A stretch of 64,000 bases of DNA. Origin: an uncultured Thermoplasmatales archaeon. Its GTDB lineage: Archaea; Thermoplasmatota; E2; DHVEG-1. Location of the stretch: assembly GCA_964648565.1 (NCBI GenBank), contig CAZYLG010000001.1, positions 12,315-76,314 on the forward strand. Reading direction: 5' to 3'. The translations under genes were made by a program, and so were the position numbers. The stretch's first letter is position 1. Each line of letters starts with the position of its first letter. Below, piece by piece: positions 1 through 64,000 of the stretch. The notes under the pieces are model-generated. The model worked only from the letters and a program-made list of their open reading frames with translations, did no database searches and was not told where the DNA came from.

Positions 1-46
1 AAAAAAATATTTAATTAAACAAAAGATAATCGTAGAGAGAATAAAA

Positions 47-376
47 ATGTATTATGTAATATATGACAGTGAAGACAGAATGACATTAGTTTGTACCGAC
101 AAAAAACCCGTTATAGATGAAGATGCTATAGAATTTAGTTATATATATTGGATGGGAACTCTGATTGATGACGATGAAGGTGGACGGGGTAGATTTTCTG
201 GTTCAGAAAAATTTTTTATATTAGTTGAAAGTGATGAAATAAATGAAGAAAATCTTATTGTCACACAAAATTTTGATGAAATAAAAAATAAATTTAGATT
301 GATTGCAAAACATGTTAAGAATAAAGAAGATAGCATAAAGGCTTTTTTTGAAAAGAATAAACATGGTAATCAATAA
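47..376 (+). CDS. hypothetical protein, 109 aa, acidic
   Basis: Open reading frame with ATG start and AT-rich leader. No recognisable motifs. Confidence 0.4.
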   Translation: MYYVIYDSEDRMTLVCTDKKPVIDEDAIEFSYIYWMGTLIDDDEGGRGRFSGSEKFFILVESDEINEENLIVTQNFDEIKNKFRLIAKHVKNKEDSIKAFFEKNKHGNQ

Positions 377-388
377 AAGGAGCAAAAA

Positions 389-529
389 ATGAATAAAAGC
401 GATATGATTATAAAAGCACTAACTAAATTAATAAAACAAATCAATGAGATGAAGGAAGTAATGAATACTATGTCTGAATCAATTGATTTATTGGTTAAAA
501 TAGAGACAGAACGAATCAAGGAGGATTAA
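389..529 (+). CDS. small hypothetical protein, 46 aa (MNKSDMIIKALTKLIKQINEMKEVMNTMSESIDLLVKIETERIKED), absent from the ORF track because it is under 60 aa
   Basis: ATG at 389 sits 6 nt after AAAGGAG. The stop TAA at 527..529 is followed immediately by the next ATG at 531. The product is predicted to be helical. Confidence 0.45.
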   Translation: MNKSDMIIKALTKLIKQINEMKEVMNTMSESIDLLVKIETERIKED

Positions 530-530
530 T

Positions 531-758
531 ATGCCCCATAGAATAAATAAGTTACTAAATGAAAAAGGAACAGTAAGTTCATACAACAAACAAGATGTTT
601 CTACAAGAGAATATTATTATGATCGAGAAACAACTGATAAAAAACAACAAGATGAATTTGCCGACAATTTAAAAAAATTAGATAAATTTAATGCAAAACT
701 TATTAAAGAATTAGAAAAAGGTGAAAAAGCTGATTTTAAGTTAAGTAAAGAGGAGTAA
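531..758 (+). CDS. hypothetical protein, 75 aa, charged, likely coiled coil
   Basis: AAGGAGG precedes the ATG at 531. Translationally coupled to the neighbouring genes. Confidence 0.5.
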   Translation: MPHRINKLLNEKGTVSSYNKQDVSTREYYYDRETTDKKQQDEFADNLKKLDKFNAKLIKELEKGEKADFKLSKEE

Positions 759-762
759 ATAT

Positions 763-3700
763 ATGAGTTTCCCTTCAAGTCCAGTAAATGGTCAAGTATA
801 TGGTAATTATGAATGGGACGAATCATTAGGAGCATGGAGAGATACAGGCGGGGTAGACATCCCTGGTATTTTTTATGGTATATCTACCGGTGATAGAAGT
901 TTGGCTGGAGGTGCTCTTATTCCGTTTCAAAATGTAGTTAAAGAAAGTACATATCTCACGTATGATGATATAAATAATATTATTGAAATAGGTAGAGATG
1001 GTTGGTACTATATTACCTATCATATGACTACATATATTCCATCAGGTACCGGAGATAATAATTCGTATGCTTGGTTAGAAATTGATTCTGGAGCAGGATA
1101 CGACGAAGTAGTTGGTTCCAGGGGTGGTATGTATAATGAAGATGCTTCTACCGGAACTAATAGTACTTCTGTAGAAATCTATCAATATCTTAATGAAGGA
1201 GATAAAGTTCGTCTTTTTGCTTCTCAAGATAGTGGATCACAAGCAGTATGGTTACTTGGTGGGTCCACCGCATTACTTATTAGAACAGTTGAAGGCGTAA
1301 AAGGTGAAAAAGGGGAAGTACCTGAACATGAATGGAATGGTTCTGAATTACGATTTAGAAGTTCAGACGGAACATGGGGGAGTTACACAGATTTGTCTGG
1401 ACCTCCAGGAACTCCTGGACCACAAGGACCTCAAGGACAACCAGGTTTAGCCGCGGCGTGGACAACAGGGTCATATTCATATGGAGCTCTTGTATCACAC
1501 AATGATTTATTATATATTAGTACAGAAGCCGACAATACAGATGAACCTGGTACTACAGACACCTGGAAGCAATGGAATCCAGCATTAGAAATGGATGAAA
1601 TGCCATTGGGTACTATTTTACCGTGGCATGAAAGTTTTGAAGCAATGAAAAATCCGCCACGATCTATTGGGTTCAATGGTGAATATAAAGAAAACGCTTT
1701 ACAGGATAATTCTGCAGATTTTAATACTGATGGAGTTATGGTTGGTGATATTGTAGTAAACAAAACCGATCAGATTTTTGCTAAAGTAGTAGCAAAAGTT
1801 CCGCATATGATTACATTAGATTATGATGCTTTTCCTTCAGGTGGTGAAGAATATGAAGTATATCCACAAGCAATATTACATCCAGCATTTGAGAAATGTG
1901 ATGGTCAGACATTAAATGATTCGACATCTCCTTTTGACGGAAGACAACTACCTAATACAAATTCTGCTCGAGAATTTTTACGTGGAGGAAATTTATCTGG
2001 TGTTAAAGAATCTGATGCCTTTCAGGGTCACGAACATCAAGTATCATTCTCTCAATCATCTAATACATATGATTACTACCGTGTAGATAACACGTATTTT
2101 GTACTAAGTAATGATACAGATACCGTTGGGATAAAAGACAAAAGTGGTTACGGCACCGCTAGATATGATGTAGAGACTCGACCTGTAAATATGTCTGTGA
2201 TTTATATTATTAAAGTTCGTAATATTGATAGCATAAGATTTGCTACTGAATATAAAGTTGATGGTGATAATTTTCATAGTTTTACTCCAATAACACAATT
2301 ACGACCAGATATGGAATTCCCTGTATATGATCCTATAAGTTCTACATACCAAAAAATACGTTTAGATAATTTTGTTATATCAAAACCTTATTTAAGAATA
2401 GAGGATAATAAACCATTTGGAGAACATGGTGGGGCTGTACCAACTACTGACACATGGTTTACAAGAACATTAAACACTGTTTACAACAATGAAATTAATA
2501 ATTCTGATTTAAGTGGAAGTTTGATAACGTTACCGCCAGGGAGATATTATATTCGTTGGAAAGTACCAGGAAGGGCGATATTACGTTTCACATCACGTAT
2601 TTTAGATATCACACACAATAAAGTATTAGCATCTGGTTCTAATGAATATGCACACACTGGTTATTCACATTCACTTTGGTCTACTGGTGAAACTCAAATT
2701 GAACTAAAAGAAGATACACAACTTGCTGTTCAAATGATTGCCGGGACAAATAGTGGGAATGATGATCTCGGTATTAGTATGAATGGTGACGGACTTAATG
2801 AGATAGGACATGAAACATATACTACATTTGAAGCATGGCAACTACATTCAATATCAGAAACATATTCAACTGAAACTGTAAATAATGTTAATACTGCGCC
2901 AATGTTTCATTTAAGAGAAGAATTTGAACCTGGAACTTCAAGAAATTTATCACAAAATACATGGCATACACGTGAATTAAATACCGAACGTATAAATGAA
3001 GTTTCTGGCGCGACTTCAGATTTAGAAAATCATACTATTACTTTACCTGCTGGTAGATATTATTTTGAATTTAATTGTTATTCCTATGCTACTAATGCTA
3101 ATGTATGTAGGTTACAAGATGTAACTCATAACATAACATTGATAGAAGGTTTTACAGGGTATTCTAGTACATCAACTGACGTATATATACAAGGTTCTGG
3201 AGTGGTTGAACTACTAACAGAATCAACATTGGAATTGCAACATGCATGGGATAATGATGGTGGTAATAATGAATTTGGTGTTAACACAACTAATACTATG
3301 GGACAACGACAAATTCATGCTGAACTAAAGGGGTGGCAACATAATGCGTATGAAATTACTACTACCTTAGAACAACATCAGAATATTAATACTCCACCAT
3401 TATTCCAAATTGAACATAGAACCGATGATGAAATTTCACCGACTGATACAACTAATGATCATACATGGTTACCACGTAGTCTTAATACTACAGTTATAAA
3501 CGAAACAGATGCTATATTGGGAGATAATGGAGAATTTACTCTTACTCCTGGAAAATGGTACATTGATTGGTTCGAGGTTGGTTACAGAACATATCGCTGG
3601 GCAAGTATAATCTGGGATAAAACACATGGTAAAATGGCTTTAGTTGGAGCACAAGGGTATAATCATACAAGTTATTCGGTAATGACTCATTCTAATGGAA

Positions 3701-6700
3701 GTGGGTATATAGTCGTTAATGAAGACACTACATTTCAAATGATGCATTATTCTGAAACCAGTGGAGATGATAATAGAACATGGGGATTTTCTGACGGGGA
3801 ACCGTATACTCCATATAAAATTCATGCTCAGTTAAAAGCCTGGCAAGTTAATACTTATGATATTACTATTAATAAAACAATAACAACTGAACATAATATT
3901 AATCGTCCTCCAACAATTCATATACAAGAACGACAAGCTCCTGGAGCTGATGCTGGAGGATTTCTAAATGGAAACGGTTTATGGAGTCCAAGAAGAATAA
4001 ATTCTATAGTTATTAATGAAGTAACTGGAGCTTCATTTGATTCTGTAAATTATCAACTAACTGTTCCGGTTGGTCTATACGATTTAGATTGGTGGGCGAA
4101 CGCATATGATGTTAACGGTCACAAAACGAGAATATTTGATGTCACTCATAGTATTACCATCGCTGAAGGTTCTAATGAATATGCAGATACAAGTTACCAA
4201 CATATAACTCGTTCTAGAGGCTCTTTTACCCATCAATTCACTGAAGAGACTGTTATAGAATTACAACATGCAGCAGAAAGTGAATCTGGGGATAATCATG
4301 ACCAAGGTTTTCAAATGGCTAGTAGGTTTAATCCTGTAGAATATGAATTATATGCTGAATTAAAGTTACAGCAAGTCGAAGCATTTGAAATAACTAGAAC
4401 ATTTAATATAACTACTGAAAATAATATTAATCGACCACCTAAATTCCATATCCAAGAACGTCAGCCTAATGATATTAATTCATATGAACCAGCTCCATCA
4501 ACAGACAATACATGGATAACGAGAAAAATTAATACTCATGTATTAAATGAGATTACCGGAGCTTCACTTGATGATGTTGCTCATCAATTTACATTACCTC
4601 CTGGTAAATATGACATAGATTGGAGATGCTCATTATATAATCCAGATTATTTTAATTCAAGATTATATGATGTAACCCATATGAATACAGCTATTCAGGG
4701 GTATGGATCACATAATAATGATCAACATACACTAAGTGAAGGACGTCAAACCATAGAGTTAATTGAAGAAACAACATTTGAATTACAATTTATTGTATCA
4801 GATAACGCCGAAAGTTCATGGATCGGAGGTCACCAATCTGGGAATTCACACCCGTCAATATTATATGAATTATATTCAGATATCGAAATTTTTCAAATTG
4901 AAGAACATAATATTACGATTGATCATACTATAACCACTGAACACAACAGTAATCGTCCACCCCGAGTGCATGCTCAGGAAGTATTACCATATGGTACAGG
5001 TGATAGAAATCAAGGACGAGCTGGACCATTTGATGCCAATGATACATGGACAAGAAGAAGAATAAATATGCTTCGAAGTAACGAAATTAACGGAGTATTA
5101 TTTAGTTCAGATACTGGAAAATTTATTTTTCCAGCTGGTAGATATGACGTCGATTGGTATGCAATATCATATGCAGCATATTCTCACACAACACAATTAT
5201 ATGACTCAACTCATAATGAAGTTCTTGTACAAGGTTCGATGGGGTATAATCATGCTTCGTATCCATCTAATACGTATTCTGTTGGAAGAGGATCATTTGA
5301 ATTAACAGAAGAAACTATTATAGAAATTCGTCATATAGCTGATTCAAGTTCTACAGATTCTCATGCAATGGGAGAATCATACCCTGAGAATGTCATTTCT
5401 GGGTTGGAACAACAAATATATGCTGACGTATTATTCCAGCAAACAGAGGCTCTTGAAATAGTTCAAGAATATAATATTACTCAACAACATAATATTAATT
5501 TTCCTCCAACATTGTTTATGGAGGAACGTCAACCACTTGGTACCGATGCTGGTGATATAACACCAACTTGGAGACCACGAAAATTAAATACTATAATTAA
5601 AAATGAAATTACCGGAGCATCATTAGATACTTCAATAAATTCATTTACATTACCACCTGGTAAATATTTTATCAATTCTATTGCTCCTGCAAGATATGTT
5701 GACTTACATCGTACTCGATTATTTAATGAAACAAAATTTATACAGGAATTAATTAGTGATTCAGTAGAAGGAGATAATGACCAAGGTGGAGTTAGTTTCG
5801 CGCATTTAAGTGGTTATATAGAAATATCAGAGGAAACTACATTCCAGATACAACATAAAAGTAATTACCAAAGAAACGGGGATGGAATGGGTCAATCAAC
5901 CGGTATCGATTCAACATTTTATGATGCTGGATATGAAAAATATTGTACCACATACATTCAACAAATAGAAGAATATACTGTTAACAGAGAAATAGATTTT
6001 AGAACAGAATTTAGTCTCAATTCTCCACCACTGTTTTATGCTGAATATAGAGTAGAAAATGGTCAAAATTCAGAAGAAAGTATTCCGGCCAATACATGGA
6101 CTACAAGATTCATCAACACTCCAGTTACAAATGAAATTACAGGAGCGGAATTAAATAATAATGAAATTACTCTTCCTTCTGGACTATATTGGGTAGAGTG
6201 GTCTGCATTGGCCGGAGATGTAGATAGTCATAGATCAAGATTATATGATGTAACTCATAGTAAAACGTTACTTTATGGTAATTCGATGTTTGCTGAGAAT
6301 AGTTATTGGGTTCAAAATACTAGTGATGGACAAGGTAGAATTTATCTTGATGAAGAAACTATGGTACGAATAGAACATATTATGACTCATGATGGTAGTG
6401 GATCGAGAGCCGGATATAATACTAATTTTATAAGTAGTAGTCATGAAACATATAATTGGATAAAAATTGAAGCTACTGAAATCCATGAGATAACGCGAGA
6501 ATATACTCAGTCACAGGACAACAATATTAATCGACCACCAATATTACACGTGCAACACAGAATGCCGGCTGGCCAACATGGTGGCGCACTAGGTATTCAT
6601 AATGACACATGGTATACAAGACCATTGAATACAATTGTTACTAATGAAATAGAAGAAATATCTGGTACTAGAGCGAAAGCAATTGGAACAGAAGATGTAT

Positions 6701-9700
6701 CTGGGATAATTGATTGGACAGTTAATAATGAAACATTTGATATTGAAGTAAACGGTGGAACTGTATTTACTGTTACATTCACAACTATTACAAATAGTGT
6801 TTTAGAGGTTGTTACTGTTATAAATGATGAGTTTAACAGCCAAGGACTCTCAGATGTAATTCAAGCATATGATACTGGATCTAATACAATAGAAATTAGA
6901 ACAACTGCTATTGGTTCTAATCAAACATTCACATTAATATCAGGTACTACTAACGATGCTTTAACGATATTAGGGTTAACTCCTGGTACGTATACAGGTA
7001 CAAATGTGATAGGAGGATTAAATCCATATACAAATCAATTTACATTAACTGCTGGTATATATGACATCGATTGGAAACTAAATGCATACGGTAGTAATGA
7101 TTCAAATTCACAACTATATGATGTAACTCATGGTACAGTATTATTGTCTGGATCTTCAGAATTTACAAGTACATCATATCAAGCAAGCGTTAAGACATTC
7201 GGACATGGATCATTTGAATTAACAGAAACTACTACATTGGAATTACAACAAATAGTTCAAAGCAATGCGAACACAGATTCAGTAACTGGTAATTCGACAT
7301 CAAGTTATCCGGGGCTTATCCAACATGAAATATATGGAGATGTTTTAATATCAAAGATAAATTCTTTCAATATTAATAGAGAATTTACTATATCTCAGAA
7401 TAATAATATTAATACTCCACCCATGGTGCATCTTGAAGAACGACAACCAGTCGGAACTGAATCCGGTGATTTTGAATCTGGAGTATGGAGAACAAGAAAA
7501 TTAAATACTGTTGTTACAAATGAATTACCTGGAGATTCTAGCGCCACTCCACCTATACCTCCGGCACAATTTGATGTACTAACACATACTCTTATATTAC
7601 CAGCTGGTGAATATTATGCTGATATATGGGCACCAGTATATATAGTAGATAGTCATGTCGCTCGTCTACAAGATGTATCAAACAATACTACATTATTATG
7701 GGGTACTTCAGAATTTGCTCAAGACAACTATTACGTAAGTAACTACTCACATATTAGTGGAAGATTTATATTATCTGAAGAAACATCATTACAAGTTCAA
7801 CATCAATGTCAAGTAACACGTAATAGTAACGGATTTGGTGTAGCCGCAGGAAGCTCAATATCAGGCCTCGATCATGAAACATATTCTACAGCAAAATTTT
7901 GGCAAGTTACTGCTCAAGAAGTAGTTGGACGAGAACTTACGACGATAGAAGACCATTATCGCCCTCCATTATTTTATATTACTGATCAACGTAACGGGGT
8001 TAATGGTGGTCAGGCTTTATCTGGTTGGACACAAAATATAAGAGAATTAAATGTAATACGTACAAATGAAATTAGTGGAGCATCATTGGATGTGGCAACT
8101 GATACGATTACTCTTCCAGCTGGAAAATATTATATTGAATGGTCATGTCCTGCTTATGATGTCGGGTATCATGTTAGTAGATTACATAATCTTACTGATG
8201 CACAAATTTATATGGGAGAAGTAGCTCACTCAGGTGGCACTCAAACTCGTAGTGAAGGATCAACATCGTTCGAAATAATGCATGAATGTGAATTTCAAAT
8301 TGAACATGGTGTCGAATTGGGTGGATCGAACACTCAAGAATTAGGTTCTACAGCTGGTCATGGATATGGAGATGATGTTTATACTACGATAAGAATATGG
8401 CAAACATATGCAGATACAGTTACTCGGACATTAGATTATACTCATAACGTGAATATGCCTCCATTGTTACACATGGAAAGTAGAATCAACGGAAGTGCTA
8501 CTGAAACGACCCCTTCACCAAATGCTTGGAATATAAGAGAATTAAATACTATTGTTGGTGCAAACGAAATTAGTGGAGCATCATTGGATTCTACTACACA
8601 TGAATTTACATTACCTGCAGGAATGTATATGTTTGATGTTATTGTTCCAGCATATAAAACAAATGGATGGAGATCTCGGCTCTATAATGTAACAGCAGAC
8701 ACCACAGCATTATGGGGCACTACTACATATGCTAATGCTACTGGAAATGTAGAAAATAATTCATTTATAAAAGGGCGCTTAGATCTCACAGAAGAGACGA
8801 CACTACGAATAGAATATTATATTAATAATAATGATTCTAGTGCTGCTGGAAACGGATATAATGAAACAAGTGCGATGGGTGCATCATTCTCAACATATGC
8901 CGTAGCTCTTGTGTATGCTATAGAAGTATATAATATTACAAGAGATTTAACGATAGAACAAAACATCAATATACCACCAGTATTCCACGCACGAGAAACA
9001 TATACAGGTACGAATGATTCATATGATCTAGATAATGCATGGGTAACACGACATATTAATTCAGTAGTAAGAAATGAAATTACCGATGCAGCATTAAATA
9101 CATCTGATTATCAAATTACATTACCTGCTGGGAAGTACATGATTGAATGGAAGACATACATGCTTGGACAGGGATGGGGTAAATCTCGAATTCAAAATAT
9201 AGGAACATCTACTACTATAGCAGAAGGTATAGTAGAATCTGGTGGTTCTGCTTCTACAATGAGTCCATCAAAACAAATTATAGAGTTAACTGAAACTACG
9301 ACATTAGAATTACAAAATTATGTAAGTAGCTCTGCTATTGATTTTAATTCGGATACTCCTCCAGTTCCAGGTCCGTATATTTGGGCAGAATTCTATGCTT
9401 GGCAAATCAATACATTAGAAATAAATACAACAGCAACCTATACATATGAAGCTAATACTGCTCCAACATTAATTGTAGAAGAACGTCAACCAGTCGGAAC
9501 TGAATCTGGTGATTTTACATCAGGAAGTCGACAAAGAAGAGTAATAAATTCAGTTATTATTAACGAAATTACTGGAGCTGAATTAGAATTTGATCAACCA
9601 CAAATCACCTTACCTGCTGGGCAATATGAAATATCATTTGAAGCTCAAGCATATAAAGTAGATAGGCATAAAGCATGGTTACACTCTGTAACAAGTGGTC

Positions 9701-9930
9701 TTGATCATATTGAAGGTTCGACGGAGTATGCAGGGAGCACAATTGATGTAACCACATCATCAAAAGGATTTAATAGAGTTATCTTATCACAAAATGAAAC
9801 ATTAGAATTGCAACACGAGTGTGAGACAACAAAAACAACTAATGGGCTTGGAGTCGTAAGTGGTGGTGTATTCTCAACTGTAAATCATGAATGTTATTCA
9901 AAAATAATTATTAAACGGATAGGAGATTAA
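763..9930 (+). CDS. giant fibre-like structural protein, 3055 aa. It has an N-terminal MSFPSSP..W motif, a short collagen-like G-X-Y segment, about 14 tandem ~170-aa repeats, and one inserted module shared with the 1843-aa protein.
   Basis: AGGAG 6 nt upstream of the ATG. An uninterrupted 9.2-kb ORF. Each repeat carries TWxTRxLNT..NEITGASLD..TLPxGKY.I.W..RLYDVTHN..ELQH..NINRPP.FHxQERQ. Repeat starts near nt 2452, 2957, 3462, 3978, 4508, 5041, 5563, 6093, 6603, 7482, 8020, 8522, 9038 and 9525. The collagen-like run GPPGTPGPQGPQGQPG is at 1399..1446. Confidence 0.85.
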   Translation: MSFPSSPVNGQVYGNYEWDESLGAWRDTGGVDIPGIFYGISTGDRSLAGGALIPFQNVVKESTYLTYDDINNIIEIGRDGWYYITYHMTTYIPSGTGDNNSYAWLEIDSGAGYDEVVGSRGGMYNEDASTGTNSTSVEIYQYLNEGDKVRLFASQDSGSQAVWLLGGSTALLIRTVEGVKGEKGEVPEHEWNGSELRFRSSDGTWGSYTDLSGPPGTPGPQGPQGQPGLAAAWTTGSYSYGALVSHNDLLYISTEADNTDEPGTTDTWKQWNPALEMDEMPLGTILPWHESFEAMKNPPRSIGFNGEYKENALQDNSADFNTDGVMVGDIVVNKTDQIFAKVVAKVPHMITLDYDAFPSGGEEYEVYPQAILHPAFEKCDGQTLNDSTSPFDGRQLPNTNSAREFLRGGNLSGVKESDAFQGHEHQVSFSQSSNTYDYYRVDNTYFVLSNDTDTVGIKDKSGYGTARYDVETRPVNMSVIYIIKVRNIDSIRFATEYKVDGDNFHSFTPITQLRPDMEFPVYDPISSTYQKIRLDNFVISKPYLRIEDNKPFGEHGGAVPTTDTWFTRTLNTVYNNEINNSDLSGSLITLPPGRYYIRWKVPGRAILRFTSRILDITHNKVLASGSNEYAHTGYSHSLWSTGETQIELKEDTQLAVQMIAGTNSGNDDLGISMNGDGLNEIGHETYTTFEAWQLHSISETYSTETVNNVNTAPMFHLREEFEPGTSRNLSQNTWHTRELNTERINEVSGATSDLENHTITLPAGRYYFEFNCYSYATNANVCRLQDVTHNITLIEGFTGYSSTSTDVYIQGSGVVELLTESTLELQHAWDNDGGNNEFGVNTTNTMGQRQIHAELKGWQHNAYEITTTLEQHQNINTPPLFQIEHRTDDEISPTDTTNDHTWLPRSLNTTVINETDAILGDNGEFTLTPGKWYIDWFEVGYRTYRWASIIWDKTHGKMALVGAQGYNHTSYSVMTHSNGSGYIVVNEDTTFQMMHYSETSGDDNRTWGFSDGEPYTPYKIHAQLKAWQVNTYDITINKTITTEHNINRPPTIHIQERQAPGADAGGFLNGNGLWSPRRINSIVINEVTGASFDSVNYQLTVPVGLYDLDWWANAYDVNGHKTRIFDVTHSITIAEGSNEYADTSYQHITRSRGSFTHQFTEETVIELQHAAESESGDNHDQGFQMASRFNPVEYELYAELKLQQVEAFEITRTFNITTENNINRPPKFHIQERQPNDINSYEPAPSTDNTWITRKINTHVLNEITGASLDDVAHQFTLPPGKYDIDWRCSLYNPDYFNSRLYDVTHMNTAIQGYGSHNNDQHTLSEGRQTIELIEETTFELQFIVSDNAESSWIGGHQSGNSHPSILYELYSDIEIFQIEEHNITIDHTITTEHNSNRPPRVHAQEVLPYGTGDRNQGRAGPFDANDTWTRRRINMLRSNEINGVLFSSDTGKFIFPAGRYDVDWYAISYAAYSHTTQLYDSTHNEVLVQGSMGYNHASYPSNTYSVGRGSFELTEETIIEIRHIADSSSTDSHAMGESYPENVISGLEQQIYADVLFQQTEALEIVQEYNITQQHNINFPPTLFMEERQPLGTDAGDITPTWRPRKLNTIIKNEITGASLDTSINSFTLPPGKYFINSIAPARYVDLHRTRLFNETKFIQELISDSVEGDNDQGGVSFAHLSGYIEISEETTFQIQHKSNYQRNGDGMGQSTGIDSTFYDAGYEKYCTTYIQQIEEYTVNREIDFRTEFSLNSPPLFYAEYRVENGQNSEESIPANTWTTRFINTPVTNEITGAELNNNEITLPSGLYWVEWSALAGDVDSHRSRLYDVTHSKTLLYGNSMFAENSYWVQNTSDGQGRIYLDEETMVRIEHIMTHDGSGSRAGYNTNFISSSHETYNWIKIEATEIHEITREYTQSQDNNINRPPILHVQHRMPAGQHGGALGIHNDTWYTRPLNTIVTNEIEEISGTRAKAIGTEDVSGIIDWTVNNETFDIEVNGGTVFTVTFTTITNSVLEVVTVINDEFNSQGLSDVIQAYDTGSNTIEIRTTAIGSNQTFTLISGTTNDALTILGLTPGTYTGTNVIGGLNPYTNQFTLTAGIYDIDWKLNAYGSNDSNSQLYDVTHGTVLLSGSSEFTSTSYQASVKTFGHGSFELTETTTLELQQIVQSNANTDSVTGNSTSSYPGLIQHEIYGDVLISKINSFNINREFTISQNNNINTPPMVHLEERQPVGTESGDFESGVWRTRKLNTVVTNELPGDSSATPPIPPAQFDVLTHTLILPAGEYYADIWAPVYIVDSHVARLQDVSNNTTLLWGTSEFAQDNYYVSNYSHISGRFILSEETSLQVQHQCQVTRNSNGFGVAAGSSISGLDHETYSTAKFWQVTAQEVVGRELTTIEDHYRPPLFYITDQRNGVNGGQALSGWTQNIRELNVIRTNEISGASLDVATDTITLPAGKYYIEWSCPAYDVGYHVSRLHNLTDAQIYMGEVAHSGGTQTRSEGSTSFEIMHECEFQIEHGVELGGSNTQELGSTAGHGYGDDVYTTIRIWQTYADTVTRTLDYTHNVNMPPLLHMESRINGSATETTPSPNAWNIRELNTIVGANEISGASLDSTTHEFTLPAGMYMFDVIVPAYKTNGWRSRLYNVTADTTALWGTTTYANATGNVENNSFIKGRLDLTEETTLRIEYYINNNDSSAAGNGYNETSAMGASFSTYAVALVYAIEVYNITRDLTIEQNINIPPVFHARETYTGTNDSYDLDNAWVTRHINSVVRNEITDAALNTSDYQITLPAGKYMIEWKTYMLGQGWGKSRIQNIGTSTTIAEGIVESGGSASTMSPSKQIIELTETTTLELQNYVSSSAIDFNSDTPPVPGPYIWAEFYAWQINTLEINTTATYTYEANTAPTLIVEERQPVGTESGDFTSGSRQRRVINSVIINEITGAELEFDQPQITLPAGQYEISFEAQAYKVDRHKAWLHSVTSGLDHIEGSTEYAGSTIDVTTSSKGFNRVILSQNETLELQHECETTKTTNGLGVVSGGVFSTVNHECYSKIIIKRIGD
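1399..1446 (+). repeat. collagen-like Gly-X-Y triplet run (GPPGTPGPQGPQGQPG) inside the 3055-aa ORF
   Basis: Read directly from the translation. Loose GxY triplets (GEKGEV) precede it at about 1300..1330. Confidence 0.7.
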
Positions 9931-9932
9931 TT

Positions 9933-10469
9933 ATGAAAGACGGAACTATTGTATTACAGAAAGCTAGTGGACATGCTAAAGGTTTTGAAAAATTAGTATT
10001 AGATGCTATTGTATTTTTTACTGAAAGTCCTTATGTTCATGTGTTATTATATATGGATGATGAATTTTGGGAAAGTACTATATTTATGGATGGAAAATGG
10101 CTTTTTTCTGGCGTACGAACAAGAAAAAATGTACCTCATCAGGTTGCTTTAGAACCAATAAAAGACTTAACAGCTGAAGAAAAAAAGAAAATAAAGAAAT
10201 ATATGGAAAAAATGAGGGATTATAATGTACCTTATAATTTTGCTCGTTTAGTTGCTCTCGCTGTTGTATATCCATTAAAAGGTATTTTCAAACTACTTAA
10301 TTGGGTTCCTTTTAAGGCTGAATTTTTTGGTGAAGTATGTTCTACATTTGTAGATGAAGCATATGAACAAGCTGGAAGGGATTTATTACCTAATGAAATG
10401 GAAGAATATACTGCTCCTGGTGATTTTCTAAAATTAGTGGAATTAGGAACATTTAAAAGAATTAAATAA
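9933..10469 (+). CDS. hypothetical protein, 178 aa; possible permuted papain-like (NlpC/P60/YiiX-like) amidase, a tail-associated lysin candidate
   Basis: GGAG precedes the ATG. A conserved His (HVLLYMDD) lies N-terminal to a Cys in GEVCSTFVDEAYEQAG, the arrangement seen in permuted papain-fold amidases. The similarity is weak. Confidence 0.35.
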   Translation: MKDGTIVLQKASGHAKGFEKLVLDAIVFFTESPYVHVLLYMDDEFWESTIFMDGKWLFSGVRTRKNVPHQVALEPIKDLTAEEKKKIKKYMEKMRDYNVPYNFARLVALAVVYPLKGIFKLLNWVPFKAEFFGEVCSTFVDEAYEQAGRDLLPNEMEEYTAPGDFLKLVELGTFKRIK

Positions 10470-10824
10470 ATCTCCGTAATTTTTCGGTAGCTAAGTCACC
10501 CTTAATAATACTTGCCTCATCCTCGAGAATTCGATATAATTCCTCTTGGTCTATTTTTTTGGTCTCTAACTCCACCATCTTATCAACAATGTGAGATACT
10601 TTTTCTACAGTCATATTTTTATTTTTCAACTTATTTAATTCATCACTATATTTATTCAATTTATAGTTTGTATCATACAACAATTGTTTTGCGGATAAAT
10701 AATCTACAATTAATGCTGTTATTTCATTAGTTATATCTACTTCAAGACCTTTTCTATTTTTAATAGATACTTTACCGCCCTCTCGTATCACTCTTTTTAA
10801 TTGTTTAGTAAAATTATCATTCAT
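10462..10824 (-). CDS. hypothetical coiled-coil protein, 120 aa
   Basis: ORF 2 nt downstream of the gp6-like gene on the minus strand. Its stop overlaps the convergent + gene by 8 nt. Confidence 0.45.
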   Translation of the reverse strand: MNDNFTKQLKRVIREGGKVSIKNRKGLEVDITNEITALIVDYLSAKQLLYDTNYKLNKYSDELNKLKNKNMTVEKVSHIVDKMVELETKKIDQEELYRILEDEASIIKGDLATEKLRRFI

Positions 10825-10825
10825 A

Positions 10826-13102
10826 TTATAATTCTTCGAAATATAAAATTAACCCATGTGTTTTATTTTCTATTACTTCGATACCAGACCATTCATCTTG
10901 AGCTAATACTAAAATTTCATTATATTTTGCATTAATTTGAAATTCTACGTTATCAGCTTCAATCGATGCCAATTCTGAATCAGTAATAACGTCTAGAGCA
11001 TTTTGCCGGTATGCATAATAATCTCTTCCTAGATATGTGATTTCAACTAATCGCACTCCAGGATATGACATCATATACGAACTCAATTCTGTTTTAGAAA
11101 TTGATTGCCCAAATGTTTGTTTATTAATGTTATACTGATTTCTTGTATAATTATAAATATTCTCTTTTACAGTGTTCTTCATATTCTTAAATGTATATAC
11201 TGTAGCTACAACATCATATACTCCATATCGAGCGTCTTTAATATGATTATCAACACACAACATTTTTTGATTCTTAATATATTCTAAATACATATTTTCT
11301 TCAGAAGTATTATTCGGATCCCATCCATCAGCATAGTATGTAATGACAGTTTCATCATTTGTAATATTCGAAGTAGATGTAAGAATAATTTTATTAAATT
11401 CCCAATTAATTGTATAATCACTACCTTTTGTATATTTAGTTTGCCCTGTTTTATCATATATTTCAATTGGAAAATTTGGGTATAAACTGTTTAATGAAGT
11501 GTCTAATGTAATCGCATAATCATCAACTGATGAATCATATGCGAATGTGTGAACAACATTTTGTTTATGTTCTTCCCATGTATCATCAAATACATATAAT
11601 ACCCGTAATATTGTTGGTTCTGTTTCAGATGCTGGTGATGGAATTGTACCACCATCAACTGATTGTATTCTTGAAAATGTAGATTCAGATTCATTAATTG
11701 TATAATCTGTATCTTGTATATATGAATCCATGGCTAACCAATCTGTACTTCCAGTATCATAATGAACAACATACATAGTATTACTTTTATTCATTCTATA
11801 TTTTTTTAAATAAATAGTTTGTTTAGATGGATATAATTCTATATCTTCATAATCAACAACATAATGCGGATTATATGTTTTTGATAATCTAAACAAATCA
11901 TTAAATTCTACCGGACTAGTTTCTTCATACCCTTCTCTTAACGGACAAATATAAATCCATGTATCAAGAGGCGGTAAAAAATAACCATATTCTTGAAATA
12001 TAGCTTCTGGCTCATTGTCTTTACTTACAATTGTAGCATGTAATATTGTTGGATTATTTTCTAATTTTATAATATAATCTTCATTTGTAACTGTTTTATT
12101 CGCAGTTCGAAGTTCAAGAGGTGAACGAAATTTTGCAGTTTCTAAATCTTCAGTATCAGATCCTCCTGCTGCTGATTTAGTATTAGTGAATACTAATGTA
12201 ATCCGCTCACCAGCGAGAGTATATGTTTTAGTACTGTTAATTGTATTTGCTGGAATATTCGTATTTGTACCACCACCAACTCTATATGTTACTTGTAATC
12301 GTTCTCCTTTTTTTGGAATTTCAACTAAATTTTCATGTCCATATACGATATCAACAGAATTATCATTATTAACTTCAACACGATATGGTATTGTTTTTAA
12401 TGATTCATCAACTTCATTCTGTTGGGCTTCAGGAGAAATAAATGAATCTACTTCAAGGTGTTCTTTTCCAGTAGTTAATGATGTTATTCGTATAGAACTA
12501 TCAATAATTGGATTCTGTGTAAGAGTAAACCGTTCATTATTAATACCATCTGACCATATATCATCTTCAGTGACTGTTACACCCTGATAAAACGGAACAC
12601 CACTAATATTATAAATTTTATTTGTTTCATCACCACTCTCCACATGATAAACAAAACTATAATTTGGTTTACCGTCATCTGCCATTTCTATACACTCAAA
12701 TGTTGTTATAATACCATTTTTATCAGGTACATCTAGAGTTTCTAATGGATTGAGATTAAAAGGCGGAGTCCATTTTGCTAATTTTAAATTAACACTAACT
12801 CTCGCAGCTGATGGTAGTGGTGGTTTATAATTGATTAGTTTTAATATATTAATTACACTTTCTCTTTTAGTAGCTGTGGAAATAAACATTTCTCTAGCAT
12901 ACCAATCAGTTTTTGCGGCTACTTTTTCTGCGATGTAAGCACTTAACTCCAACAACATCCTTCCAGCATTCGTTTCAAGAAAATCATTCCAATTTTCTAA
13001 ATATTCTGGGTGTTCGGTAATTGAATTTTCTACATCTGTTATAATTGTATTAAAATCTAGTTCTGTATAACTAAATTTAGGTAGCTTTACTAAATTATCC
13101 AT
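10826..13102 (-). CDS. baseplate wedge protein, T4 gp6 / Baseplate_J-like, 758 aa
   Basis: The N-terminal region (NWNDFLETNAGRMLLELSAYIAEK...FISTATKRESV...YKPPLPSAA) follows the pattern of the T4 gp6 N-terminus (W..EFLD..GSRLNVLCDLLAY...ESF..A..R.SV..GY.P.S..A). It lies in the same orientation as the gp25 homologue, separated from it only by the 533-aa endonuclease-like gene. Confidence 0.65.
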   Translation of the reverse strand: MDNLVKLPKFSYTELDFNTIITDVENSITEHPEYLENWNDFLETNAGRMLLELSAYIAEKVAAKTDWYAREMFISTATKRESVINILKLINYKPPLPSAARVSVNLKLAKWTPPFNLNPLETLDVPDKNGIITTFECIEMADDGKPNYSFVYHVESGDETNKIYNISGVPFYQGVTVTEDDIWSDGINNERFTLTQNPIIDSSIRITSLTTGKEHLEVDSFISPEAQQNEVDESLKTIPYRVEVNNDNSVDIVYGHENLVEIPKKGERLQVTYRVGGGTNTNIPANTINSTKTYTLAGERITLVFTNTKSAAGGSDTEDLETAKFRSPLELRTANKTVTNEDYIIKLENNPTILHATIVSKDNEPEAIFQEYGYFLPPLDTWIYICPLREGYEETSPVEFNDLFRLSKTYNPHYVVDYEDIELYPSKQTIYLKKYRMNKSNTMYVVHYDTGSTDWLAMDSYIQDTDYTINESESTFSRIQSVDGGTIPSPASETEPTILRVLYVFDDTWEEHKQNVVHTFAYDSSVDDYAITLDTSLNSLYPNFPIEIYDKTGQTKYTKGSDYTINWEFNKIILTSTSNITNDETVITYYADGWDPNNTSEENMYLEYIKNQKMLCVDNHIKDARYGVYDVVATVYTFKNMKNTVKENIYNYTRNQYNINKQTFGQSISKTELSSYMMSYPGVRLVEITYLGRDYYAYRQNALDVITDSELASIEADNVEFQINAKYNEILVLAQDEWSGIEVIENKTHGLILYFEEL

Positions 13103-14696
13103 TATTGTTTTCCTTTATAAATTTTATATTACCACAATCATATATTCTATACCATCCAACTTCATCCATCATTTGTTTCTCAGTTTTTTCATCAGAATAA
13201 TTATCAAAATTTTTAAGTCTTTGTTTTCTAAAATTATATCTATGGTAAAGTTTCTTTCCATTCCAATAAAAATAGTTTGGGGGTGTATGAGAATCCAATT
13301 CAAAACCCAACTGTTTGTATAAATTACCTTGACTCCACCTTCTATCAGCATAACTATAAATTTCGTTCCATTCCCAATTACGTTCAAAATGTTTAAGCAT
13401 TTTAGAAGCCAAACCTGGGGTATATGTATCTGCGGTAGTAGCAAATCTGCTCAATTCCCATACTTCATTTTTTTTCTTTTGGTTCATAAAAATTCTAGGC
13501 TTAGAGAAAGTCATAACGCCAATAAGTTTATTATCATAGAAAGCCCCTAATTTTATTCTACTTTTATCTTCTCCTTGTATGTGATATTTATTAAGAAAAC
13601 CATTTTTTATTTTTGAATCAATTTCTTTGACTATAGTTTGTCTTGCTCCAATTCTCTGAGAATTGAGACCTAAAATATTCTTTAATCTATTTTTTACAAT
13701 ATGAAACTTATCATTTATTTCATTTTCAAAAATATGAATAAGTTTTATACCTTTGTTATTACATTCCTCTGTTTTTTCTAAATGATAGTTTTTATCTTTA
13801 TATATATCAGAGTGCCAATAAAGACCATCTATTTCTATAGCTAAATTATGATCTGGAAGATAAATGTCTAATTCTTTAGGTGAAATTATTTTTCTATCAT
13901 TTTCTTTAAAAATAACACTATTTTCATTTAAAAATTCTTTAATTAATTTTTCTGTTTTAAACTTTTCACTTTTATTACAATTAGAACAAAATAATCTTTT
14001 ACCTCTTTCTAAATTTGAATAAAATACTTTCTTACATTTTTCACATTTCCATTTATATTCTTTTTTTATATTTAAATATTCATTTTCATCAAATAGAGGT
14101 ATAATATGTAAACCTAATAAATTATTGTAATAATTTGTTTTTTTAATCTTTACATTATTAGATACAACTTTTTTTTGATTCCATGGAGATTTCATTCCAT
14201 ATTTTTTTAAATTAGTTTCTTGTCTTTTAATAGTGGTTTCTTTTAATTTTGATATGTTATTTACTCCATATTTTTTAATCATACCACTTTCTCTTTTATT
14301 TTTATCTCTAAGAATATAATCAACTCCGTATTTTTTTAAATTTGTAGCTTTCGTTTTATTTTTTACATCTTTTCTTTGAGCAATATTTTCGACACCATAC
14401 TTTTGCAAATTTATTTTCTTCATTTTATCTTGAAATTCTGGATCACTTGTTTGACACCTAGCTGAGCAATATTTTCTATATCCTCTTGTAAAACCTACAA
14501 ATGAAACTTTTTTACCACAAACACATTTAGGTTTTTCTGTAATATTATTTAAAAAACAATACAAATTTTCACTTCTATTATTTGATATAAACAATTTATA
14601 ATTTTCTTCAAAAAAATCATTTGCCCTTCTAATAGTACCATTATTAGGACTATCAGTTAAAATATTTTTTAATTCAGCTTTAATTTCACTTATCAT
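13095..14696 (-). CDS. multi-domain endonuclease-like protein, 533 aa. Two zinc-ribbon motifs, an array of four (N/I)LKKYGV repeats, a Vsr/DUF559-like PD-(D/E)XK nuclease core (AIEIDGLYWHS) and a C-terminal domain of unknown function. Likely a free-standing homing endonuclease.
   Basis: Zinc ribbons CVCGKK..YCSARC and CEKCKK..FCSNCN. The KYG(V/M) motif repeats four times about 22 aa apart. IEIDG..H resembles the DUF559/Vsr endonuclease motif. The SD is weak. The gene is inserted between the gp25 and gp6 homologues. Confidence 0.55.
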   Translation of the reverse strand: MISEIKAELKNILTDSPNNGTIRRANDFFEENYKLFISNNRSENLYCFLNNITEKPKCVCGKKVSFVGFTRGYRKYCSARCQTSDPEFQDKMKKINLQKYGVENIAQRKDVKNKTKATNLKKYGVDYILRDKNKRESGMIKKYGVNNISKLKETTIKRQETNLKKYGMKSPWNQKKVVSNNVKIKKTNYYNNLLGLHIIPLFDENEYLNIKKEYKWKCEKCKKVFYSNLERGKRLFCSNCNKSEKFKTEKLIKEFLNENSVIFKENDRKIISPKELDIYLPDHNLAIEIDGLYWHSDIYKDKNYHLEKTEECNNKGIKLIHIFENEINDKFHIVKNRLKNILGLNSQRIGARQTIVKEIDSKIKNGFLNKYHIQGEDKSRIKLGAFYDNKLIGVMTFSKPRIFMNQKKKNEVWELSRFATTADTYTPGLASKMLKHFERNWEWNEIYSYADRRWSQGNLYKQLGFELDSHTPPNYFYWNGKKLYHRYNFRKQRLKNFDNYSDEKTEKQMMDEVGWYRIYDCGNIKFIKENNNG

Positions 14697-14702
14697 AATA
14701 TA

Positions 14703-15065
14703 CTATTCTTGTTTTAATACATTAAATTCTAAAAATCTTTCATCATCAGGTGTTTCTTCTTTTAATTTAAATCCTATAACAACTTTTACTTTATTTTCAT
14801 CAGCTAAATTTTCTATATTTAAATCTAATATATCGACTCTTGGTTCATATAATTCAATTTGTTCGACAATTCTATCTTTTAAGAATCCTACAGTTTCATC
14901 ATCTCCTGGCTCAAATAACATAGAATTAATACTAACTCCAAAATAAGGATTCTTCAATCGCTCATTTTCATTCGTATTAAATAAGCGGCTTATTGATTCA
15001 GAAATTAAATCATGATCTTCTTTTATAATAAAAAAATCATGTCCGTACATTGCTATACCGCGCAT
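14703..15065 (-). CDS. baseplate wedge subunit gp25-like (GPW/gp25 lysozyme-like family), 120 aa
   Basis: NPYFGVSINSMLFEPGDDETVGFLKDRIVEQIELYEPRVDILDLNI aligns with T4 gp25 SRPFDPEFGCDLSDQLFENMTPLTADTVERNIESAVRNYEPRIDKLAVNV. GGAGG lies 8 nt upstream of the ATG. Confidence 0.85.
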   Translation of the reverse strand: MRGIAMYGHDFFIIKEDHDLISESISRLFNTNENERLKNPYFGVSINSMLFEPGDDETVGFLKDRIVEQIELYEPRVDILDLNIENLADENKVKVVIGFKLKEETPDDERFLEFNVLKQE

Positions 15066-15078
15066 TACTAATCCTCCT

Positions 15079-15095
15079 GAATTTATAGTTATCTT
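15079..15095 (-). promoter_or_regulatory. promoter-like motif AAGATAACTATAAATTC (minus strand) directly upstream of the gp25 SD; contains a T4-late-like TATAAAT
   Basis: Reverse complement of the + strand gaatttatagttatctt. A variant of the + strand motif TAAGATAATATAAA[TC] found at 15276, 16947 and 49224. Confidence 0.45.
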
Positions 15096-15129
15096 TTCAT
15101 AAATTCGAATTTATTTACAATTTTTCTTA

Positions 15130-15218
15130 GTGTTCACCAGCTGAACTCAATTTTTGGCTGTTCGTGTGCTGAACCCCACTGTTCGCCAGCTGAACCCTGC
15201 TGTTCGTCTGGTGGAACC
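15130..15218. repeat. array of four GC-rich palindromic repeats (consensus CTGTTCG-N5-CTGAACC, i.e. GTTC-N7-GAAC around a central CAGCTG), phased 21 bp apart in a divergent intergenic region
   Basis: R1 15130..15146 gtgttcaccagctgaac. R2 15158..15175 ctgttcgtgtgctgaacc. R3 15179..15196 ctgttcgccagctgaacc. R4 15200..15218 ctgttcgtctggtggaacc, which has an N8 spacer. GTTC starts fall at 15132, 15160, 15181 and 15202. This is a conspicuous GC island in AT-rich DNA. Confidence 0.8.
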
Positions 15219-15275
15219 TATATAGATATAATATATAGATATATAATAAAAATATACTACTACAGGCGGTGGATG

Positions 15276-15290
15276 TAAGATAATATAAAC
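15276..15290 (+). promoter_or_regulatory. conserved motif TAAGATAATATAAAC, promoter-like and T4-late-like, 8 nt upstream of the SD of the YegP-like gene
   Basis: One of three exact copies of TAAGATAATATAAA in the window. Confidence 0.5.
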
Positions 15291-15308
15291 TATAGTATAG
15301 GAGGTAAT

Positions 15309-15650
15309 ATGGGTAAATTTGAATTATATAAAGATAAATCTGGTGAATGGAGATTTCGTCTTAAAGCTGGCAACGGTGAAATAATAGCGGATTCTGAATC
15401 ATATAAAACAGAAGTAAACTGTTTAAATGGTGTTGCTTCACTCAAGAAAAATGTTTCAGAAACTAGTGCGTTTGAACAATTTCAAGATAAAGCTGATAAA
15501 TGGAGATTTAATATAAAAGCTAAAAATGGTGAGATTATAGCTAAATCAGAGGCATATGAATCAAAAGCAATGTGTGAGCATGGTATTGAATCTGTTAAAG
15601 AAAATGCAGTAAATTCCAGAATAATTTCAGAAGGTAGATTAATAAGTTAG
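15309..15650 (+). CDS. YegP-like (DUF1508/UPF0339) tandem-domain protein, 113 aa
   Basis: Two ~50-aa repeats: KDKSGEWRFRLKAGNGEIIADSESYKTEVNCLNGVASLKKN and DKADKWRFNIKAKNGEIIAKSEAYESKAMCEHGIESVKEN. This is the diagnostic YegP architecture. AGGAGG lies 4 nt upstream of the ATG. Confidence 0.8.
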   Translation: MGKFELYKDKSGEWRFRLKAGNGEIIADSESYKTEVNCLNGVASLKKNVSETSAFEQFQDKADKWRFNIKAKNGEIIAKSEAYESKAMCEHGIESVKENAVNSRIISEGRLIS

Positions 15651-15659
15651 AGGTTATTT

Positions 15660-15956
15660 ATGAGAGGAGACTCCACTCGTTATGCTAAAAAAAATATAAA
15701 CAACAATACTAATATGGATGATAAACGTCGATTAAAAAAACCCAAAGTATCGACGATACAAAAAAAGTATTATACATCACCAAAAACTAATACTTCTCAT
15801 TCTTCATCTACGTACGATGACTTAGAAAAATATATTAATAAAGTTACTGAAAAGACTATGAAAGAATTACGAAAAGGTTGGAAGAAATCGTACTCAGAAA
15901 AGTTTCAAAATACATATCCACAACTTAGTAAAAAAAATATCAATCTTAAGATATGA
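15660..15956 (+). CDS. small basic protein, 98 aa, Lys/Arg-rich; possible nucleic-acid-binding protein
   Basis: ORF with an AGAGG-like SD. Composition only, no motif. Confidence 0.4.
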   Translation: MRGDSTRYAKKNINNNTNMDDKRRLKKPKVSTIQKKYYTSPKTNTSHSSSTYDDLEKYINKVTEKTMKELRKGWKKSYSEKFQNTYPQLSKKNINLKI

Positions 15957-15959
15957 AAT

Positions 15960-16550
15960 ATGGAAACAAATACCCATTATGCGTTAAAATTTAAAGCTCT
16001 TCAATGGCTCTATCAAGCTTGTTCTTGTAGATATATAGCATTAGAACTTCAATTTGGTAAGTATATTTTTGATGTAATTGGTTCTGACGGAAAAAATGTC
16101 TATATTATAGAAGCCAAACAATCCAAATCTGATTTTCTAAAAGACTGCAATGACCCAGATGTAATAAAAGCTAATATCGTTTCATATAAAAATCTGTTGA
16201 TAGAAACAGGAGATAAAGAATATAAAAAATTTATAGAACATGAAAGAAGTAAAAGTACTAAATTTTATGATAAAGGATTTTTAAAATTTAGTAATGAACG
16301 ATACATTATAGCACCAGATTCAGTTATTTCTGAAGATATTATCCCAGATAATTGGGGATTATTGAATGAAGAACCAAGAAAAATAAAAAAAAGTGAAATA
16401 ACACAAATTGATGTAAAATATACTAATAAAATAATTAAAGAGATAGCGAAAAAAAATACTAAAATGTATATGAAACATATAGGAGTAGATTTCGATACTA
16501 AATATCCAGTGTTTCCGTCTTGGGAGCATTATATAAAGGAGGATAGATGA
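15960..16550 (+). CDS. PD-(D/E)XK-fold nuclease-like protein, 196 aa
   Basis: FDVIGSDGKNVYIIEAKQSK gives a D..(E)xK catalytic-core pattern typical of restriction-endonuclease-like or resolvase folds. Confidence 0.45.
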   Translation: METNTHYALKFKALQWLYQACSCRYIALELQFGKYIFDVIGSDGKNVYIIEAKQSKSDFLKDCNDPDVIKANIVSYKNLLIETGDKEYKKFIEHERSKSTKFYDKGFLKFSNERYIIAPDSVISEDIIPDNWGLLNEEPRKIKKSEITQIDVKYTNKIIKEIAKKNTKMYMKHIGVDFDTKYPVFPSWEHYIKEDR

Positions 16551-16906
16551 TACGTTATATATGGCAAATCCCACAACATTTACTTGCTTTGCTTATAATA
16601 AAGATAAGCAAGGCCAATTTTAAAAAACAGTATAATCATACAAAAGTATATGTCACTGATAGAAGATTTGGTATTTCTTTAGGTAATTATATTATAGTTT
16701 ACAGGTATTCAGATAAACAATTGATGAAGCATGAATATGGACATTCTATTCAATCACTTTATTTTGGACCATTATATTTAATTATTATAGGATTACCTTC
16801 TATTATTATGAATATTTTAACACGATTAAGAATTTTAAAATTGTACAACTATTATAAAAGATGGCCAGAAAATTGGGCTGATACATTAGGTAATGTAGAT
16901 CGTTAA
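16547..16906 (+). CDS. small membrane protein with an HExxH motif (HEYGH), 119 aa; possible membrane zinc metallopeptidase-like protein
   Basis: Its ATG overlaps the upstream stop. There are two hydrophobic helices after the HEYGHSIQS motif. Confidence 0.4.
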   Translation: MIRYIWQIPQHLLALLIIKISKANFKKQYNHTKVYVTDRRFGISLGNYIIVYRYSDKQLMKHEYGHSIQSLYFGPLYLIIIGLPSIIMNILTRLRILKLYNYYKRWPENWADTLGNVDR

Positions 16907-16946
16907 AAATAAAAATTAAATTTTATAAAGAAAAATAATCTCTTAT

Positions 16947-16961
16947 TTAAGATAATATAAA
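16947..16961 (+). promoter_or_regulatory. conserved motif TAAGATAATATAAAT (contains TATAAAT), 5 nt upstream of an AAGAGG SD
   Basis: Second exact copy of the 14-mer. Confidence 0.5.
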
Positions 16962-16981
16962 TTAAGTAAGAGGTATTTTTT

Positions 16982-17410
16982 TTGAAATTTAACGAAACAC
17001 TCTCAGAATCGTTTAAAAAATATAACCTACGCTACAAAGGCACACAACCAGATTATAAAATACATGATAAAAATCCTTTTGTGCTTGCTATAGATGATAA
17101 ATACAATCCAGATGACCAAGGTAAATCAATTCTTGGTATTAATCTTAATTATTATACTGGTAATAAAAATAAATTGATTAAAAAGATAAATAAAAATGAT
17201 AATGAAGCTGGATTTAGAGGATTTGAAGGTAAATTAAAGGTTCGTAAATTTATTAATAAAGACATCGAAGAATATGAGGAAACACAGAGAAAAAAACGAT
17301 ACGATAATTTTATTAAAACTTTTCCTCATTTAGAAAAATATATACGACGATATAAATATGATGGTCCTAAAGGAACTGGTATTAAATCTAAGAAAAGAAA
17401 GATATTATGA
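16982..17410 (+). CDS. hypothetical protein, 142 aa, probable TTG start
   Basis: The first in-frame start codon after AAGAGG (16967..16972) is TTG at 16982. The product is lysine-rich. Confidence 0.45.
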   Translation: MKFNETLSESFKKYNLRYKGTQPDYKIHDKNPFVLAIDDKYNPDDQGKSILGINLNYYTGNKNKLIKKINKNDNEAGFRGFEGKLKVRKFINKDIEEYEETQRKKRYDNFIKTFPHLEKYIRRYKYDGPKGTGIKSKKRKIL

Positions 17411-17685
17411 TTAAATTAAGTAAAATAACATTTCCTACATATGTATACAGGTTCTATAAAAATAAACCAGGTGAAATATATAGAATATATAAAGGAAATG
17501 TGAATAATGGAATTCAATATAATATAAAAATTTTTACAAGTTATTGGTCTGATTCGGCACGATTTAAAAAAAATGAAGGGACAATAAAGTACAATACATT
17601 TTCACATTTTAATCATATTAATAAGATATCCATGCGTTATAAACAAAACTTAATTAGAGGTATACTTGAAAATGAGGTTTCATGA
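17407..17685 (+). CDS. hypothetical protein, 92 aa
   Basis: ATGA overlap with the upstream gene. Confidence 0.45.
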   Translation: MIKLSKITFPTYVYRFYKNKPGEIYRIYKGNVNNGIQYNIKIFTSYWSDSARFKKNEGTIKYNTFSHFNHINKISMRYKQNLIRGILENEVS

Positions 17686-18004
17686 TTTAGTAGAAGTACA
17701 ACAAAGTACAGTTCAAATATTAAACAAAATAGAAGATTATTTCAGTAAAGAAGGTCAGTTTAGGGAAATATATCCTGAGATATGGAAAAAGATTCATCAT
17801 GTGCGAAGAGAAAACTACATCTATAATAGAGGTAATAAACAATTATATGCTGTATTAGTCGTTCTACAAGATGATTTATATAATAAAGATGAGGAGAAAG
17901 TTGAGGAAACAATAAAAGATTTAGAAATTATTAAAGATAATAATGCAAGAGTAGAAAGAAATAATTTATTAATAAAAATATTAGTACCGGAGGAAACAGA
18001 GTAA
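17666..18004 (+). CDS. hypothetical protein, 112 aa; start is either TTG at 17666 or ATG at 17672
   Basis: AGAGG at 17655..17659. The gene ends 2 nt before the giant ORF. Confidence 0.45.
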   Translation: MKMRFHDLVEVQQSTVQILNKIEDYFSKEGQFREIYPEIWKKIHHVRRENYIYNRGNKQLYAVLVVLQDDLYNKDEEKVEETIKDLEIIKDNNARVERNNLLIKILVPEETE

Positions 18005-18005
18005 T

Positions 18006-21000
18006 ATGTCAATTACTAAAAAATGGTCAACTGGGCCATTAGGAAATGAATATCCAGATCATAGTGAAAGAGGAAACCCTAATACTCGTGGTTTGACTGA
18101 TAATGGTATACCAGGGGTTGAAGGTTATGTTGAAGAAGATCGTGTTGTTGCTTCAGAAGATAATCGACCATTAAAAAATTTAACTCAGAATGATCAAATA
18201 TTAGAAAACAATCTCGTTGATGTAGCATCAGAAGTTGATTATGGAGTATTAAAAGACAAATACGATGAATTTGATTTAGAAATTCAGGAATTAGATTATC
18301 ATCAAGATCCGGAGTCTGATAATCCAGATGACGTTGTTGAAATTACTCCATTACGAATTAAATCTGGTTCCTCATTTATTGATGGACAAGTAACTCGTAC
18401 CGGAAACCAACAGATTATTTATTTCTTACGTGATGACGAGTCATATTTATTTCCAGATTATGATGAACATCAAGGTGAAGTGGTTATCGAGTTGTTTGAT
18501 AAAGATTACTTCGGAGAATACAGACCTGTTTACAATACATTAGCAGAAGAGTTACCTTCGAACTTCACAGATTACGAGATTAAAATAACAAATACTGATT
18601 CTTCTGGATCATTAGAAGATAGAACATCATATTATAAAGTATATCGAGATTGGGAAGATATTGTTCCATATCCACCAGAAGAAGAATCACAATCACAGGT
18701 TCTCGATTTTGAATATGATGCGAATTATGGACAGGATTCAGAAGGTGTATGGCTCAATCCAGAGAATGATGTAATTAATATAAAAGTAAGTGACGTTGAA
18801 GTTAAAAAAAATATTCAAGTATTAGATAAACATCTTCGTCATAACGATTTTAAGTTAAATCCTTCTACTGGTAATTATGAACAAATTCTTATCACTGATG
18901 GTATTTTCTTTGACAACATTCGATGGGATACTTCAGGTGAAGTTGTTGATATACAAGATTTAGTAGTAGATAAAGATGATAATATATTTTTTATTTATGA
19001 TCCTTATAAATTAAATTTAGGTGAAATTGATACACTTTTATTATATAAATTATCTGCTGAATCAGAGCAAATAGATAATATAGAAATTACGAATATTCTT
19101 CCTACAGAAAAACCGATGCGATTAAAATTAATTGATGGTTATTTATTTGTTTTAGGTGAAGGTGCTTTAATCAAATTCTTAGATATTTATGTAAGTTCTA
19201 CTGTTAATGAATTTATTACACCACTTACTGGAGATACAACTCAAACGTTTAAAGATGTTGTAATATGGGATGATACATTGTGGATAGCATCGAATAACAC
19301 ACTATATTATACATCATGGGAAGATTTTAAAACTTCTCCACGACATGCCACTTTTACGACAATTGATTTTGCTTCGGAAATTGAATCTCAAGGTCATGCT
19401 GATACATTAGATTATATTCAAAATATATTTACTCTTAAAGGAAATTATGTTGTTGATTCATCATTAATTCATGATATTGACAATATAATAGATAATCCAT
19501 CATTTGAAGAAGGTGGGATTAATAATCCTCCTACTTCATGGGATGTAACATCAAGTTCTGGAAGTGCTACGTTAAAAGTAGCTAGTGGTAATGCACAAAT
19601 TGGTCAAATGCGAGCTGTACTTCAACCAGCTATTAATGATAATGAAATATCAGTATACCAAGATAAAAAATTCGATTTTGAAACAAGTCAAGATTATACA
19701 TTCTCTATTTATTTAAAAGCATCTACGGATACTGATGTAGATATAATACTATCAGAGTTAGATGACTCTGATGCTATAGTTGATTCTACCACTCAATCAG
19801 AAACCGTAACGGGAAATGATACATGGATTCGATTTTCAGTAACTCATACAGTAACTGATTCAACGAGTGTAAAATTACGAGTAGAAGTGAAGAAAACAGA
19901 TGTTAACGTTCTTCAATTTGACGGTGGGCAATTAGAACTTGGGGCGTCTGTCTCACAATTTGTTCATGGGTATAATTATCTGTTTATTACATTTAGAAAA
20001 AAAGATGATACAACAAATCCACCATTCGCTATTATTGATGAACGAAAAAAATATGATATCCAGTATACTCCTAATTTATATGGGAAAATTCAATCTATTA
20101 ATGATATATTAGATAGAAATCATAATGAAATTTATTTTATTGATGATAGCCATATTTATTCTATGCAACTATTAAATGATGTCGATCATTATGATAGAAT
20201 TAATATAAGTAATCTTTCATCACAATTATTTGGAGATGATTTCAGAGAGAGAGTCAAACAATTATATTCCATCGAAGAATTAAACAGTAGAATTTATATT
20301 GGTGGCACAATATTAAACAAAAATATATCATTTACTATTGATGATGGTGAGACACATACTGTAGAATTATTACATGCAAATGAAGTAACTGGTGGTGGAA
20401 GTTATTTAGATTTTCTTACAATTATTGGCGATTATAATTTTATTCAGGCAAGTGAAAATTCACCAGCAAGAGTAGAGTTTTCAAGAACAGAAGAATTGTA
20501 TGAATCACAAAATCCTACTCCGACAGAAGGATTTTATAGTGCTGAACAAATATATGCATTTGGTATACGAATTGATGACATTGAATATTTAATAAAAGTT
20601 GATTCAGCTCCCCAAGAATTTAATAGTCCATGGTCAATAGAGGACGTATACAATAAAATAGTAACACATACGACATCAGAAGGTTATGATGTATTTAGTT
20701 GGCATTTTGATAATTCTACATTGATTGTTGATGGTTTATATAGTATTGGTATGAATAAACCCACACGATATCTTCGTGGTAACATTAAAAAGATTTTCAA
20801 ACAAGAAAATGCTGAAGAAAAGGATGTTAATGAAAGACATTTATATATAGCTCGTGAAAATACAATTATTCGTTCGAAATATGATCCTAATATTAAAAAA
20901 GTAGGTGATAGTTATCCATCCGAACCAGTAGTACGAGGGTATGTAGATTCGATGGATGATTTACCATCTGATCCAGATAATAATGATGTATATTATGTTG

Positions 21001-24000
21001 AAGGATGGGGATACTTTAAATGGATAGAAAGTACAAGTGAATGGATTGATACTCACTATTTTCATAGATGGGATATATCAGATTCTAATTATGAATTAAG
21101 AGAATTCACAAAAATAGCAAATGAAACTATTACATTTAATGATACTACCCATAATAGATTATTTGTTGATATTCCAGTATCATCAGGATGTGAATTATTA
21201 ACAGGTAGTGTACGATTAAAAATAAATGATGAAACTGAATATGGATTTATAGAAGGCAAGGATTACTTTATAAACTATGAAAACAAAACAGTTATCCGAA
21301 ATGACGGTAAGAATTTACTATCTGATTCTAAATTAGAACATATCGATGACCCTTCAACACAATGGAATATATGGTCGACCCATGATGATCCAGAATTTAA
21401 TTCACTAACAAATGAATTTAATGAAATTTTTGCTGAATTCTATACGGTTAATCAAATAACAGAGTATGTCAACTTCCATCAAGTAGTCGTACCAAATACT
21501 CTTTCTGTCGGCGAAACATTCACGTTTTCAATATATGTAAAATCTAATATAGAATTTACTAGTGGTAATATCAGGTTAGCTGAACGTATTAATTCCGGAA
21601 CAAATAAAAATGATTTATCATTATTTTATGATGATTTTATTGATGGATCGACACAGACATTTTTCATTTCAAATTCAGAATTAGATATTGGTAAATGGCA
21701 TAGAATAGAGGTTACCCATACTATTCAAAATACAGAATCAGATTGTTTACGAGTAGAATTTTATTCTGCACTTAATCATCAAATATTTGTAAAAAATGCT
21801 CAATTAGAAGAAAATCCGTTTGCTACTCCGTATGTGCCTGAGGAAGGGTTTTCAAGAATTGATCCGCAAGATACTGTATATTGTGATTTTATAGAATATA
21901 AAGTATTAACAGAAGGATCAGATTATACATTTAATACTGATGATAATCGAAGAATTTGTTTATTGAATCCAATTGGAAGTAATTCAGAATTATATTTTGA
22001 TTATGAATATGAAAGAATATTTAACCCGTATAAATATGGTAATTCTCTTCCAACATTTGATGTACGATATGATAACCGTGATGATTATTTTCTTTATGAG
22101 AATAGTGGTCGTATTTGGGCGATTAACCAAATATTAGCACTTTTATCATTAGATGAAAGCTTGAATGTTTCATATAAATATCATTATCCTCGAATCGATA
22201 AAATAAAAATTAGAAATATACCTGATAAATATGGAAATTTCTTATATATTGTAAAAGGTGATTTTGATGTTGAAAATCCGTATAGTCCTGGTGATCTAGG
22301 AAATCAACGACAGGTATACGTAGATGGAGTGTATGATGTATCTATTGATGATGTTAACAATGAAGATAATGATGTATTATATGAATTAAATGTTGTGGAT
22401 TTAAATTTTAATAAAAATGATATTTATGATAGAAGAATTTTTATTGATTCTGATACGAGTCCATATTTCAGTATTTCTTTACAGAATGAAACATTAGCAT
22501 ATTTCCCATTCGTTAAAGATTTTATTTCTACAAATGGTATTCATCCATTAAATCAAATTGATGCTTCTCGTATCGTTTCAATTGTTAAAAATTATAGTAT
22601 TCAACAGAACGAAGAAGTTGGAGCATGGGGAACTGATTATCAAATGTCGTTGCGATATAAAGATGGATACCCCGAAAATATTGGTCCTTCTCTTTCTACA
22701 TTTGTTGATAATGATAATGGTAAAGATGATGATCCAGCATATGATGGTACTTCTCAACTCCTTGCATTTAAAACAATCGGAAGAGCTGTAGAAGCTATTC
22801 GAGATGAAGGAGCTCAACCAAATATAGTTATTATTTCTACTTCTACTATTACTGAAGATGTGGAAATTGATTTAACTCAAGAAATTTTAATTAAAGCTAA
22901 AACGTATACCCGTTGGAGAGGCAATTTACAAAATAGAAGTAAAATCACGTTTCAGGGTATCATATTTGAAAATTTCAACTTTTATGCGATAGCAGATTTA
23001 GATTTTTATCATTGTAATTTAGAAGATTCTTCAATTAATAATTATTATCCTCTTAATATTTCGTTATATAATTGTAAAATTTTAGATGCTACAAATACAT
23101 TTTTACGAATAAGTTCACAATTATTTCCAACTCCATTTGCACACCCATATATGAGAAATATTACAAGAGATGATGGTGTCCCTGGAAGTCCAGAATCTGT
23201 AGCGACATCTGACGGTGAGGCAATACATCCAGAGGATTTACAATATAATTTTGAATTGTTTGGTGATCCTATTGGAAATTATACAATGTATCGATGTCTC
23301 ATGAATGGTTTATCAGATGATTTAATCCATTATGATTTAACAAATACACAAGATTGGATTAGCAATTTTGATGTAGAAAAATGTACTATTGTTAACAGTA
23401 AACTTCTCTTTAAAACATCAAAACCAGGTCAATCAATTCTTTTCAATGAATGTATTGTATGGAATAACGGAGAAATACGAAGTGGAGAGAAAAAATATTT
23501 TGATTCACGATCTAACATTGAATTTTTAAATTCATTTATTGATTTTTCAGTCGATCCAGAATTAGTACCAGCTAGTGAACTGAATTTTAATCCAATTGGA
23601 GGTATTTTTGGAAGAGAAACTTGTCAATTTTCAGGACCCAATAAAGATCCTGGATTTATTAGTACTGATGAAGAAACAGAAGATTATCATCTTCGTTCAA
23701 TAGCAAAAGGATTTTTAACAGATTCTGTATGTATTGGAAAAGCATCAGACGGGAAAGATATTGGATGCTATGATGAAATTCGGGAACGAGTTGATTTAGA
23801 CGTACCTAAAAAATTTAAATCTAATTTTGCTTATATAGCAGAATCAATTCATTATCCAATAGTTGTTAATTCAGAAAAAATTACATTCACTGTTGAATTT
23901 AAGCCTACTGAAACATACAACAATACAGGAATTTTATTTGATACTCGATCGGATACTGATGATGATGATTATATTGTATTATTATACAACAATAATACTG

Positions 24001-27000
24001 GAGAGAAACGTGCTAATCTTACTCCAGATTCACAAGCTGAACCGTCTGACCCATATACATTTAAGATTATTGTTGCCAATAAATATAAAAAATATGCAGT
24101 AATATCACCATTACAAATTCTATCAGATGCTGATTATCAACAATGGCATAAGATTTCATTCACAGTAAACTATGAAAAAGCATTTAATCAGAAACCAGCA
24201 TTTGATGAAAAAGACAAATATCAGAATATTATTACATTCTATCACAATAATCAATTAGCAATAGAATCATTTATTGTTAATGATTTAAATAGAGATGAGA
24301 AAGGTGAATTAATTCTTAATGAGTTAGCACAAGGAAATGAAATTGTAGAAGGATTTAAAGAAGAAGAAACAACAAATGCTTGGAATTATAATGATATCTC
24401 ATATTATATTACTATTGGTGGTGCATTTGATCAGACTCAATTATTAAGCGGTTATTATTCAGAATTACGAATAGATAATAAATTCACCAATAGAAAAGAA
24501 TTAACATATTGGAATGACAAAGAACTTCCTTTTATTGACCCCACAAATTATATCGACCAATCTACGTTTGTTAAAACTATAGATAGTAGAATTTTAAATG
24601 AATTCTGGTCATTAAAAAATGAATATGGTATAGGAGCGAAAGGGAATACGTTTGAAGATAAAACAAGAAAAAGATTTACTTATTTAAATAGTGAATTGGT
24701 ATGGGCACTAATGGAACCAACAATGAACTATTTAGAAAATTCAGATTTTACTGAAAACGAATTTGCTCATATTATTACAGATGTCCCACCACGTTTAAAT
24801 TCAAATATTAGTAAATATATGTTTATTTCTACTACTGGTTCACGAATTGCTACTGATAATGCTCAATCTACAATTAATGATGATGCATATGGTATATCAG
24901 TTCGTTTTTTCACGGATGAAGATGACTACGCAAATGGAATGAATTTTTATTCAGCAAAAGAATTGGTAGATCATATTAATGATGAGATATTCAGAACTGA
25001 TGGTGGAACGCCAGTAAATGGGAATACATATATTAGATGTCGATTACGAAAAGACGGAAAAATTGAATTTTATACAAAAGATTGGCAAGCTACATCAATT
25101 AAAATACAATTTGAAAATTCTGGTGATCATAGAGAAATAGGATTCAATAATGATAATCCTGATTTAATTGATTGGGAATATATGGGAGAATTACAAGGTG
25201 ATGAAGCAAATGTATATTTTATCGATACATTGCGTTCTGATTCATATGTACCAGACGGATCTCCTGCATATCCATTTAAATCATTTTTCGCAGCGAAATC
25301 ACAATTAGAAGTAGGATACGTATTATATATCGCAAATGGAGAAACAAATCCAGGATCTACATATGCAGATTTTGGAATTACTACAGGTGGTGGTGGCGGA
25401 ACAGTATTATTTACTGGACGTCAAATAACGAAAACAAAAGATACAAATTTTGAGATTTTAGGTTTAGATGGTGATACGGTAGGAAGACATGAAGTATGGA
25501 ATGAGTTCGATCCATTATATACTCGTTTGTCAAATAGAAGTTGGGGTATATTAAAAAATAGGGCATTGGGTGAAGATGAAACGATAACAATTTATTTTGA
25601 AAAAATTACACAAACAGGCGGCGCTCCTATTGATTTTGTACCGGGAGAATATTATACATTTTCTATGTATGTATATAGTGAAGATGAAGTTAGTAGTGAA
25701 AAAATTAAATTTATTAAAAGAGAAAATGGTACTGAAACAGAATTCTTCTTTGATGATATAGAAAAAATATATGGTAGTTGGATGAAGTTGACAAAAACAA
25801 CATCTTTCTCATCAGATCTTCAAGCAGATATCGGTATTATAGTAAAAAGAGATATTGAATTCTATATTGATGCTGTACAGTTAGAACGATCTAAATTCTC
25901 AACTCCATATATTAAAGAAAGAAATGATAACCATGGCGTGATTGAAATTAGTAGAGCATTGGTACAAAAACAACGTGGTATCATATTTTTTAGATTTAAA
26001 CCAATTATAAATTTTGATACTGAAGATGAAATTGTACTTTTAGAAGCAGTAAAATATCAAATTGATGAAGCGGGTGATTTAGTATATAAAGAAGGAAGTG
26101 ATGTACCACTTGTAGATTGGAATCGCGGATTTAGAATATCATATTATTATGATCCAACAATTGAAAAGGGTATCATAACATTTAAAACTGATAGTCTAGT
26201 AATTAATGATACCTCGACACATAAATTTTATATCGTAGAATCATTATGGGATTACTGGCATTCAGTCGCCATCTATTATGATTATCCTACAAATAGATTT
26301 ATCTATTATTTCGATCATTTTAAGTATGATACCGAATCTGGTGCGGCAGTTCAACCATTCGCATCCAATTTTTATATTGGTCGTGATGTGCCTAAAGACT
26401 ATACATCAAGTGGATCATTTGAATGGACTGATTCTATTGGATATGACGAAACAAAAAATCGTCCTTCAGCAAACATATTGGTGAAAGATGTTATTATTAC
26501 AAATTATCCAATATCTGACAGAGAATTATCTAATTGGAAAAATATACAAGAATTTTATAAAGAGAGTTCTTATATCCATTTATTAGATTACTATCAAGAT
26601 CAAGTATTACAAAGAATCTCTAACTTAGAATTAGTATCAGAAAATACAATTGAAATTAGTAATAAAATTGACTCATTTGAACAACAAATAAATCAGTTCG
26701 AAGAAAACCTAAATAATAACGTTAATACTCAATTACCACAAATAGAAAGTGATATTGCCACAAATGCAGCAAATATAACTACAAATGCAGATGACATCGA
26801 TGTATTAGAGCTTAATGTATCAAATTTAACAGCAGAACAATCTAATCAAGATGGTAGAATTACACAAAACGAGAGTGATATTGATTACAATTATAATTTG
26901 ATTCTTGCAGAAACACAAGCGCGAATCGATGCTGACGACATTATAGTAAATAGATTAATATCAAATAACATTGGTGATGGAGCTTCAACTGTTGGAATAG

Positions 27001-28853
27001 CAGATACAAATAATCGTTTTTCAGCTACAAATGTAGAAAATGCATTGCAAGAATTGGCTGGAGTGGATAGAGATGCTACCCATACGGTAAAGGGTAATTA
27101 TGATCTTATTCAAACTAATATCACTACCCTCACAGATTTACAAGAAGATGTACAGTACGCTCTTGATGCGAATACTGGTTCTTGGACTCAAGTGAAAGCA
27201 ACAAATAATGGTTGGAATATCGCAGATCTACGAACCGATGTAACAACAAATGCTGGAGATATAACCACTAATGCGGGAGATATCGCTCAAGAAATTATTG
27301 ATAGAGCTAACGCAGATCAACAGATTAGAGATGATTTGATTTCTACTGATAATGGTAAAGGAGCTTCATTAATCGGAGTAGAAGATTCAAACGGTGTGTT
27401 AACTGAAATTAATCTCGAAGCTGCTTTATATGAAATAATTGGATCAGGAAGAACAAATCAAACAATTAAAGATAATTGGGATCTTATTCAAACCAATATA
27501 AGTGATATTACAGATATTCAAAATGATGTTTCGAATATTAATACCGATTTATTAGAAATCGGTAAAATGAAAGACGGTACTGATGGATCTACTTGGGATT
27601 CATCAATGAATCTTAAGGATCATGAGGATCGATTAGATACCGCCGAAACAAATATTAGTACAAATGCTTCGGATATCGATACGAATGAAACAGATATCGC
27701 GAATACTCTTTCTTATGCTCAAGGGGTAAGAACAGACCTAACAACTGAAATTAGTAATAGACAGCAGGGCGATCAAGATATACGAAATGATTTAGCATCT
27801 ACTTCTGCTACGAAAGGTGCTTCAATGGTTGGAGTGAAAGATGAAAATGGATATTTTACCGAGAATACAGTAGAGGAAGTGTTATCTGAATTAGATGAAA
27901 AAATACAAACATTAGAAACAAGTCTTAACTGGAAAGAACCTGTTGATACTGTCGGTGACTTACCGACAACTGGTAATGATGATGGGGATGCTCGAACTGT
28001 ATTAGATGATGGTGATGGATTTGCAGCTCAATATGTATGGAATGGAACCTCATGGGTTAAAATTGCAGATATTAATTGGGGAACTGCATCGGATATTTCA
28101 TATACTAATACGACAACAGGAATGGATGCTACAAATGTACAATCTGCTATTGATGAAGTATATGAACGTTCACAAGATCCTTCTAAAGCAGAAGATGAAG
28201 TTGAAACTACTGATTATTCATCTAGTGGTGGTCGGTATTTTTATGATATTGATCATGAATTAAATACTCAAGACGTAACAGTTATACCGATTAGTAAAAC
28301 CGATGGTAGAGTTGTAGGAGTTGATGAAATAGAAGCTGTTGATTTTAACACAACACGAGTATGGGTAACTGATAACTCCGAGGGATTAAATTTTATAGTA
28401 TTCGGGGCTGTTCATAATTATTCAAAAACTGTAGGATCGTGGACACCTTCTAGTGGCACATATTATCATACAGTTAATCATAATCTTAATTCTCAACAAT
28501 TATTATTATCGGTATTCGACTTAAGTACTGGACATAGAGTAAATCTTGATGAAATACTATTTACTGATGATAATACGATTACACTTTGGACATCAGACAA
28601 CTTATTACAAGTCAATGTCTTTGTATTAAAACGAACATCAGATACAAAAGTAAAAGATATCGATAATTGGAATCCGGTGGCTGGCATGTATGAGGCATCC
28701 ATTAAAATGCCAGAAGATTATGATGCTGTTTATCAATTTATTGATCCTTCTACTGGAAGAATTGTTGGAGTTGATGATGTATGGTTTGATGGTGATTATC
28801 TTAAAGTACGAAGTTCAGATGATTCTCGTTTACGAATGGTTATCTTAAGATAA
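18006..28853 (+). CDS. giant mosaic tail-fibre/spike protein, 3615 aa. It has CBM-like (NPSFE...) jelly-roll domains, two DUF1565-type right-handed beta-helix segments, a coiled-coil/heptad region with a threefold GAS(L/M/T)(I/V)GV repeat, one WKEPV..DLP..GD.R.VL repeat, and three C-terminal ~60-aa repeats.
   Basis: GAGGAAACAGAG then ATG. CBM-like domains sit near nt 19500, 21400 and 25550. Beta-helix starts AFKTIGRAVEAI (~22760) and YPFKSFFAAKSQ (~25270). The heptad region spans ~26620..27920. The C-terminal repeats span ~28230..28850. Confidence 0.85.
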   Translation: MSITKKWSTGPLGNEYPDHSERGNPNTRGLTDNGIPGVEGYVEEDRVVASEDNRPLKNLTQNDQILENNLVDVASEVDYGVLKDKYDEFDLEIQELDYHQDPESDNPDDVVEITPLRIKSGSSFIDGQVTRTGNQQIIYFLRDDESYLFPDYDEHQGEVVIELFDKDYFGEYRPVYNTLAEELPSNFTDYEIKITNTDSSGSLEDRTSYYKVYRDWEDIVPYPPEEESQSQVLDFEYDANYGQDSEGVWLNPENDVINIKVSDVEVKKNIQVLDKHLRHNDFKLNPSTGNYEQILITDGIFFDNIRWDTSGEVVDIQDLVVDKDDNIFFIYDPYKLNLGEIDTLLLYKLSAESEQIDNIEITNILPTEKPMRLKLIDGYLFVLGEGALIKFLDIYVSSTVNEFITPLTGDTTQTFKDVVIWDDTLWIASNNTLYYTSWEDFKTSPRHATFTTIDFASEIESQGHADTLDYIQNIFTLKGNYVVDSSLIHDIDNIIDNPSFEEGGINNPPTSWDVTSSSGSATLKVASGNAQIGQMRAVLQPAINDNEISVYQDKKFDFETSQDYTFSIYLKASTDTDVDIILSELDDSDAIVDSTTQSETVTGNDTWIRFSVTHTVTDSTSVKLRVEVKKTDVNVLQFDGGQLELGASVSQFVHGYNYLFITFRKKDDTTNPPFAIIDERKKYDIQYTPNLYGKIQSINDILDRNHNEIYFIDDSHIYSMQLLNDVDHYDRINISNLSSQLFGDDFRERVKQLYSIEELNSRIYIGGTILNKNISFTIDDGETHTVELLHANEVTGGGSYLDFLTIIGDYNFIQASENSPARVEFSRTEELYESQNPTPTEGFYSAEQIYAFGIRIDDIEYLIKVDSAPQEFNSPWSIEDVYNKIVTHTTSEGYDVFSWHFDNSTLIVDGLYSIGMNKPTRYLRGNIKKIFKQENAEEKDVNERHLYIARENTIIRSKYDPNIKKVGDSYPSEPVVRGYVDSMDDLPSDPDNNDVYYVEGWGYFKWIESTSEWIDTHYFHRWDISDSNYELREFTKIANETITFNDTTHNRLFVDIPVSSGCELLTGSVRLKINDETEYGFIEGKDYFINYENKTVIRNDGKNLLSDSKLEHIDDPSTQWNIWSTHDDPEFNSLTNEFNEIFAEFYTVNQITEYVNFHQVVVPNTLSVGETFTFSIYVKSNIEFTSGNIRLAERINSGTNKNDLSLFYDDFIDGSTQTFFISNSELDIGKWHRIEVTHTIQNTESDCLRVEFYSALNHQIFVKNAQLEENPFATPYVPEEGFSRIDPQDTVYCDFIEYKVLTEGSDYTFNTDDNRRICLLNPIGSNSELYFDYEYERIFNPYKYGNSLPTFDVRYDNRDDYFLYENSGRIWAINQILALLSLDESLNVSYKYHYPRIDKIKIRNIPDKYGNFLYIVKGDFDVENPYSPGDLGNQRQVYVDGVYDVSIDDVNNEDNDVLYELNVVDLNFNKNDIYDRRIFIDSDTSPYFSISLQNETLAYFPFVKDFISTNGIHPLNQIDASRIVSIVKNYSIQQNEEVGAWGTDYQMSLRYKDGYPENIGPSLSTFVDNDNGKDDDPAYDGTSQLLAFKTIGRAVEAIRDEGAQPNIVIISTSTITEDVEIDLTQEILIKAKTYTRWRGNLQNRSKITFQGIIFENFNFYAIADLDFYHCNLEDSSINNYYPLNISLYNCKILDATNTFLRISSQLFPTPFAHPYMRNITRDDGVPGSPESVATSDGEAIHPEDLQYNFELFGDPIGNYTMYRCLMNGLSDDLIHYDLTNTQDWISNFDVEKCTIVNSKLLFKTSKPGQSILFNECIVWNNGEIRSGEKKYFDSRSNIEFLNSFIDFSVDPELVPASELNFNPIGGIFGRETCQFSGPNKDPGFISTDEETEDYHLRSIAKGFLTDSVCIGKASDGKDIGCYDEIRERVDLDVPKKFKSNFAYIAESIHYPIVVNSEKITFTVEFKPTETYNNTGILFDTRSDTDDDDYIVLLYNNNTGEKRANLTPDSQAEPSDPYTFKIIVANKYKKYAVISPLQILSDADYQQWHKISFTVNYEKAFNQKPAFDEKDKYQNIITFYHNNQLAIESFIVNDLNRDEKGELILNELAQGNEIVEGFKEEETTNAWNYNDISYYITIGGAFDQTQLLSGYYSELRIDNKFTNRKELTYWNDKELPFIDPTNYIDQSTFVKTIDSRILNEFWSLKNEYGIGAKGNTFEDKTRKRFTYLNSELVWALMEPTMNYLENSDFTENEFAHIITDVPPRLNSNISKYMFISTTGSRIATDNAQSTINDDAYGISVRFFTDEDDYANGMNFYSAKELVDHINDEIFRTDGGTPVNGNTYIRCRLRKDGKIEFYTKDWQATSIKIQFENSGDHREIGFNNDNPDLIDWEYMGELQGDEANVYFIDTLRSDSYVPDGSPAYPFKSFFAAKSQLEVGYVLYIANGETNPGSTYADFGITTGGGGGTVLFTGRQITKTKDTNFEILGLDGDTVGRHEVWNEFDPLYTRLSNRSWGILKNRALGEDETITIYFEKITQTGGAPIDFVPGEYYTFSMYVYSEDEVSSEKIKFIKRENGTETEFFFDDIEKIYGSWMKLTKTTSFSSDLQADIGIIVKRDIEFYIDAVQLERSKFSTPYIKERNDNHGVIEISRALVQKQRGIIFFRFKPIINFDTEDEIVLLEAVKYQIDEAGDLVYKEGSDVPLVDWNRGFRISYYYDPTIEKGIITFKTDSLVINDTSTHKFYIVESLWDYWHSVAIYYDYPTNRFIYYFDHFKYDTESGAAVQPFASNFYIGRDVPKDYTSSGSFEWTDSIGYDETKNRPSANILVKDVIITNYPISDRELSNWKNIQEFYKESSYIHLLDYYQDQVLQRISNLELVSENTIEISNKIDSFEQQINQFEENLNNNVNTQLPQIESDIATNAANITTNADDIDVLELNVSNLTAEQSNQDGRITQNESDIDYNYNLILAETQARIDADDIIVNRLISNNIGDGASTVGIADTNNRFSATNVENALQELAGVDRDATHTVKGNYDLIQTNITTLTDLQEDVQYALDANTGSWTQVKATNNGWNIADLRTDVTTNAGDITTNAGDIAQEIIDRANADQQIRDDLISTDNGKGASLIGVEDSNGVLTEINLEAALYEIIGSGRTNQTIKDNWDLIQTNISDITDIQNDVSNINTDLLEIGKMKDGTDGSTWDSSMNLKDHEDRLDTAETNISTNASDIDTNETDIANTLSYAQGVRTDLTTEISNRQQGDQDIRNDLASTSATKGASMVGVKDENGYFTENTVEEVLSELDEKIQTLETSLNWKEPVDTVGDLPTTGNDDGDARTVLDDGDGFAAQYVWNGTSWVKIADINWGTASDISYTNTTTGMDATNVQSAIDEVYERSQDPSKAEDEVETTDYSSSGGRYFYDIDHELNTQDVTVIPISKTDGRVVGVDEIEAVDFNTTRVWVTDNSEGLNFIVFGAVHNYSKTVGSWTPSSGTYYHTVNHNLNSQQLLLSVFDLSTGHRVNLDEILFTDDNTITLWTSDNLLQVNVFVLKRTSDTKVKDIDNWNPVAGMYEASIKMPEDYDAVYQFIDPSTGRIVGVDDVWFDGDYLKVRSSDDSRLRMVILR

Positions 28854-28945
28854 ATTTGAGGAATAATGAAATCTAAATACATACTACCAACATTCAAGAA
28901 TTTAGATGGATATTATGTATCTCTGGTGGTTATATCAGCAAGGGT

Positions 28946-29119
28946 ATGACTATTACTAAATATGAAATTTTATATCCTTGTGAACTAGATAGAGAAACTC
29001 AAAGACGTGTGAGATTTCAAATAAAAGGAAATGGTACTTCTGTTAAAGGGACTATATTTAAGAAAGAAAAATTTCATGACTCATTAAAAGGTATATTTAA
29101 GGATCTATTTAGTGGCTAA
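28946..29119 (+). CDS. small hypothetical protein, 57 aa (MTITKYEILYPCELDRETQRRV...)
   Basis: ATG at 28946 after a weak AAGGG. Short ORF, low confidence. The shorter ORF 28866..28952 overlaps it. Confidence 0.25.
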   Translation: MTITKYEILYPCELDRETQRRVRFQIKGNGTSVKGTIFKKEKFHDSLKGIFKDLFSG

Positions 29120-29480
29120 AAGAAAGAAAATGACATTACGCCAATATTATAAGACAGAACATTGGAAAAAGTTGAGAAATAAATTAGCTTATGGTGATGA
29201 TGCACAATGTGAGATATGTGGTGCCAATAGATGGGAGAACTATAAGATAGGTCCCAAGAAAGGTCAAAGGAGGCCTAAGAGTGTTAATAAGATACATATC
29301 CATCATAAACATTATGATACCATGTTGAATGAATCAAGAAATGACGTGATGCTTCTGTGTGACTCCTGTCATAAATTTTTTCATATGTTGGAGAAGATGA
29401 GAAAAAAACATTCTATGTATGAAAAAGCATATCAGGAGTTAAAAAAGGAATCAAAATGGGAATACAAGAAGCGAAAATAA
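29112..29480 (+). CDS. HNH endonuclease, 122 aa from GTG at 29112 or 116 aa from ATG at 29130
   Basis: CEICG...HIHHKHYD...LLCDSCHKFFH matches the HNH C..C / H..H / C..CH zinc-knuckle catalytic motif. Confidence 0.7.
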   Translation: MAKRKKMTLRQYYKTEHWKKLRNKLAYGDDAQCEICGANRWENYKIGPKKGQRRPKSVNKIHIHHKHYDTMLNESRNDVMLLCDSCHKFFHMLEKMRKKHSMYEKAYQELKKESKWEYKKRK

Positions 29481-29494
29481 GAGGAAGATATTAA

Positions 29495-29845
29495 ATGAAT
29501 TGGAAAGATAAATACGATGATGTAAGTGATTTTAAAGAAGGTAGAGCTAAAGTTGAACTAAATAATAAATATGGTCATGTAGATAAAAATGGTAATGTAA
29601 CTACCCCTATTATCTATGATATAACAGGATATTTTCAGGGAGGTAGGGCCGGTGTTGAGCTAAATGACAAACAAGGGCACGTTGATAAAAATGGTAATGT
29701 AACTACTCCTATTATTTATGATAGTGTAGGAAATTTTAGAAAAGGCGAAGCTTTGGTTAGATTAAATCGTAAAGAAGGTTATGTAAATAAAAATGGCAAA
29801 GTAATAGAAGGTCACTATGATTTAATTATAGGAGTTTTTAAATGA
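29495..29845 (+). CDS. KWG/WG-repeat protein, 3 repeats, 116 aa
   Basis: Repeats of GRAKVELNNKYGHVDKNGNVTTPIIYD.. match WG_beta_rep-like repeats with W replaced by Y. AGAGGAAG precedes the ATG. Confidence 0.7.
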   Translation: MNWKDKYDDVSDFKEGRAKVELNNKYGHVDKNGNVTTPIIYDITGYFQGGRAGVELNDKQGHVDKNGNVTTPIIYDSVGNFRKGEALVRLNRKEGYVNKNGKVIEGHYDLIIGVFK

Positions 29846-30396
29846 ATTGGAAAAATAAATATGATTATGTAAGTGATTTCCAAGAAGGTAGAGCTAAGGT
29901 TCGATTAAATGGTAAACAAGGTCATGTAGACAAAGAAGGTAACATTACTACTCCTATTATTTATAATAATGTAGGATATTTCCAAGAAGGTAGAGCTAAG
30001 GTTCGATTAAATGGTAAATACGGTCATGTTGATAAAGATGGTAACATTACTACTCCTGTTATTTATAATAATATAAGTCATTTCCAAGAAGGTAGAGCTG
30101 AAGTTGTAAAAAATGGTAAATACGGTCATGTAGACAAAAATGGTAATGTGACTACTCCTATTATTTATGATCTTATAGGAAATTTTCAAGGAGGTAGAGC
30201 TATAGTTGAATTAAATAATAAACAAGGTCATGTAGACAAAAACGGTAACATTACTACTCCTATTATTTATGATAATGTAGGATATTTCCAAGAAGGTAGA
30301 GCTAGAGTTGGATTAAATGGTAAATACGGTCATGTAGACAAAAATGGTAAAGTAATAGAAGGACAGTATGATTTAATTATAGGAGTTTTTAAATGA
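29842..30396 (+). CDS. KWG/WG-repeat protein, 5 repeats, 184 aa
   Basis: ATGA overlap with the upstream paralogue. The 39-aa repeats are near-identical at the DNA level. Confidence 0.7.
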   Translation: MNWKNKYDYVSDFQEGRAKVRLNGKQGHVDKEGNITTPIIYNNVGYFQEGRAKVRLNGKYGHVDKDGNITTPVIYNNISHFQEGRAEVVKNGKYGHVDKNGNVTTPIIYDLIGNFQGGRAIVELNNKQGHVDKNGNITTPIIYDNVGYFQEGRARVGLNGKYGHVDKNGKVIEGQYDLIIGVFK

Positions 30397-30641
30397 ATTG
30401 GAAAGATAAATATGATTATGTAAGTGATTTCCAAGAAGGTAGAGCTATAGTTGTAAAAAATGGTAAATATGGTCATGTAGACAAAAACGGTAATGTAACT
30501 ACTCCTATTATTTATGATCTTATAGATCATTTTAAAGAAGGTAGAGCTGAAGTTGGATTAGATGGTAAACAAGGACATGTAGACAAAAATGGTAAAGTAA
30601 TAGAAGGTCACTATGATTTAATTATAGGAGCGTTTAAATAA
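30393..30641 (+). CDS. KWG/WG-repeat protein, 2 repeats, 82 aa
   Basis: ATGA overlap. Same N-terminal cap (MNWKDKYDYVSDFQEGRA) and C-terminal cap (GKVIEGHYDLIIG.FK) as the other two. Confidence 0.7.
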   Translation: MNWKDKYDYVSDFQEGRAIVVKNGKYGHVDKNGNVTTPIIYDLIDHFKEGRAEVGLDGKQGHVDKNGKVIEGHYDLIIGAFK

Positions 30642-30708
30642 ATTATAAAAAACCCATAAAATAGTAAAGATAAATTAATAAGATGGACTGCACACAGTTC
30701 TTCTTAAT

Positions 30709-30762
30709 GGATTGTACTATATAGGTACAAAAACTATATATTGTACTTAATAGGTACAATCC
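30709..30762. promoter_or_regulatory. two operator-like palindromic sites TTGTAC-N7-GTACAA, nested in an outer inverted repeat GGATTGTAC...GTACAATCC, upstream of the TTG-start 1843-aa gene
   Basis: Site A 30709..30730 (ggattgtactatataggtacaa). Site B 30740..30762 (attgtacttaataggtacaatcc). Centres are about 29 bp apart and about 30 nt upstream of the start codon. Confidence 0.6.
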
Positions 30763-30792
30763 AATGAGTATATCTCAATAAGGAGGCACACC

Positions 30793-33700
30793 TTGGACTG
30801 GAAAGGTAAAATTAATTTTGACAAAGCAATCACTCTCAAAGGAAAACCCCATGGTATTGATAGGGAAACTACTCTTCCTACATTCGATCAACCACAAGAT
30901 GAAGGAAGAGTTGTATTCACAGAAGATACAAAAAAATTATGGGTAGGTACTGATACAGAATGGTCAGAACTTACTCCAGGAGGTATTGGTGTTCATTATC
31001 ATGATGATGTATACTATACAGAAACCGAAATTGATGACTTTTTTGAAGGAGAATCTGGTGGTAAAAAACAAGTTGATTGGATTAATATAACAACTAAGCC
31101 AACTGAATTTACTCCAGCAGATCATGATAATACTGTACATAGTGCGACATATATTGAAGTTGACGCTGTAAATTTTACAAATTTATCAGATAACGGAGCT
31201 GTAGGTACTTCTTCTAATCAAGTTGCAGTTGGAAGTCATAATCACGACTCTTCATATGCTCCATTAAATCCACCAGCAAATTCTATAACATATGATAATA
31301 CGACATCAGGACTTTCATCTACTGATGTTCAGGGTGCTATCGATACACTAGATTTACGTATTGATTATTCAGAAAATGCTGTTGAAGGAATTTTTTGGGT
31401 TGATAACACTAGAACTGATCCATACACAGAAACAGGTAATTTGGGAAAACCATTTAAGACAATTTCAGCGGCAATCACATACATAACCACAAATCATAGT
31501 GGTAAAGGAACCATTATGTTGGCTGAATCTGAATATGATGAGACGTTTACATTAGGTCCTAAAATGTCATTAAAGGGTTTCAGTTTCACAAAAATTATTG
31601 GTTCAGATACAGTTACGATTGGAGATGGTTCCACAAACGGTTCAAATTTAATAGAAAATGTTGTGTTTGAAAAAGAAGTAATTGTTAATATGGTTGATTC
31701 AGTACGATTTTCAAATGTGACTATTCAACAAGCTGGTTTTCTTACATTAACTGCCGGAAGTATTGAAGGAGATATTTCAGTTCAAACCAATTCAACTTCA
31801 CCGGCTTTAGTTATGAATGGTGGAGTATTATTTGGATATAATAGTTCATTCACAGCTACTCAAAATAGCGTTGTTACACATAATGGTGGTGAATTAATTC
31901 TATCAAATAGTGATATTTATGGAGTTACCACAGATACAACATTAATTTCAACTTCTGGTATTGTTAATCTATCTGATACAAGAGTAATTAATGCTTCAGG
32001 ATCGGGTCCAGCACTTTCGATTAATAATGGTGCTACAGTGGGGAATCCCAATATTTTATCAAATGTATACAAGGTTGGAGCTGGTGATTCAGACACTGCT
32101 GTAACATTAATAGATGGAGTGTTTGGTGATTCTACAATTACTGGTACTGCTCAAGCGTATAGAACATCAAAAAGAATTGGGTTCGACCCATCAACATCAA
32201 CTCTTACTTCTACCACAGTTCAGGGTGCTATTGATGAATTAGCAAATTCACATTCTGATTTTCAGTTAACAACTACTATTTACGTGGATAAAGATAGAAC
32301 TGATACGTATACTCCAACTGGAGCGATTGATCGGCCATTCACGAATATTGACGATGCTATAGCAGCCGCAGAAGCTGGTGATACAATCTTTCTTTTTAAG
32401 GGTGGATATTCATCATCAGGTACAATAACTCTTCCCGATAATGTTAATCTTATTGGAATGGGACAAGGTAAATCCAATATTTATAGTCCACTAGAAACAG
32501 GTGCAAATGGAAAATGTAGATTAGAACATATTTCATTTAGAAATACATTAACAATAAATACTGAAACGTATGTAGAATATATATACGCGAATACTACTGT
32601 AACTCTTAATGCAGGACTACAAGGTGAGGGATTCTCTATTATGGTTGATAGCGGACCGGCGTTGATTATGAATTCAGGTGGAAGTACAATGACGCTTAAT
32701 ACTTTATCTACTACAGATACAAATGAATCCGCGGTAGTAATGAATGCTGGATGTGGAGTCCTCACTCTTCAAGCTGCGAAAATACAAAATAATAGTGCTA
32801 CTGAACCGGCGCTAAATTCAGATGGTGGTTCAGTAATTCTTCTTACTACATCACTAATAAATACAGGTGGTGGTCTGGCAGCTGATTTAGAAAATGAATC
32901 CACAACATCAAATCCTAATATGTTGAGTAATGTTATTCATGTTGGTGGTATGGATACTGATGCTTCACCTACAATTATTGAAGGTGTACACGGTGGCGAT
33001 CCTTCTGGTACTGCTATGGCTTTACGACCAGCCACACAAATCGGATATGATCCTACTTCTTCTGGGCTATCTCTAACGACATTAGATGTACAATCAGCAA
33101 TCGATGAAGTCGCTGGAAGTCTAGGAACAGGTTCAGCGGTCAATATATCATATAATAATACAGATTCAACATTAGATTCGGTTAATGTTAAAGAGGCACT
33201 TGATGAATTAGATGCAGAAAAAGTAGGAAGCAGTCATAATCATAATAGTCTATATTATACTCAATCACAAATAGATACCAATTATTTATCTAAATCACAA
33301 CTATCTGATGTTACTCTTCAAAACGAACGAGCGGCATATCAAGAAGTTAATCTAACTGGTCAAAATGAAAGTGATCCATCGGGTCTCACTCCAGGAGATA
33401 CATATGATTTTACAATTGATGTAGATAGTACTGGAGAACAAACATTTTCTATTACCCCAGGGGTAGCTACCGCGGGTTATCAGGAATTAGGTCTGGGCGG
33501 AGTAGATGCTGGAACTGATAGTGGGTTATCTTCAGGAATATATTACTTCAAAATAAAAGTCAATGATAATACATTAAATCAATATAGTATAGAATTGGAT
33601 CCAGCAGAAGCTGCTTCACATGTTGGAACCGAAGATTTATCATCAGGATATAATTGGGAAAATGATAATCAAGATTTTGATATTAGTGTTAACGGTGGTT

Positions 33701-36324
33701 CTTCATTCACTGTTGATCTCACTGTATCATCAACTGGACTCACCGACATCATTTCAGAAATTAATTCAGTATTCACAAGTGAGGGAGTAAATTCAGAAAT
33801 TGAAGCTTATGATGCCGGTTCAAATCATGTGGGTATTAAAACAATTGCTACTGGATCATCAGAAACATTTACATTAACCTCTGGATTAAATGATGCGTTA
33901 ACTACATTAGGAATGACTGCTGGAACATATACTGGTTCAGATGCAACAGCAGGTTATCAAGACGTGAATCTTGATGGACAAATAACAAGTTTATTAAATG
34001 AAAGTGGTTTAAGCCAAGGCAACACATATAATTTTGTTGTTAATGGTTCATCATATAATATAGATGTTTTAGGTCCAACATCTGGCTACCAAGAATTAGG
34101 ATTAAGTGGAATATCTGGAGGTGATGATAGCGGATTAACAGCAGGTACAGTATATAATTATAATATAAAAATCGATGGTGGTTCTGCAACACCTCAAACT
34201 GTTACATTGTCCACTGGTGATAAAGAAGTAACAGAAGTTACTTGTCCAGCAGATTCTTCACAATCATTAAGCGGAGCATACTGGTTACTGTATAGTGCAA
34301 ATGATGCTACTGAGTATTATGTATGGTATAGAATGCAAGAGACAGCAGCACAACCTGCTAGTCATACCGGCACAGCTGATTTATCAAGCGGTTATACAGG
34401 TTGGTCTTCTACACCAGAAGACTTTAACATCAATTATAGTGGTTCAGATTACAACATCGTACTTGATACGGACACTACTGATGTAGCAACTACTGTAACA
34501 GAAATTAATAATTCATTATCTACAGCTGGTCTATCAGGAATAGAAGCATTCGCTTCTAGTAATAATGTTGGTTTAAGAACAACAGCCGCTGGTTCAACTG
34601 AATCGTTTACTCTTTCTGCTGGAGACACGGTAGATGCATTATCTACATTAGGAATGACTGCTGGAACATATACTGGTTCAGATGCTACATATTCAACAGA
34701 TCCTGCTCCTTCTGGAAAAACCCCTCTACAAGTTAATATTAGTGAAGATGATACAGCAGATAGTGTTGCATCAGCCACACAATCAATAATTGATGGCAAT
34801 AGTAATTTTGATGCTACTGTTAGTACAAACGTGGTAACAACAACAAATGCAGATACTGGAGTGACGACTGATGCAAATGATCCTGCTTCTAATTTTACAT
34901 TTACGATAACAACACAGGGTACTAATGATTCTACTACATATAATGATTTAGTTACTGTTCTAAGTAGTGTGACAGGGGTAACCTGGTCAATAACTGGTGG
35001 TGATTTAAGAGCTACATCTGATACGACTGGAATATCTTCAACAATAGAATTAAGTGCTGGAGGATCACCAGATTTATTAGCTGCACTCGGGGCTTCATTG
35101 GAACCCTCTATGTCAGGATCTGACGGTACTGATACAACATGGGATAGTATTCTATTCGAATTAAACACAGAAACCTCAGGTATTGCTACATGGACAGAAG
35201 AAAGTGGAAATATTCGGTGTACTAATGATACCACTGGTTCGAGTTCAACGATAACACTTGCTGATGGAAGTACAAATAATTTATTTTCATCATTAAATTA
35301 CATACAAGCCACACATTTTATTAATCAAACTTCTGGAGTGGATGCACAACCGGCTAGCCATGACGGAACAGTCGATGTATCTGGTTCAATTGATTTTACA
35401 GACAAACGAGAAACATTAGTAATTAATAGCACTACAGTGACATTAGATGCAGATACAATCAATTTAACTGAAGTGATAGCTGAAGTTAATGATGCATTGA
35501 CTCCATTAAGTGATTTACAAGCTTATGATGCCGGTTCAAATCATGTGGGTATTAGAACAATTGCTACTGGATCATCAGAAACATTTACGATTAATTCAGG
35601 AGATGGTCTACTTACATTAGGGTGGACTGCTGGAACATATACAGGTGCAGATGCTACAGATACAACATGGTCTAATATTATATCACTAATGAATGCATCT
35701 ACGATATCAAGCTGTACATGGACAATTGTGAGTGGTGATGTTCGATGTACAGCAGATTTTACAGGAGATTCTTCGACTATTGATTTACAGCCAGGAGATA
35801 CAAATGATTTATACAATGCTTTAGGGGCTTCAACTCCATACGATACTGCAGTGGATGGTACTGATGCTTCAGATTTATTCAGTGATGTTTTAACACAGAT
35901 GAATAGTTCAACAACTATCGGTGTAACTTGGACATGGGAGAGTGGAAATATTAGAGCTACAAGAGATATGATCGGGTCAAGTTATTCAGTCATTATTTCT
36001 GCTGGACCATCAAATGATTTATTTTCAAATCTTAATGGATATATAGGAATCTCTTCTGCTGTATCTGGTTTAGATGAAGATACAACTACCGGTTCAGACT
36101 GGATAGGAGTAGAAGGTATAGAAGGAGTTACTCCAACTGGAAAATCTGTTGGAGATAGTGGTACACTACAGGAAGTATTAGAGGGGGTAGCAACAAAACC
36201 ACTAAGTCTCACTTCCGGCTCTCCATCAGATAGTCCTTTACCAGGAACAGCAAAATTTGATACATCAACAAATATATTATATGTTTATAATGGTACTTCT
36301 TGGGTAAGTACTACATTATCATAA
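30793..36324 (+). CDS. giant fibre/spike protein, 1843 aa, probable TTG start. Two DUF1565-type beta-helix domains. Three copies of a ~100-aa module are also present in the 3055-aa protein. Contains HxH..YYT motifs.
   Basis: AGGAGG at 30781..30786, 6 nt before the TTG. Beta-helix starts GNLGKPFKTISAAI (~31440) and AIDRPFTNIDDAIAAAEAGDTIFLF (~32320). Module copies sit near 33640..33960, 34390..34700 and 35380..35650. Confidence 0.8.
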   Translation: MDWKGKINFDKAITLKGKPHGIDRETTLPTFDQPQDEGRVVFTEDTKKLWVGTDTEWSELTPGGIGVHYHDDVYYTETEIDDFFEGESGGKKQVDWINITTKPTEFTPADHDNTVHSATYIEVDAVNFTNLSDNGAVGTSSNQVAVGSHNHDSSYAPLNPPANSITYDNTTSGLSSTDVQGAIDTLDLRIDYSENAVEGIFWVDNTRTDPYTETGNLGKPFKTISAAITYITTNHSGKGTIMLAESEYDETFTLGPKMSLKGFSFTKIIGSDTVTIGDGSTNGSNLIENVVFEKEVIVNMVDSVRFSNVTIQQAGFLTLTAGSIEGDISVQTNSTSPALVMNGGVLFGYNSSFTATQNSVVTHNGGELILSNSDIYGVTTDTTLISTSGIVNLSDTRVINASGSGPALSINNGATVGNPNILSNVYKVGAGDSDTAVTLIDGVFGDSTITGTAQAYRTSKRIGFDPSTSTLTSTTVQGAIDELANSHSDFQLTTTIYVDKDRTDTYTPTGAIDRPFTNIDDAIAAAEAGDTIFLFKGGYSSSGTITLPDNVNLIGMGQGKSNIYSPLETGANGKCRLEHISFRNTLTINTETYVEYIYANTTVTLNAGLQGEGFSIMVDSGPALIMNSGGSTMTLNTLSTTDTNESAVVMNAGCGVLTLQAAKIQNNSATEPALNSDGGSVILLTTSLINTGGGLAADLENESTTSNPNMLSNVIHVGGMDTDASPTIIEGVHGGDPSGTAMALRPATQIGYDPTSSGLSLTTLDVQSAIDEVAGSLGTGSAVNISYNNTDSTLDSVNVKEALDELDAEKVGSSHNHNSLYYTQSQIDTNYLSKSQLSDVTLQNERAAYQEVNLTGQNESDPSGLTPGDTYDFTIDVDSTGEQTFSITPGVATAGYQELGLGGVDAGTDSGLSSGIYYFKIKVNDNTLNQYSIELDPAEAASHVGTEDLSSGYNWENDNQDFDISVNGGSSFTVDLTVSSTGLTDIISEINSVFTSEGVNSEIEAYDAGSNHVGIKTIATGSSETFTLTSGLNDALTTLGMTAGTYTGSDATAGYQDVNLDGQITSLLNESGLSQGNTYNFVVNGSSYNIDVLGPTSGYQELGLSGISGGDDSGLTAGTVYNYNIKIDGGSATPQTVTLSTGDKEVTEVTCPADSSQSLSGAYWLLYSANDATEYYVWYRMQETAAQPASHTGTADLSSGYTGWSSTPEDFNINYSGSDYNIVLDTDTTDVATTVTEINNSLSTAGLSGIEAFASSNNVGLRTTAAGSTESFTLSAGDTVDALSTLGMTAGTYTGSDATYSTDPAPSGKTPLQVNISEDDTADSVASATQSIIDGNSNFDATVSTNVVTTTNADTGVTTDANDPASNFTFTITTQGTNDSTTYNDLVTVLSSVTGVTWSITGGDLRATSDTTGISSTIELSAGGSPDLLAALGASLEPSMSGSDGTDTTWDSILFELNTETSGIATWTEESGNIRCTNDTTGSSSTITLADGSTNNLFSSLNYIQATHFINQTSGVDAQPASHDGTVDVSGSIDFTDKRETLVINSTTVTLDADTINLTEVIAEVNDALTPLSDLQAYDAGSNHVGIRTIATGSSETFTINSGDGLLTLGWTAGTYTGADATDTTWSNIISLMNASTISSCTWTIVSGDVRCTADFTGDSSTIDLQPGDTNDLYNALGASTPYDTAVDGTDASDLFSDVLTQMNSSTTIGVTWTWESGNIRATRDMIGSSYSVIISAGPSNDLFSNLNGYIGISSAVSGLDEDTTTGSDWIGVEGIEGVTPTGKSVGDSGTLQEVLEGVATKPLSLTSGSPSDSPLPGTAKFDTSTNILYVYNGTSWVSTTLS

Positions 36325-36339
36325 TAGGGAGCGAAATAT

Positions 36340-39300
36340 ATGCCAAGAGATACAAATGAGAGTTCTATAAAATTAATATGGGAGAATAACCCTGATACTC
36401 CGCTAACATCCTCAGCTCTTTCTAAATCATTAGATTTTATTGCTTCATATAAAAATTATAATACAGATTATTCACCTGGAGTTCATGGTGAATTTACTCT
36501 TCTTACAATAGACCCTAACGATGCCACTCAATTGCTATTCAAACGTGGTTCCATTATACAAATTATTAATGAAGCTGAAGACGCAGGAACTCCACTCATA
36601 CCTGAAAATCAACAATATAGAATGTTTGATGTTGGTTTAGATGACATTATTATCACGTCAGAGGATACAGATGAAACACTTCCAACAAAAACAACATGGA
36701 CTGATGCATATTGGTTTGTATATATTTGTGATAGAGATGATTCGGCTATTTATGGAGAGGAATCTGGAGACGGTTATGGCGGGGGAGCTCAAATCATTAT
36801 ATCAAAACGCAACAACTACCCTGTTAACATTCAAGTACCCGGTCGTCCAAGTGATACATATACAGAAAAGGACACTCGTATTATTGGTGGATTTCAAACA
36901 AATGCTGGTAATATCATTGCCAACTCAATATGGGATATCGCTGGGTATTCAGATACAGTAAAAACAAAAAATGGATATTATGTATTAAACCCATATACGA
37001 CAGGAACCTCATATTCTTTTCGTCAAATTGATTTACGTGATCTTAATACAGATAGAAGCAACATTATTGATGGGACTCTAACAATCAATGATGATACAAT
37101 TATTAATGGAGATACAACAATATCAGGAGACATACAATTAAACAGCGATGAGTTTAATATTGACTCATCTAACGGATATATACATTATGAAGATGATGGT
37201 TCATCTGTATTATTGGAAATTAACGCTCCAACTACGTTATCTGAAACTATAACATGTAATGGTACTGTTACAATACAAAATGAGATTACTCATACTGGAA
37301 ATTATGGCATAACAGGAGATATAACACAAACTGGAGATTTATCTGTAACAGGTTCAACTACGTTAACTGGATCATTATCACAATCTAGTGGTAATGTTTC
37401 ATTTGGAGGATCAGGAGCTACTATAACAACTGCTGGTACATGGAGTCATAGTGGAAGTATAGATATTACCGGCAACCCCATAATAACCGGATCAACTACA
37501 TTAAACGGCACTGTAGTAGCAACCGCAAATTCAATTACATTGAAAAATATTGCTGATGATCTTTCTGTAGTCGTGGATAATTCATCTGATAAAATTATAT
37601 TAACAGGAGACGTGGAGATATCAGGAGATGTATATTCACATAATGGTACAGTTAGTCTTCAATCTAATGGGGATATTATTACATCAGTTCCTGGTGGAAA
37701 TACATTCAAACATTCTCAAGGATCATTTATTGTAGATAATGCAGATTTCACAGTACAACAGAATAATTCAACTCCTGTGGTTAATATCGATACTAGTGAA
37801 AAGATTACAACATTTTATGGAGATATAGTTGGAATATTAGATACTGGGAATACATTCACGCTAGAAACACCAAGTTCAGACCCAATATTTACTGTAGAGG
37901 AAGATAATGCTATATTAGAAGGGAACATGACTGTCAGAAATGATTTAACAGTAGATGGGACAATTAATGCTACTATTAGTGGTTCATCCTCTGAAGCAAC
38001 AAAATGGTCAAATACGTTAACACTACATTTTACTGATGATATGACTGGAGACGTTACATTCGATGGAAGTGAAGGCACTCTTAATGTATCTTTAACTGCC
38101 GGAAGCACAATGTATACGAAATCAGATTTAGATGGCGGGCAGTTAGATGATAGATACTATACTGAAGATGAAATTAATCCACTTGATGTATTTTCAAATC
38201 CAATCTGGAGCCCTGCTACTCCATTAGACAAACGATATTATACTAAGAATGGATTAGACACAGGACAATTAGATGGTAGATACTATAATCGTACAGATGC
38301 CGACAATGAATTCTATCCTCGTGTGGATATTATTCCAAGTAGTTCAGGACCAGGAATAGCTAGTGATTCAGATGATATGGATTGGACTGGAACAGAAATA
38401 GACTTAAGATATTATACAAAAGTCGCATTAAACCCAAATACTACTGGAGATGGAATTGGATCAGGAATCGATATAGGTGCTGCTGGTGATGGGGCGTTAG
38501 ATGATAGATACTATACTGAAACAGAAATTGTTACGAATTATTATACTAAAACAAATTTAGAAACAGAAGGTGAAGCTATAGTCCACTGGGGCAACATCAG
38601 TTTTATTCCCTATGGACAGCGAGGAAGTAGTGAGTTCATATCAAGGAATGATCATACCCACTCAATTAATTTTATTGATGCGGCAACAGAAGAATATTTA
38701 TTTGATTTACACAATGAAGAAGTAGATTGGGATTTCTCGTCTTCATTAATGGATATTAGTGTTGGGGATCTGCAATCAGAAATACAATTTTTGAGTGATG
38801 ATCCTTTAGAATATCAGGGAGTATATTTTATTCTCTATTATAATGATGGAGTAAGTACAATAGAATTTTGGTTTCAGAATAGTGGAACTCCTGCTGCCGC
38901 CCCGGACGGTACATCAACATTAGATCAAATTATTGATATCACCGGTCTAACAACAGTAACAGACATACGAGATACTGTTATTGCTGCGATTAGTGGTTTA
39001 ACTGCACCATCTCCTAATCCATTTAATGCTACAGATATTGATGATGATATAATGAGTATTACATATACTGATTTAACTACATTCGGAGATCCAGACGATT
39101 ATGTTCCTACATCATCTGATGATGGTGTTGTAGATGCATATAGAAGTTATTACGGTTCATTACACTTTGATTTGGAAAGTAATGTATATAGTAAGTCTGA
39201 AATTGATACTAATTATTATACTCAGTCTGATCTACAAACATCTGGTAGTGCTGAAGTACATTGGGGTAATATAACAACTAAGCCGACAGAATTCGCTCCA

Positions 39301-39828
39301 ACAGATCATGATAATACTGCTCATAGTGCTGTATATATTGAGGCCACAGATGTTACATATAATAATCTTAACAACAATGGAGATGTTGGTACTAGTGCCA
39401 ATCAAGTGGCTGCTGGTGATCATGATCATGATAGTGATTACTATACTGAAACAGAAACCGATTCACTATTAGCAGGAAAATCCGATACAAGTCATACTCA
39501 TCATGATTTATATTATCAAGAATCAGAATTAAATCCTGGTACATCGAGTGGACTTGCTACAGATGTTACGAATGTTACTTGGGGTACTACAGGAACACAA
39601 GATTTGTCTGGGGTATTAATTAATGATGCTGGTGGGACTACTACTTCAAATAAAAATGATGCTTCTGAGACTGATACACGTTATTATACAAAAGAGGATG
39701 TCGCTATTATTATAGATAATGTTTTACGGAATGTAGCACAACAGATTTATAATGCAGCTTCTTCTTTAGATCTTACTTTTACTAATCCTATTAATGGAAG
39801 TGGTATTAATAAAGATGGATATGCATAA
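36340..39828 (+). CDS. tail-fibre protein, 1162 aa. Its N-terminal module LIWENNPDTP..SKS is shared with the 657-aa and 1277-aa proteins. Also has a beta-helical GxxTxTG repeat and repeated D(D/G)RYYT(K/E)xE and HDHD motifs.
   Basis: GGGAG precedes the ATG. RIIGGFQTNAGNIIANSIWDIAGY is conserved in its paralogues. The segment ~39240..39440 is about 75% nt-identical to 1843-aa gene segment ~31090..31260. Confidence 0.8.
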   Translation: MPRDTNESSIKLIWENNPDTPLTSSALSKSLDFIASYKNYNTDYSPGVHGEFTLLTIDPNDATQLLFKRGSIIQIINEAEDAGTPLIPENQQYRMFDVGLDDIIITSEDTDETLPTKTTWTDAYWFVYICDRDDSAIYGEESGDGYGGGAQIIISKRNNYPVNIQVPGRPSDTYTEKDTRIIGGFQTNAGNIIANSIWDIAGYSDTVKTKNGYYVLNPYTTGTSYSFRQIDLRDLNTDRSNIIDGTLTINDDTIINGDTTISGDIQLNSDEFNIDSSNGYIHYEDDGSSVLLEINAPTTLSETITCNGTVTIQNEITHTGNYGITGDITQTGDLSVTGSTTLTGSLSQSSGNVSFGGSGATITTAGTWSHSGSIDITGNPIITGSTTLNGTVVATANSITLKNIADDLSVVVDNSSDKIILTGDVEISGDVYSHNGTVSLQSNGDIITSVPGGNTFKHSQGSFIVDNADFTVQQNNSTPVVNIDTSEKITTFYGDIVGILDTGNTFTLETPSSDPIFTVEEDNAILEGNMTVRNDLTVDGTINATISGSSSEATKWSNTLTLHFTDDMTGDVTFDGSEGTLNVSLTAGSTMYTKSDLDGGQLDDRYYTEDEINPLDVFSNPIWSPATPLDKRYYTKNGLDTGQLDGRYYNRTDADNEFYPRVDIIPSSSGPGIASDSDDMDWTGTEIDLRYYTKVALNPNTTGDGIGSGIDIGAAGDGALDDRYYTETEIVTNYYTKTNLETEGEAIVHWGNISFIPYGQRGSSEFISRNDHTHSINFIDAATEEYLFDLHNEEVDWDFSSSLMDISVGDLQSEIQFLSDDPLEYQGVYFILYYNDGVSTIEFWFQNSGTPAAAPDGTSTLDQIIDITGLTTVTDIRDTVIAAISGLTAPSPNPFNATDIDDDIMSITYTDLTTFGDPDDYVPTSSDDGVVDAYRSYYGSLHFDLESNVYSKSEIDTNYYTQSDLQTSGSAEVHWGNITTKPTEFAPTDHDNTAHSAVYIEATDVTYNNLNNNGDVGTSANQVAAGDHDHDSDYYTETETDSLLAGKSDTSHTHHDLYYQESELNPGTSSGLATDVTNVTWGTTGTQDLSGVLINDAGGTTTSNKNDASETDTRYYTKEDVAIIIDNVLRNVAQQIYNAASSLDLTFTNPINGSGINKDGYA

Positions 39829-39860
39829 AAAAAGCTCCTCGAAAGAGGAGCTCTATATAT
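39826..39860. terminator. bidirectional intrinsic terminator: AGCTCCTC-GAAA-GAGGAGCT hairpin with an A7 tract upstream and a T-rich tract downstream
   Basis: Perfect 8-bp stem 39833..39840 / 39845..39852 with a GAAA loop. On the minus strand TTTTTTT follows the stem. It lies between the convergent 1162-aa gene and the lipoprotein gene. Confidence 0.8.
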
Positions 39861-39877
39861 CATTAAATTGGTTTTAA

Positions 39878-40594
39878 TTATTGTTTAATAAATTCATGCA
39901 ATGTACTATTACCAAACTTTGTAGTATTATCGGAAACAACATCTGGATCCCAGTGAGTTTCGAATTCGAAATCATCACCTATATTTTCTTTTGTCCAAAT
40001 TTCAAATTCAGCATTTTCACCGCTTCCATTATCATTTTCTACTACTTTCCAATCAGCAAAGTTCATATCGACATCACCTAACCAATAGTTAACTCTTTGA
40101 AATCTAGCTGTACCATCAGAATTAAAAGTCCAGATATCAGTGGTAGTTTGACCACCTTCGTCGAATTCTCGTTCCCAGGTTCCATCAAGAACATCACCAT
40201 CAGATACATAAGAGTAATCATATACCTCTATAGTAACACTGTCAGTATAACCACCGTCATCAGTTTCGAATTCAATGGTTACATTCTTAACAGTATCAGT
40301 GACAGAATCATCGAATGAAATAGAATCTTCAGTTACATTAACACCCGAGGGGGCGGTGACAGTGACGTCAGTATTGTCTGCGTCATTCGGTTTAACTTTG
40401 ATTTCAATGCCTATGCTTTCATTGTCATAAGCAACCAATTTGTCTGCTACTACCGTGATGCTTTCAACATCAATGGTATCATCACCAGTATCTTCAGGCG
40501 GATCCATCGAAATATCACACCCAAACATAACAACCAACGCAACCAAAACCATCATTACAATCATCATTTTCTTCATAATCTCTAAATCCTCCAT
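39878..40594 (-). CDS. secreted lipoprotein-like acidic protein, 238 aa from the first ATG. The likely true start is the second Met at 40576, giving MKKMMIVMMVLVALVVMFGC...
   Basis: Signal peptide with KK, a hydrophobic core and Cys at position 20 (lipobox-like VMFGC). GGAGG lies 7 nt upstream of the second ATG. The mature part is rich in Asp, Thr and Glu. Its own terminator lies downstream. Confidence 0.6.
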   Translation of the reverse strand: MEDLEIMKKMMIVMMVLVALVVMFGCDISMDPPEDTGDDTIDVESITVVADKLVAYDNESIGIEIKVKPNDADNTDVTVTAPSGVNVTEDSISFDDSVTDTVKNVTIEFETDDGGYTDSVTIEVYDYSYVSDGDVLDGTWEREFDEGGQTTTDIWTFNSDGTARFQRVNYWLGDVDMNFADWKVVENDNGSGENAEFEIWTKENIGDDFEFETHWDPDVVSDNTTKFGNSTLHEFIKQ

Positions 40595-40612
40595 AGATTT
40601 AATATAATATTA

Positions 40613-40804
40613 TTATACAACAGCATCATCAACTGCTAAATTTTTTTCTTCAAAAAACTCACAAATTTTTTCTTTAGGTATATATTGTGGGTTTTCAGAT
40701 TTAAATGTACCTTCAGAATAATAACATCGTGCGTTATATATGAGAGCAGAGAATTTACATTCACGGCAAGTTTTCTTTAATAACATCAACTTTGCTTTAT
40801 TCAT
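40613..40804 (-). CDS. small Cys-containing protein, 63 aa (CRECK...C..), possibly zinc-binding
   Basis: ORF directly upstream of the lipoprotein gene on the minus strand, with the same orientation. Confidence 0.35.
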   Translation of the reverse strand: MNKAKLMLLKKTCRECKFSALIYNARCYYSEGTFKSENPQYIPKEKICEFFEEKNLAVDDAVV

Positions 40805-40901
40805 AATACTATTATACTATATATAAACTATCTGCTAAAATAATCTTAAAACATTTCAGAAAAACTACAAAGATAATTAAAAATATATACGGAGAGGAAA
40901 T

Positions 40902-42875
40902 ATGTATAATAGTGCTGGTTCACTTAAAATGTGGGAGAATAATGCCGACACTCCGATAACAGCATCAAATTTATCAAAATCAATTAATTTTCAAGCTTCT
41001 TCAAAATTCATCTATTTAACCACAGAAGAAGATGATTATGAATTATGGGCAGATGTTGTTATCACTGGAGATTTTCCATTAGAATCAGAGATATCAACTG
41101 AATGGGCGAATAAAATGGTATATAATTCAGATACAGGAGTAGCGAAAAAAGCTGTATATGATAATTCAGGATTTCAATGGCAACCTATACGAACTGAAGA
41201 TCGTTTTGATACTACAAACAGACTTTTAAAGGTTAAGGGTGGTATCCAAATTGCCATGTCGTATGTAGATAAAGACACATCTGCCCGAGTATATGAAAAC
41301 TTTGATTTTGGTTCTGATGATCAGGTTATATCATTTGATGATGTATTGAATGAAGATTTCACGTTAAGTAATTTTAATTCATATACAGTATATAATATTT
41401 ATTTAATGCATAATTTTTCATATGGAGATAATGCATATTGTAAAATTATATCTTCAGCTGACCAGACTAAAACATATTGGAAAGAAATTGCAGATAATCC
41501 GTTAAGTCCTACTGGTAATGAAGTGATCTCATATAGAAAAATCGGTGGATTCAAGACTGATTCAAATGGAGAAATCATAGAAGACTCTATATGGGATTTG
41601 TTTACATATAGAGAAGAAGTTACGGTAGAAAAGATAAATAAATATGAGGACGGTGTCGTAAGAGAAATTAATGCTAGTGATATAAATATTGTTAATGATC
41701 AACAAATATTTAATGCTACTGATGTTGAAGGAGCTATTCAAGAATCACGATTTCTATTAAATAGTATTCAAGAACAATTCTATACAAATAAAAGAATCGG
41801 AGCCAACTTAAAGTTTAGTCCTTTTAAAATAGATACATCTGGGGATTTAATTCAAACTGCGATTAACGAATTAACATTAATGATTTCCTCTGGGTATATT
41901 GATGTATTAGGAACACAAAAAGTTATTGATGATAATGTATTTCTTAATAGTTCGACTTTACCGATTAGTGTTAATGATGCTACTCCTGTAACTGGAGTGA
42001 CATTGGGTTCAGGAACAAATAAATTAGATGCTGGTATCTGGAGAGTATATTTAGATGCTTCTAATTCAATTACGTCTGGGAATATTACTATAAAAAAAGA
42101 TACTGTAGAACGTCCTCGTTTTCGTCCAGAAAATTATGGTTGGTTTGACTCATTAGGTAATCGTTGTATAGGAAAATTTAAAGTACGAGACGATAACGGT
42201 TTTTATATTGAAAAAATGTCGGTGACAGACACATTCGATCAAAATGTTCCACCTAATACCATTCATATTCATCATGGAACATTAGTACCTGATGGGTTAT
42301 TATTATGTGATGGAAAATGGCATGATGTAATAGGAATAGATAATAATGTATATAGTACATGGAGTGATTTGGTGGCCGCAGTAGGAATGGATTGGGGTGA
42401 TAGTTGGTATGAAGAAACTCCCAATTTAATGGATACATTTTTAAAGATGCCACCATTGTCATACATTAATATGAATACAGGACAAAATTTTACATTGCCT
42501 ACAGGTGGGGCAGAATCGAATGGAGGATCAGCGGATTGTGGAAGAACAGGGGGAGCAAACACTCATATTCATGAATTTCCACATCAACATGGAACTGGTA
42601 ATATTAATATTATATCCAGTGGAGCTCATCCCCAACAACATTCAGTAGCATTCAGTGGAACTACAGATTCAGTTACAGTCGAGACCGTACCATCTGGATC
42701 TACAGTCTCAGTAGAAGAACATACACATAATATGATTATAAGTGGTGGTAACCATAATCATCCTACAGAATCAGTACAAGGGAATACTGAGAGATTGGAA
42801 GATGCGGATGCAGAAACAGATTCTGCTAGTAGTTTACCACCGTATAAAGAAATGCTTTTTTGCATTAAAAAATAA
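40902..42875 (+). CDS. tail-fibre protein, 657 aa. It shares the N-terminal module MWENNADTP..SKS and the RKIGGFKTD..SIWD motif. The His-rich C-terminus has a phage-tail-collar-like motif.
   Basis: GGAGAGG precedes the ATG. C-terminus: NFTLPTGGAESNGG...HIHEFPHQH...HTHNMIISGGNHNHP. Confidence 0.75.
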   Translation: MYNSAGSLKMWENNADTPITASNLSKSINFQASSKFIYLTTEEDDYELWADVVITGDFPLESEISTEWANKMVYNSDTGVAKKAVYDNSGFQWQPIRTEDRFDTTNRLLKVKGGIQIAMSYVDKDTSARVYENFDFGSDDQVISFDDVLNEDFTLSNFNSYTVYNIYLMHNFSYGDNAYCKIISSADQTKTYWKEIADNPLSPTGNEVISYRKIGGFKTDSNGEIIEDSIWDLFTYREEVTVEKINKYEDGVVREINASDINIVNDQQIFNATDVEGAIQESRFLLNSIQEQFYTNKRIGANLKFSPFKIDTSGDLIQTAINELTLMISSGYIDVLGTQKVIDDNVFLNSSTLPISVNDATPVTGVTLGSGTNKLDAGIWRVYLDASNSITSGNITIKKDTVERPRFRPENYGWFDSLGNRCIGKFKVRDDNGFYIEKMSVTDTFDQNVPPNTIHIHHGTLVPDGLLLCDGKWHDVIGIDNNVYSTWSDLVAAVGMDWGDSWYEETPNLMDTFLKMPPLSYINMNTGQNFTLPTGGAESNGGSADCGRTGGANTHIHEFPHQHGTGNINIISSGAHPQQHSVAFSGTTDSVTVETVPSGSTVSVEEHTHNMIISGGNHNHPTESVQGNTERLEDADAETDSASSLPPYKEMLFCIKK

Positions 42876-42885
42876 GGAGGATTAT

Positions 42886-43380
42886 ATGTCATTTCCAACA
42901 TCACCTACAGATGGTGATATACATCAACAATATGTTTATAATGGTACAGTAGGAGTATGGGACAAAATGGATCCTAGTAAATATTATCCAATAGGGTTTA
43001 TATATGTTCAATTTCCTAGTCAATCATCTCCAGGAGATTTAGGATGGTATGGTACATGGACTAATGTTTCTTCAACATACGCAGGTGATTTCTTTAGGGC
43101 TGAAGGAGGAGATGCTAGTGCTTTTGGAGGTGGAGAACAATTGGATCAGATGCAAGGGCATTATCACAAACTTGGGCAATTAGGTAATCCCGATTATTAT
43201 GATGCGCGTAATTGGTGCGGTGGAAGTAGTTCTGATGAGATTGCTCCTACTAACTCAGGAGCGACTACTCAACCATTCGCTACAACTCCGTATAATGATC
43301 AAACAAATGGAGAACCTCGCACTGGATCAGAAACAAGACCAGTAAATCAAACTGTAAGAGTATGGAAGAGAACAGCGTAA
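42886..43380 (+). CDS. phage tail collar domain protein, 164 aa, with N-terminal MSFPTSPTDG motif shared with the 3055-aa protein
   Basis: The true start is the ATG at 42886, after AAGGAGG. The ORF track started at 42742 inside the upstream gene. GDFFRAEGGDASAFGGGEQLDQMQGHYH matches the tail-collar pattern ..RG....G..Q.D..Q.H.H. Confidence 0.7.
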   Translation: MSFPTSPTDGDIHQQYVYNGTVGVWDKMDPSKYYPIGFIYVQFPSQSSPGDLGWYGTWTNVSSTYAGDFFRAEGGDASAFGGGEQLDQMQGHYHKLGQLGNPDYYDARNWCGGSSSDEIAPTNSGATTQPFATTPYNDQTNGEPRTGSETRPVNQTVRVWKRTA

Positions 43381-43396
43381 TATAGAGGAGAATAAA

Positions 43397-43705
43397 ATGG
43401 TATATATACAATTATCAGAACCAATACGAGGGTATAATAAAGTAGCAGTTACCCAATTTAGTTATTTTGAACAAGCAGAATTTGGAGCAGATACATCAAT
43501 ATCATTTAAGTATATTGTATTTAAAGATGTATCCAGCGAAAGAATAGTATTATACGAAAAGGTAGTAGATATTAATGATGAATTTATTAATAGATTAAAA
43601 AATCAACAAAATAAAAATCTTTCGTCATTCGATGGATTTTGTCGTATATTATTAGAATATTTAATAGAGAACTCAATAGAAACTGGAACGTTAGAGGTAC
43701 GTTAA
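43397..43705 (+). CDS. hypothetical protein, 102 aa; possible fibre assembly or adaptor factor
   Basis: GAGGAG precedes the ATG. It sits between the collar-domain gene and the fibre gene. Confidence 0.45.
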   Translation: MVYIQLSEPIRGYNKVAVTQFSYFEQAEFGADTSISFKYIVFKDVSSERIVLYEKVVDINDEFINRLKNQQNKNLSSFDGFCRILLEYLIENSIETGTLEVR

Positions 43706-43706
43706 T

Positions 43707-46700
43707 ATGGCATCATTTAAATTATTATGGGAAAATAACCCAGACACTCCAATAGATTCTAATCGATTATCAAGTTCTATAGATTATTATTCCAAACAAT
43801 CTATTTTATACTTTGATAGTAATGAATTGGAAAGTGGAGAAGATATATTAAAATTACGAAGTAATGTAAAAGTAAATATAGAAATCCCTACTACATTATC
43901 TGCATGGGATTTTAATAATTCATTAGTTTCATATAATAGTAAATTTGCTCCAGAAGACGCAGAAAATATTATTTTTAGAGATGAATATAATAATTCTCCA
44001 GGGAGTGTTGCGATTGATGCAGCAATCGATAATGTTCTAACAAATTCAGGATTCGAGAGTGGTTTAACTGATTGGACATTTACTGATGATAATGGTTCTA
44101 TTGTTTCAGTATCCACGTCTGAATATTATCCGTCAAATCTAAGTACTCAATCTGCAGAAATAACTGTTAATTCAAGTGGAACACTTTGTGAATTATCTCG
44201 TCAATCCGATACAAGTACAGTAGTTGGAAACTATTCACTATCATTTTATTATAAAACAAGTACAGATTTATATTTACAAATTAAAACATTTAAAAATGGT
44301 AATGATAATTATTGGAATGGCAATAATTGGGTATTTTCCCAGGCATACTTTACGATGCCTTATACAGATAATCAATGGCATAGATATGAAATGCAAGAAA
44401 TCGATGTTAGTCTTATTAATTATGTAGAAATCATTTTGTATTCTGATTATCCTAATTCGACTCATTATGTTGATTCATTTCTTTTAGAATTAAAAGATTA
44501 TTGTTCATCATATTATCCAACATCTATTGGTGATTCTCTTCTCACGTACAGTAGAGATGTTATTATTCTTCGAGAAGGTTTGATTGATTTTACATTTTAT
44601 CCTAAAATAAAAGAGGATGTAACATTATTTCTAGTAAAAAGCGTAAGCGGCAACGATTTATTAAAACTTGTATTCGATGAAAGTGAAAATAAATTTGTTT
44701 TTACGATTTATGATAAAAACACATCACAAGAATTGACGTATGATATAATTTTTAATTTTGATAATATTATTGATGAATGGACAAGAGTAATAATTAGTTG
44801 GAGTGAAACACTAAAAAAAGTATACGTAAATATCGGAACATATTTACGAGAATTTGATTTACCTACTGGGTATTTTGCTGAAGATCAAAGCAATATTAGT
44901 AAAGTATATATAGGAAGTGATTCTGACGGTACTCATCTTGCTAAATCATTATTTGAATTCCTGAAATTTGACATAGAATATAAAAATTTAGATGAAATTA
45001 ATAATTTACTTCTTTATCCTTCTGAAATTAATGATAGTGATTTTAAAGTATTCGAAAATGAAAATAAATCATTAATTATTAACCATCATTTATTAGATAC
45101 TGGCACAAATTTTGCTAATAATAGAACATATTATATTTGGGTTGCAGACAATAATGACGGTGATAGTTGTGAGCTGTTGGTGTCATTGAGCGATCATAAT
45201 CCTTCTGGATATATTTGGTATCGATCACGGATTATCGGTGGATTTAGAACTGATTCAAGTAGAAATATTATAAAAAATAGTGTATGGGATATTAGTACTA
45301 AATTAACTACTAATTTACATATTGACAGATTATTAATTGGAGGAACCCGAACCCTGACAATTGATGATGTTGGAGCTGGTGAAGATCCTACTCCAGTAGA
45401 AATTAGTACTACCCCGTATGGTGATGTAAATAATGCTATTTATAATATTGACTCCTATTTCACGCGACATGTATACGGAAGAAATATTACAGATGGAAAT
45501 TTTTTAGATATTGATAATGAAAATGGATCTATAACAATAGATGATATTCATATAGATGGTCATATAATGAATTCAAATGATACAGATTTTGAGCTGTATG
45601 CTTCTGGTTCGAATACTCTTTCTTTACATTCAGATGAAATTATAATAACATCTGAGGGAACAGACGTAAAAATTGATGATATACGAATATTGAATAATAC
45701 GATATATGTGGCAAATGGGAATGATTTAATTATTAATTCAAATATTGATGATGCAACAAGTGATAATAATATTCAGGTGATTGCAAATGATGTGATAGTA
45801 GAACCTAAAAACGATTTTGTTGTCGATGCTGATAATCAGATACAATTAACTGCAGAAAATTCTATATTGATAACATCAAATACGAATAATATAGTTACGT
45901 CTTCAAACAATTTTACCGTATCGACTGATAATATTATTACTTTAGACGATATAAAAATTGATGCTAATAAAATTTATCGTGACGGAACATTAGAAGTAAT
46001 TAATATAGAATCAACTGGTAACATTAATATTAATTCATTAGACGAGAATGTAACAATAGAAGAAATCGATTTTAATGATAATAAAATTTTTCAAACAAAT
46101 GATGTTCATCGTTATATATCATTTTATGATGATGGAAGTCCTGTGGGGTTTTCAGATTCTGCAGAAAATATTGATATCGCAGCTGGTAATAAAGTAGTTA
46201 TTGATTCTCCTGTATTCCATGTTAAATCACAGGAAGTGTGGTTTGAGGCTGATTTATCTGATTTCATACGATTAGATTATATAAAAATTAATGGAAGTCA
46301 GTTGTATACTGAAACTGGATACCCTTTGAGTATATTATCACCAGAGAATATAACAATAAATTCTGGTTCTACACTGTCACTTCAAGGACCGCCTGTACAG
46401 ATTGAAAATATAACATTAACCGATAAAACACTTGAACCATTAGACGGGGCATGGACATTAGGGAATATTATACATCAAACAAATATTAAAGGTAATGGGT
46501 TTGATGTATATAGTGAAACTGGATACGTAGATTTTAGTTCAGATATACGGGTAAGTAGTGGTAGTGGTTCTATTTTAGCGAATGCTTCATCTGCTACAGA
46601 ATTTGAAACTGCTGTAGATTTAGATTTTGCTTCTACTGATACTACTCAAATGGATACATATAATCAAGTATATACATTAACAGGAACCGAAGGTACAATT

Positions 46701-47540
46701 GATGTTGATGTGACACATACTCATGATGGTCGTTATTATACTGAAACAGAGGCAGATAATAGATTCGTAAATATGAATGGTGATACGATGACTGATGATT
46801 TAAATTTTACTATTACAGCTTCTGCGACATCAAAAGGGATAACATGGACCGGATTAACTGACGAGCATAAAATTTATGTCGAGGAGACTGCGGGAGGTGA
46901 AGAAACATCATTAATTATAGAAAGTGGAAATAACGCAGGTACTGATAAAACTATTTTTAGAAATAGAGACGGAGTAGCTCCTATTGATGTATTAACATTA
47001 AACAATAATTTAGTTCATTCTCATAAAGATGTTCAAATTGGTGATTCTGGAACATTAGAATATAACCAGTCAAACCCAGTTGGAACAGAGATATTAGGGT
47101 ATAATGGTTATTTTTATGCAAACAGGGTATATAATGCTGTATGGCAAGATTTAGCCGAATGTTGGGAAAAGAATCCTCAATATACATTTGGATATAATAT
47201 TGTTGTAGTACAAACTGAACATGGAGTAAGACCATCAATGAAACGCGCAGAGAAAACAACAGTAGGAGTAATTTCTGATACATATGGTTATATTTTGAAT
47301 GCAGATAAACTTTTTGAACATGATTTAAATAAATCAGAATCTGTTCCTGTAGCGATTGCTGGTAGAGCGATTGTAGCTTATGTAGGAGATATAGCGATTG
47401 GAGATGAGGTCGTATCATATAAAAATGGTAATTCAATTAAAGCGAATATATTTGAAAAAATATGTAAGCGAGATAGGATCCTTGGAAAGGTTGATAAAAT
47501 CTTGTCTTCAAATCTGATTAAAATAAAAGTTTATGGATAA
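43707..47540 (+). CDS. tail-fibre protein, 1277 aa. It shares the N-terminal module LLWENNPDTP..SSS and has a CBM-like jelly-roll domain and a distinct C-terminal domain.
   Basis: The CBM-like domain NVLTNSGFESGLTDWTF...YVDSFLLEL sits at ~44030..44500. RIIGGFRTDSSRNIIKNSVWDIS is conserved. HTHDGRYYTETEADNRF lies near 46720. Confidence 0.8.
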   Translation: MASFKLLWENNPDTPIDSNRLSSSIDYYSKQSILYFDSNELESGEDILKLRSNVKVNIEIPTTLSAWDFNNSLVSYNSKFAPEDAENIIFRDEYNNSPGSVAIDAAIDNVLTNSGFESGLTDWTFTDDNGSIVSVSTSEYYPSNLSTQSAEITVNSSGTLCELSRQSDTSTVVGNYSLSFYYKTSTDLYLQIKTFKNGNDNYWNGNNWVFSQAYFTMPYTDNQWHRYEMQEIDVSLINYVEIILYSDYPNSTHYVDSFLLELKDYCSSYYPTSIGDSLLTYSRDVIILREGLIDFTFYPKIKEDVTLFLVKSVSGNDLLKLVFDESENKFVFTIYDKNTSQELTYDIIFNFDNIIDEWTRVIISWSETLKKVYVNIGTYLREFDLPTGYFAEDQSNISKVYIGSDSDGTHLAKSLFEFLKFDIEYKNLDEINNLLLYPSEINDSDFKVFENENKSLIINHHLLDTGTNFANNRTYYIWVADNNDGDSCELLVSLSDHNPSGYIWYRSRIIGGFRTDSSRNIIKNSVWDISTKLTTNLHIDRLLIGGTRTLTIDDVGAGEDPTPVEISTTPYGDVNNAIYNIDSYFTRHVYGRNITDGNFLDIDNENGSITIDDIHIDGHIMNSNDTDFELYASGSNTLSLHSDEIIITSEGTDVKIDDIRILNNTIYVANGNDLIINSNIDDATSDNNIQVIANDVIVEPKNDFVVDADNQIQLTAENSILITSNTNNIVTSSNNFTVSTDNIITLDDIKIDANKIYRDGTLEVINIESTGNININSLDENVTIEEIDFNDNKIFQTNDVHRYISFYDDGSPVGFSDSAENIDIAAGNKVVIDSPVFHVKSQEVWFEADLSDFIRLDYIKINGSQLYTETGYPLSILSPENITINSGSTLSLQGPPVQIENITLTDKTLEPLDGAWTLGNIIHQTNIKGNGFDVYSETGYVDFSSDIRVSSGSGSILANASSATEFETAVDLDFASTDTTQMDTYNQVYTLTGTEGTIDVDVTHTHDGRYYTETEADNRFVNMNGDTMTDDLNFTITASATSKGITWTGLTDEHKIYVEETAGGEETSLIIESGNNAGTDKTIFRNRDGVAPIDVLTLNNNLVHSHKDVQIGDSGTLEYNQSNPVGTEILGYNGYFYANRVYNAVWQDLAECWEKNPQYTFGYNIVVVQTEHGVRPSMKRAEKTTVGVISDTYGYILNADKLFEHDLNKSESVPVAIAGRAIVAYVGDIAIGDEVVSYKNGNSIKANIFEKICKRDRILGKVDKILSSNLIKIKVYG

Positions 47541-48222
47541 TGAAAAACTCGAATCTCTATTAAATGATTTTATTGAACGTTCTCGTTCAATAGAAAATAG
47601 TATTATGTCCTCACTTACTGATGCAAATTCAGATATAGAAATGGTACTGCGTGAATTATTAGTATATTTAAATTCTACGTCAAAATTTTTAGATGAAATT
47701 CAAGAAAAAATTGAATTATTTAATCAAAAGACAACACGGTTAGATAGTATACCATCTAAATTAGATTATATGGATGATAAAATTGATGTAATTTCACCTA
47801 ATAACCAACAACATATTAATGAGCAAACTAAAAAGATATTTGGTGCATTAAAAAAAATAACTGAAAATAATAATAAATTTTTAAATTTAATATTAACTCA
47901 TATTCAAGGATTAAAAGAAGATCGAAAACTATTAAACAAAATAGTTGAAACGTTATACGAAATTAATACAAAAATTGATAAAGATTATGAAGAAACTCAG
48001 AAAACACATAAAGATGTGTCAAAAAGTCAAGAGCATTTAATGCATATTATTAATAATTTTATGAATATGTCTAAAGAATCAAATCAACAAACTGTTGAAA
48101 TACAAAAAAGTGAACATGAAATACGAATAGAAAAAATTAAATTATATGGTAAATTGTTGGGATTAATTTTAGGATCTGGCGGAATATTATATTTAGTAGT
48201 AAGCAGCTTATTGGGAGGATAG
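47533..48222 (+). CDS. coiled-coil protein with a C-terminal transmembrane anchor (LLGLILGSGGILYLVVSSLLGG), 229 aa
   Basis: Its ATG overlaps the upstream stop. The heptad-rich sequence ends in a hydrophobic helix. Confidence 0.5.
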   Translation: MDNEKLESLLNDFIERSRSIENSIMSSLTDANSDIEMVLRELLVYLNSTSKFLDEIQEKIELFNQKTTRLDSIPSKLDYMDDKIDVISPNNQQHINEQTKKIFGALKKITENNNKFLNLILTHIQGLKEDRKLLNKIVETLYEINTKIDKDYEETQKTHKDVSKSQEHLMHIINNFMNMSKESNQQTVEIQKSEHEIRIEKIKLYGKLLGLILGSGGILYLVVSSLLGG

Positions 48223-48225
48223 TAA

Positions 48226-48801
48226 ATGAACAATAATCTTGAGGATATTAAAAAATCCTTTAATAAAATGAAGAATACGCTTTATACGAATACATATGAT
48301 ATTAAAAAATATGAATATACAGATATAACTAGTATTATTACCAAAGAACATAAAACTGAAGAAGACTGGAAAGTGCTGGAGAAATTTTACCATTTTATTA
48401 CAAATATTAAGAATGTCGTTGAGGATTTAGGAACTGAGATTATTAATGTTAAAAATTTAGATTTTAATAATAAGAATGAAATTGAATTATTCTCTCGTAG
48501 TATGATTGAATTAATTGATAAATTTATTGATACATTGGTGGCAATTAATGAACATTTTAGTTTTAAGAATGATGATATTAATACTCGAATGAGTGAATAT
48601 AAATTAAAATCTTTGAGAACAAAGTTTGTTCAAAAAATAAATAAATATAGAATTCAATTCGATGTTAATGCTGATAAAAGTGAAGTTGATAAAATACGAG
48701 TATTAATTAGTGATATTTTAGATGATATTATTAAGGAAACAGTGTCACTAAGAATTAAAAAATTACATGAAGTATTATCTCGACAGTTTGAGGATAAATA
48801 A
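48226..48801 (+). CDS. hypothetical protein, 191 aa
   Basis: ORF 3 nt after the upstream stop. Confidence 0.45.
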   Translation: MNNNLEDIKKSFNKMKNTLYTNTYDIKKYEYTDITSIITKEHKTEEDWKVLEKFYHFITNIKNVVEDLGTEIINVKNLDFNNKNEIELFSRSMIELIDKFIDTLVAINEHFSFKNDDINTRMSEYKLKSLRTKFVQKINKYRIQFDVNADKSEVDKIRVLISDILDDIIKETVSLRIKKLHEVLSRQFEDK

Positions 48802-49203
48802 ATGAGTTGGTTTAAAAAGCTTACTAGTTCAGTAGGTATTATTATGACTTCTTCTTCAATGACTGGTATTACATATGATGAATTAGTACGAGAATTCGGA
48901 GAACCAAATGATGTTGAAAAACATGGTAAAATAGCAACTGAAGCACGATGGAAGCTACAAATTCTCGGTACAAAAATACAAATACAAATCAATTCATCTG
49001 ATTGGTTAATGAATCATTGGCCAGAAGGAGAAAAATCTGCTCCAGTACCATCAATTGAGAATCCTAAAGTTGACGAGATTAAAATTCTAGGTGACAGAGA
49101 AAAAATCAATTTTATTCAAGAACTTATATATATGATTATAAATAATGATTATTCCTCCTCGATAACTCATCAAGCTATTAAAAAAGCGTTTACGGAAATG
49201 TAA
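48802..49203 (+). CDS. hypothetical protein, 133 aa
   Basis: Its ATG abuts the upstream stop. Confidence 0.45.
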   Translation: MSWFKKLTSSVGIIMTSSSMTGITYDELVREFGEPNDVEKHGKIATEARWKLQILGTKIQIQINSSDWLMNHWPEGEKSAPVPSIENPKVDEIKILGDREKINFIQELIYMIINNDYSSSITHQAIKKAFTEM

Positions 49204-49223
49204 TAAAAAAATCATATTATTTT

Positions 49224-49238
49224 TAAGATAATATAAAT
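49224..49238 (+). promoter_or_regulatory. third exact copy of TAAGATAATATAAAT (contains TATAAATA), abutting the ATG of the 1692-aa gene
   Basis: No SD lies between the motif and ATG 49239. Confidence 0.45.
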
Positions 49239-52200
49239 ATGATTGAAAATATTGTTATTTCTAAAATCGGTTCAGAAACATCAGACCCAGACAGAAAAAC
49301 GTACTCATCTACTCATTCTTGGGAACAAAATGGATCCAATCTTATCGTATATGTTAATAATTCGATTAAAGTAAAAGATGAAGATTATATCGTTGTTGAT
49401 GAATTTACTATTGAATTTTCTAATTCTGTTCATACATCAGATAAAATACAATTTGTTATTACTTCTGTTACTGATCCTTCAGAGTTTTTCACGTATGAAG
49501 ATCGAATCCACCAATTAGATAGGGTGGAGAAGAAACAGGAAAATAAAGTTCAAACAACAATTAATAAACGTCCAGAAGAAGAAATTTTTAATACATATCA
49601 AATTATATCTACAGAACAAATATGGGCTACCGAAGTAGCTGATACTCCTCTTCAAGCTCAACAAGATGGAGTAGCTAGATTGCGAGATAAATTTGAATTG
49701 ACAGAAGACGTCACAGTATCGGATCATAAAGGATGGTTTGCTTCTTCTACCGGATCACTAGATGGTAGAATAACAGATTGGATTCCTCCAAGTTTTGGAC
49801 AGGGATTTACTGTTCGTTTATTTGATGATGATGATACAGAAATACCGTCGTCTGATGTGATTAAATGGAAATGGGATTACGCGGCTGGATACCTTACTAT
49901 TCAAAACTCAGATCACGATTATCAACTACCTTTTCATATTTATGGATATGAATATATAGGTAAATTTGCGTCTGATAGACTTGTAACTTGGAAAGAACCT
50001 GTATTTAGTGAAGATTTTTTACCGTTATATCATAATGAAGATGGTGATATCCGGTTGGTATTAACTGAAAATCGATTTATGCGTTTCGATTCTATAGCAA
50101 ATATGTGGAGAAATTTAAATTATGGCTCTGATATTTTACGAGATCCAGTAGTTGCTGTCGGTGATTTACCGACAGAAAATAATCAGAGAGGTGATTTACG
50201 ATTAGTATTAGAAGATAGTGATTTATATTTATGGGATGATACTATTGGTGAAAGTGGAGATTGGATAATTTTAACAGGGCAATCTTTTTCTCCAGAAAAC
50301 TATTATAAACGTGATGTTTTAGACGGATTTTTAGATGACAAATCAGACATTGGACACGTTCATGATAGTTTATATTATAGAAAACCTGAAGTCGATGATT
50401 TAGTCCGATGGAGACCCTCTCGACTTTCATTTAATGATTTACCTCCGTATACAGAGAATATAGACGGTGATGTTATTCTAACTCGTGATACAAATACCAT
50501 TTATCGCTGGGTAACTGAAAACCCCAATACTGGTCAGGGGCATTGGGAACCTATAGTTCAATCTAATTTTACATGGAAAGGTCCAGTTGATCAATTGAAT
50601 GATTTACCTCCAATAGGAAATAATCCTGGTGATGTTCGTTTGGTAAGAGATGAAGAAATAGCCTATTGGTGGGACGGAACTGAATGGAAAGAATTAAAAT
50701 CAACTATTCAAGAACATGATCATGATGATGTATATATATTAAAAACAAATTTTTATTGGAAACCACCTGTTACATCTTTTGGAGATTTACCATCAGTTGA
50801 TAATAATGATGGTGATGTACGACTTACATTAGATGATAATTTAATTTATCGTTGGGATTCCTACAACTATAAATGGACGTTAATCTCATATCGTTCATCG
50901 TGGCGCTCACCAGTAGAAACATTAACGGAATTACCAAGTGATAATGATGATAATGATGTTATTTTTGTTAAAGAAACTTCTCAAGTATATTATTGGGATG
51001 AAGATGAATCTATATGGAATTCTATTGAACTAAAGGATCATAATCACGATGATGTATATTACACGCAATCAGAGATAAATGACTTATTTGATACAAGTTC
51101 TGGTCATGATCATGATGGAGTAAATTCTCGTCAGATCAATTATAATGATTTATTAAATATACCTTATTTCTATTGGAAAAATCCAGTAGTATATGATACT
51201 GATCTGCCTGCTTCTGGGAATACACCAGGAGATGCAAGAATTGTATTAAACAACAAATCAATTCATGTTTGGACCGGTACTGAGTGGTTTCTTATTGTAT
51301 CTGGTGAATTTGTTTTAGAACATGATCATGATAGTAGATACTATACAGAAACTGAAATGGATACAATCATTAATAATACAATTACCTCATTAACTGCTCA
51401 AATTGCTACAAAAGCAAATGTTATCCATGATCATGATGATATATATTATCGAAAAGATTTTATTAATACTCATATTAATGATTTTGAACAACATGAACAT
51501 GATGGTATTGATTCTAAAAGAATAAATTTTCATGATTTAGAAAATATTCCAGATTTTAGTATTAATCATGATCATGATCATCGATATTATACACAAACAG
51601 AACTTCAAACTCCCGGACAGTCATCAGTACATTTCGAAAATATTACTAATATGCCTGCTTTTACTAGTAATTGGAAAAGTCCTGTTCAAGAATATAGTGA
51701 TCTTCCAATGACTGGTAATGAAGAAGGTGATTTACGTATTGTATTGGATACAAGAGAGATTTATGAATGGGATGGTAGTGGATGGAATTACGTAGGTGTA
51801 TGGGATGTGTCTACTACATCGAACTGGAAAGATCCTGTTAACACAACTGGAGATTTACCTTTAGTTGATAATATTAATGGTGATGTACGATTAGTATTAT
51901 CAACAAATACATTTTATCGATGGAACGCTGTTCAAGAAGAATGGATAATTATTCAAGCTGCAGGAGGTGGTGGATCAGAAAACTTTTTAGAAGAAAGCAC
52001 GATTCTTGTATTCAAAAATGGAATAAATTTACAAAAAGATGAAGAGTGGGAAATATCGGGCACATCATCGATAAATTTATTAATTGATACAGAAGATCAA
52101 GACAAAATCGCTATTATTGTTTATCATAGTAATAGTAATTTTTATCGAAGATATGACTTCACATCATTCGCGTTACAGCAGTCATTTGAGATTGGAACAG

Positions 52201-54317
52201 CAAGAGTTTTCCGACAAGAAACAGTATTATCCGAAGGGCAAACTACTGTAACATTGGCATCTCCATATACAATAGGAAGTGGTGATTTGTTGATATGGTG
52301 GAATGGTTTATTACAGAAAAGAGGAGATGATTATACAGAAACTTCTCAAACGACAATAGAATTAATTGAGGAGGCAGAAGAAGATGATGTTATTATAGCA
52401 TTGATTTTTGATTCAGCCGGTGCAAATACCATTTTTACGAAAGAAGAACAGGTGGCTACACAGGATCAACAAGAATTTGAATTAGAATATACGTATAGGG
52501 TAGGACAAAATCATTTATTAGTATATCTTAATGGACAATTACAGGAGGTTGATAGTGATTATGTTGAAATTGATGTAAATACAATTGAGTTATTAGATCC
52601 TCTTGATGCTGGAGAAAAACTTACATTTATGGCATTTAATGCTGATTTTTCATCTGGTGAGGATGAGATATCTACCGCGTGCGATTTACCAATAGGAACC
52701 CCACCAGATGGTTATTGGTCAGATGGATTGTTTCCTTGGAATTCAAATACACTTACATGTGAAGCATTAGATGATATTAATGAAGCCTTAGTTGGTTTAA
52801 CGACAGACAAACCATCAACACTCGATGGAGTTGAATTAATATGTTCTGCTACGTTAAAAGAGGGTTGGATATCAGACGGTAATGTAAACACAGAAGATGG
52901 TGTTGGAATTGAGAAAAATTATCTTATACACAATGCTGTATTTGATGTATATACTCCTGATAACTCACTATTAGATGCAGATGAAGGTATGATAAAATTA
53001 CTTGTGAATGGATCAGAAGTTGATTCGTTTCATTTAGGTAATGCATTTATAGAATCAGATAGAGCAAACGATGATGGCCAATCTGCCCTTCGTTACGGAC
53101 AGATGGCATACGGAGCATTGGCAAATGTTGGTCAATCTTCAACTCATGGAGGTATACGTGATTCAGACAATGGATATATAACAGTTGTGTTTGTAACAAA
53201 ATATCAAGAATTTACAAATTGGCAATATGGAAAAATTAAAATAAATGTCGATAATTCTTTATTACAAAGTGGATATAATGAAATTCAACTTCGCCATCAA
53301 TTATCAGCAAATATAAGAAATTCAACAATATTCAAAGTGTTTTATGATGATTCTATGAATGCACCAATCGTTGATACTGATATTACTATTATAGAAGATG
53401 AATTAAATTCAAATAAATACCTATCTGGAATCAGATATTATTCTATTGGTGATATTTTTGACATATCATTTAGTATTGATAATATATTTGATTCCACATA
53501 TGTACAAGATATTATTAGTTATACATTTCCTGGTACTGATAATATCGAACTGGATGTGGATGACGGTGATTTGAGTGGTGTATCACTTATACCCCATAAA
53601 GATGATATCGTGGACTATAATGGTTTAGTAGTAATAAATGAAGTTAATGAATATTCAATTGATGCTAAAGTTGGAGTTAATTTATATTATCCATTCGGTA
53701 CGAATGGCGAATTTATTTCAGATTCATATAATATATTAATTAACACTCATCAAATTTCTTCATCGAATTTAGAAGAAAATTTTTATGACGAATATTATCG
53801 TTTACCTATAGGAAATTATGATACGATACCTAATCCAATTACTAATAATTGGAATAGTTCACAATTATTGTCTGACGGTAATGCATTGATATTCGATGGT
53901 TCTTTACAATATGCAAATATAGAATTAACTGATTATTTACCCAATCAAACTGTTGACTACACTGGATTTTCTTTAGATCAGATGTATCTGCGAGCATTTC
54001 GTCATAATGATGCCCCTCACAACAGCGGTAAAATTCTTATCGATGGAATTAGTAAAAACGACCTTCTAACCAACAAGATAATAATAGACATCAAATTACC
54101 AACTCAGACTGGTTGGTTAAATGCGAATACTCGATATGATGTGGCTTCATTTGATGGAGAGGACGGTGATGGATGTTTGGTTGATGTTGAAGATGATTTT
54201 ATTTATTATACATCGGGGGTATATTCGACGGCGTATAGTAGTAAAATGATTATAGTACGTTTAACATTACAATCAGATTCACCGTCGGTGAATAAAATTA
54301 AGTTGTTTTGGGATTAA
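49239..54317 (+). CDS. giant fibre/neck-like protein, 1692 aa. Eight copies of a ~40-aa W(K)xPV...DLP...GD.R.VL...W repeat alternate with eight HDHD..YY-type His motifs.
   Basis: W-repeat starts near 49989, 50139, 50573, 50756, 50901, 51174, 51672 and 51825. HxH motifs sit near 50357, 50716, 51040, 51100, 51322, 51427, 51492 and 51567. The N-terminal region shares PFH(I/L)YGY(E/R)YIG with the 347-aa protein. No SD was found. Confidence 0.8.
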   Translation: MIENIVISKIGSETSDPDRKTYSSTHSWEQNGSNLIVYVNNSIKVKDEDYIVVDEFTIEFSNSVHTSDKIQFVITSVTDPSEFFTYEDRIHQLDRVEKKQENKVQTTINKRPEEEIFNTYQIISTEQIWATEVADTPLQAQQDGVARLRDKFELTEDVTVSDHKGWFASSTGSLDGRITDWIPPSFGQGFTVRLFDDDDTEIPSSDVIKWKWDYAAGYLTIQNSDHDYQLPFHIYGYEYIGKFASDRLVTWKEPVFSEDFLPLYHNEDGDIRLVLTENRFMRFDSIANMWRNLNYGSDILRDPVVAVGDLPTENNQRGDLRLVLEDSDLYLWDDTIGESGDWIILTGQSFSPENYYKRDVLDGFLDDKSDIGHVHDSLYYRKPEVDDLVRWRPSRLSFNDLPPYTENIDGDVILTRDTNTIYRWVTENPNTGQGHWEPIVQSNFTWKGPVDQLNDLPPIGNNPGDVRLVRDEEIAYWWDGTEWKELKSTIQEHDHDDVYILKTNFYWKPPVTSFGDLPSVDNNDGDVRLTLDDNLIYRWDSYNYKWTLISYRSSWRSPVETLTELPSDNDDNDVIFVKETSQVYYWDEDESIWNSIELKDHNHDDVYYTQSEINDLFDTSSGHDHDGVNSRQINYNDLLNIPYFYWKNPVVYDTDLPASGNTPGDARIVLNNKSIHVWTGTEWFLIVSGEFVLEHDHDSRYYTETEMDTIINNTITSLTAQIATKANVIHDHDDIYYRKDFINTHINDFEQHEHDGIDSKRINFHDLENIPDFSINHDHDHRYYTQTELQTPGQSSVHFENITNMPAFTSNWKSPVQEYSDLPMTGNEEGDLRIVLDTREIYEWDGSGWNYVGVWDVSTTSNWKDPVNTTGDLPLVDNINGDVRLVLSTNTFYRWNAVQEEWIIIQAAGGGGSENFLEESTILVFKNGINLQKDEEWEISGTSSINLLIDTEDQDKIAIIVYHSNSNFYRRYDFTSFALQQSFEIGTARVFRQETVLSEGQTTVTLASPYTIGSGDLLIWWNGLLQKRGDDYTETSQTTIELIEEAEEDDVIIALIFDSAGANTIFTKEEQVATQDQQEFELEYTYRVGQNHLLVYLNGQLQEVDSDYVEIDVNTIELLDPLDAGEKLTFMAFNADFSSGEDEISTACDLPIGTPPDGYWSDGLFPWNSNTLTCEALDDINEALVGLTTDKPSTLDGVELICSATLKEGWISDGNVNTEDGVGIEKNYLIHNAVFDVYTPDNSLLDADEGMIKLLVNGSEVDSFHLGNAFIESDRANDDGQSALRYGQMAYGALANVGQSSTHGGIRDSDNGYITVVFVTKYQEFTNWQYGKIKINVDNSLLQSGYNEIQLRHQLSANIRNSTIFKVFYDDSMNAPIVDTDITIIEDELNSNKYLSGIRYYSIGDIFDISFSIDNIFDSTYVQDIISYTFPGTDNIELDVDDGDLSGVSLIPHKDDIVDYNGLVVINEVNEYSIDAKVGVNLYYPFGTNGEFISDSYNILINTHQISSSNLEENFYDEYYRLPIGNYDTIPNPITNNWNSSQLLSDGNALIFDGSLQYANIELTDYLPNQTVDYTGFSLDQMYLRAFRHNDAPHNSGKILIDGISKNDLLTNKIIIDIKLPTQTGWLNANTRYDVASFDGEDGDGCLVDVEDDFIYYTSGVYSTAYSSKMIIVRLTLQSDSPSVNKIKLFWD

Positions 54318-54321
54318 TACT

Positions 54322-54921
54322 ATGAGATTTAAAAAAATTAATATAGAAAACAGAAGTAATAAATATTCAGAGCAGCAGCGAGATAGTTTAATGTCGATTT
54401 CTGCTAATCTTAATAAAATTGGTGAATTTTTTGATATTCTTATTGAATTCGAGCAATCAGTTATAAAAGACATTAAAAAAGAATTAACCGATTTTTTAAA
54501 AATTAGAGAAAACAGAGAAGAAATTATCAAAGAAAATGGTAAGAAATATTATATTGACAATTTTTTTATTCCTATAGCAAATGAATTAGAATCGGCTTTA
54601 ACAATAGCGATAGAAAATTGGAATACAAATAAAAATGATTTTAATATAGAAATATTAAATGGTTTTATTAATAATTTAAAAATATTAAATAATAGTTTAA
54701 GAGAATTAAAAAAAGTTACTGGAAGTACTATTGAAACATTTGATGCTATTCAGAATTTAATTAATACATTTGGTAATTTTACAGTATATAAAGCAGTGAT
54801 ATCAGATAATAGAGCTGAAAGATTTGAAGCATTATTAATGTTACAAGACAATATTGATAATATTAATGAGTCATCTGATGATAATACAGTAAATAAAAAA
54901 TTAACTATTGATGATTTATAA
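54322..54921 (+). CDS. hypothetical protein, 199 aa
   Basis: ORF 4 nt after the upstream stop. Helical, Asn- and Ile-rich. Confidence 0.45.
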   Translation: MRFKKINIENRSNKYSEQQRDSLMSISANLNKIGEFFDILIEFEQSVIKDIKKELTDFLKIRENREEIIKENGKKYYIDNFFIPIANELESALTIAIENWNTNKNDFNIEILNGFINNLKILNNSLRELKKVTGSTIETFDAIQNLINTFGNFTVYKAVISDNRAERFEALLMLQDNIDNINESSDDNTVNKKLTIDDL

Positions 54922-54932
54922 GGAGTAAGATA

Positions 54933-55184
54933 ATGAGTCCAAAAAACAATAAAGAAGCGATTGAACATATTAATGAAATTCTTAAAAATATGAAACTTAA
55001 AAAACCTATTAGTCAAAAAAAAATTGGAATTCTTTACAGTATATTGGAGAATGATTTTGATGAAAATTTAGATAAAATAGAGAATATTTTATTAAATGAA
55101 TACAACAATTCTAATAAAAATGGCAAAATTAATTCATTGCAAGATTTATTGAATAAAAATATAGGAGAAAAATATGGCGATTGA
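54933..55184 (+). CDS. hypothetical protein, 83 aa
   Basis: AAGGAG precedes the ATG. Confidence 0.45.
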   Translation: MSPKNNKEAIEHINEILKNMKLKKPISQKKIGILYSILENDFDENLDKIENILLNEYNNSNKNGKINSLQDLLNKNIGEKYGD

Positions 55185-55410
55185 AGGACTACAATCAATA
55201 CTTGAAGCTCAACAAAAACAAAGAGATAAGTTACAGGATTCAGAATCAGATGGTCCAGATAATAATGAAGTTATTAGTATTCTTAAATTAATATTTGAAT
55301 ATATGAAAAAAAATGATTCATATATTATGGATGTTGTTAATTCATTAGCAGATAGTCATAAGGAAGTTAAAAATCAATTAGAAGAAATCAATAAAAAATT
55401 GGATAAATAA
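55174..55410 (+). CDS. hypothetical protein, 78 aa
   Basis: Overlapping coupled ORF. Confidence 0.4.
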   Translation: MAIEGLQSILEAQQKQRDKLQDSESDGPDNNEVISILKLIFEYMKKNDSYIMDVVNSLADSHKEVKNQLEEINKKLDK

Positions 55411-56453
55411 TGAATAAAGAAGATTTGTTGTATAAAAATTACAAATCAAGAGAATTTACTTCAGATGATAAAAAATGGTATGAGGAAAAAACATCCGATC
55501 CTCAACATATCCATTTTGGTAATGTTCTTCTTGATGAAATTCCAGAATCACCCCCAGCTATTACCACAGACGTAGTAGAAATTATCAGTGATCTTACTCT
55601 AACTAAAGATTTTACCACAGATGATAATAAGGCATGGTATGCATGTTCTACTCAAGGAATATTGAGTACTCGTTTATACGATTTTATACAACCAGATAAA
55701 AATAAATCGAATAAATATAATATTAAAATTTTTGATAATACAGGTATCCAATTATTAGTTGATGACATTCTATGGGACTTTGATTATCAGAATGGAATAC
55801 TTACGTTTGAAACGGATCCAACATTAGAATACGAAGCTCCTTTCCATTTATACGGGTATCGTTATATTGGTGAAAAAGCATCGAAAGAATCATTAGGTGC
55901 TCAAACATTAGATGAAGCATACAACGGTGGATCAGAAATTAATACAGACAATGGTCCCGTTATTATTACACCATCGGCTGGATCATCAGCATTAAAAATA
56001 ACATCAGTAGATTATGTACCTACAGAAGATTTAACCGGTGATGAATTAATTAACTATAAGGGTATTTTATACATCTATGACACATTTAGAAGTACATGGA
56101 TTAGTCTCGATCGTCAAACTGTCAGTTTCGGTGTTAAGAGAGCAGATGGAATATTCTTGAATTTAAGTAATTTTTCTTCGAATATGAGTGGATGGCCCGC
56201 AATACGTGATGGAATGATTTTAGGTATCACAGCCCAAGCTGCAGGGGGGTATCCCAATAAAAGAATTAAACTATTCAAAAAAGATACCCCAGGACCACTT
56301 TTTGAATTCGATTTAGATGATTTATTTTATGCGAATGGAGATATTGGTATCCCATTCGAGAAAAATGATTTAATTAAGATATTCGTGTCATCAGAATTTA
56401 GCACAGTATATAATCTTATAGTAAATATAGAAATAGGATGGAGAGCTTCTTAA
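55410..56453 (+). CDS. structural protein, 347 aa, sharing a ~80-aa domain with the N-terminus of the 1692-aa protein
   Basis: KAWYACSTQG...DFDYQNGILTFETD...PFHLYGYRYIG aligns with KGWFASSTGS...KWDYAAGYLTIQNS...PFHIYGYEYIG. Confidence 0.55.
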   Translation: MNKEDLLYKNYKSREFTSDDKKWYEEKTSDPQHIHFGNVLLDEIPESPPAITTDVVEIISDLTLTKDFTTDDNKAWYACSTQGILSTRLYDFIQPDKNKSNKYNIKIFDNTGIQLLVDDILWDFDYQNGILTFETDPTLEYEAPFHLYGYRYIGEKASKESLGAQTLDEAYNGGSEINTDNGPVIITPSAGSSALKITSVDYVPTEDLTGDELINYKGILYIYDTFRSTWISLDRQTVSFGVKRADGIFLNLSNFSSNMSGWPAIRDGMILGITAQAAGGYPNKRIKLFKKDTPGPLFEFDLDDLFYANGDIGIPFEKNDLIKIFVSSEFSTVYNLIVNIEIGWRAS

Positions 56454-56815
56454 ATGTTCAAATAATGCAATAATGTTTTTGCTTTTAAAGTAGCATAATC
56501 AGGGTATTGTTTCACATATTCACGCGCATCGAGAAAATAAAGAGCTGCTGAACTTTTAGATTTAATGTAAATCATACTCCACCAAAATCTTTCTTCATCA
56601 GACATCTCGGAATTAAATGATAAAAGTACACTTCCATTTTCACATGGAAAATCAAGTGATCCCCCAATAAAGTAACCACCAGCTTTATCGAAAAAAATGT
56701 CTTTTAATACATCTTTATGCTCACCATTGCTACGTGTCTGCATATCATAAGTATGTGTATCTTGCGCGACAGGGGTTTCATCTTTCTGAACAAAAATTTT
56801 CTTCAACAAATTCAA
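56450..56815 (-). CDS. hypothetical protein, 121 aa. The start is uncertain: the track start overlaps the CCA gene stop by 38 nt, and an internal Met at residue 25 (about 56743) would remove the overlap.
   Basis: Its stop overlaps the stop of the convergent + gene by sharing TTAA. Confidence 0.35.
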   Translation of the reverse strand: MNLLKKIFVQKDETPVAQDTHTYDMQTRSNGEHKDVLKDIFFDKAGGYFIGGSLDFPCENGSVLLSFNSEMSDEERFWWSMIYIKSKSSAALYFLDAREYVKQYPDYATLKAKTLLHYLNI

Positions 56816-58115
56816 GAACTTTCTCCTTATCTGTTAACTCATCTTCTAATTGAAGAATACGCACAGAATCTAAAATTTTTTTAAAAATAGGACCAGGTTT
56901 AAATCCTAATGTAATTAAATCATTGCCATCGATAATTGGATCTGGTAATAATGTTTCCGGGGTGTCAAATTCTTTTTGTTTTTCTCTAATAAATGTCAAC
57001 CATCCAAAAGAATCTTTGCTTTTACCAACACAATCGGCAGCACAAAGAGTCAGTAACTCTTCAATCCATTCCTCGGCAAGCAACATCCTGACAGTAGATT
57101 TTTTCATCTTTTTCACGTCATAGGGTTTCATATGATTTTTTACAAGAAACACTACCTTATCGATAAATTTATTAGAGAACTTAAAACGAGTCAAAATGTC
57201 TTCAGTAATTTCAGCTCCAACATGAGCATGCCGTTTTGAAGTGATGACTCCATCAATGATTTTAGTAGTTGAAGGTTTACCGACATCATGCAGAAGAGCA
57301 GCCCAAATTAGTTCTGTAGAACTATCTTTAGGAAGAGCTTCCATAACCTGAATTGTATGTTCAGAAACCCAAATTTCGGGATGAAATTTTTTATTTTGGC
57401 GACAGGTAAACATTACTTCGATTTCAGCAAGTACGACAAATAAAATGCCTGATTCTCTCAATAATGTAAGAGCTCGTCGAGGCTGGTGATACGAAAATAA
57501 TTTCACTAATTCATCTCTAATTCGTTCTTTTGATACAGTCATGATTTCAAGTGAATTATCACAAATAGCTTTCCATGTTTCTTCTTCAATAGAAAAACCC
57601 AATTTTACAGCAAAACGGATTGCTCTTAGAAGACGAAGTTTATCCTCTTTAATTCTTTCTTCGGGGTTGCCAATAAATCTAATTCTTCTTTCAAGTAAAT
57701 CTTCAATACCGTTTACATAATCTAATGTTTCATCTGTCATAGGATCATAAAATAAACCATTGATGGTAAAATCTCTCCTTTGAGCATCTTTTTCAGCTGT
57801 AGAAAAAGAAATAGAAGAAGGCCGTCTTCCATCTTCATATTCGATATCTGTACGGAATGTCGATACCTCAAAAGAATATCCATTCTCGATGACGTTAATA
57901 ACTCCAAAAGCCTTTCCAATGGGAACCGTTTTTTTGAAAATATGCTCAATTTCTGATGGTTTAGCTGATGTAGCAATATCAATATCAGAAGGATGCGTAC
58001 CGAATTTCATGTCTCTTACAGCACCACCAGCAATATAAGCAGTATGGCCATAATCTTTAAGAGTGGAAATAATAGATGTAGCAATCTGTAGTTCAGTCAT
58101 ATATATATTATACAT
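56778..58115 (-). CDS. cca: CCA-adding tRNA nucleotidyltransferase with a C-terminal HD domain, 445 aa
   Basis: Pol-beta head-domain motifs GGAVRD...DIDIAT and RRDFTING. HD motif LLHDVGKP. Confidence 0.8.
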   Translation of the reverse strand: MYNIYMTELQIATSIISTLKDYGHTAYIAGGAVRDMKFGTHPSDIDIATSAKPSEIEHIFKKTVPIGKAFGVINVIENGYSFEVSTFRTDIEYEDGRRPSSISFSTAEKDAQRRDFTINGLFYDPMTDETLDYVNGIEDLLERRIRFIGNPEERIKEDKLRLLRAIRFAVKLGFSIEEETWKAICDNSLEIMTVSKERIRDELVKLFSYHQPRRALTLLRESGILFVVLAEIEVMFTCRQNKKFHPEIWVSEHTIQVMEALPKDSSTELIWAALLHDVGKPSTTKIIDGVITSKRHAHVGAEITEDILTRFKFSNKFIDKVVFLVKNHMKPYDVKKMKKSTVRMLLAEEWIEELLTLCAADCVGKSKDSFGWLTFIREKQKEFDTPETLLPDPIIDGNDLITLGFKPGPIFKKILDSVRILQLEDELTDKEKVLEFVEENFCSER

Positions 58116-58136
58116 CTTTTATGACAACTGCTAAAA

Positions 58137-59039
58137 TTATCCGAATTTTTTTGTAGTATCAAAAGTAGAATGTAGTGAGGCAACCAATTCTTTTTGTTTC
58201 TCATTCAATTGCTTTGGGTATTCAATATGCACCCGTATAATCATATCTCCTCGAGTATTTTCGGCGATAGGAAATCCTTTATTTTTTATTACAAATGATT
58301 GTCCATCTTTGATACCTTCTGGTATAGAAGTTTTGATGTTCTCACCATCTATATTTTTAATAAAAATTGTATCACCAAGAAGAGCTTGTGTAAAATTAAT
58401 TGTTATTGTACATAGTAAATTATATCCATCGTATTGAAAAAATGGATGAGCTTTTAGCCGTGGATATATTTTTATATCTCCTGCCTTTCCACCGTTCATT
58501 CCATGATGGCCTTCACCTTTTAGTACAATTGGTTTATTAGGATTAAAGCCTTTTTGGATGTTTAATTTAAATGTCCTCTTTTTTTCTACTATAACTCCGT
58601 GTTCATTCTCTCTTCGGGTTATCGGAATATTCATTGATTTACCAGTAAATACATCAATAAAATCCAACCGAACTTCAATTTTAATATCTTTACCTTTTCT
58701 TTTTCTTTGAGATCCGCCCATTCCGAATGTGGTAAAAATATCTTCCCATGTGTCCGTTCCCCCTCCCCATGTGAATCTAACATTAAATCCGCCGAATGGA
58801 TCACCACCCGTAGAAGCAAAAGGATTACCACTTCCACTAAACGGGTTGGGGTTATCATATTCTTTTCGTTTTTGTTCATCAGATAGAATAGAGTACGCTT
58901 CTTGAATTTCTTTAAATTTAGTGTCATCACCCTGAGATGTATCTGGATGATATTGTTTTGAGAGTTTTCTATACGCTTTTTTTATTTCATCTTGTGAGGC
59001 ATTTTTATCTACTCCTAATATTTTATAATAATCTTTCAT
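58137..59039 (-). CDS. DnaJ/CbpA-like J-domain co-chaperone, 300 aa: J domain, G/F-rich linker and C-terminal substrate-binding domains, with no CxxCxGxG zinc finger
   Basis: [33 protein letters not shown] contains the HPD motif. Followed by a Gly/Phe-rich region. Confidence 0.8.
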
Positions 59040-59047
59040 ATAGTTAA

Positions 59048-59311
59048 CTATGCCTTATAATATTCTTCTTTTAATTGTATAGGAATTCCATTTAATGTCA
59101 TTCCATCAACTGTAATATATATTAATCGTGTCATCATTAATTCGGTTTCACCTACAGTATGATATATACTTTCATCTTCGTAGAATGCGTATGTAATAAC
59201 TCCATTTTCTTGTAATAAAAATACCTTCGTTGTATAATCAGACGACCAGAGCATACAGGTCATCGAATCTTGCAGAAATGTTTTTGCTACTAAATCATCT
59301 CGAGCTTTCAT
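59048..59311 (-). CDS. hypothetical protein, 87 aa
   Basis: ORF in an operon-like array. Confidence 0.4.
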
Positions 59312-59312
59312 T

Positions 59313-59645
59313 TTACTGTAAAAAGAATCCTTTTTCTGGAGTCCATATCCATACCTCAGTATCTGGAAGCGTGGATATTACAGTATCTTCAAAATTTTCA
59401 GCAATTTTATCTGAAAACATTCGGATAGCTTTATGAAGACCATGTGGTCCTTCTCCGGAATAACCAACTGCGAATCCTGTGGCTTCATAGGCAGTATGAT
59501 CTTTAAATATAAACGTAGTTAACATAGGAAATCCTGGTTCAATAACAACTCTTTCCAAAATTTTATTGTTGAATTGTTTTAAATTTTGAAAACTAGTTTC
59601 GGTAATTCCATCGACATCACTATTAACTACTGTATATATCATCAT
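59313..59645 (-). CDS. hypothetical protein, 110 aa
   Basis: ORF only. Confidence 0.4.
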   Translation of the reverse strand: MMIYTVVNSDVDGITETSFQNLKQFNNKILERVVIEPGFPMLTTFIFKDHTAYEATGFAVGYSGEGPHGLHKAIRMFSDKIAENFEDTVISTLPDTEVWIWTPEKGFFLQ

Positions 59646-59668
59646 TTACTCCTTTATTATAAATATGC

Positions 59669-59950
59669 TCAATCAATTCTTACTAATATAAATCTGGGTA
59701 GTTCACGTGAAGTATCAAAAATTTTACGTATATTCTCTTCATTGATATTTTTTCCTGTTAAATGTACAATGTGATCTTCTAATTGAGTAAAAGTAGCAGA
59801 AGAAACTTCATAACTTGTGATATAAAATTCTCCTATTATTCGATCCTTAATCTCTTGTACTTTTTCACCGTTAAGTAATAAAATGGCTAAATCGACTAAT
59901 TCGTCTTTACTTAATGAATTCACGTCTTTCATATAATATACCTCGGACAT
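59669..59950 (-). CDS. hypothetical protein, 93 aa
   Basis: ORF only. Confidence 0.4.
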   Translation of the reverse strand: MSEVYYMKDVNSLSKDELVDLAILLLNGEKVQEIKDRIIGEFYITSYEVSSATFTQLEDHIVHLTGKNINEENIRKIFDTSRELPRFILVRID

Positions 59951-60963
59951 TTTCTATTATTTTCAATTAATTGTTTTCTAAATTGTTTTACTTCTTCTGA
60001 ATTCCATATCTGAAAAAAATTATTTGAAAATAAAACACTAATACCATTTTTTTCTTCAAGAAATGAACATGGAAAAAACTCCCCTTTAGCATTAATGTAT
60101 GACGAGAATAATCCAGACTCACATGGCTCTACAAATTCTTCATACATCGAACGATTTTCAATATTATCTAAAAATTTATTTGCCGAACATGAATCAAATC
60201 CTATAGGGACATTATAATTAATAGCTTTATTTACGAGATGTTTAAAACTCTCTTTATTGAGAATATTATGGTTTTCTCCTCGACCTTTTTGCTTAAGAGA
60301 GAGAAAAATAATGGCGTTAACATGTTTATCATCAAACGTATTAATTAAATCAAGGGCTTTCGAATATGTTTCTTGCATGAGGGGAAAATGAATATTAATT
60401 TGTTTCATACCATTTTTATACAGTTTATCGACTAATCGGAATGTTTTTCCTTTATCATAATAAGAGATTGCTACAGCTCCAAAATATGAAGCGATTTTTC
60501 TTGCCATATCATCAGTTAATTCCTCATAACAATGCATTGTAAAATTGGGTATAATACCAGATTTTCGAGCATATTTCGCCATCTCAAAAAAATCAGGATT
60601 AGTATTAATATTCATAATTCCAAATGCAATTTGGGTTAATTGAGGCCCCATTTTATGTAATATTTCTTTAAATTCATCAAATGTCATATTATATGTTGGA
60701 TAATTTCCGTTTGATTTATAACAGAATGAACATTGTCCTTTACATCCTCCATCATAAACAAGTCTATCTTCTGGATAGTTTTCAGAATTGTGGACAGATG
60801 TGCTGATCTCGATGTCAAGTATTTCAGGTCCTATTGGAGAATAATCTGGGTCATCATCAATATCTTTACCCCAACGAATAAAAAGACCGTTGTGTTTATC
60901 AAAATTATAATTATAATTTTTACTTCGTACTATTTTTTCATCTTTAGAATTATATATCTTCAT
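59929..60963 (-). CDS. radical SAM domain protein, 344 aa, with additional C-terminal cysteines
   Basis: CKGQCSFC is the CxxxCxxC [4Fe-4S]/SAM-binding motif. C-terminal cysteines lie in VEPCESG...FPCSF...RKCPRY. Confidence 0.65.
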   Translation of the reverse strand: MKIYNSKDEKIVRSKNYNYNFDKHNGLFIRWGKDIDDDPDYSPIGPEILDIEISTSVHNSENYPEDRLVYDGGCKGQCSFCYKSNGNYPTYNMTFDEFKEILHKMGPQLTQIAFGIMNINTNPDFFEMAKYARKSGIIPNFTMHCYEELTDDMARKIASYFGAVAISYYDKGKTFRLVDKLYKNGMKQINIHFPLMQETYSKALDLINTFDDKHVNAIIFLSLKQKGRGENHNILNKESFKHLVNKAINYNVPIGFDSCSANKFLDNIENRSMYEEFVEPCESGLFSSYINAKGEFFPCSFLEEKNGISVLFSNNFFQIWNSEEVKQFRKQLIENNRKCPRYII

Positions 60964-61142
60964 TATAAACCCTTACAATAGTCAGTAAAACCCTCAAAAC
61001 ACTTTTCACGAGTTGGATAAGAGCCAATCCATTCAGTCCAAGTCTCATCTGAAAAATACCATTTATCGTTTTTCTTTATGAAATAGTCATTTGCGTTATT
61101 AGTTTTTAAAAAGAATTTCGCTATTTCAGTAGTAATATTCAT
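60963..61142 (-). CDS. small hypothetical protein, 59 aa (MNITTEIAKFFLKTNNANDYFIKKNDKWYF...), not in the ORF track
   Basis: ATGA overlap with the upstream gene and a TAATG overlap with the radical-SAM start. This is coupling geometry. Confidence 0.35.
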   Translation of the reverse strand: MNITTEIAKFFLKTNNANDYFIKKNDKWYFSDETWTEWIGSYPTREKCFEGFTDYCKGL

Positions 61143-61438
61143 CCATCAATCCATTTTTGATGCATTTTTTTCATTTCATTATACATAGAATTCAATTGAG
61201 GAACATCAATTTCTTGACGAATAAGATCATAAACAATATCAGAAACATCATCTTCATCGAGAGGTTGATCACATTCAATATTATTTACTTCTTGTCGTAA
61301 TTCTTCGAATTCTTCTCGTGATACAATATATGGTTTCACAAAACGATAAATCTTCTCACTTTCAGTTTCACCAGGAAACGCATTCGCTTTTATAGCTTCT
61401 TCAATGACATCAACTAAATTTTCCATTTTATCCTCCAT
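61139..61438 (-). CDS. hypothetical acidic protein, 99 aa
   Basis: ORF only. Confidence 0.4.
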   Translation of the reverse strand: MEDKMENLVDVIEEAIKANAFPGETESEKIYRFVKPYIVSREEFEELRQEVNNIECDQPLDEDDVSDIVYDLIRQEIDVPQLNSMYNEMKKMHQKWIDG

Positions 61439-61730
61439 TAAATAATTTTATTTCATTCATTACATCTCTTATGTCATTATCAATTAGATACCATATAAAC
61501 TTCTCTATTTCCAATAGATATCGCAATCGTACTATAGTAAAATATGCTATAATACTATTAAGAAATCCAAGTAATATAAGATTTCCTAAAAGACACAATA
61601 TACCTACAGTAATACTGCTCAAAATAGTTAAAATGTATATTGATTTGGTTAATAGCGTTTTCTGTATTTTCATTAATTTAGAATATCCAACGACATCACG
61701 AAGAATTTGTTGATTAGATTTTTTAAACAT
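61428..61730 (-). CDS. small membrane protein, 100 aa, with two predicted transmembrane helices
   Basis: Hydrophobic stretches ILTILSSITVGILCLLGNLILLGFLNSIIAYFTIV. Confidence 0.45.
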   Translation of the reverse strand: MFKKSNQQILRDVVGYSKLMKIQKTLLTKSIYILTILSSITVGILCLLGNLILLGFLNSIIAYFTIVRLRYLLEIEKFIWYLIDNDIRDVMNEIKLFNGG

Positions 61731-61777
61731 ATATCCTCCTTATCCCATCAACTTTGCTTTATTCATATTTAAGAAAT

Positions 61778-61981
61778 TCATATATTGATTATATAATAAT
61801 TGGAACCTATTATTACATCATCGATGTATACAGGAAGTTCATAAAGTACTAAACCAGTGGGAGTAATTGTGAATGAGTCGTCTCCATATAATTTTCTTTT
61901 CGCTGTTTCAGCAACTGTTTCATTTCTACATATTTCTCGAATATAACGAAATGAATCATTCCCCATTACAACTATTTTCAA
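61778..61981 (-). CDS. hypothetical protein, 67 aa
   Basis: ATGA overlap with the upstream DHH gene. Confidence 0.35.
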   Translation of the reverse strand: MKIVVMGNDSFRYIREICRNETVAETAKRKLYGDDSFTITPTGLVLYELPVYIDDVIIGSNYYIINI

Positions 61982-63009
61982 TCTCCCTCGCCTTCTTCTT
62001 CATAATTCCAATTTTCTTTTAATACATTTTTAAACATATGTTTTCGTGTTACTTTCCAGAATGCATCGGAGTTTTTATCATCTAAATCTGTATAAAAATT
62101 TAATGGAATTTTTGCTGCTCCAGCGTTAGATTTCCCGCCTCCATATTCGCCGAATAAATCTTTCATCATTTGATTTACATCTAAACTAACTAGATGAGTT
62201 CTGATTGAAACTTCTAAATATTTTTTACCGGTAATTGCGAATATGACTGCTGTTTGAACTGATTCCATTCGAGTATATTCTTCAGCCAATATTGCTATAA
62301 CATCTCGCTGATCAGTAGGTACAAGACCAATTCCTCCTACAAATACTCCATTCGCTTCTTGTGAATTTCCTTCTTCATGTAATTTAATTCTTTTATCATA
62401 TAAATATCGAGGCAATGGATAATTCATGGCTTTTTGAAGGACATCTTTATCTGCTAATTCTAATAACTCTTGATATGCTACGAAATCATTTTTAGTCATA
62501 TGCTCGCTAATTAAGTCATTTGTATCGGTTCTAATACCAAGAAGTAAAGCGGTATATACATCAGAATGTTCAGTAGATATCTCTATTTTATATTCTTTTA
62601 ATAATTCCCATACTAATGTTGCGTTGGCTCCGTAATTTACGTCAATAATTTTATTTTTTGCTTTAGAGTCACTTTTATGATGATCAATGACCAGTGATGG
62701 ATTACGTGCTATAGAATTATGTTCAGTACAATCAACACAAATTTCTATTGAATCTTCAGTTAATTTTTCTTTTTTTATAATTGGTATACTCAATAAATTA
62801 ACGATAGTTTTATTTTGTGGGTGGGAGATATCTCCAGAATATATGATTTTACAATCGTAATCATAATACTGAAGCAATAGAGCTATTCCGAGAGCTGATC
62901 CAACTGCATCTGGATCAGGAGCTGGATGTACTATGATGTTAATGTTTGGTTCTTCTATTTCTTTTAATGTTTCGAGAAAACTATCTACAATTGTTTTTTT
63001 ATTCTTCAT
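61978..63009 (-). CDS. DHH/DHHA1-family phosphoesterase, NrnA-like nanoRNase/pAp phosphatase type, 343 aa
   Basis: N-terminal HPAPDPDAVGSALG and DHH (VIDHHKS). The C-terminal DHHA1 motif is GGGKSNAGAAKI, which is GGGH..AAG-like. Confidence 0.7.
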   Translation of the reverse strand: MKNKKTIVDSFLETLKEIEEPNINIIVHPAPDPDAVGSALGIALLLQYYDYDCKIIYSGDISHPQNKTIVNLLSIPIIKKEKLTEDSIEICVDCTEHNSIARNPSLVIDHHKSDSKAKNKIIDVNYGANATLVWELLKEYKIEISTEHSDVYTALLLGIRTDTNDLISEHMTKNDFVAYQELLELADKDVLQKAMNYPLPRYLYDKRIKLHEEGNSQEANGVFVGGIGLVPTDQRDVIAILAEEYTRMESVQTAVIFAITGKKYLEVSIRTHLVSLDVNQMMKDLFGEYGGGKSNAGAAKIPLNFYTDLDDKNSDAFWKVTRKHMFKNVLKENWNYEEEGEGD

Positions 63010-63348
63010 TTATGACTCCAATGCTGTTAATACTATTGATTCGAATTCACCAGTTTTCATCAATTGTTTTACAGTAATTTTTGAAGACTTTTCAGCAACA
63101 GAATACGTTGATAATGGATCAATAGTAATTTCATATTTCCCTAATACATTATCCACCTTATAATTCTTAGGAGTAAAATATGCTTTTGCATGGAGAAATT
63201 GATGGGTATCAATGTCTGGAGTATTATATAATTTTATTCCATCCAATAGTTTCCCGCGAATAAACGGAAACATAAAAAAATCACCTACATTTACAATAAT
63301 TACTTCCATTTCTTGATTCATTTGTTGGATAAGAATATCAAATTTCAT
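63010..63348 (-). CDS. hypothetical protein, 112 aa
   Basis: ORF abutting the DHH gene. Confidence 0.4.
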   Translation of the reverse strand: MKFDILIQQMNQEMEVIIVNVGDFFMFPFIRGKLLDGIKLYNTPDIDTHQFLHAKAYFTPKNYKVDNVLGKYEITIDPLSTYSVAEKSSKITVKQLMKTGEFESIVLTALES

Positions 63349-63592
63349 TAATATCTCCTTTGAGCAGCATTTTTGCTACTTCTACTTCTATATCAATTAT
63401 CTTGTACATATCTGGGATATTATTGAGTAAAACCTTATCCTTAATCATTTTTTCTAATCGTTTCTCAGATATTGAATTTCTAAAGATATTGGCTTCTTTA
63501 TCTATTATAAACGTTTTATTTCCAATAATAATACCATATGACGGGAACTGTTTATACCCATTATAATGTGGACTAAAGTAATAATATTGCAT
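63338..63592 (-). CDS. hypothetical protein, 84 aa
   Basis: Overlapping coupled ORF. Confidence 0.4.
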   Translation of the reverse strand: MQYYYFSPHYNGYKQFPSYGIIIGNKTFIIDKEANIFRNSISEKRLEKMIKDKVLLNNIPDMYKIIDIEVEVAKMLLKGDINEI

Positions 63593-63831
63593 TAAAATCC
63601 TTTATGAGATAATAGTAATTTTGCCTTATCTGTATTCGAGGCAATAGTTATTTTCCCAGTTTGTACCATATCAAAAAACTCCTCACCATTAAGTGTTTGA
63701 GTATCACTATTAGGAATACATTTAATATATATAATGAATTCTTTTTCTCTTTTTTCGACGTTTGTCACTTTTATATATTGTACATCTTTAAGGATTCCAT
63801 TTTTCACTTTATAAATTTCAACTGGACTCAT
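63592..63831 (-). CDS. hypothetical protein, 79 aa
   Basis: AAGGAAG precedes the ATG on the minus strand. Confidence 0.4.
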   Translation of the reverse strand: MSPVEIYKVKNGILKDVQYIKVTNVEKREKEFIIYIKCIPNSDTQTLNGEEFFDMVQTGKITIASNTDKAKLLLSHKGF

Positions 63832-64000
63832 TATTTTCTTCCTTCTGAGAAAGTAGTAGTAATTTAGAAAATTCAGATGTATTTATTGCCTTCAACTTTT
63901 CATCTTCTATTGCTTTAATGAATTCAGGTATTGAGTACCACATATCTTTTTTTCTATATGAATAAGACCACCATAATCCTTTTGGGACATCATCTCTCTC
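63818..64000 (-). CDS. 3' end of a gene that starts beyond the window edge; partial, 61 aa or more (...IPEFIKAIEDEKLKAINTSEFSKLLLLSQKEENNESS)
   Basis: An open frame runs from the window edge to a TGA at 63818..63820. It overlaps the start of the next gene by 14 nt. Confidence 0.3.
   Translation of the reverse strand, partial: ERDDVPKGLWWSYSYRKKDMWYSIPEFIKAIEDEKLKAINTSEFSKLLLLSQKEENNESS

What the first reader, a model, noticed from the sequence alone, without database searches (positions are those of the whole stretch)
763..9930. 3055-aa protein built from about 14 tandem ~170-aa repeats with a ~510-bp period
The ORF is an almost pure tandem array. Repeat starts are listed in the feature and recur every 487 to 540 nt. 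Each unit has the same skeleton TWxTRxLNT..NEITGASLD..TLPxGKY.I.W..RLYDVTHN..ELQH..NINRPP.FH.QERQ but diverges at many positions. An N-terminal MSFPSSP..W motif and a collagen-like triplet run (1399..1446) precede the array. One repeat (6660..7020) is interrupted by a module shared with the 1843-aa protein. A 9-kb gene of diverged tandem domains is a candidate long flexible fibre or decoration protein whose repeat number could vary by recombination. No named domain was recognised by eye.
Basis: seen in the sequence. Interest (0 to 1): 0.6.

Follow-up and report, generated by a model that had tools for sequence, protein, structure and literature searches.

The report
Phage fibre with 14 C1q-like domains
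A 3055-residue protein of an uncultured T4-like phage strings together 14 diverged copies of a C1q/TNF-like domain that other phages carry once at the tip of their tail fibres. The domain is a known kind, but the copy number is more than twice the next highest we found.

Summary
ORF 763..9930 (+) encodes 3055 aa, and residues 532-3055 are 14 back-to-back units of 163-182 aa. Unit 9 carries a 126-aa inserted module.

The units are real homologues but old: 20-41% protein identity and 39-57% DNA identity.

An AlphaFold2 model of one unit (pLDDT 82) matches only C1q/TNF-superfamily jelly-roll trimers in the PDB. In BFVD it matches phage tail-fibre tips and viral collagen-like proteins. No Pfam model covers the unit. 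PHROG 24210 ("tail fiber protein") matches it 13 times.

A profile of the units finds about 13,000 proteins among 1.84 billion representatives. Nearly all of the best 150 have 1-3 copies, often C-terminal. The next highest has 6.

The N-terminal 531 aa hold a short collagen run and a tail-collar-like region. Baseplate wedge genes lie next door.

Best reading: a homotrimeric beaded tail fibre or adhesin made of 14 stacked C1q-like heads. Trimerisation and virion location are inferred, not shown.

I rate it a new variant of a known kind, of moderate interest.

The parts
763..9930 (+). Whole gene: 3055-aa fibre-type protein (stop codon 9928-9930)
   Evidence: RBS GAGGAG 8 nt upstream of the ATG. 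The identical protein is on record in NCBI on a 117-kb contig.
763..843 (+). N-terminal motif MSFPSSPVNGQVYGNYEWDESLGAW
   Evidence: The same 25-aa motif (40% identity, E = 2e-5) opens a 164-aa ORF at 42886..43380. It may be a shared attachment motif; that is inference.
850..1287 (+). N-terminal beta-rich domain (aa ~30-175), possibly BclA-C/C1q-like
   Evidence: Weak Pfam BclA_C hit at aa 48-90, E = 6e-4, below the curated cut-off. hhalign to the unit profile is not significant. Weak PHROG 'tail' hits. Identity not settled.
1399..1446 (+). Short collagen-like run: 5 full G-X-Y triplets (aa 213-228)
   Evidence: Sequence, 9/18-nt periodicity, weak Pfam Collagen hit at E = 0.012, and alignment to the collagen-rich protein P0003.
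1876..2232 (+). Tail-collar-like region (aa ~372-490)
   Evidence: BLASTP at 33-43% identity, E down to 1e-20, to repeated segments of P0002 and P0004-P0012, proteins that carry Pfam PF07484 (Collar) in their precomputed annotation; that those aligned segments are the PF07484 regions was not checked. Pfam itself gives no hit on this segment. The 841-aa protein P0016 shares aa 270-530 at 35% identity and then has 3 units.
2356..2871 (+). Unit 1 (aa 532-703)
2872..3366 (+). Unit 2 (aa 704-868)
3367..3879 (+). Unit 3 (aa 869-1039)
3880..4407 (+). Unit 4 (aa 1040-1215)
4408..4929 (+). Unit 5 (aa 1216-1389); the unit that was modelled
   Evidence: AF2 pLDDT 81.8, pTM 0.77. C1q/TNF fold matches.
4930..5475 (+). 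Unit 6 (aa 1390-1571)
   Evidence: It folds the same way in the two-unit model.
5476..6000 (+). Unit 7 (aa 1572-1746)
6001..6513 (+). Unit 8 (aa 1747-1917)
6514..7389 (+). Unit 9 (aa 1918-2209), split by an inserted module
   Evidence: The profile match is broken at model position 52/53.
6640..7017 (+). Inserted ~126-aa module inside unit 9 (aa 1960-2085), placed in the loop after the NEI motif
   Evidence: 47%, 43% and 38% identity to three copies in the 1843-aa ORF (nt 33580-33960, 34324-34710, 35317-35661). No Pfam hit and no PDB sequence match. Unit 10 has a 10-aa insertion at the same loop.
7390..7935 (+). Unit 10 (aa 2210-2391)
7936..8433 (+). Unit 11 (aa 2392-2557)
8434..8946 (+). Unit 12 (aa 2558-2728)
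8947..9435 (+). Unit 13 (aa 2729-2891)
9436..9927 (+). Unit 14 (aa 2892-3055); it ends the protein, as the domain does in single-copy fibre tips
   Evidence: Its best relative is the C-terminal domain of P0114, at 46% identity.
9933..10469 (+). Downstream 178-aa ORF starting 3 nt after the stop; function unknown
   Evidence: Only a weak PHROG 1128 hit (crotonase-like, E = 1e-6) and no Pfam hit. A role as fibre chaperone is speculation.
10826..13102 (-). Context: baseplate wedge protein (gp6/J-like), convergent with the giant gene
   Evidence: PHROG 219 at E = 2e-26. tblastn to gp6 / baseplate J of cyanophages and other myoviruses at 24-27% identity.
14703..15065 (-). Context: small baseplate wedge subunit (gp25/W-like is my reading; the PHROG labels say only 'baseplate wedge subunit')
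   Evidence: PHROG 261 and 43, E = 3e-20.

Best explanation
The gene encodes a very long virion fibre or adhesin of an uncultured, distantly T4-like myovirus.

The N-terminal ~530 residues contain a short shared motif, a beta-rich domain, a 5-triplet collagen run and a tail-collar-like region. These would form the trimerising, particle-proximal part.

The remaining 2500 residues are 14 consecutive C1q/TNF-like jelly-roll domains. This is the same domain family that many marine and other phages carry once at the C-terminal, receptor-binding tip of their tail fibres.

The likely assembly is three parallel chains. Unit n of each chain would join the same unit of the other two to make one trimeric 'head', giving a rod or string of 14 different heads. 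From typical C1q head size this would be roughly 70 nm or more; that figure is my estimate.

Each head keeps a family-wide polar motif (W..R..N....NE, then TLPxGxY) and differs in most other positions. The fibre would therefore present many non-identical surfaces for weak, multivalent binding to cell-surface glycans. One head also carries an extra module borrowed from another fibre gene.

**Shown:** the repeats, their homology, the predicted fold, the family distribution and the gene context.

**Inferred:** trimerisation, head-to-tail stacking, virion location and ligand binding.
For: - **Repeats:** 14 contiguous units are present.
- **Fold:** The AF2 unit model has pLDDT 81.8 and pTM 0.77. 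The top 50 PDB Foldseek rows are, with one oddly described entry (7sgm_B), C1q/TNF-superfamily domains: collagen X NC1, C1QTNF5, Caprin-2 C1q, adiponectin, C1QL, EDA-A1, 4-1BBL and TNF. They score E about 1e-5 and TMt 0.6-0.74. The cyanophage A-1(L) short-tail-fibre CBD 8ke9 also appears.
- **Viral relatives:** BFVD matches have TMq 0.67-0.73 and rmsd 2-3 A. They include the Synechococcus phage S-RIP1 tail fibre, 'collagen triple helix repeat' and 'C1q domain containing' proteins of uncultured Caudovirales, and collagen-like proteins of giant viruses.
- **Tail-fibre family:** PHROG 24210 'tail fiber protein' matches 13 stretches, E = 5e-131. tblastn finds one unit in the region annotated 'tail fiber protein | hypothetical protein' of Sulfitobacter phages pCB2047-A/C and NYA-2014a.
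- **Family distribution:** The profile search finds 13,046 proteins. Copy number in the 160 fetched proteins is 1 (47), 2 (76), 3 (28), 4 (5), 5 (1), 6 (1) and 14 (this one), with the domain often at the C-terminus. There is no preference for multiples of three, which favours inter-chain rather than intra-chain trimers.
- **Against a triplet super-repeat:** Similarity between units shows no lag-3 periodicity.
- **Against pseudo-trimer packing:** The two-unit model does not adopt the side-by-side packing of engineered single-chain C1q, adiponectin or BAFF trimers (rmsd 24-25 A, TMq 0.28).
- **Trimer-associated elements upstream:** a collagen run and a collar-like region.
- **Gene context:** baseplate wedge genes are adjacent, and several other giant fibre-like genes lie nearby.
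- **Literature:** C1q-like domains are recognised, hypervariable putative receptor-binding modules of marine pelagiphages and cryoconite phages (PMC3909814, PMC7468147). TNF-like fibre tips bind sugars between protomers in Bdellovibrio MAT fibres (PMC10769870).
Against: - Nothing here shows trimerisation, presence in the virion or any ligand.
- The fold assignment rests on a prediction made from a 13-row alignment of paralogues. PDB matches have moderate TM-scores (TMq about 0.5) because the unit is about 40 residues longer than C1q heads.
- Canonical C1q/TNF domains have both termini at the same end. Head-to-tail stacking therefore needs the 12-17-residue linker to cross a domain. The two-unit monomer model gives that linker pLDDT below 50 and an overall pTM of 0.45, so the geometry is unresolved.
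- No sequence-level match exists to Pfam C1q or to any PDB chain.
- The gene is convergent with the baseplate genes, not co-oriented, so the context is suggestive only.
- Internal units could be mere spacers rather than binding sites.
Confidence: 0.6

Rival explanations
1. Intramolecular pseudo-trimers. Consecutive units of a single chain pack three at a time into C1q-like heads, as in engineered single-chain TNF, C1q or adiponectin. The protein would then be a monomeric chain of about 4-5 heads.
For: In canonical C1q/TNF domains the N- and C-termini lie close together at the base. Short linkers therefore suffice to join protomers, as in the PDB single-chain constructs 5hkj, 4dou and 4zch, which the two-unit model aligns to domain by domain. 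Three-unit proteins are fairly common in the family (28 of 160).
Against: - 14 is not a multiple of 3.
- Family copy numbers of 1, 2, 4, 5 and 6 are common, and 2 is the mode.
- There is no lag-3 similarity pattern.
- The AF2 two-unit model does not reproduce the side-by-side packing (rmsd 24-25 A, TMq 0.28), although its inter-domain confidence is low.
- The upstream collagen run needs three chains.
Confidence: 0.1
2. Capsid or neck decoration fibre (whisker or head fibre) rather than a tail fibre. The same beaded architecture would be anchored on the head and used for loose adhesion to cells, particles or mucus-like polymers.
For: Close structural relatives include collagen-like proteins of giant viruses, which may form capsid surface fibrils (that localisation is my assumption, not a tool result). 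The gene is not co-oriented with the baseplate genes. The N-terminal motif is shared with a small ORF of unknown role.
Against: - All PHROG matches, both strong and weak, fall in the 'tail' category.
- The collar-like region is shared with proteins that carry Pfam's tail-collar family PF07484.
- The homologous single-copy domain lies in a region annotated 'tail fiber protein | hypothetical protein' in cultured phages.
- Baseplate wedge genes are the nearest identifiable neighbours.
Confidence: 0.15
3. Mainly a spacer. Only the last unit, or a few units, bind receptor. The other C1q-like units have been recruited as rigid shaft modules that set fibre length, as beta-helix or coiled-coil repeats do in other fibres.
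For: - In most relatives the domain is terminal.
- Unit 14 is the unit most similar to a foreign C-terminal tip domain (46% identity to P0114).
- A core group of units (2-6, 13, and 8 and 12 nearby) looks like an in-situ expansion.
- The most conserved residues are the same in all units.
Against: Units are as diverged from each other (mean 30% identity) as from tips of other phages. Several internal units (1, 7, 10, 11) also have their best match outside the protein, which is not what a homogenised structural repeat looks like. Nothing here can measure binding.
Confidence: 0.15

Closest known systems
C1q-like / TNF-like C-terminal receptor-binding heads of phage tail fibres. Examples are the regions annotated 'tail fiber protein | hypothetical protein' in Sulfitobacter phages pCB2047-A/C, the Synechococcus phage S-RIP1 tail fibre, PHROG 24210, and the pelagiphage 'C1q domain' putative RBPs of PMC3909814.
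   Same: Same domain family by sequence: about 31-33% identity by tblastn, and PHROG 24210 at E = 5e-131. Same by predicted structure: TMq 0.67-0.72, rmsd 2-4 A. The domain ends the polypeptide in the same way.
   Different: Those proteins carry one copy (a few carry two or three) at the tip of a 250-850-aa fibre. Here 14 copies make up 83% of a 3055-aa protein, and one copy carries an inserted module.
Metazoan C1q/TNF superfamily globular heads: collagen X NC1 (1gr3), C1QTNF5, adiponectin, C1QL, Caprin-2 C1q, EDA-A1 and 4-1BBL.
   Same: Predicted 10-strand jelly-roll topology. These are the top PDB structural matches. A collagen-like run is present in the same protein.
   Different: There is no sequence-level similarity: Pfam C1q does not hit and the PDB profile search is empty. 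The unit is about 40 residues longer. The collagen run is far upstream rather than directly before each head. Trimerisation is unproven here.
P0016 (841 aa, JGI metagenome) and P0017 (640 aa): the closest architecture found.
   Same: P0016 shares the collar-containing region (aa 270-530, 35% identity), followed directly by tandem units. Its internal units are sister to the core group of window units in the NJ tree.
   Different: They have three units instead of 14. They lack the N-terminal domain, the collagen part and the inserted module.
Tandem BACON-domain arrays in tail-associated proteins of crAss-like phages (PMC6949934).
   Same: A carbohydrate-binding-type domain is amplified into a tandem array in a phage tail protein. 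According to that paper the arrays arose by a mix of sequential duplication and horizontal acquisition of separate domains. The unit phylogeny here hints at the same mixed pattern.
   Different: The fold is unrelated: BACON is an Ig-like beta-sandwich that works as a monomeric domain. C1q/TNF-like domains normally function as trimers, which imposes a register on three chains.
Bdellovibrio MAT (mosaic adhesive trimer) fibres with TNF-like tips (PMC10769870), and the Pam3 cyanophage tail fibre gp24 with a TNF-like middle domain (PMC9942802).
   Same: These are trimeric fibres that use a TNF-like domain for surface recognition. In Bd2439 a sugar (GlcNAc) binds in a pocket between protomers lined by conserved Tyr, Arg, His and Glu. 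This makes a reasonable model for the invariant W/R/N/N/E/Y positions of the units here; that link is inference.
   Different: There is one TNF-like domain per chain. No sequence relationship was tested or found.

Membership tests
C1q/TNF superfamily (fold level) | Compact ~10-strand antiparallel jelly-roll beta-sandwich | tested here: met
   AF2 model of unit 5: pLDDT 81.8, pTM 0.77, all-beta. Foldseek top hits are almost exclusively C1q/TNF domains, prob 1.00, TMt 0.6-0.74. The second unit in the two-unit model gives the same hits. This rests on a prediction, not an experimental structure.
C1q/TNF superfamily (fold level) | Assembly into a trimer around a three-fold axis | not testable with these tools
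   Only monomer prediction was available. Indirect support comes from the upstream collagen run and collar-like region and from the family's usual place at fibre tips.
Pfam C1q (PF00386) / TNF (PF00229) sequence families | Significant match to the family HMM | tested here: not met
   No unit hits C1q or TNF even at E <= 1, and the whole protein does not either. One homologue (P0173, Blastochloris tepida) is named 'C1q domain-containing protein' by UniRef.
PHROG 24210 (tail fiber protein) | Significant match to the family profile | tested here: met
   E = 5e-131 with 13 stretches. The best stretch, aa 2895-3053, matches profile positions 151-302 of 303, the C-terminal half of that family.
Pfam DUF5013 (PF16405) | A domain-level match covering the 149-position model | tested here: not met
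   The whole-protein score of 39.2 bits exceeds the 28.5 cut-off only by summing weak pieces. There are 0 individually significant stretches, and the best covers 23 residues (model 68-90). Single units give at best E = 0.017, in 1 of 13.
Phage tail collar domain (PF07484) | Match to the Collar HMM or to bona fide Collar domains | tested here: inconclusive
   Pfam scan of aa 207-540 gives no Collar hit. However, aa 372-490 align at 33-43% identity (E down to 1e-20) to repeated segments of P0002 and P0004-P0012, proteins whose precomputed Pfam annotation includes PF07484; I did not check that the aligned segments are the PF07484 regions.
Collagen triple helix (PF01391) | Uninterrupted G-X-Y triplets long enough to form a triple helix | tested here: inconclusive
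   Only 5 full triplets at aa 213-228. Pfam E = 0.012, 15.8 bits against a 27.2 cut-off. This is too short to be stable alone, but plausible between trimeric domains.
   There are no such Pfam hits, and the predicted fold is a C1q-like jelly-roll.
Recombinogenic (copy-number-variable) tandem repeat | Long stretches of near-identical DNA between units | tested here: not met
   DNA identity between units is 39-57% and the longest exact match is 24 nt. TRF finds no array. Adjacent units are no more similar than distant ones.

The most novel reading that the evidence does not exclude
The protein is a 'multi-head' adhesin: a single homotrimeric fibre displaying 14 different C1q-like receptor-binding heads. 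It would have been assembled partly by in-situ duplication and partly by capture of tip domains from other phages' fibres, and one head is further decorated with a module from a sister fibre gene. This would give the phage graded, multivalent, multi-specific attachment along the whole fibre, not just at its tip. It would also be the first natural example of C1q/TNF-type trimers stacked in series, which requires a previously undescribed linker solution to the same-end termini problem.
Probability: 0.25. Interest if true: 0.75.

Novelty: new variant of a known kind. Interest (0 to 1): 0.5.

Why it matters
C1q/TNF-like heads are among the commonest, most variable and least studied receptor-binding modules of environmental phages. 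They are normally seen singly, at the end of a fibre.

A natural chain of 14 raises a concrete structural question: how are obligate-trimer jelly-rolls, whose two termini sit at the same end, stacked in series?

It also raises a functional question: do internal heads bind ligands, which would give a multi-specific fibre?

The gene supplies 14 paralogous but 70%-diverged versions of one scaffold in a single construct. That is a ready-made panel for mapping which loops set specificity.

The profile built here covers a family of about 13,000 representative proteins that Pfam does not model, so it could become a new family definition.

If the array is simply a long shaft, the finding is an unusual but ordinary fibre.

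Tried and rejected
- **Tandem Repeats Finder** on 1..10500 found no long-period array because the units are too diverged.
- **Megablast** of the gene against 50,697 phage records gave no match.
- **phmmer and profile searches against PDB sequences** were empty for the protein and for the unit profile. For the inserted module there were only chance-level hits.
- **Pfam on single units, the insert and the N-terminal pieces** gave nothing above cut-off. DUF5013 was rejected as a summation artefact.
- **hhalign of the N-terminal domain against the unit profile** was not significant, so I do not claim a fifteenth unit.
- **Unit profile against all six-frame ORFs of the window** found no copy outside this gene.
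- **Searches for related loci** (baseplate gene and whole protein in IMG/VR, whole protein in GTDB genomes) found nothing, so copy number could not be compared among close relatives. The unit alignment was too variable for pattern search.
- **The look-up of encoding contigs for P0001** found no record, and the cluster look-up gave no name or accession.
- **A first three-unit alignment** (A2) was mis-registered by MAFFT because overlapping windows aligned on their identical parts, so it was not used.
- **Beta-hairpin connector idea.** In the single-unit model, a short strand from the preceding linker lies before strand A. I took this as a possible beta-hairpin connector. The two-unit model did not reproduce it (linker pLDDT below 50), so I dropped it as evidence.
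- **T4-type late promoter** (TATAAATA) and sigma-70 / terminator scans gave no enrichment and nothing useful upstream of the gene.
Full report

Yes. ORF 763..9930 on the + strand starts with ATG and encodes 3055 aa. A GAGGAG ribosome-binding site lies 8 nt upstream.

A regular-expression scan finds 14 'TLPxGKY'-type anchors spaced 163-184 aa apart. The one exception is a 291-aa gap between anchors 8 and 9.

A profile HMM built from the units tiles aa 532-3055 with 14 full-length matches and no gaps. The ninth match is broken at model position 52/53.

The homology does not depend on that self-built profile. BLASTP between units gives 75-125 bits. An independent phage family profile, PHROG 24210, matches 13 stretches with E = 5e-131.

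At the DNA level the array is almost invisible. Tandem Repeats Finder reports nothing with this period. Only the codons of the conserved motifs (42-91 nt, 60-90% identity) recur at about 500-546 nt spacing.

- the MSFPSSP...W start;
- the collagen-like run GPPGTPGPQGPQGQPG at nt 1399-1446;
- the interruption of one repeat, which is aa 1960-2085 (nt 6640-7017). This module is 47%, 43% and 38% identical to three copies in the 1843-aa ORF, and it occurs nowhere else in the window.

**2. What is the unit?**

No Pfam model detects it. Single units give no hit better than E = 0.017. The whole-protein DUF5013 hit (39 bits) is a sum of 23-residue fragments with no significant stretch. Sequence searches of the PDB are empty.

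An AlphaFold2 model of unit 5, using the other units as the alignment, is confident (mean pLDDT 81.8, pTM 0.77) and all-beta.

Foldseek against the PDB returns, almost without exception, C1q/TNF-superfamily jelly-roll domains at probability 1.00 and TMt 0.6-0.74. These are:
- collagen X NC1;
- C1QTNF5;
- Caprin-2 C1q;
- adiponectin;
- C1QL1-3;
- cerebellin;
- EDA-A1;
- 4-1BBL;
- TNF.

The receptor-binding domain of the cyanophage A-1(L) short tail fibre also appears.

Against predicted viral structures the matches are much closer, with TMq 0.67-0.73 and rmsd 2-3 A. They include:
- the tail fibre of Synechococcus phage S-RIP1;
- a 303-aa protein (M4QM50), the same length as the PHROG 24210 profile;
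- 'collagen triple helix repeat' and 'C1q domain containing' proteins of uncultured Caudovirales;
- collagen-like proteins of Fadolivirus, Pithovirus and other giant viruses.

tblastn finds one copy of the unit in the region annotated 'tail fiber protein | hypothetical protein' of Sulfitobacter phages pCB2047-A/C and NYA-2014a, and one in S-RIP1.

The unit is therefore a divergent viral branch of the C1q/TNF-like head domain. That fold is already recognised as a putative receptor-binding module in several systems:
- marine pelagiphages (PMC3909814);
- cryoconite phages (PMC7468147);
- a cyanophage tail protein (PMC7824862);
- eCIS fibres (PMC12923769);
- the Pam3 fibre (PMC9942802);
- Bdellovibrio MAT fibres, where it binds GlcNAc between protomers (PMC10769870).

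**3. How unusual is 14?**

A profile of 13 units was scored against 1.84 billion representative proteins. It finds 13,046 proteins at E <= 1e-3 and 9,238 at E <= 1e-10.

Multi-copy proteins score highest, so they rise to the top of the list. In the 160 sequences fetched, the copy number is:

| Copies | Proteins |
|---|---|
| 1 | 47 |
| 2 | 76 |
| 3 | 28 |
| 4 | 5 |
| 5 | 1 |
| 6 | 1 |
| 14 | 1 (this protein) |

In the single-copy members the domain usually ends the protein. Some complete proteins are nothing but two units (P0161 at 323 aa, P0162 at 306 aa).

The nearest architecture is P0016 (841 aa). It shares aa 270-530 at 35% identity and continues with three units.

The window protein is thus the extreme of a large family. 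Two caveats apply. Only the best 150 hits could be inspected, and metagenomic fragments would truncate other long arrays.

**4. History of the array**

Units are 20-41% identical in protein (mean 30%) and 39-57% identical in codon-aligned DNA. Adjacent units are no more alike than distant ones, and there is no lag-3 periodicity. The longest exact DNA match between two units is 24 nt.

Nearest-neighbour BLAST and an unbootstrapped NJ tree of 353 family domains place the units in three ways:
- Units 2-6 and 13 fall in one group, with 8 and 12 nearby, next to the internal units of P0016 and P0017.
- Units 1, 7, 10, 11 and 14 have their best BLAST match outside this protein. For example, unit 14 is 46% identical to the C-terminal domain of P0114.
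- Unit 9 also sits apart in the tree, although its best BLAST match is window unit 4.

This suggests an old core expansion plus either very old duplicates or captured tip domains. Tail-associated BACON arrays of crAss-like phages show the same mix (PMC6949934). Resolution at this level of divergence is poor, so I treat this as a lead only.

**5. The rest of the protein and the neighbourhood**

The N-terminal 531 aa contain the following parts.
- **Shared opening motif.** A 25-aa motif also opens a 164-aa ORF at 42886..43380.
- **Beta-rich domain (aa ~30-175).** It has a sub-threshold BclA_C (C1q-like) hit. hhalign does not relate it to the units.
- **Collagen-like run.** Five full G-X-Y triplets.
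- **Collar-like region (aa 372-490).** It aligns at 33-43% identity to segments of proteins that carry Pfam's Phage tail collar family (PF07484) in their precomputed annotation, although Pfam itself misses this region.

A 'collar + unit' cassette (aa 372-694) is also shared with about 2000-aa proteins that carry PF07484, PF13385, PF20129 and PF10102. One of them is named 'DUF2341 domain-containing protein', and two lie on contigs of about 6 Mb, which are presumably bacterial chromosomes.

Downstream and convergent lie:
- a gp6/J-like baseplate wedge gene (10826..13102, PHROG 219, E = 2e-26);
- a homing endonuclease;
- a small baseplate wedge subunit gene that I read as gp25-like (14703..15065).

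Seven large ORFs (3055, 3615, 1843, 1162, 657, 1277 and 1692 aa) together encode about 13,300 aa, which is about 40 kb of the 64-kb window. Several of them share fibre-type motifs.

The phage has no close relative in INPHARED, IMG/VR or GTDB. Its baseplate protein is 24-27% identical to those of cyanomyoviruses and other myoviruses.

**6. How it probably works**

C1q/TNF-like domains function as trimers, which is established knowledge of the superfamily. Collagen triplets also need three chains. T4 gp12, the prototype of the tail-collar family, is likewise trimeric; that too is prior knowledge rather than something tested here.

The parsimonious model is a parallel homotrimer in which the three copies of unit n form head n. 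This would give 14 different heads in series.

The alternative is that three consecutive units of one chain form a pseudo-trimer, like engineered single-chain C1q or TNF ligands. Four observations disfavour it:
- 14 is not a multiple of three.
- The family distribution has its mode at two copies.
- There is no lag-3 pattern in unit similarity.
- The two-unit model aligns domain by domain to the single-chain constructs 5hkj, 4dou and 4zch, but with rmsd 24-25 A and TMq 0.28. The two domains are therefore not packed as neighbouring protomers.

The two-unit monomer model has pTM 0.45 and a linker pLDDT below 50. The inter-unit geometry is simply unresolved, and whether the fibre is rigid or flexible remains open.

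The invariant positions across all units are P11, R39, N42, N47, E48 and G66 (unit-5 numbering). W36, Y68, T90, G98 and G141 are nearly invariant. All are also conserved in foreign family members. By analogy with Bd2439 they could line an inter-protomer pocket or the trimer axis; this is inference.

The loop after 'NEI' tolerates a 10-aa insertion in unit 10 and the 126-aa module in unit 9. It is therefore presumably surface-exposed.

**7. Verdict**

The domain is a known kind, a C1q/TNF-like fibre head, although no Pfam model detects it.

The 14-fold serial arrangement, with a nested foreign module, is a new variant. It carries a real structural puzzle and a testable functional hypothesis.

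Interest is moderate at 0.5. My confidence is about 0.9 for the fold, about 0.75 for a virion fibre or adhesin role, and about 0.6 for the full homotrimeric beaded-fibre model.

Noticed in passing
window 13095..14696 (-): A 533-aa homing/HNH endonuclease gene (PHROG 3339, E = 1e-127) sits between the small baseplate wedge subunit gene (14703..15065) and the gp6/J-like baseplate wedge gene (10826..13102). It overlaps the gp6/J-like gene's start by 8 nt.
   Followed up: partly
window 42886..43380 (+): A 164-aa ORF opens with the same 25-aa motif as the giant protein (MSFPTSPTDGD...GVW; 40% identity, E = 2e-5). The mechanically listed GTG start at 42742 overlaps the upstream gene and is probably wrong. 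The motif may be a common attachment peptide.
   Followed up: partly
window 30793..36324 (+), aa 933-1054, 1180-1304, 1511-1621: The 1843-aa ORF holds three copies of the ~125-aa module that is inserted in unit 9. The module has no Pfam or PDB sequence match and its fold was not predicted.
   Followed up: partly
window 29495..30714 (+): A 102-nt (34-aa) tandem repeat, within a larger 347-nt periodicity, runs across the small ORFs 29495..29845 and 29842..30396 and beyond. The motif is 'KNGNVTTPIIYD', with copies 71-88% identical (families D1 and D8).
   Followed up: no
window 30991..51611, several ORFs: A motif of the type 'HxHD..YYT.xE.D' recurs nine times in the 1843-, 1162-, 1277- and 1692-aa ORFs (family D5). 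It resembles the His-x-His motifs of long-tail-fibre proteins, which is my recollection and was not tested. This suggests these giant genes are fibres too.
   Followed up: no
window 27930..28028 and 50013..51923: A ~33-aa repeat 'WK.PV....GDLP...GN..GD.R.V' occurs several times in the 1692-aa ORF and once near the end of the 3615-aa ORF (families D4 and D9).
   Followed up: no
window 43707..47540 (+): The 1277-aa ORF has a Pfam 'Mtd second domain' hit (PF21916, E = 4e-8, aa 454-521). That Mtd is the receptor-binding protein diversified by the Bordetella phage retroelement is my recollection, not a tool result. I did not search for a reverse transcriptase or template repeats.
   Followed up: no
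window 36340..47540 (+): The 1162-, 657- and 1277-aa ORFs share an N-terminal 'LWENNPDTP...' region. The 1162- and 657-aa ORFs are 28% identical over 260 aa, and the 1162- and 1277-aa ORFs are 62% identical over 26 aa. This may be another shared attachment module.
   Followed up: no
window 763..54317: Seven ORFs of 657-3615 aa together take up about 40 kb of the 64-kb window. That is an unusually large investment in fibre-like proteins. Most have no Pfam or PHROG match.
   Followed up: partly
P0004-P0012 (fetched proteins, not in the window): Proteins of about 2000 aa, two of them on contigs of about 6 Mb (presumably bacterial chromosomes), contain the same 'collar + C1q-like unit' cassette as aa 372-694 of the phage protein. 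They carry PF07484, PF13385, PF20129 and PF10102, and one is named 'DUF2341 domain-containing protein'.
   Followed up: partly
window 56778..63009 (-): This is a block of non-structural genes. It holds a tRNA nucleotidyltransferase (PHROG 2244), a radical-SAM/SPASM protein 43% identical to one in Klebsiella phage KP15-like T4-type phages, and a DHH/DHHA1 phosphoesterase.
   Followed up: no

Follow-up and report, generated by a model that had tools for sequence, protein, structure and literature searches.

What is a 533-residue open reading frame (ORF) doing between two baseplate wedge genes, and does its product belong to the baseplate? The ORF (positions 13095–14696, minus strand, ATG start) lies in the 64,000-nucleotide stretch of DNA analyzed here (the window). 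It is flanked on the same strand by an upstream gp25/gpW-like baseplate wedge gene (14703–15065; Pfam GPW_gp25, E = 2.5e-14; phrog_261, 3e-20) and a downstream gp6/gpJ-like baseplate wedge gene (10826–13102; phrog_219, 2e-26; Pfam Baseplate_J, a weak match at 0.012), as a preliminary description of the locus had proposed. That description gave junctions of 8 and 7 nt. The tightness is borne out and the sizes are corrected: the gp25 stop codon is followed by a 6-nt spacer (TATATT) before the ATG of the ORF, and the 3′ end of the ORF overlaps the gp6 ATG by 8 nt (ATGGATAA), its stop codon overlapping gp6 codons 2–3. The Shine-Dalgarno (SD) sequence of the ORF is weak, as described (aacaagaatagtatattATG, compared with aggaggattagtaATG 5′ of gp25), and the SD-like sequence for gp6, AAGGAAAA, is embedded in the 3′ end of the ORF (13095–13120, minus strand). 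The label "T4-type" for the adjacency of gp25 and gp6 is too loose. Genes 25 and 6 of T4 itself are not neighbors, and the W-J-I adjacency is the P2/Mu-type order; the adjacency of the two genes in this phage clade is seen in the relatives described below.

We consider it very likely that the ORF is a Hef-type free-standing homing endonuclease gene, precisely inserted in the spacer of a few nucleotides between the gp25/gpW and gp6/gpJ genes of an uncultivated giant phage. Its product matches the "homing endonuclease" profile phrog_3339 from end to end (E = 1.3e-127, residues 33–530 against profile positions 50–535 of 536), and phrog_559 is also matched. By tblastn, 424 phage records contain matches, frequently with more than one copy in a genome (up to 14), and those annotated "Hef" or "homing endonuclease" match at 33–39% identity over 84–95% of the length. 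An identical layout of DUF7487 and Mom-like domains is seen in a protein of Campylobacter phage IBB_35 that shares 37% identity over 84% of the length and is annotated "similar to Hef [Bacteriophage U5]". More than 4,600 homologs were scored. The preliminary description had regarded the domain combination as a non-standard homing endonuclease architecture; instead, the order of zinc ribbon, DUF7487, zinc ribbon, Vsr-like nuclease and C-terminal domain recurs in thousands of proteins and is the Hef standard. Within the Vsr-like "EDxHD" family of homing endonucleases, to which Hef-type enzymes have been assigned (Taylor et al. 2011), the Hef type forms a subfamily. The AlphaFold2 (AF2) model of the whole protein is confident for every domain (mean pLDDT 89.9).

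The segment AIEIDGLYWHS had been read as the core of a Vsr-like nuclease, and phmmer and Foldseek agree. The Vsr-like EDxHD nuclease domain spans residues 244–342 (13671–13967, minus strand), and includes D277, E288, D290, H295, H305, and E326. It matches I-Bth0305I (PDB 3R3P) in phmmer (2.1e-5) and, as an AF2 model, in Foldseek (3r3p_B; E = 9.4e-5, TM 0.79, RMSD 2.6 Å, 97 columns); the scores to Pfam Vsr (PF03852; 24.2 bits, threshold 27) and TIGR00632 (22.3 bits, threshold 97.85) are below threshold. Residues D277, E288, H295, H305, K308, and E326 are invariant in 46 aligned homologs, and the nuclease core thus retains D277, E288, and H295. The catalytic Asp (I-Bth0305I D196, Vsr D51) aligns with D277 and the catalytic His (H213, H69) with H295; D290 aligns with N208 and H64. 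In the sequence alignment, which has a one-residue gap nearby, the invariant H305 falls at the position of the metal-binding I-Bth0305I D222 and Vsr D97. The presence of H305 at the D222 position across the Hef group suggests that the active site of this group differs from the characterized I-Bth0305I site. Three conserved positions of the domain are altered in the window copy (S246F, D325N, and W327I); position 325 is Asp in 43 of the 46 homologs.

The N-terminal half consists of zinc ribbons and DUF7487 repeats, and a Pfam scan at E ≤ 1 detected no NUMOD family. Both Cys4 clusters of the preliminary description are real features of the family, each kept in 42–44 of the 46 homologs. Zinc ribbon 1 (residues 58–81; 14454–14525, minus strand) is defined by the conserved C58, C60, C77, and C81 and by β-hairpins in the AF2 model. 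Zinc ribbon 2 (residues 213–240; 13977–14060, minus strand) is defined by C218, C221, C237, and C240, found in 43–44 of the 46, and by a weak match of the family profile to the zinc-ribbon protein mS66. Between the ribbons, the fourfold repeat array (NLQKYGV, NLKKYGV, MIKKYGV, and NLKKYGM, spaced 20–23 residues) corresponds to Pfam DUF7487 (1.3e-14; residues 82–183; 14148–14453, minus strand). DUF7487 is matched by all 46 aligned homologs, with a repeat number varying from roughly 1 to 7, and each repeat is modeled as a helix and a short turn (pLDDT 85–95). When the zinc ribbon/KYGV module was modeled on its own (AF2, pLDDT 85.9), no fold relative was found in the PDB at E ≤ 0.001, and a literature search on DUF7487 returned nothing relevant. 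The KYGV repeats may constitute a DNA-binding or DNA-tracking module.

The preliminary description could not recognize the C-terminal domain (residues 351–530; 13107–13646, minus strand). It is a GNAT domain of the Mom-like kind, and a helical insertion lies between its last strands. Pfam Mom (PF25680) is matched at residues 355–495 (36.0 bits, gathering score 27.1; E = 7.5e-9), and 30 of the 46 homologs match it as well. When PDB sequences were searched with the family profile as a simple HMM, Mom was not detected; therefore, profile-profile and structure comparisons were needed. In hhalign the probability against Mom is 92% (E = 5.8e-7), and the 2 top Foldseek matches are the chains of Mu Mom (8bv8_A and 8bv8_B, E = 7e-7), aligned over 196–197 columns out of 202–222 residues. 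The insertion is formed by helices at residues 486–512 of the AF2 model. Residues H372, R417, G428, D451, R453, Y460, R486, and K491 are invariant in the homolog alignment. Five of them (H372, R417, D451, R453, and Y460) align with Mom H58, R111, D149, R151, and Y159, so that 5 of the 7 proposed Mom active-site residues (H58, Y59, R111, S124, D149, R151, and Y159) are matched by invariant residues. The other 2 are not matched: Mom Y59 aligns with I373, and S124, which is essential in Mom (S124A is catalytically dead), aligns with P427/G428 in a loop bearing a canonical GNAT-like P-G-x-A-S signature. Every aligned Hef member carries this domain, conservation across the 46 homologs is highest there, and the domain alone recruits more than 11,000 clusters at 50% identity (E ≤ 1e-10). 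No paper linking Hef with Mom or GNAT enzymes was found in the literature searched, and a search combining Vsr-like proteins with acetyltransferases gave nothing relevant. Thus, the homing element itself is of a known type, and the Mom likeness of its tail domain, as judged from sequence and model, appears to be new.

The suggestion that a homing endonuclease had invaded the baseplate genes could be examined in related phages. In 7 related genomes (L001–L004 and L009–L011) gp25 and gp6 abut, 3–20 nt apart, and the gp6 SD (GAGGAA) of the empty-site relatives lies inside the last codons of gp25. Four of these genomes (L001–L004) are the closest relatives by gp6 (59–64% identity), so that the gene is far from being a constant companion of the module with a structural role. 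The junction is occupied in the window and in L005 and L008. The gp6 tree nests the window among the empty-site genomes L001–L003, and the 2 best homologs in the protein database searched (P0002, 54%; P0004, 53%) are located at exactly the same junction in genomes with gp6 identities to the window of just 50% and 44%. An empty junction in the nearest relatives with sporadic occupancy in 2 distant ones is the patchy, site-specific distribution expected as the trace of a homing element, and therefore supports the invasion. GC content is 20–22% within the Hef gene versus 27–32% in the flanks. The divergence of Hef between occupied genomes (50–54% identity) is about that of the flanking genes, and thus there is no sign of recent transfer; ancient presence followed by repeated precise loss of the gene would fit the pattern equally well. 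An 85-residue ORF at the same junction in L006 and L007 was considered as a Hef remnant and rejected, as no similarity was found. The gp6-like protein has about 50 full-length relatives (41–63% identity), and its use as a query against viral contigs gave no confirmed relative; the 4.2-kb locus had no megablast match among 50,697 phage records, a collection that does not include this phage.

The following course of events is consistent with these data. The Hef gene would be transcribed as part of the late baseplate operon, and its weak SD would keep translation low. A model in which the gene has its own promoter was dropped because promoter-like sites are no more frequent than in shuffled sequences and no terminator was found. 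Rfam gave no match at E ≤ 1 over positions 10500–15500, and as far as Rfam covers such elements, the gene is not accompanied by a group I intron or another structured RNA. Zinc ribbon 1, the 4 KYGV repeats, and zinc ribbon 2 would position the protein along an extended DNA site, and the Vsr-like domain (D277, E288, and H295), by analogy with its relatives, would cut near the gp25/gp6 junction. Recognition probably involves the 5′ end of gp6, where relatives share conservation of the first 45 nt. When a relative without the gene infects the same cell, its cut genome would be repaired by recombination and would thereby acquire the Hef gene, probably along with adjoining baseplate sequence, as the pattern of presence and absence suggests. 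The Mom-like GNAT domain most likely engages DNA through its basic helical insertion and Mom-like pocket, and may act either as a specificity or dimerization module or as an active base-modifying domain.

The classical homing model leaves the function of this large GNAT domain unexplained. We therefore also consider that Hef enzymes might be bifunctional: besides cutting DNA, the GNAT domain might flip out a base at or near the target and acylate or aminoacylate it with acyl-CoA or charged tRNA. We put this forward tentatively, as an idea that is more probably wrong than right. If it held, the modification could shield the allele with the endonuclease gene, skew repair, or serve as a mark on the DNA. 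Another proposal, to which we give little credence, is that the Vsr-like domain is accessory and that the protein serves the phage, through anti-restriction or epigenetic marking, rather than itself. The Pfam Mom score above threshold, the best structural match to Mu Mom, the 5 invariant residues aligned with the Mom active site, and the conservation of this domain above all others speak for it. Yet the gene is absent from the closest relatives, its patchy, multicopy, and site-specific distribution is that of a selfish element rather than of a core phage function, and the essential S124 of Mom is not conserved. Moreover, Hef of phage U5 reportedly cleaves DNA site-specifically.

A decaying, inactive homing endonuclease remnant tolerated between the baseplate genes would account for the 3 substitutions in the nuclease domain, the weak SD, and the lack of evidence of recent transfer. 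We regard it as similarly improbable, because the ORF is not truncated, none of the 28 invariant family positions has been lost, departures from the consensus are confined to 5 of the 106 columns conserved at 85% or more (mid-range for the family), and every domain is modeled with confidence. Least credible, to the point of being almost negligible, is the recruitment of the protein into baseplate structure or assembly by virtue of its place in the gp25-gp6 operon. The location of the gene in a late structural operon and its close linkage to gp6, whose SD lies inside the Hef 3′ end, would suit such a role, but the closest relatives have the same module without the gene, and the recognizable domains are all nucleic-acid enzymes or zinc ribbons. 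In addition, Hef homologs occur in unrelated contexts: at capsid genes (between gp23 and gp24 in phiR1-RT), at the tail sheath genes of IBB_35, and as tandem paralogs. The Hef-type homing endonuclease thus remains the preferred reading.

As a homing element, the gene is routine; it helps correct the annotation of a giant-phage baseplate operon, and the empty and occupied target sites defined here could be used in cleavage assays. More broadly, the finding bears on the entire Hef family, whose GNAT domain keeps most of the residues essential for the tRNA-dependent DNA modification by Mom. If this domain is catalytically active, the family would join DNA cleavage to DNA modification, and one of the most abundant families of phage homing endonucleases would be a fusion of a nuclease and a DNA-hypermodification enzyme. 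This would change the view of how Hef enzymes choose their targets and protect themselves, and would provide a source of sequence-targeted base-modifying enzymes.

Comparison with known systems places the protein closest to the Hef and Hef-like enzymes of T4-related, ViI-like, Campylobacter, and jumbo phages (F-LimIII/VII/VIII/X of LIMEstone1, "Hef" of CP220, CPt10, and IBB_35, and PHROG 3339), with which it shares sequence family and full-length architecture. These are likewise free-standing, lodged between essential structural genes, multicopy, and patchy, and F-LimIII adjoins the baseplate wedge gene of LIMEstone1 just as here. The window protein differs in its new insertion site (the gpW/gpJ junction), in its new clade of uncultivated giant phages, and in having no match above 54% identity in the databases searched; members also differ in KYGV repeat number. 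The window holds no second Hef copy by tblastn. The next-best match (E = 1.6) falls in an ORF at 47–376 that has no Pfam match.

The EDxHD prototype I-Bth0305I (3R3P; Taylor et al. 2011) has the same nuclease fold (27% identity), the same conserved Asp and His, and a DNA-binding region that is also N-terminal to the nuclease. It is intron-encoded and 266 residues long, with NUMOD2/HTH motifs and the nuclease at the protein end, whereas the window protein is free-standing and has zinc ribbons and KYGV repeats, H305 aligned at the D222 position, and an extra Mom-like GNAT domain of ~180 residues. Vsr, the very-short-patch repair endonuclease, shares the core fold and catalytic Asp/His, but is a repair enzyme and not a mobile element. 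Mom of phage Mu (PF25680; PDB 8BV8) is a tRNA-Gly-dependent DNA adenine-N6 aminoacyltransferase of ~240 residues; it shares the GNAT fold and the helical insertion before the last strands, whereas it is stand-alone, only ~17–19% identical to the window domain, and has the S124 and Y59 that the window protein lacks. The T4 Seg (GIY-YIG) and Mob (HNH) endonucleases have catalytic folds and DNA-binding modules unrelated to those described here, but share the lifestyle: they insert between conserved phage genes, cut close to the point of insertion, and spread when phages co-infect.

The 533-aa Hef-type gene (13095..14696, − strand, by ORF reading) is located between the gene of a 120-aa GPW_gp25 protein upstream on the same strand (14703..15065; Pfam, 2.5e-14) and that of a 758-aa gpJ/gp6-type baseplate wedge protein downstream (10826..13102, − strand; phrog_219, 2e-26). 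The preliminary description had already placed the gene in this slot, with 8-nt and 7-nt junctions that are corrected here: the gp25 stop codon is separated from the Hef gene by a 6-nt spacer (TATATT), and the last 8 nt of the Hef gene overlap the gp6 start (ATGGATAA). The weak Shine–Dalgarno (SD) sequence described for the gene was confirmed, as no convincing SD is present upstream; gp25 has AGGAGGA, and the SD-like AAGGAAAA of gp6 sits within the 3′ end of the Hef gene. The GC content of the Hef gene is 20–22%, compared with 27–32% in the flanks, and the gene is the most AT-rich part of the neighbourhood. The protein contains all the features previously listed for it: two Cys4 clusters, four KYG(V/M) repeats, the AIEIDGLYWHS core, and a C-terminal domain (~180 aa). 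A divergent gene adjoining gp25 (15309–15650, + strand) encodes a 113-aa protein with two DUF1508 copies (1.5e-40), and DUF1508 genes take the same spot in the related loci L001, L003, and L004. In the related loci L006 (1–3340), L008 (1–1981), and L009 (39–3612), sugar/KDO-type biosynthesis genes (domains DAHP_synth_1, CTP_transf_3, TAL_FSA, and radical SAM/SPASM) lie directly upstream of gp25, where the window differs.

The protein matched PHROG 3339 ("homing endonuclease") end to end (1.3e-127). The tblastn search matched 424 phage records, usually with several copies per genome and up to 14; full-length matches with 33–39% identity were found in jumbo phages (RaK2, K64-1, and Lak phages), T4-related phages, and Campylobacter phages, the last of which carry the annotation "Hef" or "homing endonuclease". 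The layout of DUF7487 (the KYGV repeat family) and Mom-like domain is shared by a protein of phage IBB_35 recorded as "similar to Hef [Bacteriophage U5]". Hef ("homing endonuclease-like function") was described by Sandegren et al. in 2005, reportedly with site-specific cleavage near the gene. Hef-type proteins have been assigned to the Vsr-like "EDxHD" family, which is defined by I-Bth0305I (Taylor et al. 2011). The architecture, regarded in the preliminary description as non-standard for a homing endonuclease, is in fact usual for the Hef family: the scored homologues number more than 4,600, and DUF7487 was detected in all 46 aligned ones. The C-terminal domain alone matched 15,571 clusters at E ≤ 1e-3 and 11,425 at E ≤ 1e-10 (1.84 billion 50%-identity representatives), nearly always at the C-terminal end of 400–780-aa proteins. 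The 533-aa protein is a new member of the known Hef-type family, encoded in an uncultivated giant phage at an insertion site that is itself new.

The central domain is similar to the catalytic domain of I-Bth0305I both in sequence (PDB 3R3P, 2e-5) and in the AlphaFold model (whole-protein mean pLDDT 89.9; Foldseek TM 0.79, RMSD 2.6 Å). The core keeps its catalytic residues, in that D277 (I-Bth0305I D196, Vsr D51) and H295 (I-Bth0305I H213, Vsr H69) align with the catalytic Asp and His and are invariant in the 46 homologues, as are E288, K308, and E326. D290 corresponds to I-Bth0305I N208 and Vsr H64, and this position is Asp in 22, Asn in 22, and His in 2 homologues. By contrast, the metal-binding Asp (I-Bth0305I D222, Vsr D97) aligns in sequence with H305 (13782–13784), a His invariant in all 46. 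This apparent family-level difference suggests that the Hef subgroup has a variant active site.

The KYGV module was modelled by AlphaFold as a chain of one-helix-plus-turn units with a zinc ribbon at either side, and the number of units differs among homologues. A structure search with the model found no solved relative of the module, and a Pfam scan gave no NUMOD match in it. The analogy of other phage homing endonucleases suggests that the module may serve as an extended DNA-binding arm.

The C-terminal domain had been considered unrecognisable from sequence; however, it scored 36 bits against the Pfam Mom family (threshold 27.1), an assignment already present in precomputed annotations. 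The Mom profile (profile–profile alignment, 92% probability) and structure agree: the best Foldseek match was the crystal structure of phage Mu Mom (PDB 8BV8; 7e-7, ~197 columns), with ordinary GNAT acetyltransferases ranking behind. Mom is a GNAT-fold enzyme that moves glycine from Gly-tRNA onto adenine N6 of double-stranded DNA, with H58, Y59, R111, S124, D149, R151, and Y159 proposed to form its active site. Five of these, H58, R111, D149, R151, and Y159, correspond to residues invariant in the 46 homologues (H372, R417, D451, R453, and Y460, respectively). The Tyr of Mom Y59 is not kept (I373; Ile, Leu, or Met in the homologues), and Mom S124, the S124A mutant of which is catalytically dead, aligns with P427/G428, which is not conserved and lies inside a GNAT-like P-G-x-A-S loop. 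Therefore, the domain is a GNAT of the Mom clade whose pocket is conserved for the most part, though not completely. A helical insertion (residues 486–512), which bears the invariant R486 and K491, precedes the last two strands in the model; Mom has at the same place an HTH-like insertion that is needed for its activity. The GNAT domain most likely contacts DNA. That it also modifies a base, making the Hef-type enzyme bifunctional, appears unlikely, and it may instead serve only in specificity or dimerisation. No link between Hef and Mom or GNAT enzymes was found in the searchable papers. What merits follow-up is the presence of a conserved Mom-like domain across Hef-type homing endonucleases, a matter of the family as a whole and not of this locus.

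The gp6-like protein has ~50 full-length relatives (41–63% identity, contigs up to 732 kb), and the gp25|gp6 junction was compared in nine lineages. The two genes are contiguous in L001–L004 and L009–L011: the junction is empty in L001, L002, and L003/L004 (gp6 about 61–63% identical to that of the window; genes 3–20 nt apart), reading GAGGAATAA-TAA-ATGGATAAG in L001, and is also empty in L009/L010 and L011 (both 45%). In L006/L007 (50%), it holds an unrelated 85-aa ORF (L006 3741–3998, L007 1507–1764). Hef homologues occupy it in L008 (gp6 50%; P0002, 54% identical to the 533-aa protein) and L005 (gp6 44%; P0004, 53%), and these two are the best matches to the protein across the whole protein collection. 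Insertion into the gp25|gp6 spacer seems to have recurred. In L005 (2088–4355), the gp6 gene immediately following the endonuclease gene is broken into two ORFs (110 aa and 637 aa), which may reflect a frameshift, an assembly error, or element-linked damage.

The gp6 tree placed the window among the empty-site genomes L001–L003. From this nesting and the occupancy pattern, the Hef gene is site-specific yet patchily distributed; such a distribution characterises a homing element and excludes a conserved structural role. The earlier reading of a homing-endonuclease invasion is upheld by the empty junctions in the nearest relatives, the sporadic occupancy of the same site, and the family match. 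The three Hef copies diverge about as much as their flanking genes, and therefore old lateral gains and old presence with repeated precise loss fit alike. In the homing model, which as a whole we consider very probable, the protein would be expressed at a low level from the late baseplate transcript, its zinc-ribbon and KYGV arm would grip a long DNA site, the Vsr-like domain would cut near the gp25|gp6 junction, and in mixed infections the gene would be copied into endonuclease-free relatives. Judged by its residues, the window copy looks intact: all 28 invariant positions are kept, and 5 of 106 highly conserved columns deviate, which is mid-range for the family; three of these deviations (S246F, D325N, and W327I) are in the nuclease domain.

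Related phages carry other Hef-type/DUF7487 genes in their tail and baseplate regions (L012 4001–6981, L003 9611–11173, and L009 6314–7366), including a tandem paralogue pair (P0003 and P0039) and a gene for a 350-aa DUF7487 protein without a Pfam match to either the Vsr-like or the Mom-like domain. In IBB_35 (L014, 375–5585), two Hef genes adjoin the tail-sheath gene, which is annotated as two separate CDS, and in phiR1-RT (L015, 1021–5514), the homologue g177 lies on the opposite strand between the capsid vertex and major capsid genes. Elsewhere, the window encodes a 445-aa CCA-adding tRNA nucleotidyltransferase (56778–58115, − strand; PolyA_pol head, 6e-36, with RNA-binding and HD domains), and ARAGORN found no tRNA genes in the 64 kb. 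Four giant ORFs lie on the + strand (763–9930, 3055 aa; 18006–28853, 3615 aa; 30793–36324, 1843 aa; and 49239–54317, 1692 aa). The gp6 relatives are on contigs of 388–732 kb, and the window is therefore probably from a huge phage.

Follow-up and report, generated by a model that had tools for sequence, protein, structure and literature searches.

Tandem dyad sites conserved in a clade of uncultured huge phages as a candidate iteron-type replication origin

Among described phage systems, the replication origins of P4 and lambda come closest to the element reported here. In the P4 record (NC_001609), the sequence TGTTCACC is annotated as 'ori type 1 repeat', and CTGTTCACC occurs eight times, always inside ori and crr, against an expectation of 0.07. 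The P4 alpha primase-helicase reportedly binds these type 1 iterons through its C-terminal domain. The lambda record contains four 18-bp dyad iterons inside gene O, which are spaced 20, 24, and 23 bp apart and are followed by an A-rich stretch; tandem dyad sites at 20–24 bp are also the anatomy of lambda-type operators. Another iteron-bearing origin, T4 oriE, is said to lie in the baseplate gene region and to need the small proteins RepEA and RepEB. In uncultured huge phages, whose genomes measure 200–700 kb, replication origins are essentially unmapped.

In this study, a tandem array of near-palindromes was analyzed in a 64-kb stretch of DNA (hereafter the window, meaning the whole stretch), which belongs to an uncultured myovirus-like phage. 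The initial annotation had read this array as a cooperative operator for divergent late promoters, and had named a replication-origin iteron cluster or a pac/cos-like packaging site as alternatives. Sequence comparison leads us to favor origin iterons as a better reading than the divergent-promoter operator, given the identity of the half-site with that of P4 and the presence of similar arrays inside the initiator genes of unrelated phages.

The array lies in a 243-bp intergenic spacer (15066–15308) between a gp25-like baseplate wedge gene on the minus strand (14703–15065; Pfam PF04965, E 2.5e-14; PHROG 261) and a two-domain DUF1508/YegP-like gene on the plus strand (15309–15650; E 1.5e-40); the GC content of the window is 31.4%. 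Four 19-nt units of the form CTGTTCG-N5-CTGAACC occupy positions 15130–15218 in one 21-nt register, with starts at 15130, 15158, 15179, and 15200 and start-to-start spacings of 28, 21, and 21 bp. Thus, the 21-bp phase first reported for the array is exact for units 2–4, whereas units 1 and 2 are 28 bp apart. Site 1 (15130–15148; GTGTTCACCAGCTGAACTC) includes the P4 type 1 iteron octamer TGTTCACC, which is present once in the window, in this site only. Site 2 (15158–15176) reads CTGTTCGTGTGCTGAACCC, site 3 (15179–15197), 21 bp further on, reads CTGTTCGCCAGCTGAACCC, and site 4 (15200–15218), after another 21 bp, reads CTGTTCGTCTGGTGGAACC and has a degenerate right half; none of the four is assigned to a strand. 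The pattern GTTC-N7-GAAC around a CAGCTG center, as originally described, is found in part: units 1–3 have the N7 spacer, but unit 4 reads GTTC-N8-GAAC, one base longer than the others, and the CAGCTG center occurs in units 1 and 3 only. Compared with the sites of relatives described below, the window sites are degenerate, in that position 7 is G and the 3′ end is CC.

Counts of these sites depart strongly from expectation. GTTC-N7-GAAC occurs four times in the 64-kb window, with 0.53 expected, three times within the array and once at 12112. The 18-mer CTGTTCGNNNGCTGAACC, with up to three mismatches allowed, matches the four array sites and nothing else in the window (0.34 expected; 0 of 100 shuffles). 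The array is the sole such cluster in the 64 kb, with no other high-scoring site, and on the basis of these counts and shuffles the four tandem near-palindromes noted earlier in the spacer are considered real.

Directly abutting site 4 is an A+T block (15219–15256, no strand assigned), a candidate DNA-unwinding element of 38 nt that contains three G/C positions and two copies of TATATAGATATAA. Its position is kept in relatives, which carry tandem AT-rich 11–13-mers there (e.g., ACAGATAGAAT and ATAAAGATAGT), but the window, at 31% GC, holds 16 stretches of comparable richness, so that A+T composition alone is weak evidence. The block is followed by the motif TACTACTAC on the plus strand (15255–15263), which forms a conserved boundary of the module, and then by a G-rich stretch (15264–15276). 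In the window and in four relatives (L086, L087, L452, and L004), TACTACTAC lies at a fixed 54–61 nt from the start of the last site, whereas its distance to AAGATAA ranges between 12 and 37 nt; the array and the AT block therefore make up a single unit, which can be separated from the promoter.

Promoter-like motifs are present on both sides of the array. On the gp25 side, AAGATAACTATAAAT (15081–15095, minus strand) precedes a Shine–Dalgarno (SD) sequence AGGAGG (15073–15078) and the start codon (15065–15063); on the DUF1508 side, AAGATAATATAAA (15277–15289, plus strand) precedes the SD sequence GGAGG (15300–15304) and the ATG at 15309. An AAGATAA-(C/-)TATAAAT element had been assigned to both flanks, and this is correct for the minus side, but the plus-side element reads AAGATAATATAAAC, that is, TATAAAC. 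With CTATAAAT on the gp25 side and TATAAAC on the other, the recurrent motif is AAGATAA(N0-1)TATAAA, to be compared with the T4-type late promoter TATAAATA, which is located at −10 and read by a gp55/gp33-type system. Exactly three copies of the 13-mer AAGATAATATAAA exist in the window (15277, 16949, and 49225), each directly 5′ of an ORF start, and AAGATAA generally recurs just upstream of ORF starts; the motif therefore behaves as the promoter motif of this phage, and the AAGATAA/TATAAA elements probably act as promoters. A block overlapping the gp25-side motif, TTATCTTTTCAYAAATTCGAATTTATTTA (15089–15117), is almost invariant across three relatives (L002, L003, and L086). No terminator-like sites were found in the region. 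Overall, our analysis agrees with the anatomy first proposed, in which divergent promoter-like motifs enclose tandem dyad sites, spaced by about two helical turns, for a putative dimeric DNA-binding protein.

The element heads an operon on the plus strand (15309–18004) that comprises the DUF1508 gene, g2 (start 15660), g3 (15960), g4, g5 (16982), g6, and g7 (17666), followed by an ORF of 3615 aa. This ORF is one of several very large ones in the window (3055, 3615, 1843, and 1692 aa). The g3 product belongs to a PHROG family named 'DNA repair protein' and appears nuclease-like by eye, and g5 encodes the most conserved protein of the operon. Comparison of the giant ORF and g3 with PDB sequences gave no useful match.

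Relatives were reached through homologs of the neighboring gp6-like protein. Seven of them, with 42–63% identity in this protein and some on contigs of 224–481 kb, keep the module, so that conservation of the array in related phages, the test that the initial annotation had set for itself, was strongly passed. In the relatives the motif is a cleaner palindrome, CTGTTCAC-N3-GTGAACAG, present in 3–6 copies at a spacing of 20–28 bp; the sites CTGTTCACCAGATGAACAG, CTGTTCACCACGTGAACAG, and CTGTTCACGTGGTGAACAG of L004 are examples. The closer relatives (L004/L005, L002, L003 in part, L086, and L452; 61–63% gp6 identity) have the same module in the spacer between gp25 and the small genes. More distant ones (L087, L535 on a 481-kb contig, and L536 on a 224-kb contig; 45–50% identity) keep the module while gp25 is located elsewhere: their spacers are co-directional and contain 3–5 sites at 20–21 bp followed by an AT-rich stretch. 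In L535 and L536, this A+T stretch measures only about 30–45 nt, within which the ribosome site and any promoter must fit as well.

The order of the module is conserved, running from the array through the AT-rich tandem 11–13-mers and TACTACTAC or a TACTAT-type variant to the promoter or SD sequence. Each clade fragment that covers the syntenic place has one array, always there, as the 64-kb window does, and the module is always at the head of the same small-gene operon, 45–110 nt upstream of the first start codon. Downstream of the array, L086, L002, L004, and L087 have homologs of g3, g5, and g7, L536 has those of g3 and g5, and L535 has that of g3; DUF1508 is missing after the array in L087, L535, and L536. 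As in the window, the last site is the most degenerate one in L086, L002, and L452. Across the relatives the half-sites are retained and the N3–N5 centers and linkers vary freely, and changes in half-sites are uncompensated, for example where TGTTCAC is paired with GTGAATA in L086, L002, and L003. This pattern is characteristic of double-stranded DNA sites bound by a dimeric protein, not of hairpins.

Deposited sequences added little to this clade. A blastn search of deposited phage genomes revealed no close relatives, and tblastn matches to the gp6-like protein did not exceed 27% identity. The sole relative in IMG/VR (L006, 48% identity) has a locus that stops short of the operon; scanning IMG/VR for an array plus TACTACTAC returned chance matches only, and an exact 28-mer scan returned no match.

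Outside the clade, the half-site of the array is identical to the P4 type 1 repeat, and the sites of L004 contain both CTGTTCACC and GGTGAACAG. Similar arrays were collected from three collections with a motif-driven scan for two adjacent sites, and the counts that follow describe examples among the matches listed rather than frequencies or a census. Among these matches, unrelated viral and metagenome contigs with GC contents of 25–70% carry 3–6 tandem TGTTCA-N5-TGAAC sites, and in the viral contigs listed the array is mostly located inside an ORF. The array-containing ORFs listed encode HTH_36 (11 of 26), DnaD_N (5 of 26), or DnaB_2 (2 of 26) domains, and 7 of 10 such ORFs among the matches listed fall in PHROG families of replication initiation proteins or of O-like or DnaD-like helicase loaders. 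In one contig (L122), a DnaB helicase gene follows the array ORF; in another (L109), the array adjoins an IstB/DnaC-like gene; and the array ORF of a third (L092) has homologs among the annotated replication initiation proteins of Staphylococcus, Lactobacillus, and Stx phages. The modal spacing of the arrays listed is 21 bp (32 of about 90) under a pattern that allowed 17–27 bp, and one flank is more than 10 points A+T-richer than the locus mean in 20 of the 28 arrays listed; neither the 21-bp mode nor the A+T-rich flank was imposed by the search pattern. BLAST of one unrelated array against phage records gave no match, and searches of the literature on TGTTCACC and iterons found only primers and unrelated papers. 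The shared motif, phasing, and flank place the window element in a class that elsewhere is an origin embedded in an initiator gene, and they hint that TGTTCAC dyad arrays may mark origins in many phages.

We give about an even chance to the reading of the element as an iteron-type origin of replication that is placed in a promoter region and has the anatomy of lambda ori. Winged-helix initiator dimers would bind the 3–6 dyad sites (clade consensus CTGTTCAC-N3-GTGAACAG), and the spacing of about 21 bp, or two helical turns, would align the dimers on the same side of the helix. Together with the DNA they would form a complex that distorts and opens the adjacent A+T block (15219–15256), where the helicase would be loaded. 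Transcription from the flanking promoter-like motifs may aid this opening, and these promoters may themselves be influenced by the bound initiator. That a protein binds, the DNA unwinds, and replication starts at the window locus is what we infer from these comparisons. Several points speak against an origin. In the comparison cases the array is part of a replication gene or adjoins one, which is not so here, and the constant position 45–110 nt upstream of one operon also fits a transcriptional control site. The main weakness is that no initiator was found in the window or in the relatives' loci; the degenerate sites of the window, the short A+T stretches of L535 and L536, and the direct-repeat form of the P4 iterons count against this reading as well. 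GC skew was rejected as an origin marker, as it follows gene strand only, tracking the transcribed strand in all six gene blocks of the window.

A protein that could bind the array was sought among the products of the window and its relatives. In agreement with the initial annotation, which had assigned no regulator gene, the window proteins that were scanned with Pfam and PHROGs revealed no HTH, ParB, or initiator domain, and none of the ten neighboring genes encodes an HTH; the flanking genes are gp25 and DUF1508. Initiator, HTH_36, DnaD-like, and P4-alpha-like proteins were likewise not detected in the 64 kb of the window or in roughly 150 kb from the loci of relatives, in genomes of at least 117 kb (Pfam, PHROGs, and phmmer/hmmsearch, including searches with the unrelated initiators). 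Neither the full-length P4 alpha nor its C-terminal 140 aa had a phmmer match in the window, in the relatives, or at the unrelated array loci. DUF1508 was rejected as the binder, given that the unrelated array loci contain no DUF1508 or gp25 and that the gene is absent after the array in the three distant relatives; the literature searched revealed no DNA-binding role for DUF1508. The g5 product (16982–17410) was rejected as well: its confident AF2 model (pLDDT 87.5) contains no helix-turn-helix or other DNA-binding fold and has no PDB fold match.

A transcriptional operator or upstream activating array, at which a dimeric phage regulator would act cooperatively to switch the operon on its right (DUF1508, g3, g5, g7, and the giant ORF) and, in the window subclade, the divergent gp25 promoter, is a possible though not a probable explanation; its models are lambda OR and the phi29 p4 region, which lies between early and late promoters. 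It is a serious rival because the element always heads one operon, at 45–110 nt from the first start codon; in the window subclade the array also sits between two divergent promoter-like motifs, and several relatives have a TATAAATA-like sequence directly after the last site. However, the sites do not overlap the AAGATAA/TATAAA motifs but lie outside both of them, with gaps of about 35 nt at site 1 and about 58 nt at site 4. The window scan revealed no array-type site at the other copies of the promoter motif (16949 and 49225) or elsewhere in the 64 kb, and no HTH gene is adjacent. The gp25 neighbor is not conserved either, and the co-directional spacers without gp25 in distant relatives indicate that control of a divergent gp25 promoter is not the conserved role. 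In other phages, arrays of the same motif lie inside the coding sequences of initiator genes and thus cannot be promoter operators there. The cooperative operator for divergent late promoters, as first proposed, is therefore not the best supported reading, with sites at least 35 nt outside the motifs, promoter-motif copies that lack sites, and no adjacent regulator gene. Origin and operator readings are nevertheless compatible, since initiators often autoregulate.

A more far-reaching proposal joins the two readings, and we consider it unlikely. TGTTCAC half-site dyads 21 bp apart might represent one recognition code that is common to P4 alpha, the O-like/DnaD-like initiators of many unrelated phages, and the huge-phage clade; in this clade the array would have been uncoupled from the initiator gene and fixed at the head of the operon that runs into the giant ORFs, where, as origin and promoter switch in one, it would link the onset of replication to the expression of that operon.

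A centromere-like partition site of the parS/parC type, recognized by a ParB- or ParR-like protein of a phage able to persist as a plasmid, appears very improbable. Type Ib and type II centromeres are typically short phased repeat arrays upstream of an operon, as the array is here, and the half-site TGTTCAC-/-GTGAACA resembles what we take to be the Bacillus parS, TGTTNCACGTGAAACA. On the other hand, half-site length and central spacing are unlike those of parS, searches of the operon, the window, and the relatives' loci revealed no ParA-, ParM-, ParB-, or ParR-like domain, and the unrelated arrays go with initiator genes instead of partition genes.

The packaging (pac/cos) site or physical genome end, offered earlier as an alternative, gained no support and is still less credible. 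Three short-read contigs (L001, L003, and L452) end within the element, but the window and seven other contigs (L002, L004, L005, L086, L087, L535, and L536) read through it, the neighboring genes are baseplate and small genes with no terminase gene nearby, and strain variation within the array explains the contig breaks equally well; we tentatively attribute them to such variation.

Hairpins, whether as single-strand promoters like those of the N4 virion RNA polymerase or as structured RNA, are scarcely plausible: an 8-bp stem closed by a 3-nt loop could form at the relatives' sites and the region folded as DNA gives z = -2.6, yet this fold is weak, the stems in the window measure only 4–5 bp, the half-site changes are uncompensated as described above, the promoter-like motifs face away from the array so that it is in neither leader, Rfam gave no match, and the giant ORFs carry no RNA-polymerase signal. 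Host LexA boxes (GAAC-N4-GTTC in Gram-positive bacteria, GTTC-N7-GTTC in alphaproteobacteria, and TGTTC-N4-GAACA in Verrucomicrobia) were rejected on a misfit of orientation or spacing, and 3–6 tandem copies are not SOS-box-like.

For this clade of huge phages, the element is the first origin candidate to be defined by sequence. Such a conserved candidate provides a target for marker-frequency analysis in metagenomes, a probe for pulling down the initiator, and a start for building replicons. More broadly, TGTTCA-N5-TGAACA arrays at 21 bp, which share the P4 iteron, would mark origins in the O-like/DnaD-like initiator genes of many unrelated phages, and they could become a rule for the annotation of phage origins if a proper census confirms this.

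Comparison with known systems places the element nearest to iteron-bearing origins. Lambda OR/OL and the phi29 p4 region are like it in having several phased dyad sites between divergently transcribed genes; unlike it, those operators overlap core promoters and adjoin regulator genes, neither of which is the case here, and the divergent arrangement here is not conserved across the clade. T4 oriE presumably resembles the window element in having short repeats among baseplate genes (T4-like gp6 and gp25) and beside small early-type genes, but there is no sequence relationship, and the T4 repeats differ from these palindromes. The iterons of P4 are mostly direct repeats 10–11 bp apart, in contrast to the 19-bp palindromes at 21 bp here; the half-site is nevertheless identical to (C)TGTTCACC, and an AT-rich stretch lies between the P4 iteron groups too. 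Lambda ori has a different iteron (ATCCCTCAAAACGAGGGA) and an array inside gene O, whereas the present array lies between genes, in a promoter region, and neither the 64 kb nor the relatives' loci revealed an initiator gene. What lambda ori shares with this element is its layout, with 3–6 dyad repeats of 18–19 bp placed about 20–24 bp apart and an A+T-rich stretch directly after them.

The array of four GC-rich palindromes (15130-15218) heads an operon of small plus-strand genes (15309-18004) in which the first gene differs among relatives and the remaining genes are conserved. In the subclade of the window, this first gene encodes a DUF1508 protein (15309-15650). Its place is taken in two relatives with 45-50% identity in the gp6-like protein (L087, 13432-13665; L536, 17790-17996) by a gene whose 68-77 aa product carries an FGxxL...QL..AL motif, and in a third, L535 (18243-18704), by one whose 153-aa product is unrelated. 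Within the conserved part, the plus-strand gene g5 (16982-17410) encodes a 142-aa protein with 31 homologs at 51-69% identity, which is confined to this phage clade and whose conservation exceeds that of the baseplate protein. Its AF2 model is confident (pLDDT 87.5, pTM 0.79) and shows an alpha/beta fold with a basic C-terminus; comparison of this model with PDB folds returned no match.

The motifs AAGATAATATAAA and AAGATAA, located at 15277, 16949, and 49225, and also at 23, 40870, and 54927 of the window, as well as in relatives (L002, ~6600; L004, ~7625), directly precede ORF starts on the 5′ side. Because the ATG follows the motif by 0-6 nt in several cases (49225 and 54927 in the window, L002, and gp25 of L004), the sequence suggests a phage-specific promoter that gives leaderless transcripts.

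Three independent Logan contigs end within the array or the adjacent AT-rich element (15219-15256 in the window), with element portions at 1-94 of L001, 1-104 of L003, and 1-217 of L452, and seven other contigs continue through this region. There is no exact repeat of at least 31 nt. The likeliest explanation for these ends is putative strain-level variation of the array.

On the other side of gp25, an insertion that separates this gene from the gp6-like gene encodes a 533-aa homing endonuclease with DUF7487, Mom-like, and Vsr domains (13095-14696, minus strand; PHROG 3339, E 1e-127). This slot is also filled in L535, a relative at 50% identity (8373-10001), and is empty in L002, L003, L004, and L086, in which related endonucleases are located elsewhere.

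Four giant ORFs of 1692-3615 aa are present in the window (763-9930, 18006-28853, 30793-36324, and 49239-54317). The first matches tail-fibre PHROGs and contains 12 repeated stretches; for the 3615-aa ORF no family was found, and its match to reovirus sigma-1 is weak. According to the Pfam summary, auxiliary genes at 39878-63831 encode DnaJ with its C-terminal domain, DHH/DHHA1, HD, and radical SAM/SPASM proteins, three WG_beta_rep proteins, and, at 56778-58115, a tRNA nucleotidyltransferase of the CCA-adding/poly(A) polymerase type.

A single, isolated GTTC-N7-GAAC site, GTTCAAGAGGTGAAC, lies within the gp6-like coding sequence (12112-12126) and probably reflects chance; a comparable lone site occurs inside an endonuclease gene in L004/L005. 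Among the matches listed, many unrelated viral contigs carry TGTTCA-N5-TGAACA arrays with 21-23 bp spacing within O-like or DnaD-like initiator genes (L120, 6398-6500; L109, 6718-6870; L139, 6420-6520; L112, 13271-13400; L092, 7045-7125; and others). These intragenic arrays, again among the matches listed, have in common the type 1 iteron annotated at the origin of satellite phage P4, and may represent a general, unannotated class of replication origin.

Follow-up and report, generated by a model that had tools for sequence, protein, structure and literature searches.

The middle and late transcripts of the Thermus phage phiYS40 are, as Sevostyanova et al. reportedly described in 2007, largely leaderless, and the sigma-28 (SigD) promoters follow the consensus TAAA-N15-GCCGATAA. 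In Deinococcus-Thermus, leaderless expression involves a TANNNT -10 element situated a few bp before the ORF, with no Shine-Dalgarno (SD) sequence and with a specific spacing (PMC12340547). The T4 genes e, soc, 49 and I-TevI have late promoters placed such that the 5′ arm of a hairpin is excluded from promoter-initiated RNA, and the ribosome site is thereby freed (PMC3014915). The late promoters of phiKZ end in TATG, the G being the start, and those of AR9 take the form AACA-N6-T(A/G) and give leaders of 26-491 nt (PMC5312081). Here we describe a repeated 14-mer, TAAGATAATATAAA, from a 64-kb stretch of phage DNA (hereafter the window). We think it likely, judging from sequence, that it is this phage's version of a family-wide promoter with the core AAGATAA, which often lies so near the ATG that late mRNAs would be leaderless.

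The window has a GC content of ~31% and contains giant ORFs of 3055, 3615, 1843, 1692, 1277 and 1162 aa, together with the T4-type baseplate genes gp25 and gp6; strong SD sequences are a feature of the window. A megablast search with 32 kb of the window found no nucleotide match in INPHARED, and a tblastn search of the same database with gp6 returned only matches of ~25% identity. The gp6-like protein has 55 metagenome homologues (24-100% identity, mostly 41-63%), which sit on contigs of up to 388, 481 and 732 kb. Therefore, the window belongs to an uncultivated huge-phage lineage without a close cultured relative. We retrieved ~20 related loci (denoted L with a number), whose gp6-like protein is 33-63% identical. 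The related contigs derive from SRR15425353, SRR21542054, SRR21412986 and ERZ23499083 and from the JGI metagenomes of IMGVR_UViG_3300033146_004399 and of the 388-kb contig Ga0209310_1000023. A 533-aa Hef-like protein was also tried as a marker and was rejected, being the product of a multi-copy mobile gene. This homing-endonuclease-like gene (13095-14696, minus strand; phrog_3339, E 1e-127) lies between gp25 and gp6 and is a mobile-gene insertion, since gp25 and gp6 are directly adjacent in L012, L014 and L015; it occurs in multiple copies across many jumbo phages, at up to 14 places per record. Elsewhere in the window, the 1277-aa protein (43707-47540, plus strand) matches the second domain of Mtd (PF21916, E 3.6e-8), a fold which is that of the Bordetella phage tropism determinant. 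A role in receptor binding is hinted at by this fold, and the protein may be targeted by diversity-generating retroelements. Moreover, a tandem duplication is suggested by two adjacent small genes (29842-30396 and 30393-30641), whose 45-nt upstream regions are nearly identical and whose first codons (ATGAAT) agree. No known RNA families were found in the window with Rfam.

The 14-mer is present in exactly three copies in the window, all on the plus strand (Table 1), against a chance expectation of 0.01; none of 100 shuffles contained three or more. The flanking sequences of the three copies are unlike each other and thus they are not fragments of a longer repeat. Every copy is intergenic, sense-oriented and 5′ of a plus-strand gene. 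The repetition of the 14-mer is a solid observation, and the first-pass annotation of this DNA had already recognised the three copies before gene starts, albeit with the second at 16947 rather than 16948. That annotation had also listed three degenerate variants. Those ahead of gp25 (P4) and of the 657-aa fibre-like gene (P5) stand; the third, at 40821-40831, has no AAGATAA and was rejected as a copy, being the -10 region of a minus-strand sigma70-like promoter (TTAGCA-16-TATAAT).

Table 1. Motif copies in the window and the features that accompany them.
Feature	Position	Strand	Details
P1, exact 14-mer	15276-15289	+	core AAGATAA at 15277-15283
SD downstream of P1	15300-15304	+	GGAGG, then ATG 15309 of the DUF1508 gene
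P2, exact 14-mer	16948-16961	+	core at 16949-16955
SD downstream of P2	16970-16973	+	GAGG, then TTG 16982 of a 142-aa gene
Predicted hairpin enclosing P2	16916-16992	+	MFE -20.6 kcal/mol, z -6.1, 0/200 shuffles as stable
P3, exact 14-mer	49224-49237	+	core at 49225-49231; 7 nt (TATAAAT) to ATG 49239
1692-aa gene	49239-54317	+	predicted expression from a leaderless or 2-3-nt-leader mRNA
P4, variant AAGATAACTATAAA	15082-15095	-	core at 15095-15089; 23 nt 5′ of gp25 ATG 15065, SD AGGAGG between
P5, variant AAGATAATTAAAAA	40870-40883	+	25 nt 5′ of ATG 40902, SD GGAGAGG between
Core, absent from the first-pass annotation	23-29	+	17 nt 5′ of ATG 47 (109-aa gene)
Core, candidate site, absent from the first-pass annotation	28847-28853	+	overlaps the stop codon of the 3615-aa gene
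Core, candidate site, absent from the first-pass annotation	30667-30673	+	in a 151-nt gap before the 1843-aa gene (TTG 30793)

The gene behind P1 is the first of a plus-strand block running into the 3615-aa gene, and its DUF1508 orthologue in L012/L013 has AAGATAAT 30 nt 5′ of the ATG. P4 heads the baseplate operon of gp25, the Hef-like gene and gp6. The candidate core at 28847 is followed by GAGG and by ATG 28866 of a 27-codon ORF. It is one half of a perfect 14-nt palindrome, TTATCTTAAGATAA (28840-28853), which lies at the extreme end of the 3615-aa ORF and consists of the core and its reverse complement, so that AAGATAA is found there on both strands. The candidate core at 30667 is followed by a 13-codon mini-ORF (ATG 30683) and by two 19-bp palindromes of the form TTGTAC-N7-GTACAA (30712-30730 and 30741-30759), which lie between the core and the SD/TTG of the 1843-aa gene and are possibly an operator pair downstream of the promoter.

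An unbiased k-mer scan covered the sense-oriented upstream intergenic DNA of the window and 15 related loci. AAGATAA was the enriched 7-mer with the highest count (36 observed against 2.2 expected, from 13 loci, Poisson p 4e-31), although many of these sites are orthologous and the counts are not fully independent. Only the overlapping TAAGATA exceeded its enrichment ratio, and that marginally; the other main signal consisted of SD words. The upstream enrichment amounts to 21-fold in the window alone and 15-fold in the relatives alone, compared with 4-fold in unrelated AT-rich phage loci. For the window, there are six copies in 1251 nt of sense-upstream DNA against 0.22 per kb of coding DNA (~21-fold, Poisson p 5e-7), which agrees with the earlier suggestion of a promoter-like motif before structural, late-type genes. 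Orientation is also biased, with 36 sense and 8 antisense copies in upstream DNA. Within coding DNA the heptamer is depleted relative to codon shuffles, both sense (80 against 115) and antisense (27 against 47). With its flanks included, as W-AAGATAA-W6, the motif reaches 1.58 copies per kb of upstream DNA against 0.049 per kb of coding sense DNA, a 32-fold difference in density. The bare heptamer is not enriched in the window as a whole (36 observed against 33 expected). Its approximately chance frequency inside the genes of the window indicates that functional sites need extra context, which we can describe only loosely: the flanks are A/T-rich, and a weak T...A signal precedes the core by 24 and 20 nt.

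The core itself is effectively invariant. All 21 single-mismatch variants are enriched 0-3.7-fold, none of them clearly, against 15.9-fold for the exact core, and each of its positions therefore matters. A position matrix built from 37 sites shows A or T before the core and six A/T-rich bases after it. Moreover, there is a weak but significant excess of T 24 nt (27/37) and of A 20 nt (26/37) before the core, the statistic for which is inflated by orthology among the sites. With a transcription start 4-5 nt past the core, these positions would correspond to about -35 and -31, and the T...A signal may represent a degenerate contact of the -35 kind. A second box, ATAAAT, 13 nt 5′ of the core was considered and rejected: it is the stop-codon region (LYA-stop) of the upstream gene in L016, L018 and L020 and is not general.

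The invariance of AAGATAA reverses the order of importance proposed in the first-pass annotation, where the TATAAAT box was the core and AAGATAA its extension; among the relatives it is the bases following AAGATAA that are merely A/T-rich. Under the corresponding model, a gp55-like sigma factor would read the T4-type late promoter TATAAAT(A), and AAGATAA would lend it additional specificity from upstream. In favour of such a model are TATAAA(T/C) after the core at four window sites, the T4-type baseplate genes of this genome and a geometry like that of T4, namely an 8-bp element ending ~5-6 nt before the inferred start and no canonical -35. However, none of the sites tabulated among the relatives has TATAAA directly after the core, it is absent too at window 23, 30667 and 40870, and at the gp25 site its register is shifted by 1 nt. 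Counting the motif and building a position matrix, as had been proposed, upheld the upstream enrichment of AAGATAA and not that of TATAAATA, which is found 14 times in the window against 20.9 expected and in a single sense-upstream copy. Likewise, TATAAAT is only 2.8-fold enriched upstream, in line with general AT-richness. At P3, a T4-type -10 element at 49232-49239 (TATAAATA) would place the start ~6 nt inside a conserved ORF. A gp55-like late sigma factor, which had also been suggested, did not emerge from the partial genome available: PHROGs and Pfam scans of most predicted window proteins gave no sigma-like or gp55-like match, and low-sensitivity phmmer searches of the ORFs in ~330 kb of family sequence with approximate gp55 and sigma70 queries gave nothing below E 0.5. 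A phage RNA polymerase was likewise not found in the window or in these ~330 kb. As the conserved core of the motif, tested against the TATAAATA consensus, departs from it, the motif is not a member of that T4 class, and we regard the T4-type model as highly improbable.

We propose instead that AAGATAA would be recognised at the DNA level as a -10-type element, at roughly -12 to -5, functioning without a canonical -35 element, and that transcription would begin ~5-8 nt past it. The genes it would drive are those of virion structure, that is the gp25/gp6 baseplate operon, fibre-like genes and giant proteins, and we infer their late timing purely from gene function. A consensus scan found no sigma70-type -35/-10 pair at any motif copy, no copy has the canonical sigma70/sigma-A arrangement (TTGACA, 16-18 nt, TATAAT), and the 37-site matrix holds no TTGACA-like -35 element. 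These results bear on the possibility that the copies are ordinary host sigma-A promoters, in which GATAAT or TATAAA inside the 14-mer is the -10 hexamer and the conservation of AAGATAA is incidental. Both hexamers match TATAAT at 5/6 positions, the weak T...A signal sits at the expected -35 location, and the sequence suggests an SD-using, Firmicute-like host; hosts of this kind use strong -10 elements. Nevertheless, at no copy is the missing TTGACA-like element replaced by a TG extension, and the base after the core is T in only 20/37 sites, whereas the final T of a -10 hexamer as a rule hardly varies. A GATAAN hexamer with 4-5 nt spacers would furthermore put the start past the ATG, seven invariant positions are not seen in host-type promoters, and a distinct sigma70-like class, TTAGCA-16-TATAAT, serves other genes of the window. 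We therefore consider host sigma-A promoters very unlikely to explain the motif.

This second promoter class is found on minus-strand genes, with identical hexamers at 40838-40811 (-) and 40639-40612 (-) and a third such site at 58136-58116 (-), TTTTAGCAG, before a tRNA nucleotidyltransferase gene. None of the three contains AAGATAA, and they look like host-type promoters of non-structural genes. A 238-aa gene (39878-40594, minus strand), oriented opposite to the surrounding structural genes, was considered as a source of a regulator and was rejected; its product has a signal peptide and a lipobox (VMFGC) and is thus lipoprotein-like. At the convergent junction after this gene there is a GC-rich hairpin (39831-39854) that looks like a bidirectional terminator. 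Upstream DNA holds a third motif, (A)AGCATA, in 8 copies where 1.1 would be expected (window 59646-59668 (-), L016, L020, L022 and L025). It too has a short spacing to the ATG, 9-13 nt without an SD, and a long one, 20-30 nt with an SD; in L020 a divergent spacer carries it on each strand, and one of these copies is in tandem with AAGATAA. It may mark a further temporal class of promoters.

Measured from the end of the AAGATAA core to the start codon, the spacing is bimodal: it is 4-7 nt at 17 sites and 14-31 nt at 22, and the interval of 8-13 nt is empty (uniform model, p 3e-4 and 1e-6). An SD-like sequence lies in between at most of the 22 long-spacing sites, and no short-spacing site has an SD. 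The base before the ATG in the short class is T in 15/17 cases, compared with 39% in other genes (p 4e-5), in keeping with the preference of transcription start sites for a pyrimidine at -1 and a purine at +1. All 17 short-class starts are ATG, but the spacing scan sought ATG alone and this gives no independent support. A bimodal spacing is what the proposed promoter predicts, because an RNA starting ~5-8 nt past the core either begins with AUG or must extend far enough to hold a ribosome site. In the first of the two resulting layouts a short leader that includes an ordinary SD would come after the core; in the second, with the core 4-7 nt from the ATG, the mRNA would start at the AUG or no more than 2-3 nt before it and would be translated leaderless. 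Within the window, the copies at 15276, 16948, 15095(-), 40870 and 23 are leadered and that at 49224 is ATG-close. The latter arrangement, a -10-type element a few nt before the start and no SD, recurs at 16 further sites in the relatives, making 17. In terms of TANNNT, the bases WAAGAT fit xANNNT, the first base being T in the three exact window copies and A at many other sites.

The ATG-close copy of the window precedes the 1692-aa gene. There is no SD in the 35-nt gap before its ATG, and the N-terminus MIENI(I/V)I is common to a 42%-identical homologue, P0001, which supports ATG 49239 as the true start. The 7-nt spacer here, compared with 4-5 nt at most short-class sites, would place the 5′ end of the RNA at the AUG or 2-3 nt ahead of it. 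The mRNA would thus be leaderless or near-leaderless, and how efficiently it would be translated in the host is uncertain. That the motif abuts this ATG had earlier been read as a sign of unusual initiation, and the absence of an SD, the conserved start and the leaderless-type layout all fit that reading. The orthologue in L009 (L009 2203) has no AAGATAA, and the motif is therefore not obligatory for this gene. In L009 the last bases of the upstream gene overlap the ATG (ACAAATGATTGA), which suggests translational coupling of the orthologue rather than a promoter of its own; an SD is missing from both versions of the gene.

A spacing of 4-7 nt also resembles that from SD to AUG, and the motif could in principle act in the transcript, with AAGAUAA as a non-SD site for the ribosome or a factor 4-7 nt before the AUG, or as the cleavage site of a leader-trimming phage endoribonuclease. 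Several short-spacing sites (window 49224 and gp25 of L016, L018 and L020) are only 20-50 nt past a co-directional gene and could be operon-internal, and at three sites the motif falls within a hairpin loop. An RNA-level signal would, however, have no obvious role at the 22 sites that are 14-31 nt upstream, where a normal SD usually lies between. Moreover, a transcription start would account for both the lack of sites at 8-13 nt and the preference for T(-1)A(+1), and most SD-less genes are not preceded by AAGATAA.

The orthologous sites in the relatives bear on the same question. The core is kept before gp25 in nine relatives (L012, L014, L016, L018, L020, L022, L024, L026 and L030), and in L015 it lies before a 271-aa gene that precedes gp25. 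Among gp25 orthologues with alignable N-termini, those of the window and L014 are leadered and those of L012, L016, L018, L020, L022, L024 and L026 are ATG-adjacent. The same promoter on leadered and leaderless orthologues would constitute a natural experiment on switching between modes of translation initiation. In L024, the sequence AAGATAA-ACAT-ATG, which leads into gp25, begins 22 nt past an intrinsic terminator. In L013, a divergent spacer of 62 nt contains two cores back to back, one 5 nt from its ATG and the other 4 nt. The terminator in the one case and the divergent spacer in the other require a promoter in the motif region. Nothing else is conserved in those 25-40 nt. On the whole, we hold an RNA-level role to be unlikely.

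Hairpins are predicted around three copies. In that enclosing P2, on which the ViennaRNA fold agrees, the 5′ arm lies upstream of the motif, GATAATATAAA is the loop, and the SD falls within the 3′ arm, with a T run after it. In L026, a predicted hairpin around the motif (z -5.9) has an upstream arm that pairs with the SD, as at window 16948; in L016, the 3′ arm of such a hairpin (z -6.6) does not cover the SD. Thus a hairpin of the T4 gene e type, with the 5′ arm upstream of the start and the 3′ arm on the SD, is predicted at window 16916-16992 and in L026. If AAGATAA is a promoter as we propose, the hairpin at 16948 would terminate read-through RNA from upstream or mask its SD. RNA started at P2 would be without the 5′ arm, and only this promoter-initiated RNA would be translatable.

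The spacer between the divergent gp25 and DUF1508 promoters contains a further array, at 15130-15220, of four tandem 21-nt units (start-to-start 28, 21 and 21 nt), each a palindrome of the TGTTC-N-GAAC type. In L012-L015 this spacer is likewise occupied by palindromes, of the form TGTTCAC...GTGAACA, and no upstream 6-mer is more enriched in the family than GTGAAC. The array has the look of an operator or enhancer through which a DNA-binding protein would regulate both divergent AAGATAA promoters.

Lastly, we consider what might read the motif and what it would mean. Literature searches found no published description of AAGATAA as a phage promoter. A search of IMG/VR for the RNA polymerase beta′ motif NADFDGD gave mostly giant viruses, with no contig of the family among the matches listed. 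It is conceivable, though rather unlikely, that a dedicated and so far unrecognised sigma factor or RNA polymerase reads AAGATAA and that a large share of late mRNAs is deliberately leaderless, possibly with a phage-induced change in host translation in favour of leaderless initiation; the hosts otherwise appear to rely on SD sequences. If such a factor were found, it would represent a new specificity among the few known phage late-transcription systems. Taken together, the data partly support the overall reading of the first-pass annotation, in that a late-type promoter with a leaderless case appears right and the core element had been misidentified. AAGATAA would provide a concrete regulatory code for a huge-phage lineage without a cultured member, whose related contigs reach 388-732 kb. 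It would mark the starts of transcription units and could be used to correct gene-start calls, since ATGs 4-7 nt past the core are probably true starts despite having no SD. It would also predict membership of the late gene class.

Of the systems that resemble this one, the sigma-28 (SigD) promoters likewise have a -10 element ending in GATAA, with an A/T-rich element upstream. They differ in that AAG stands in place of CCG and the upstream T...A signal is ~4 nt farther than TAAA-N15 would place it, and we take the likeness as a lead only. The promoters of the phiKZ and AR9 multisubunit RNA polymerases are alike in having a short conserved motif at a fixed distance to the start and no canonical -35. 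However, the sequence of the motif is different, AR9 is not leaderless, and no RNA polymerase beta/beta′ genes are known for the present phage family. The TANNNT elements of Deinococcus-Thermus are closer in layout, with a -10-type element adjoining the start codon, no SD and a specific spacing. Here the element is a fixed heptamer rather than a loose TANNNT and belongs to a phage-specific gene class; it serves leadered genes too, and other genes of these phages have strong SD sequences (155/231).

The late promoters of T4 likewise have a short, near-invariant A/T-rich element at about -10 without a canonical -35, are placed before virion-structure genes and in some copies lie in hairpins that, by the predicted folds here, would free the ribosome site in promoter-initiated RNA. 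In contrast, AAGATAA matches TATAAATA at only ~4/8 positions and is accompanied by a weak upstream T...A signal, and the gp55 sigma factor, gp33 and the gp45 clamp that T4 late promoters use were not identified in the partial genome. Moreover, ~40% of AAGATAA sites abut the ATG, a feature that we do not know from T4 late genes. The AAGATAA promoter would resemble in its working both the late promoters of T4 and the leaderless mode in which a -10 element stands next to the ORF.
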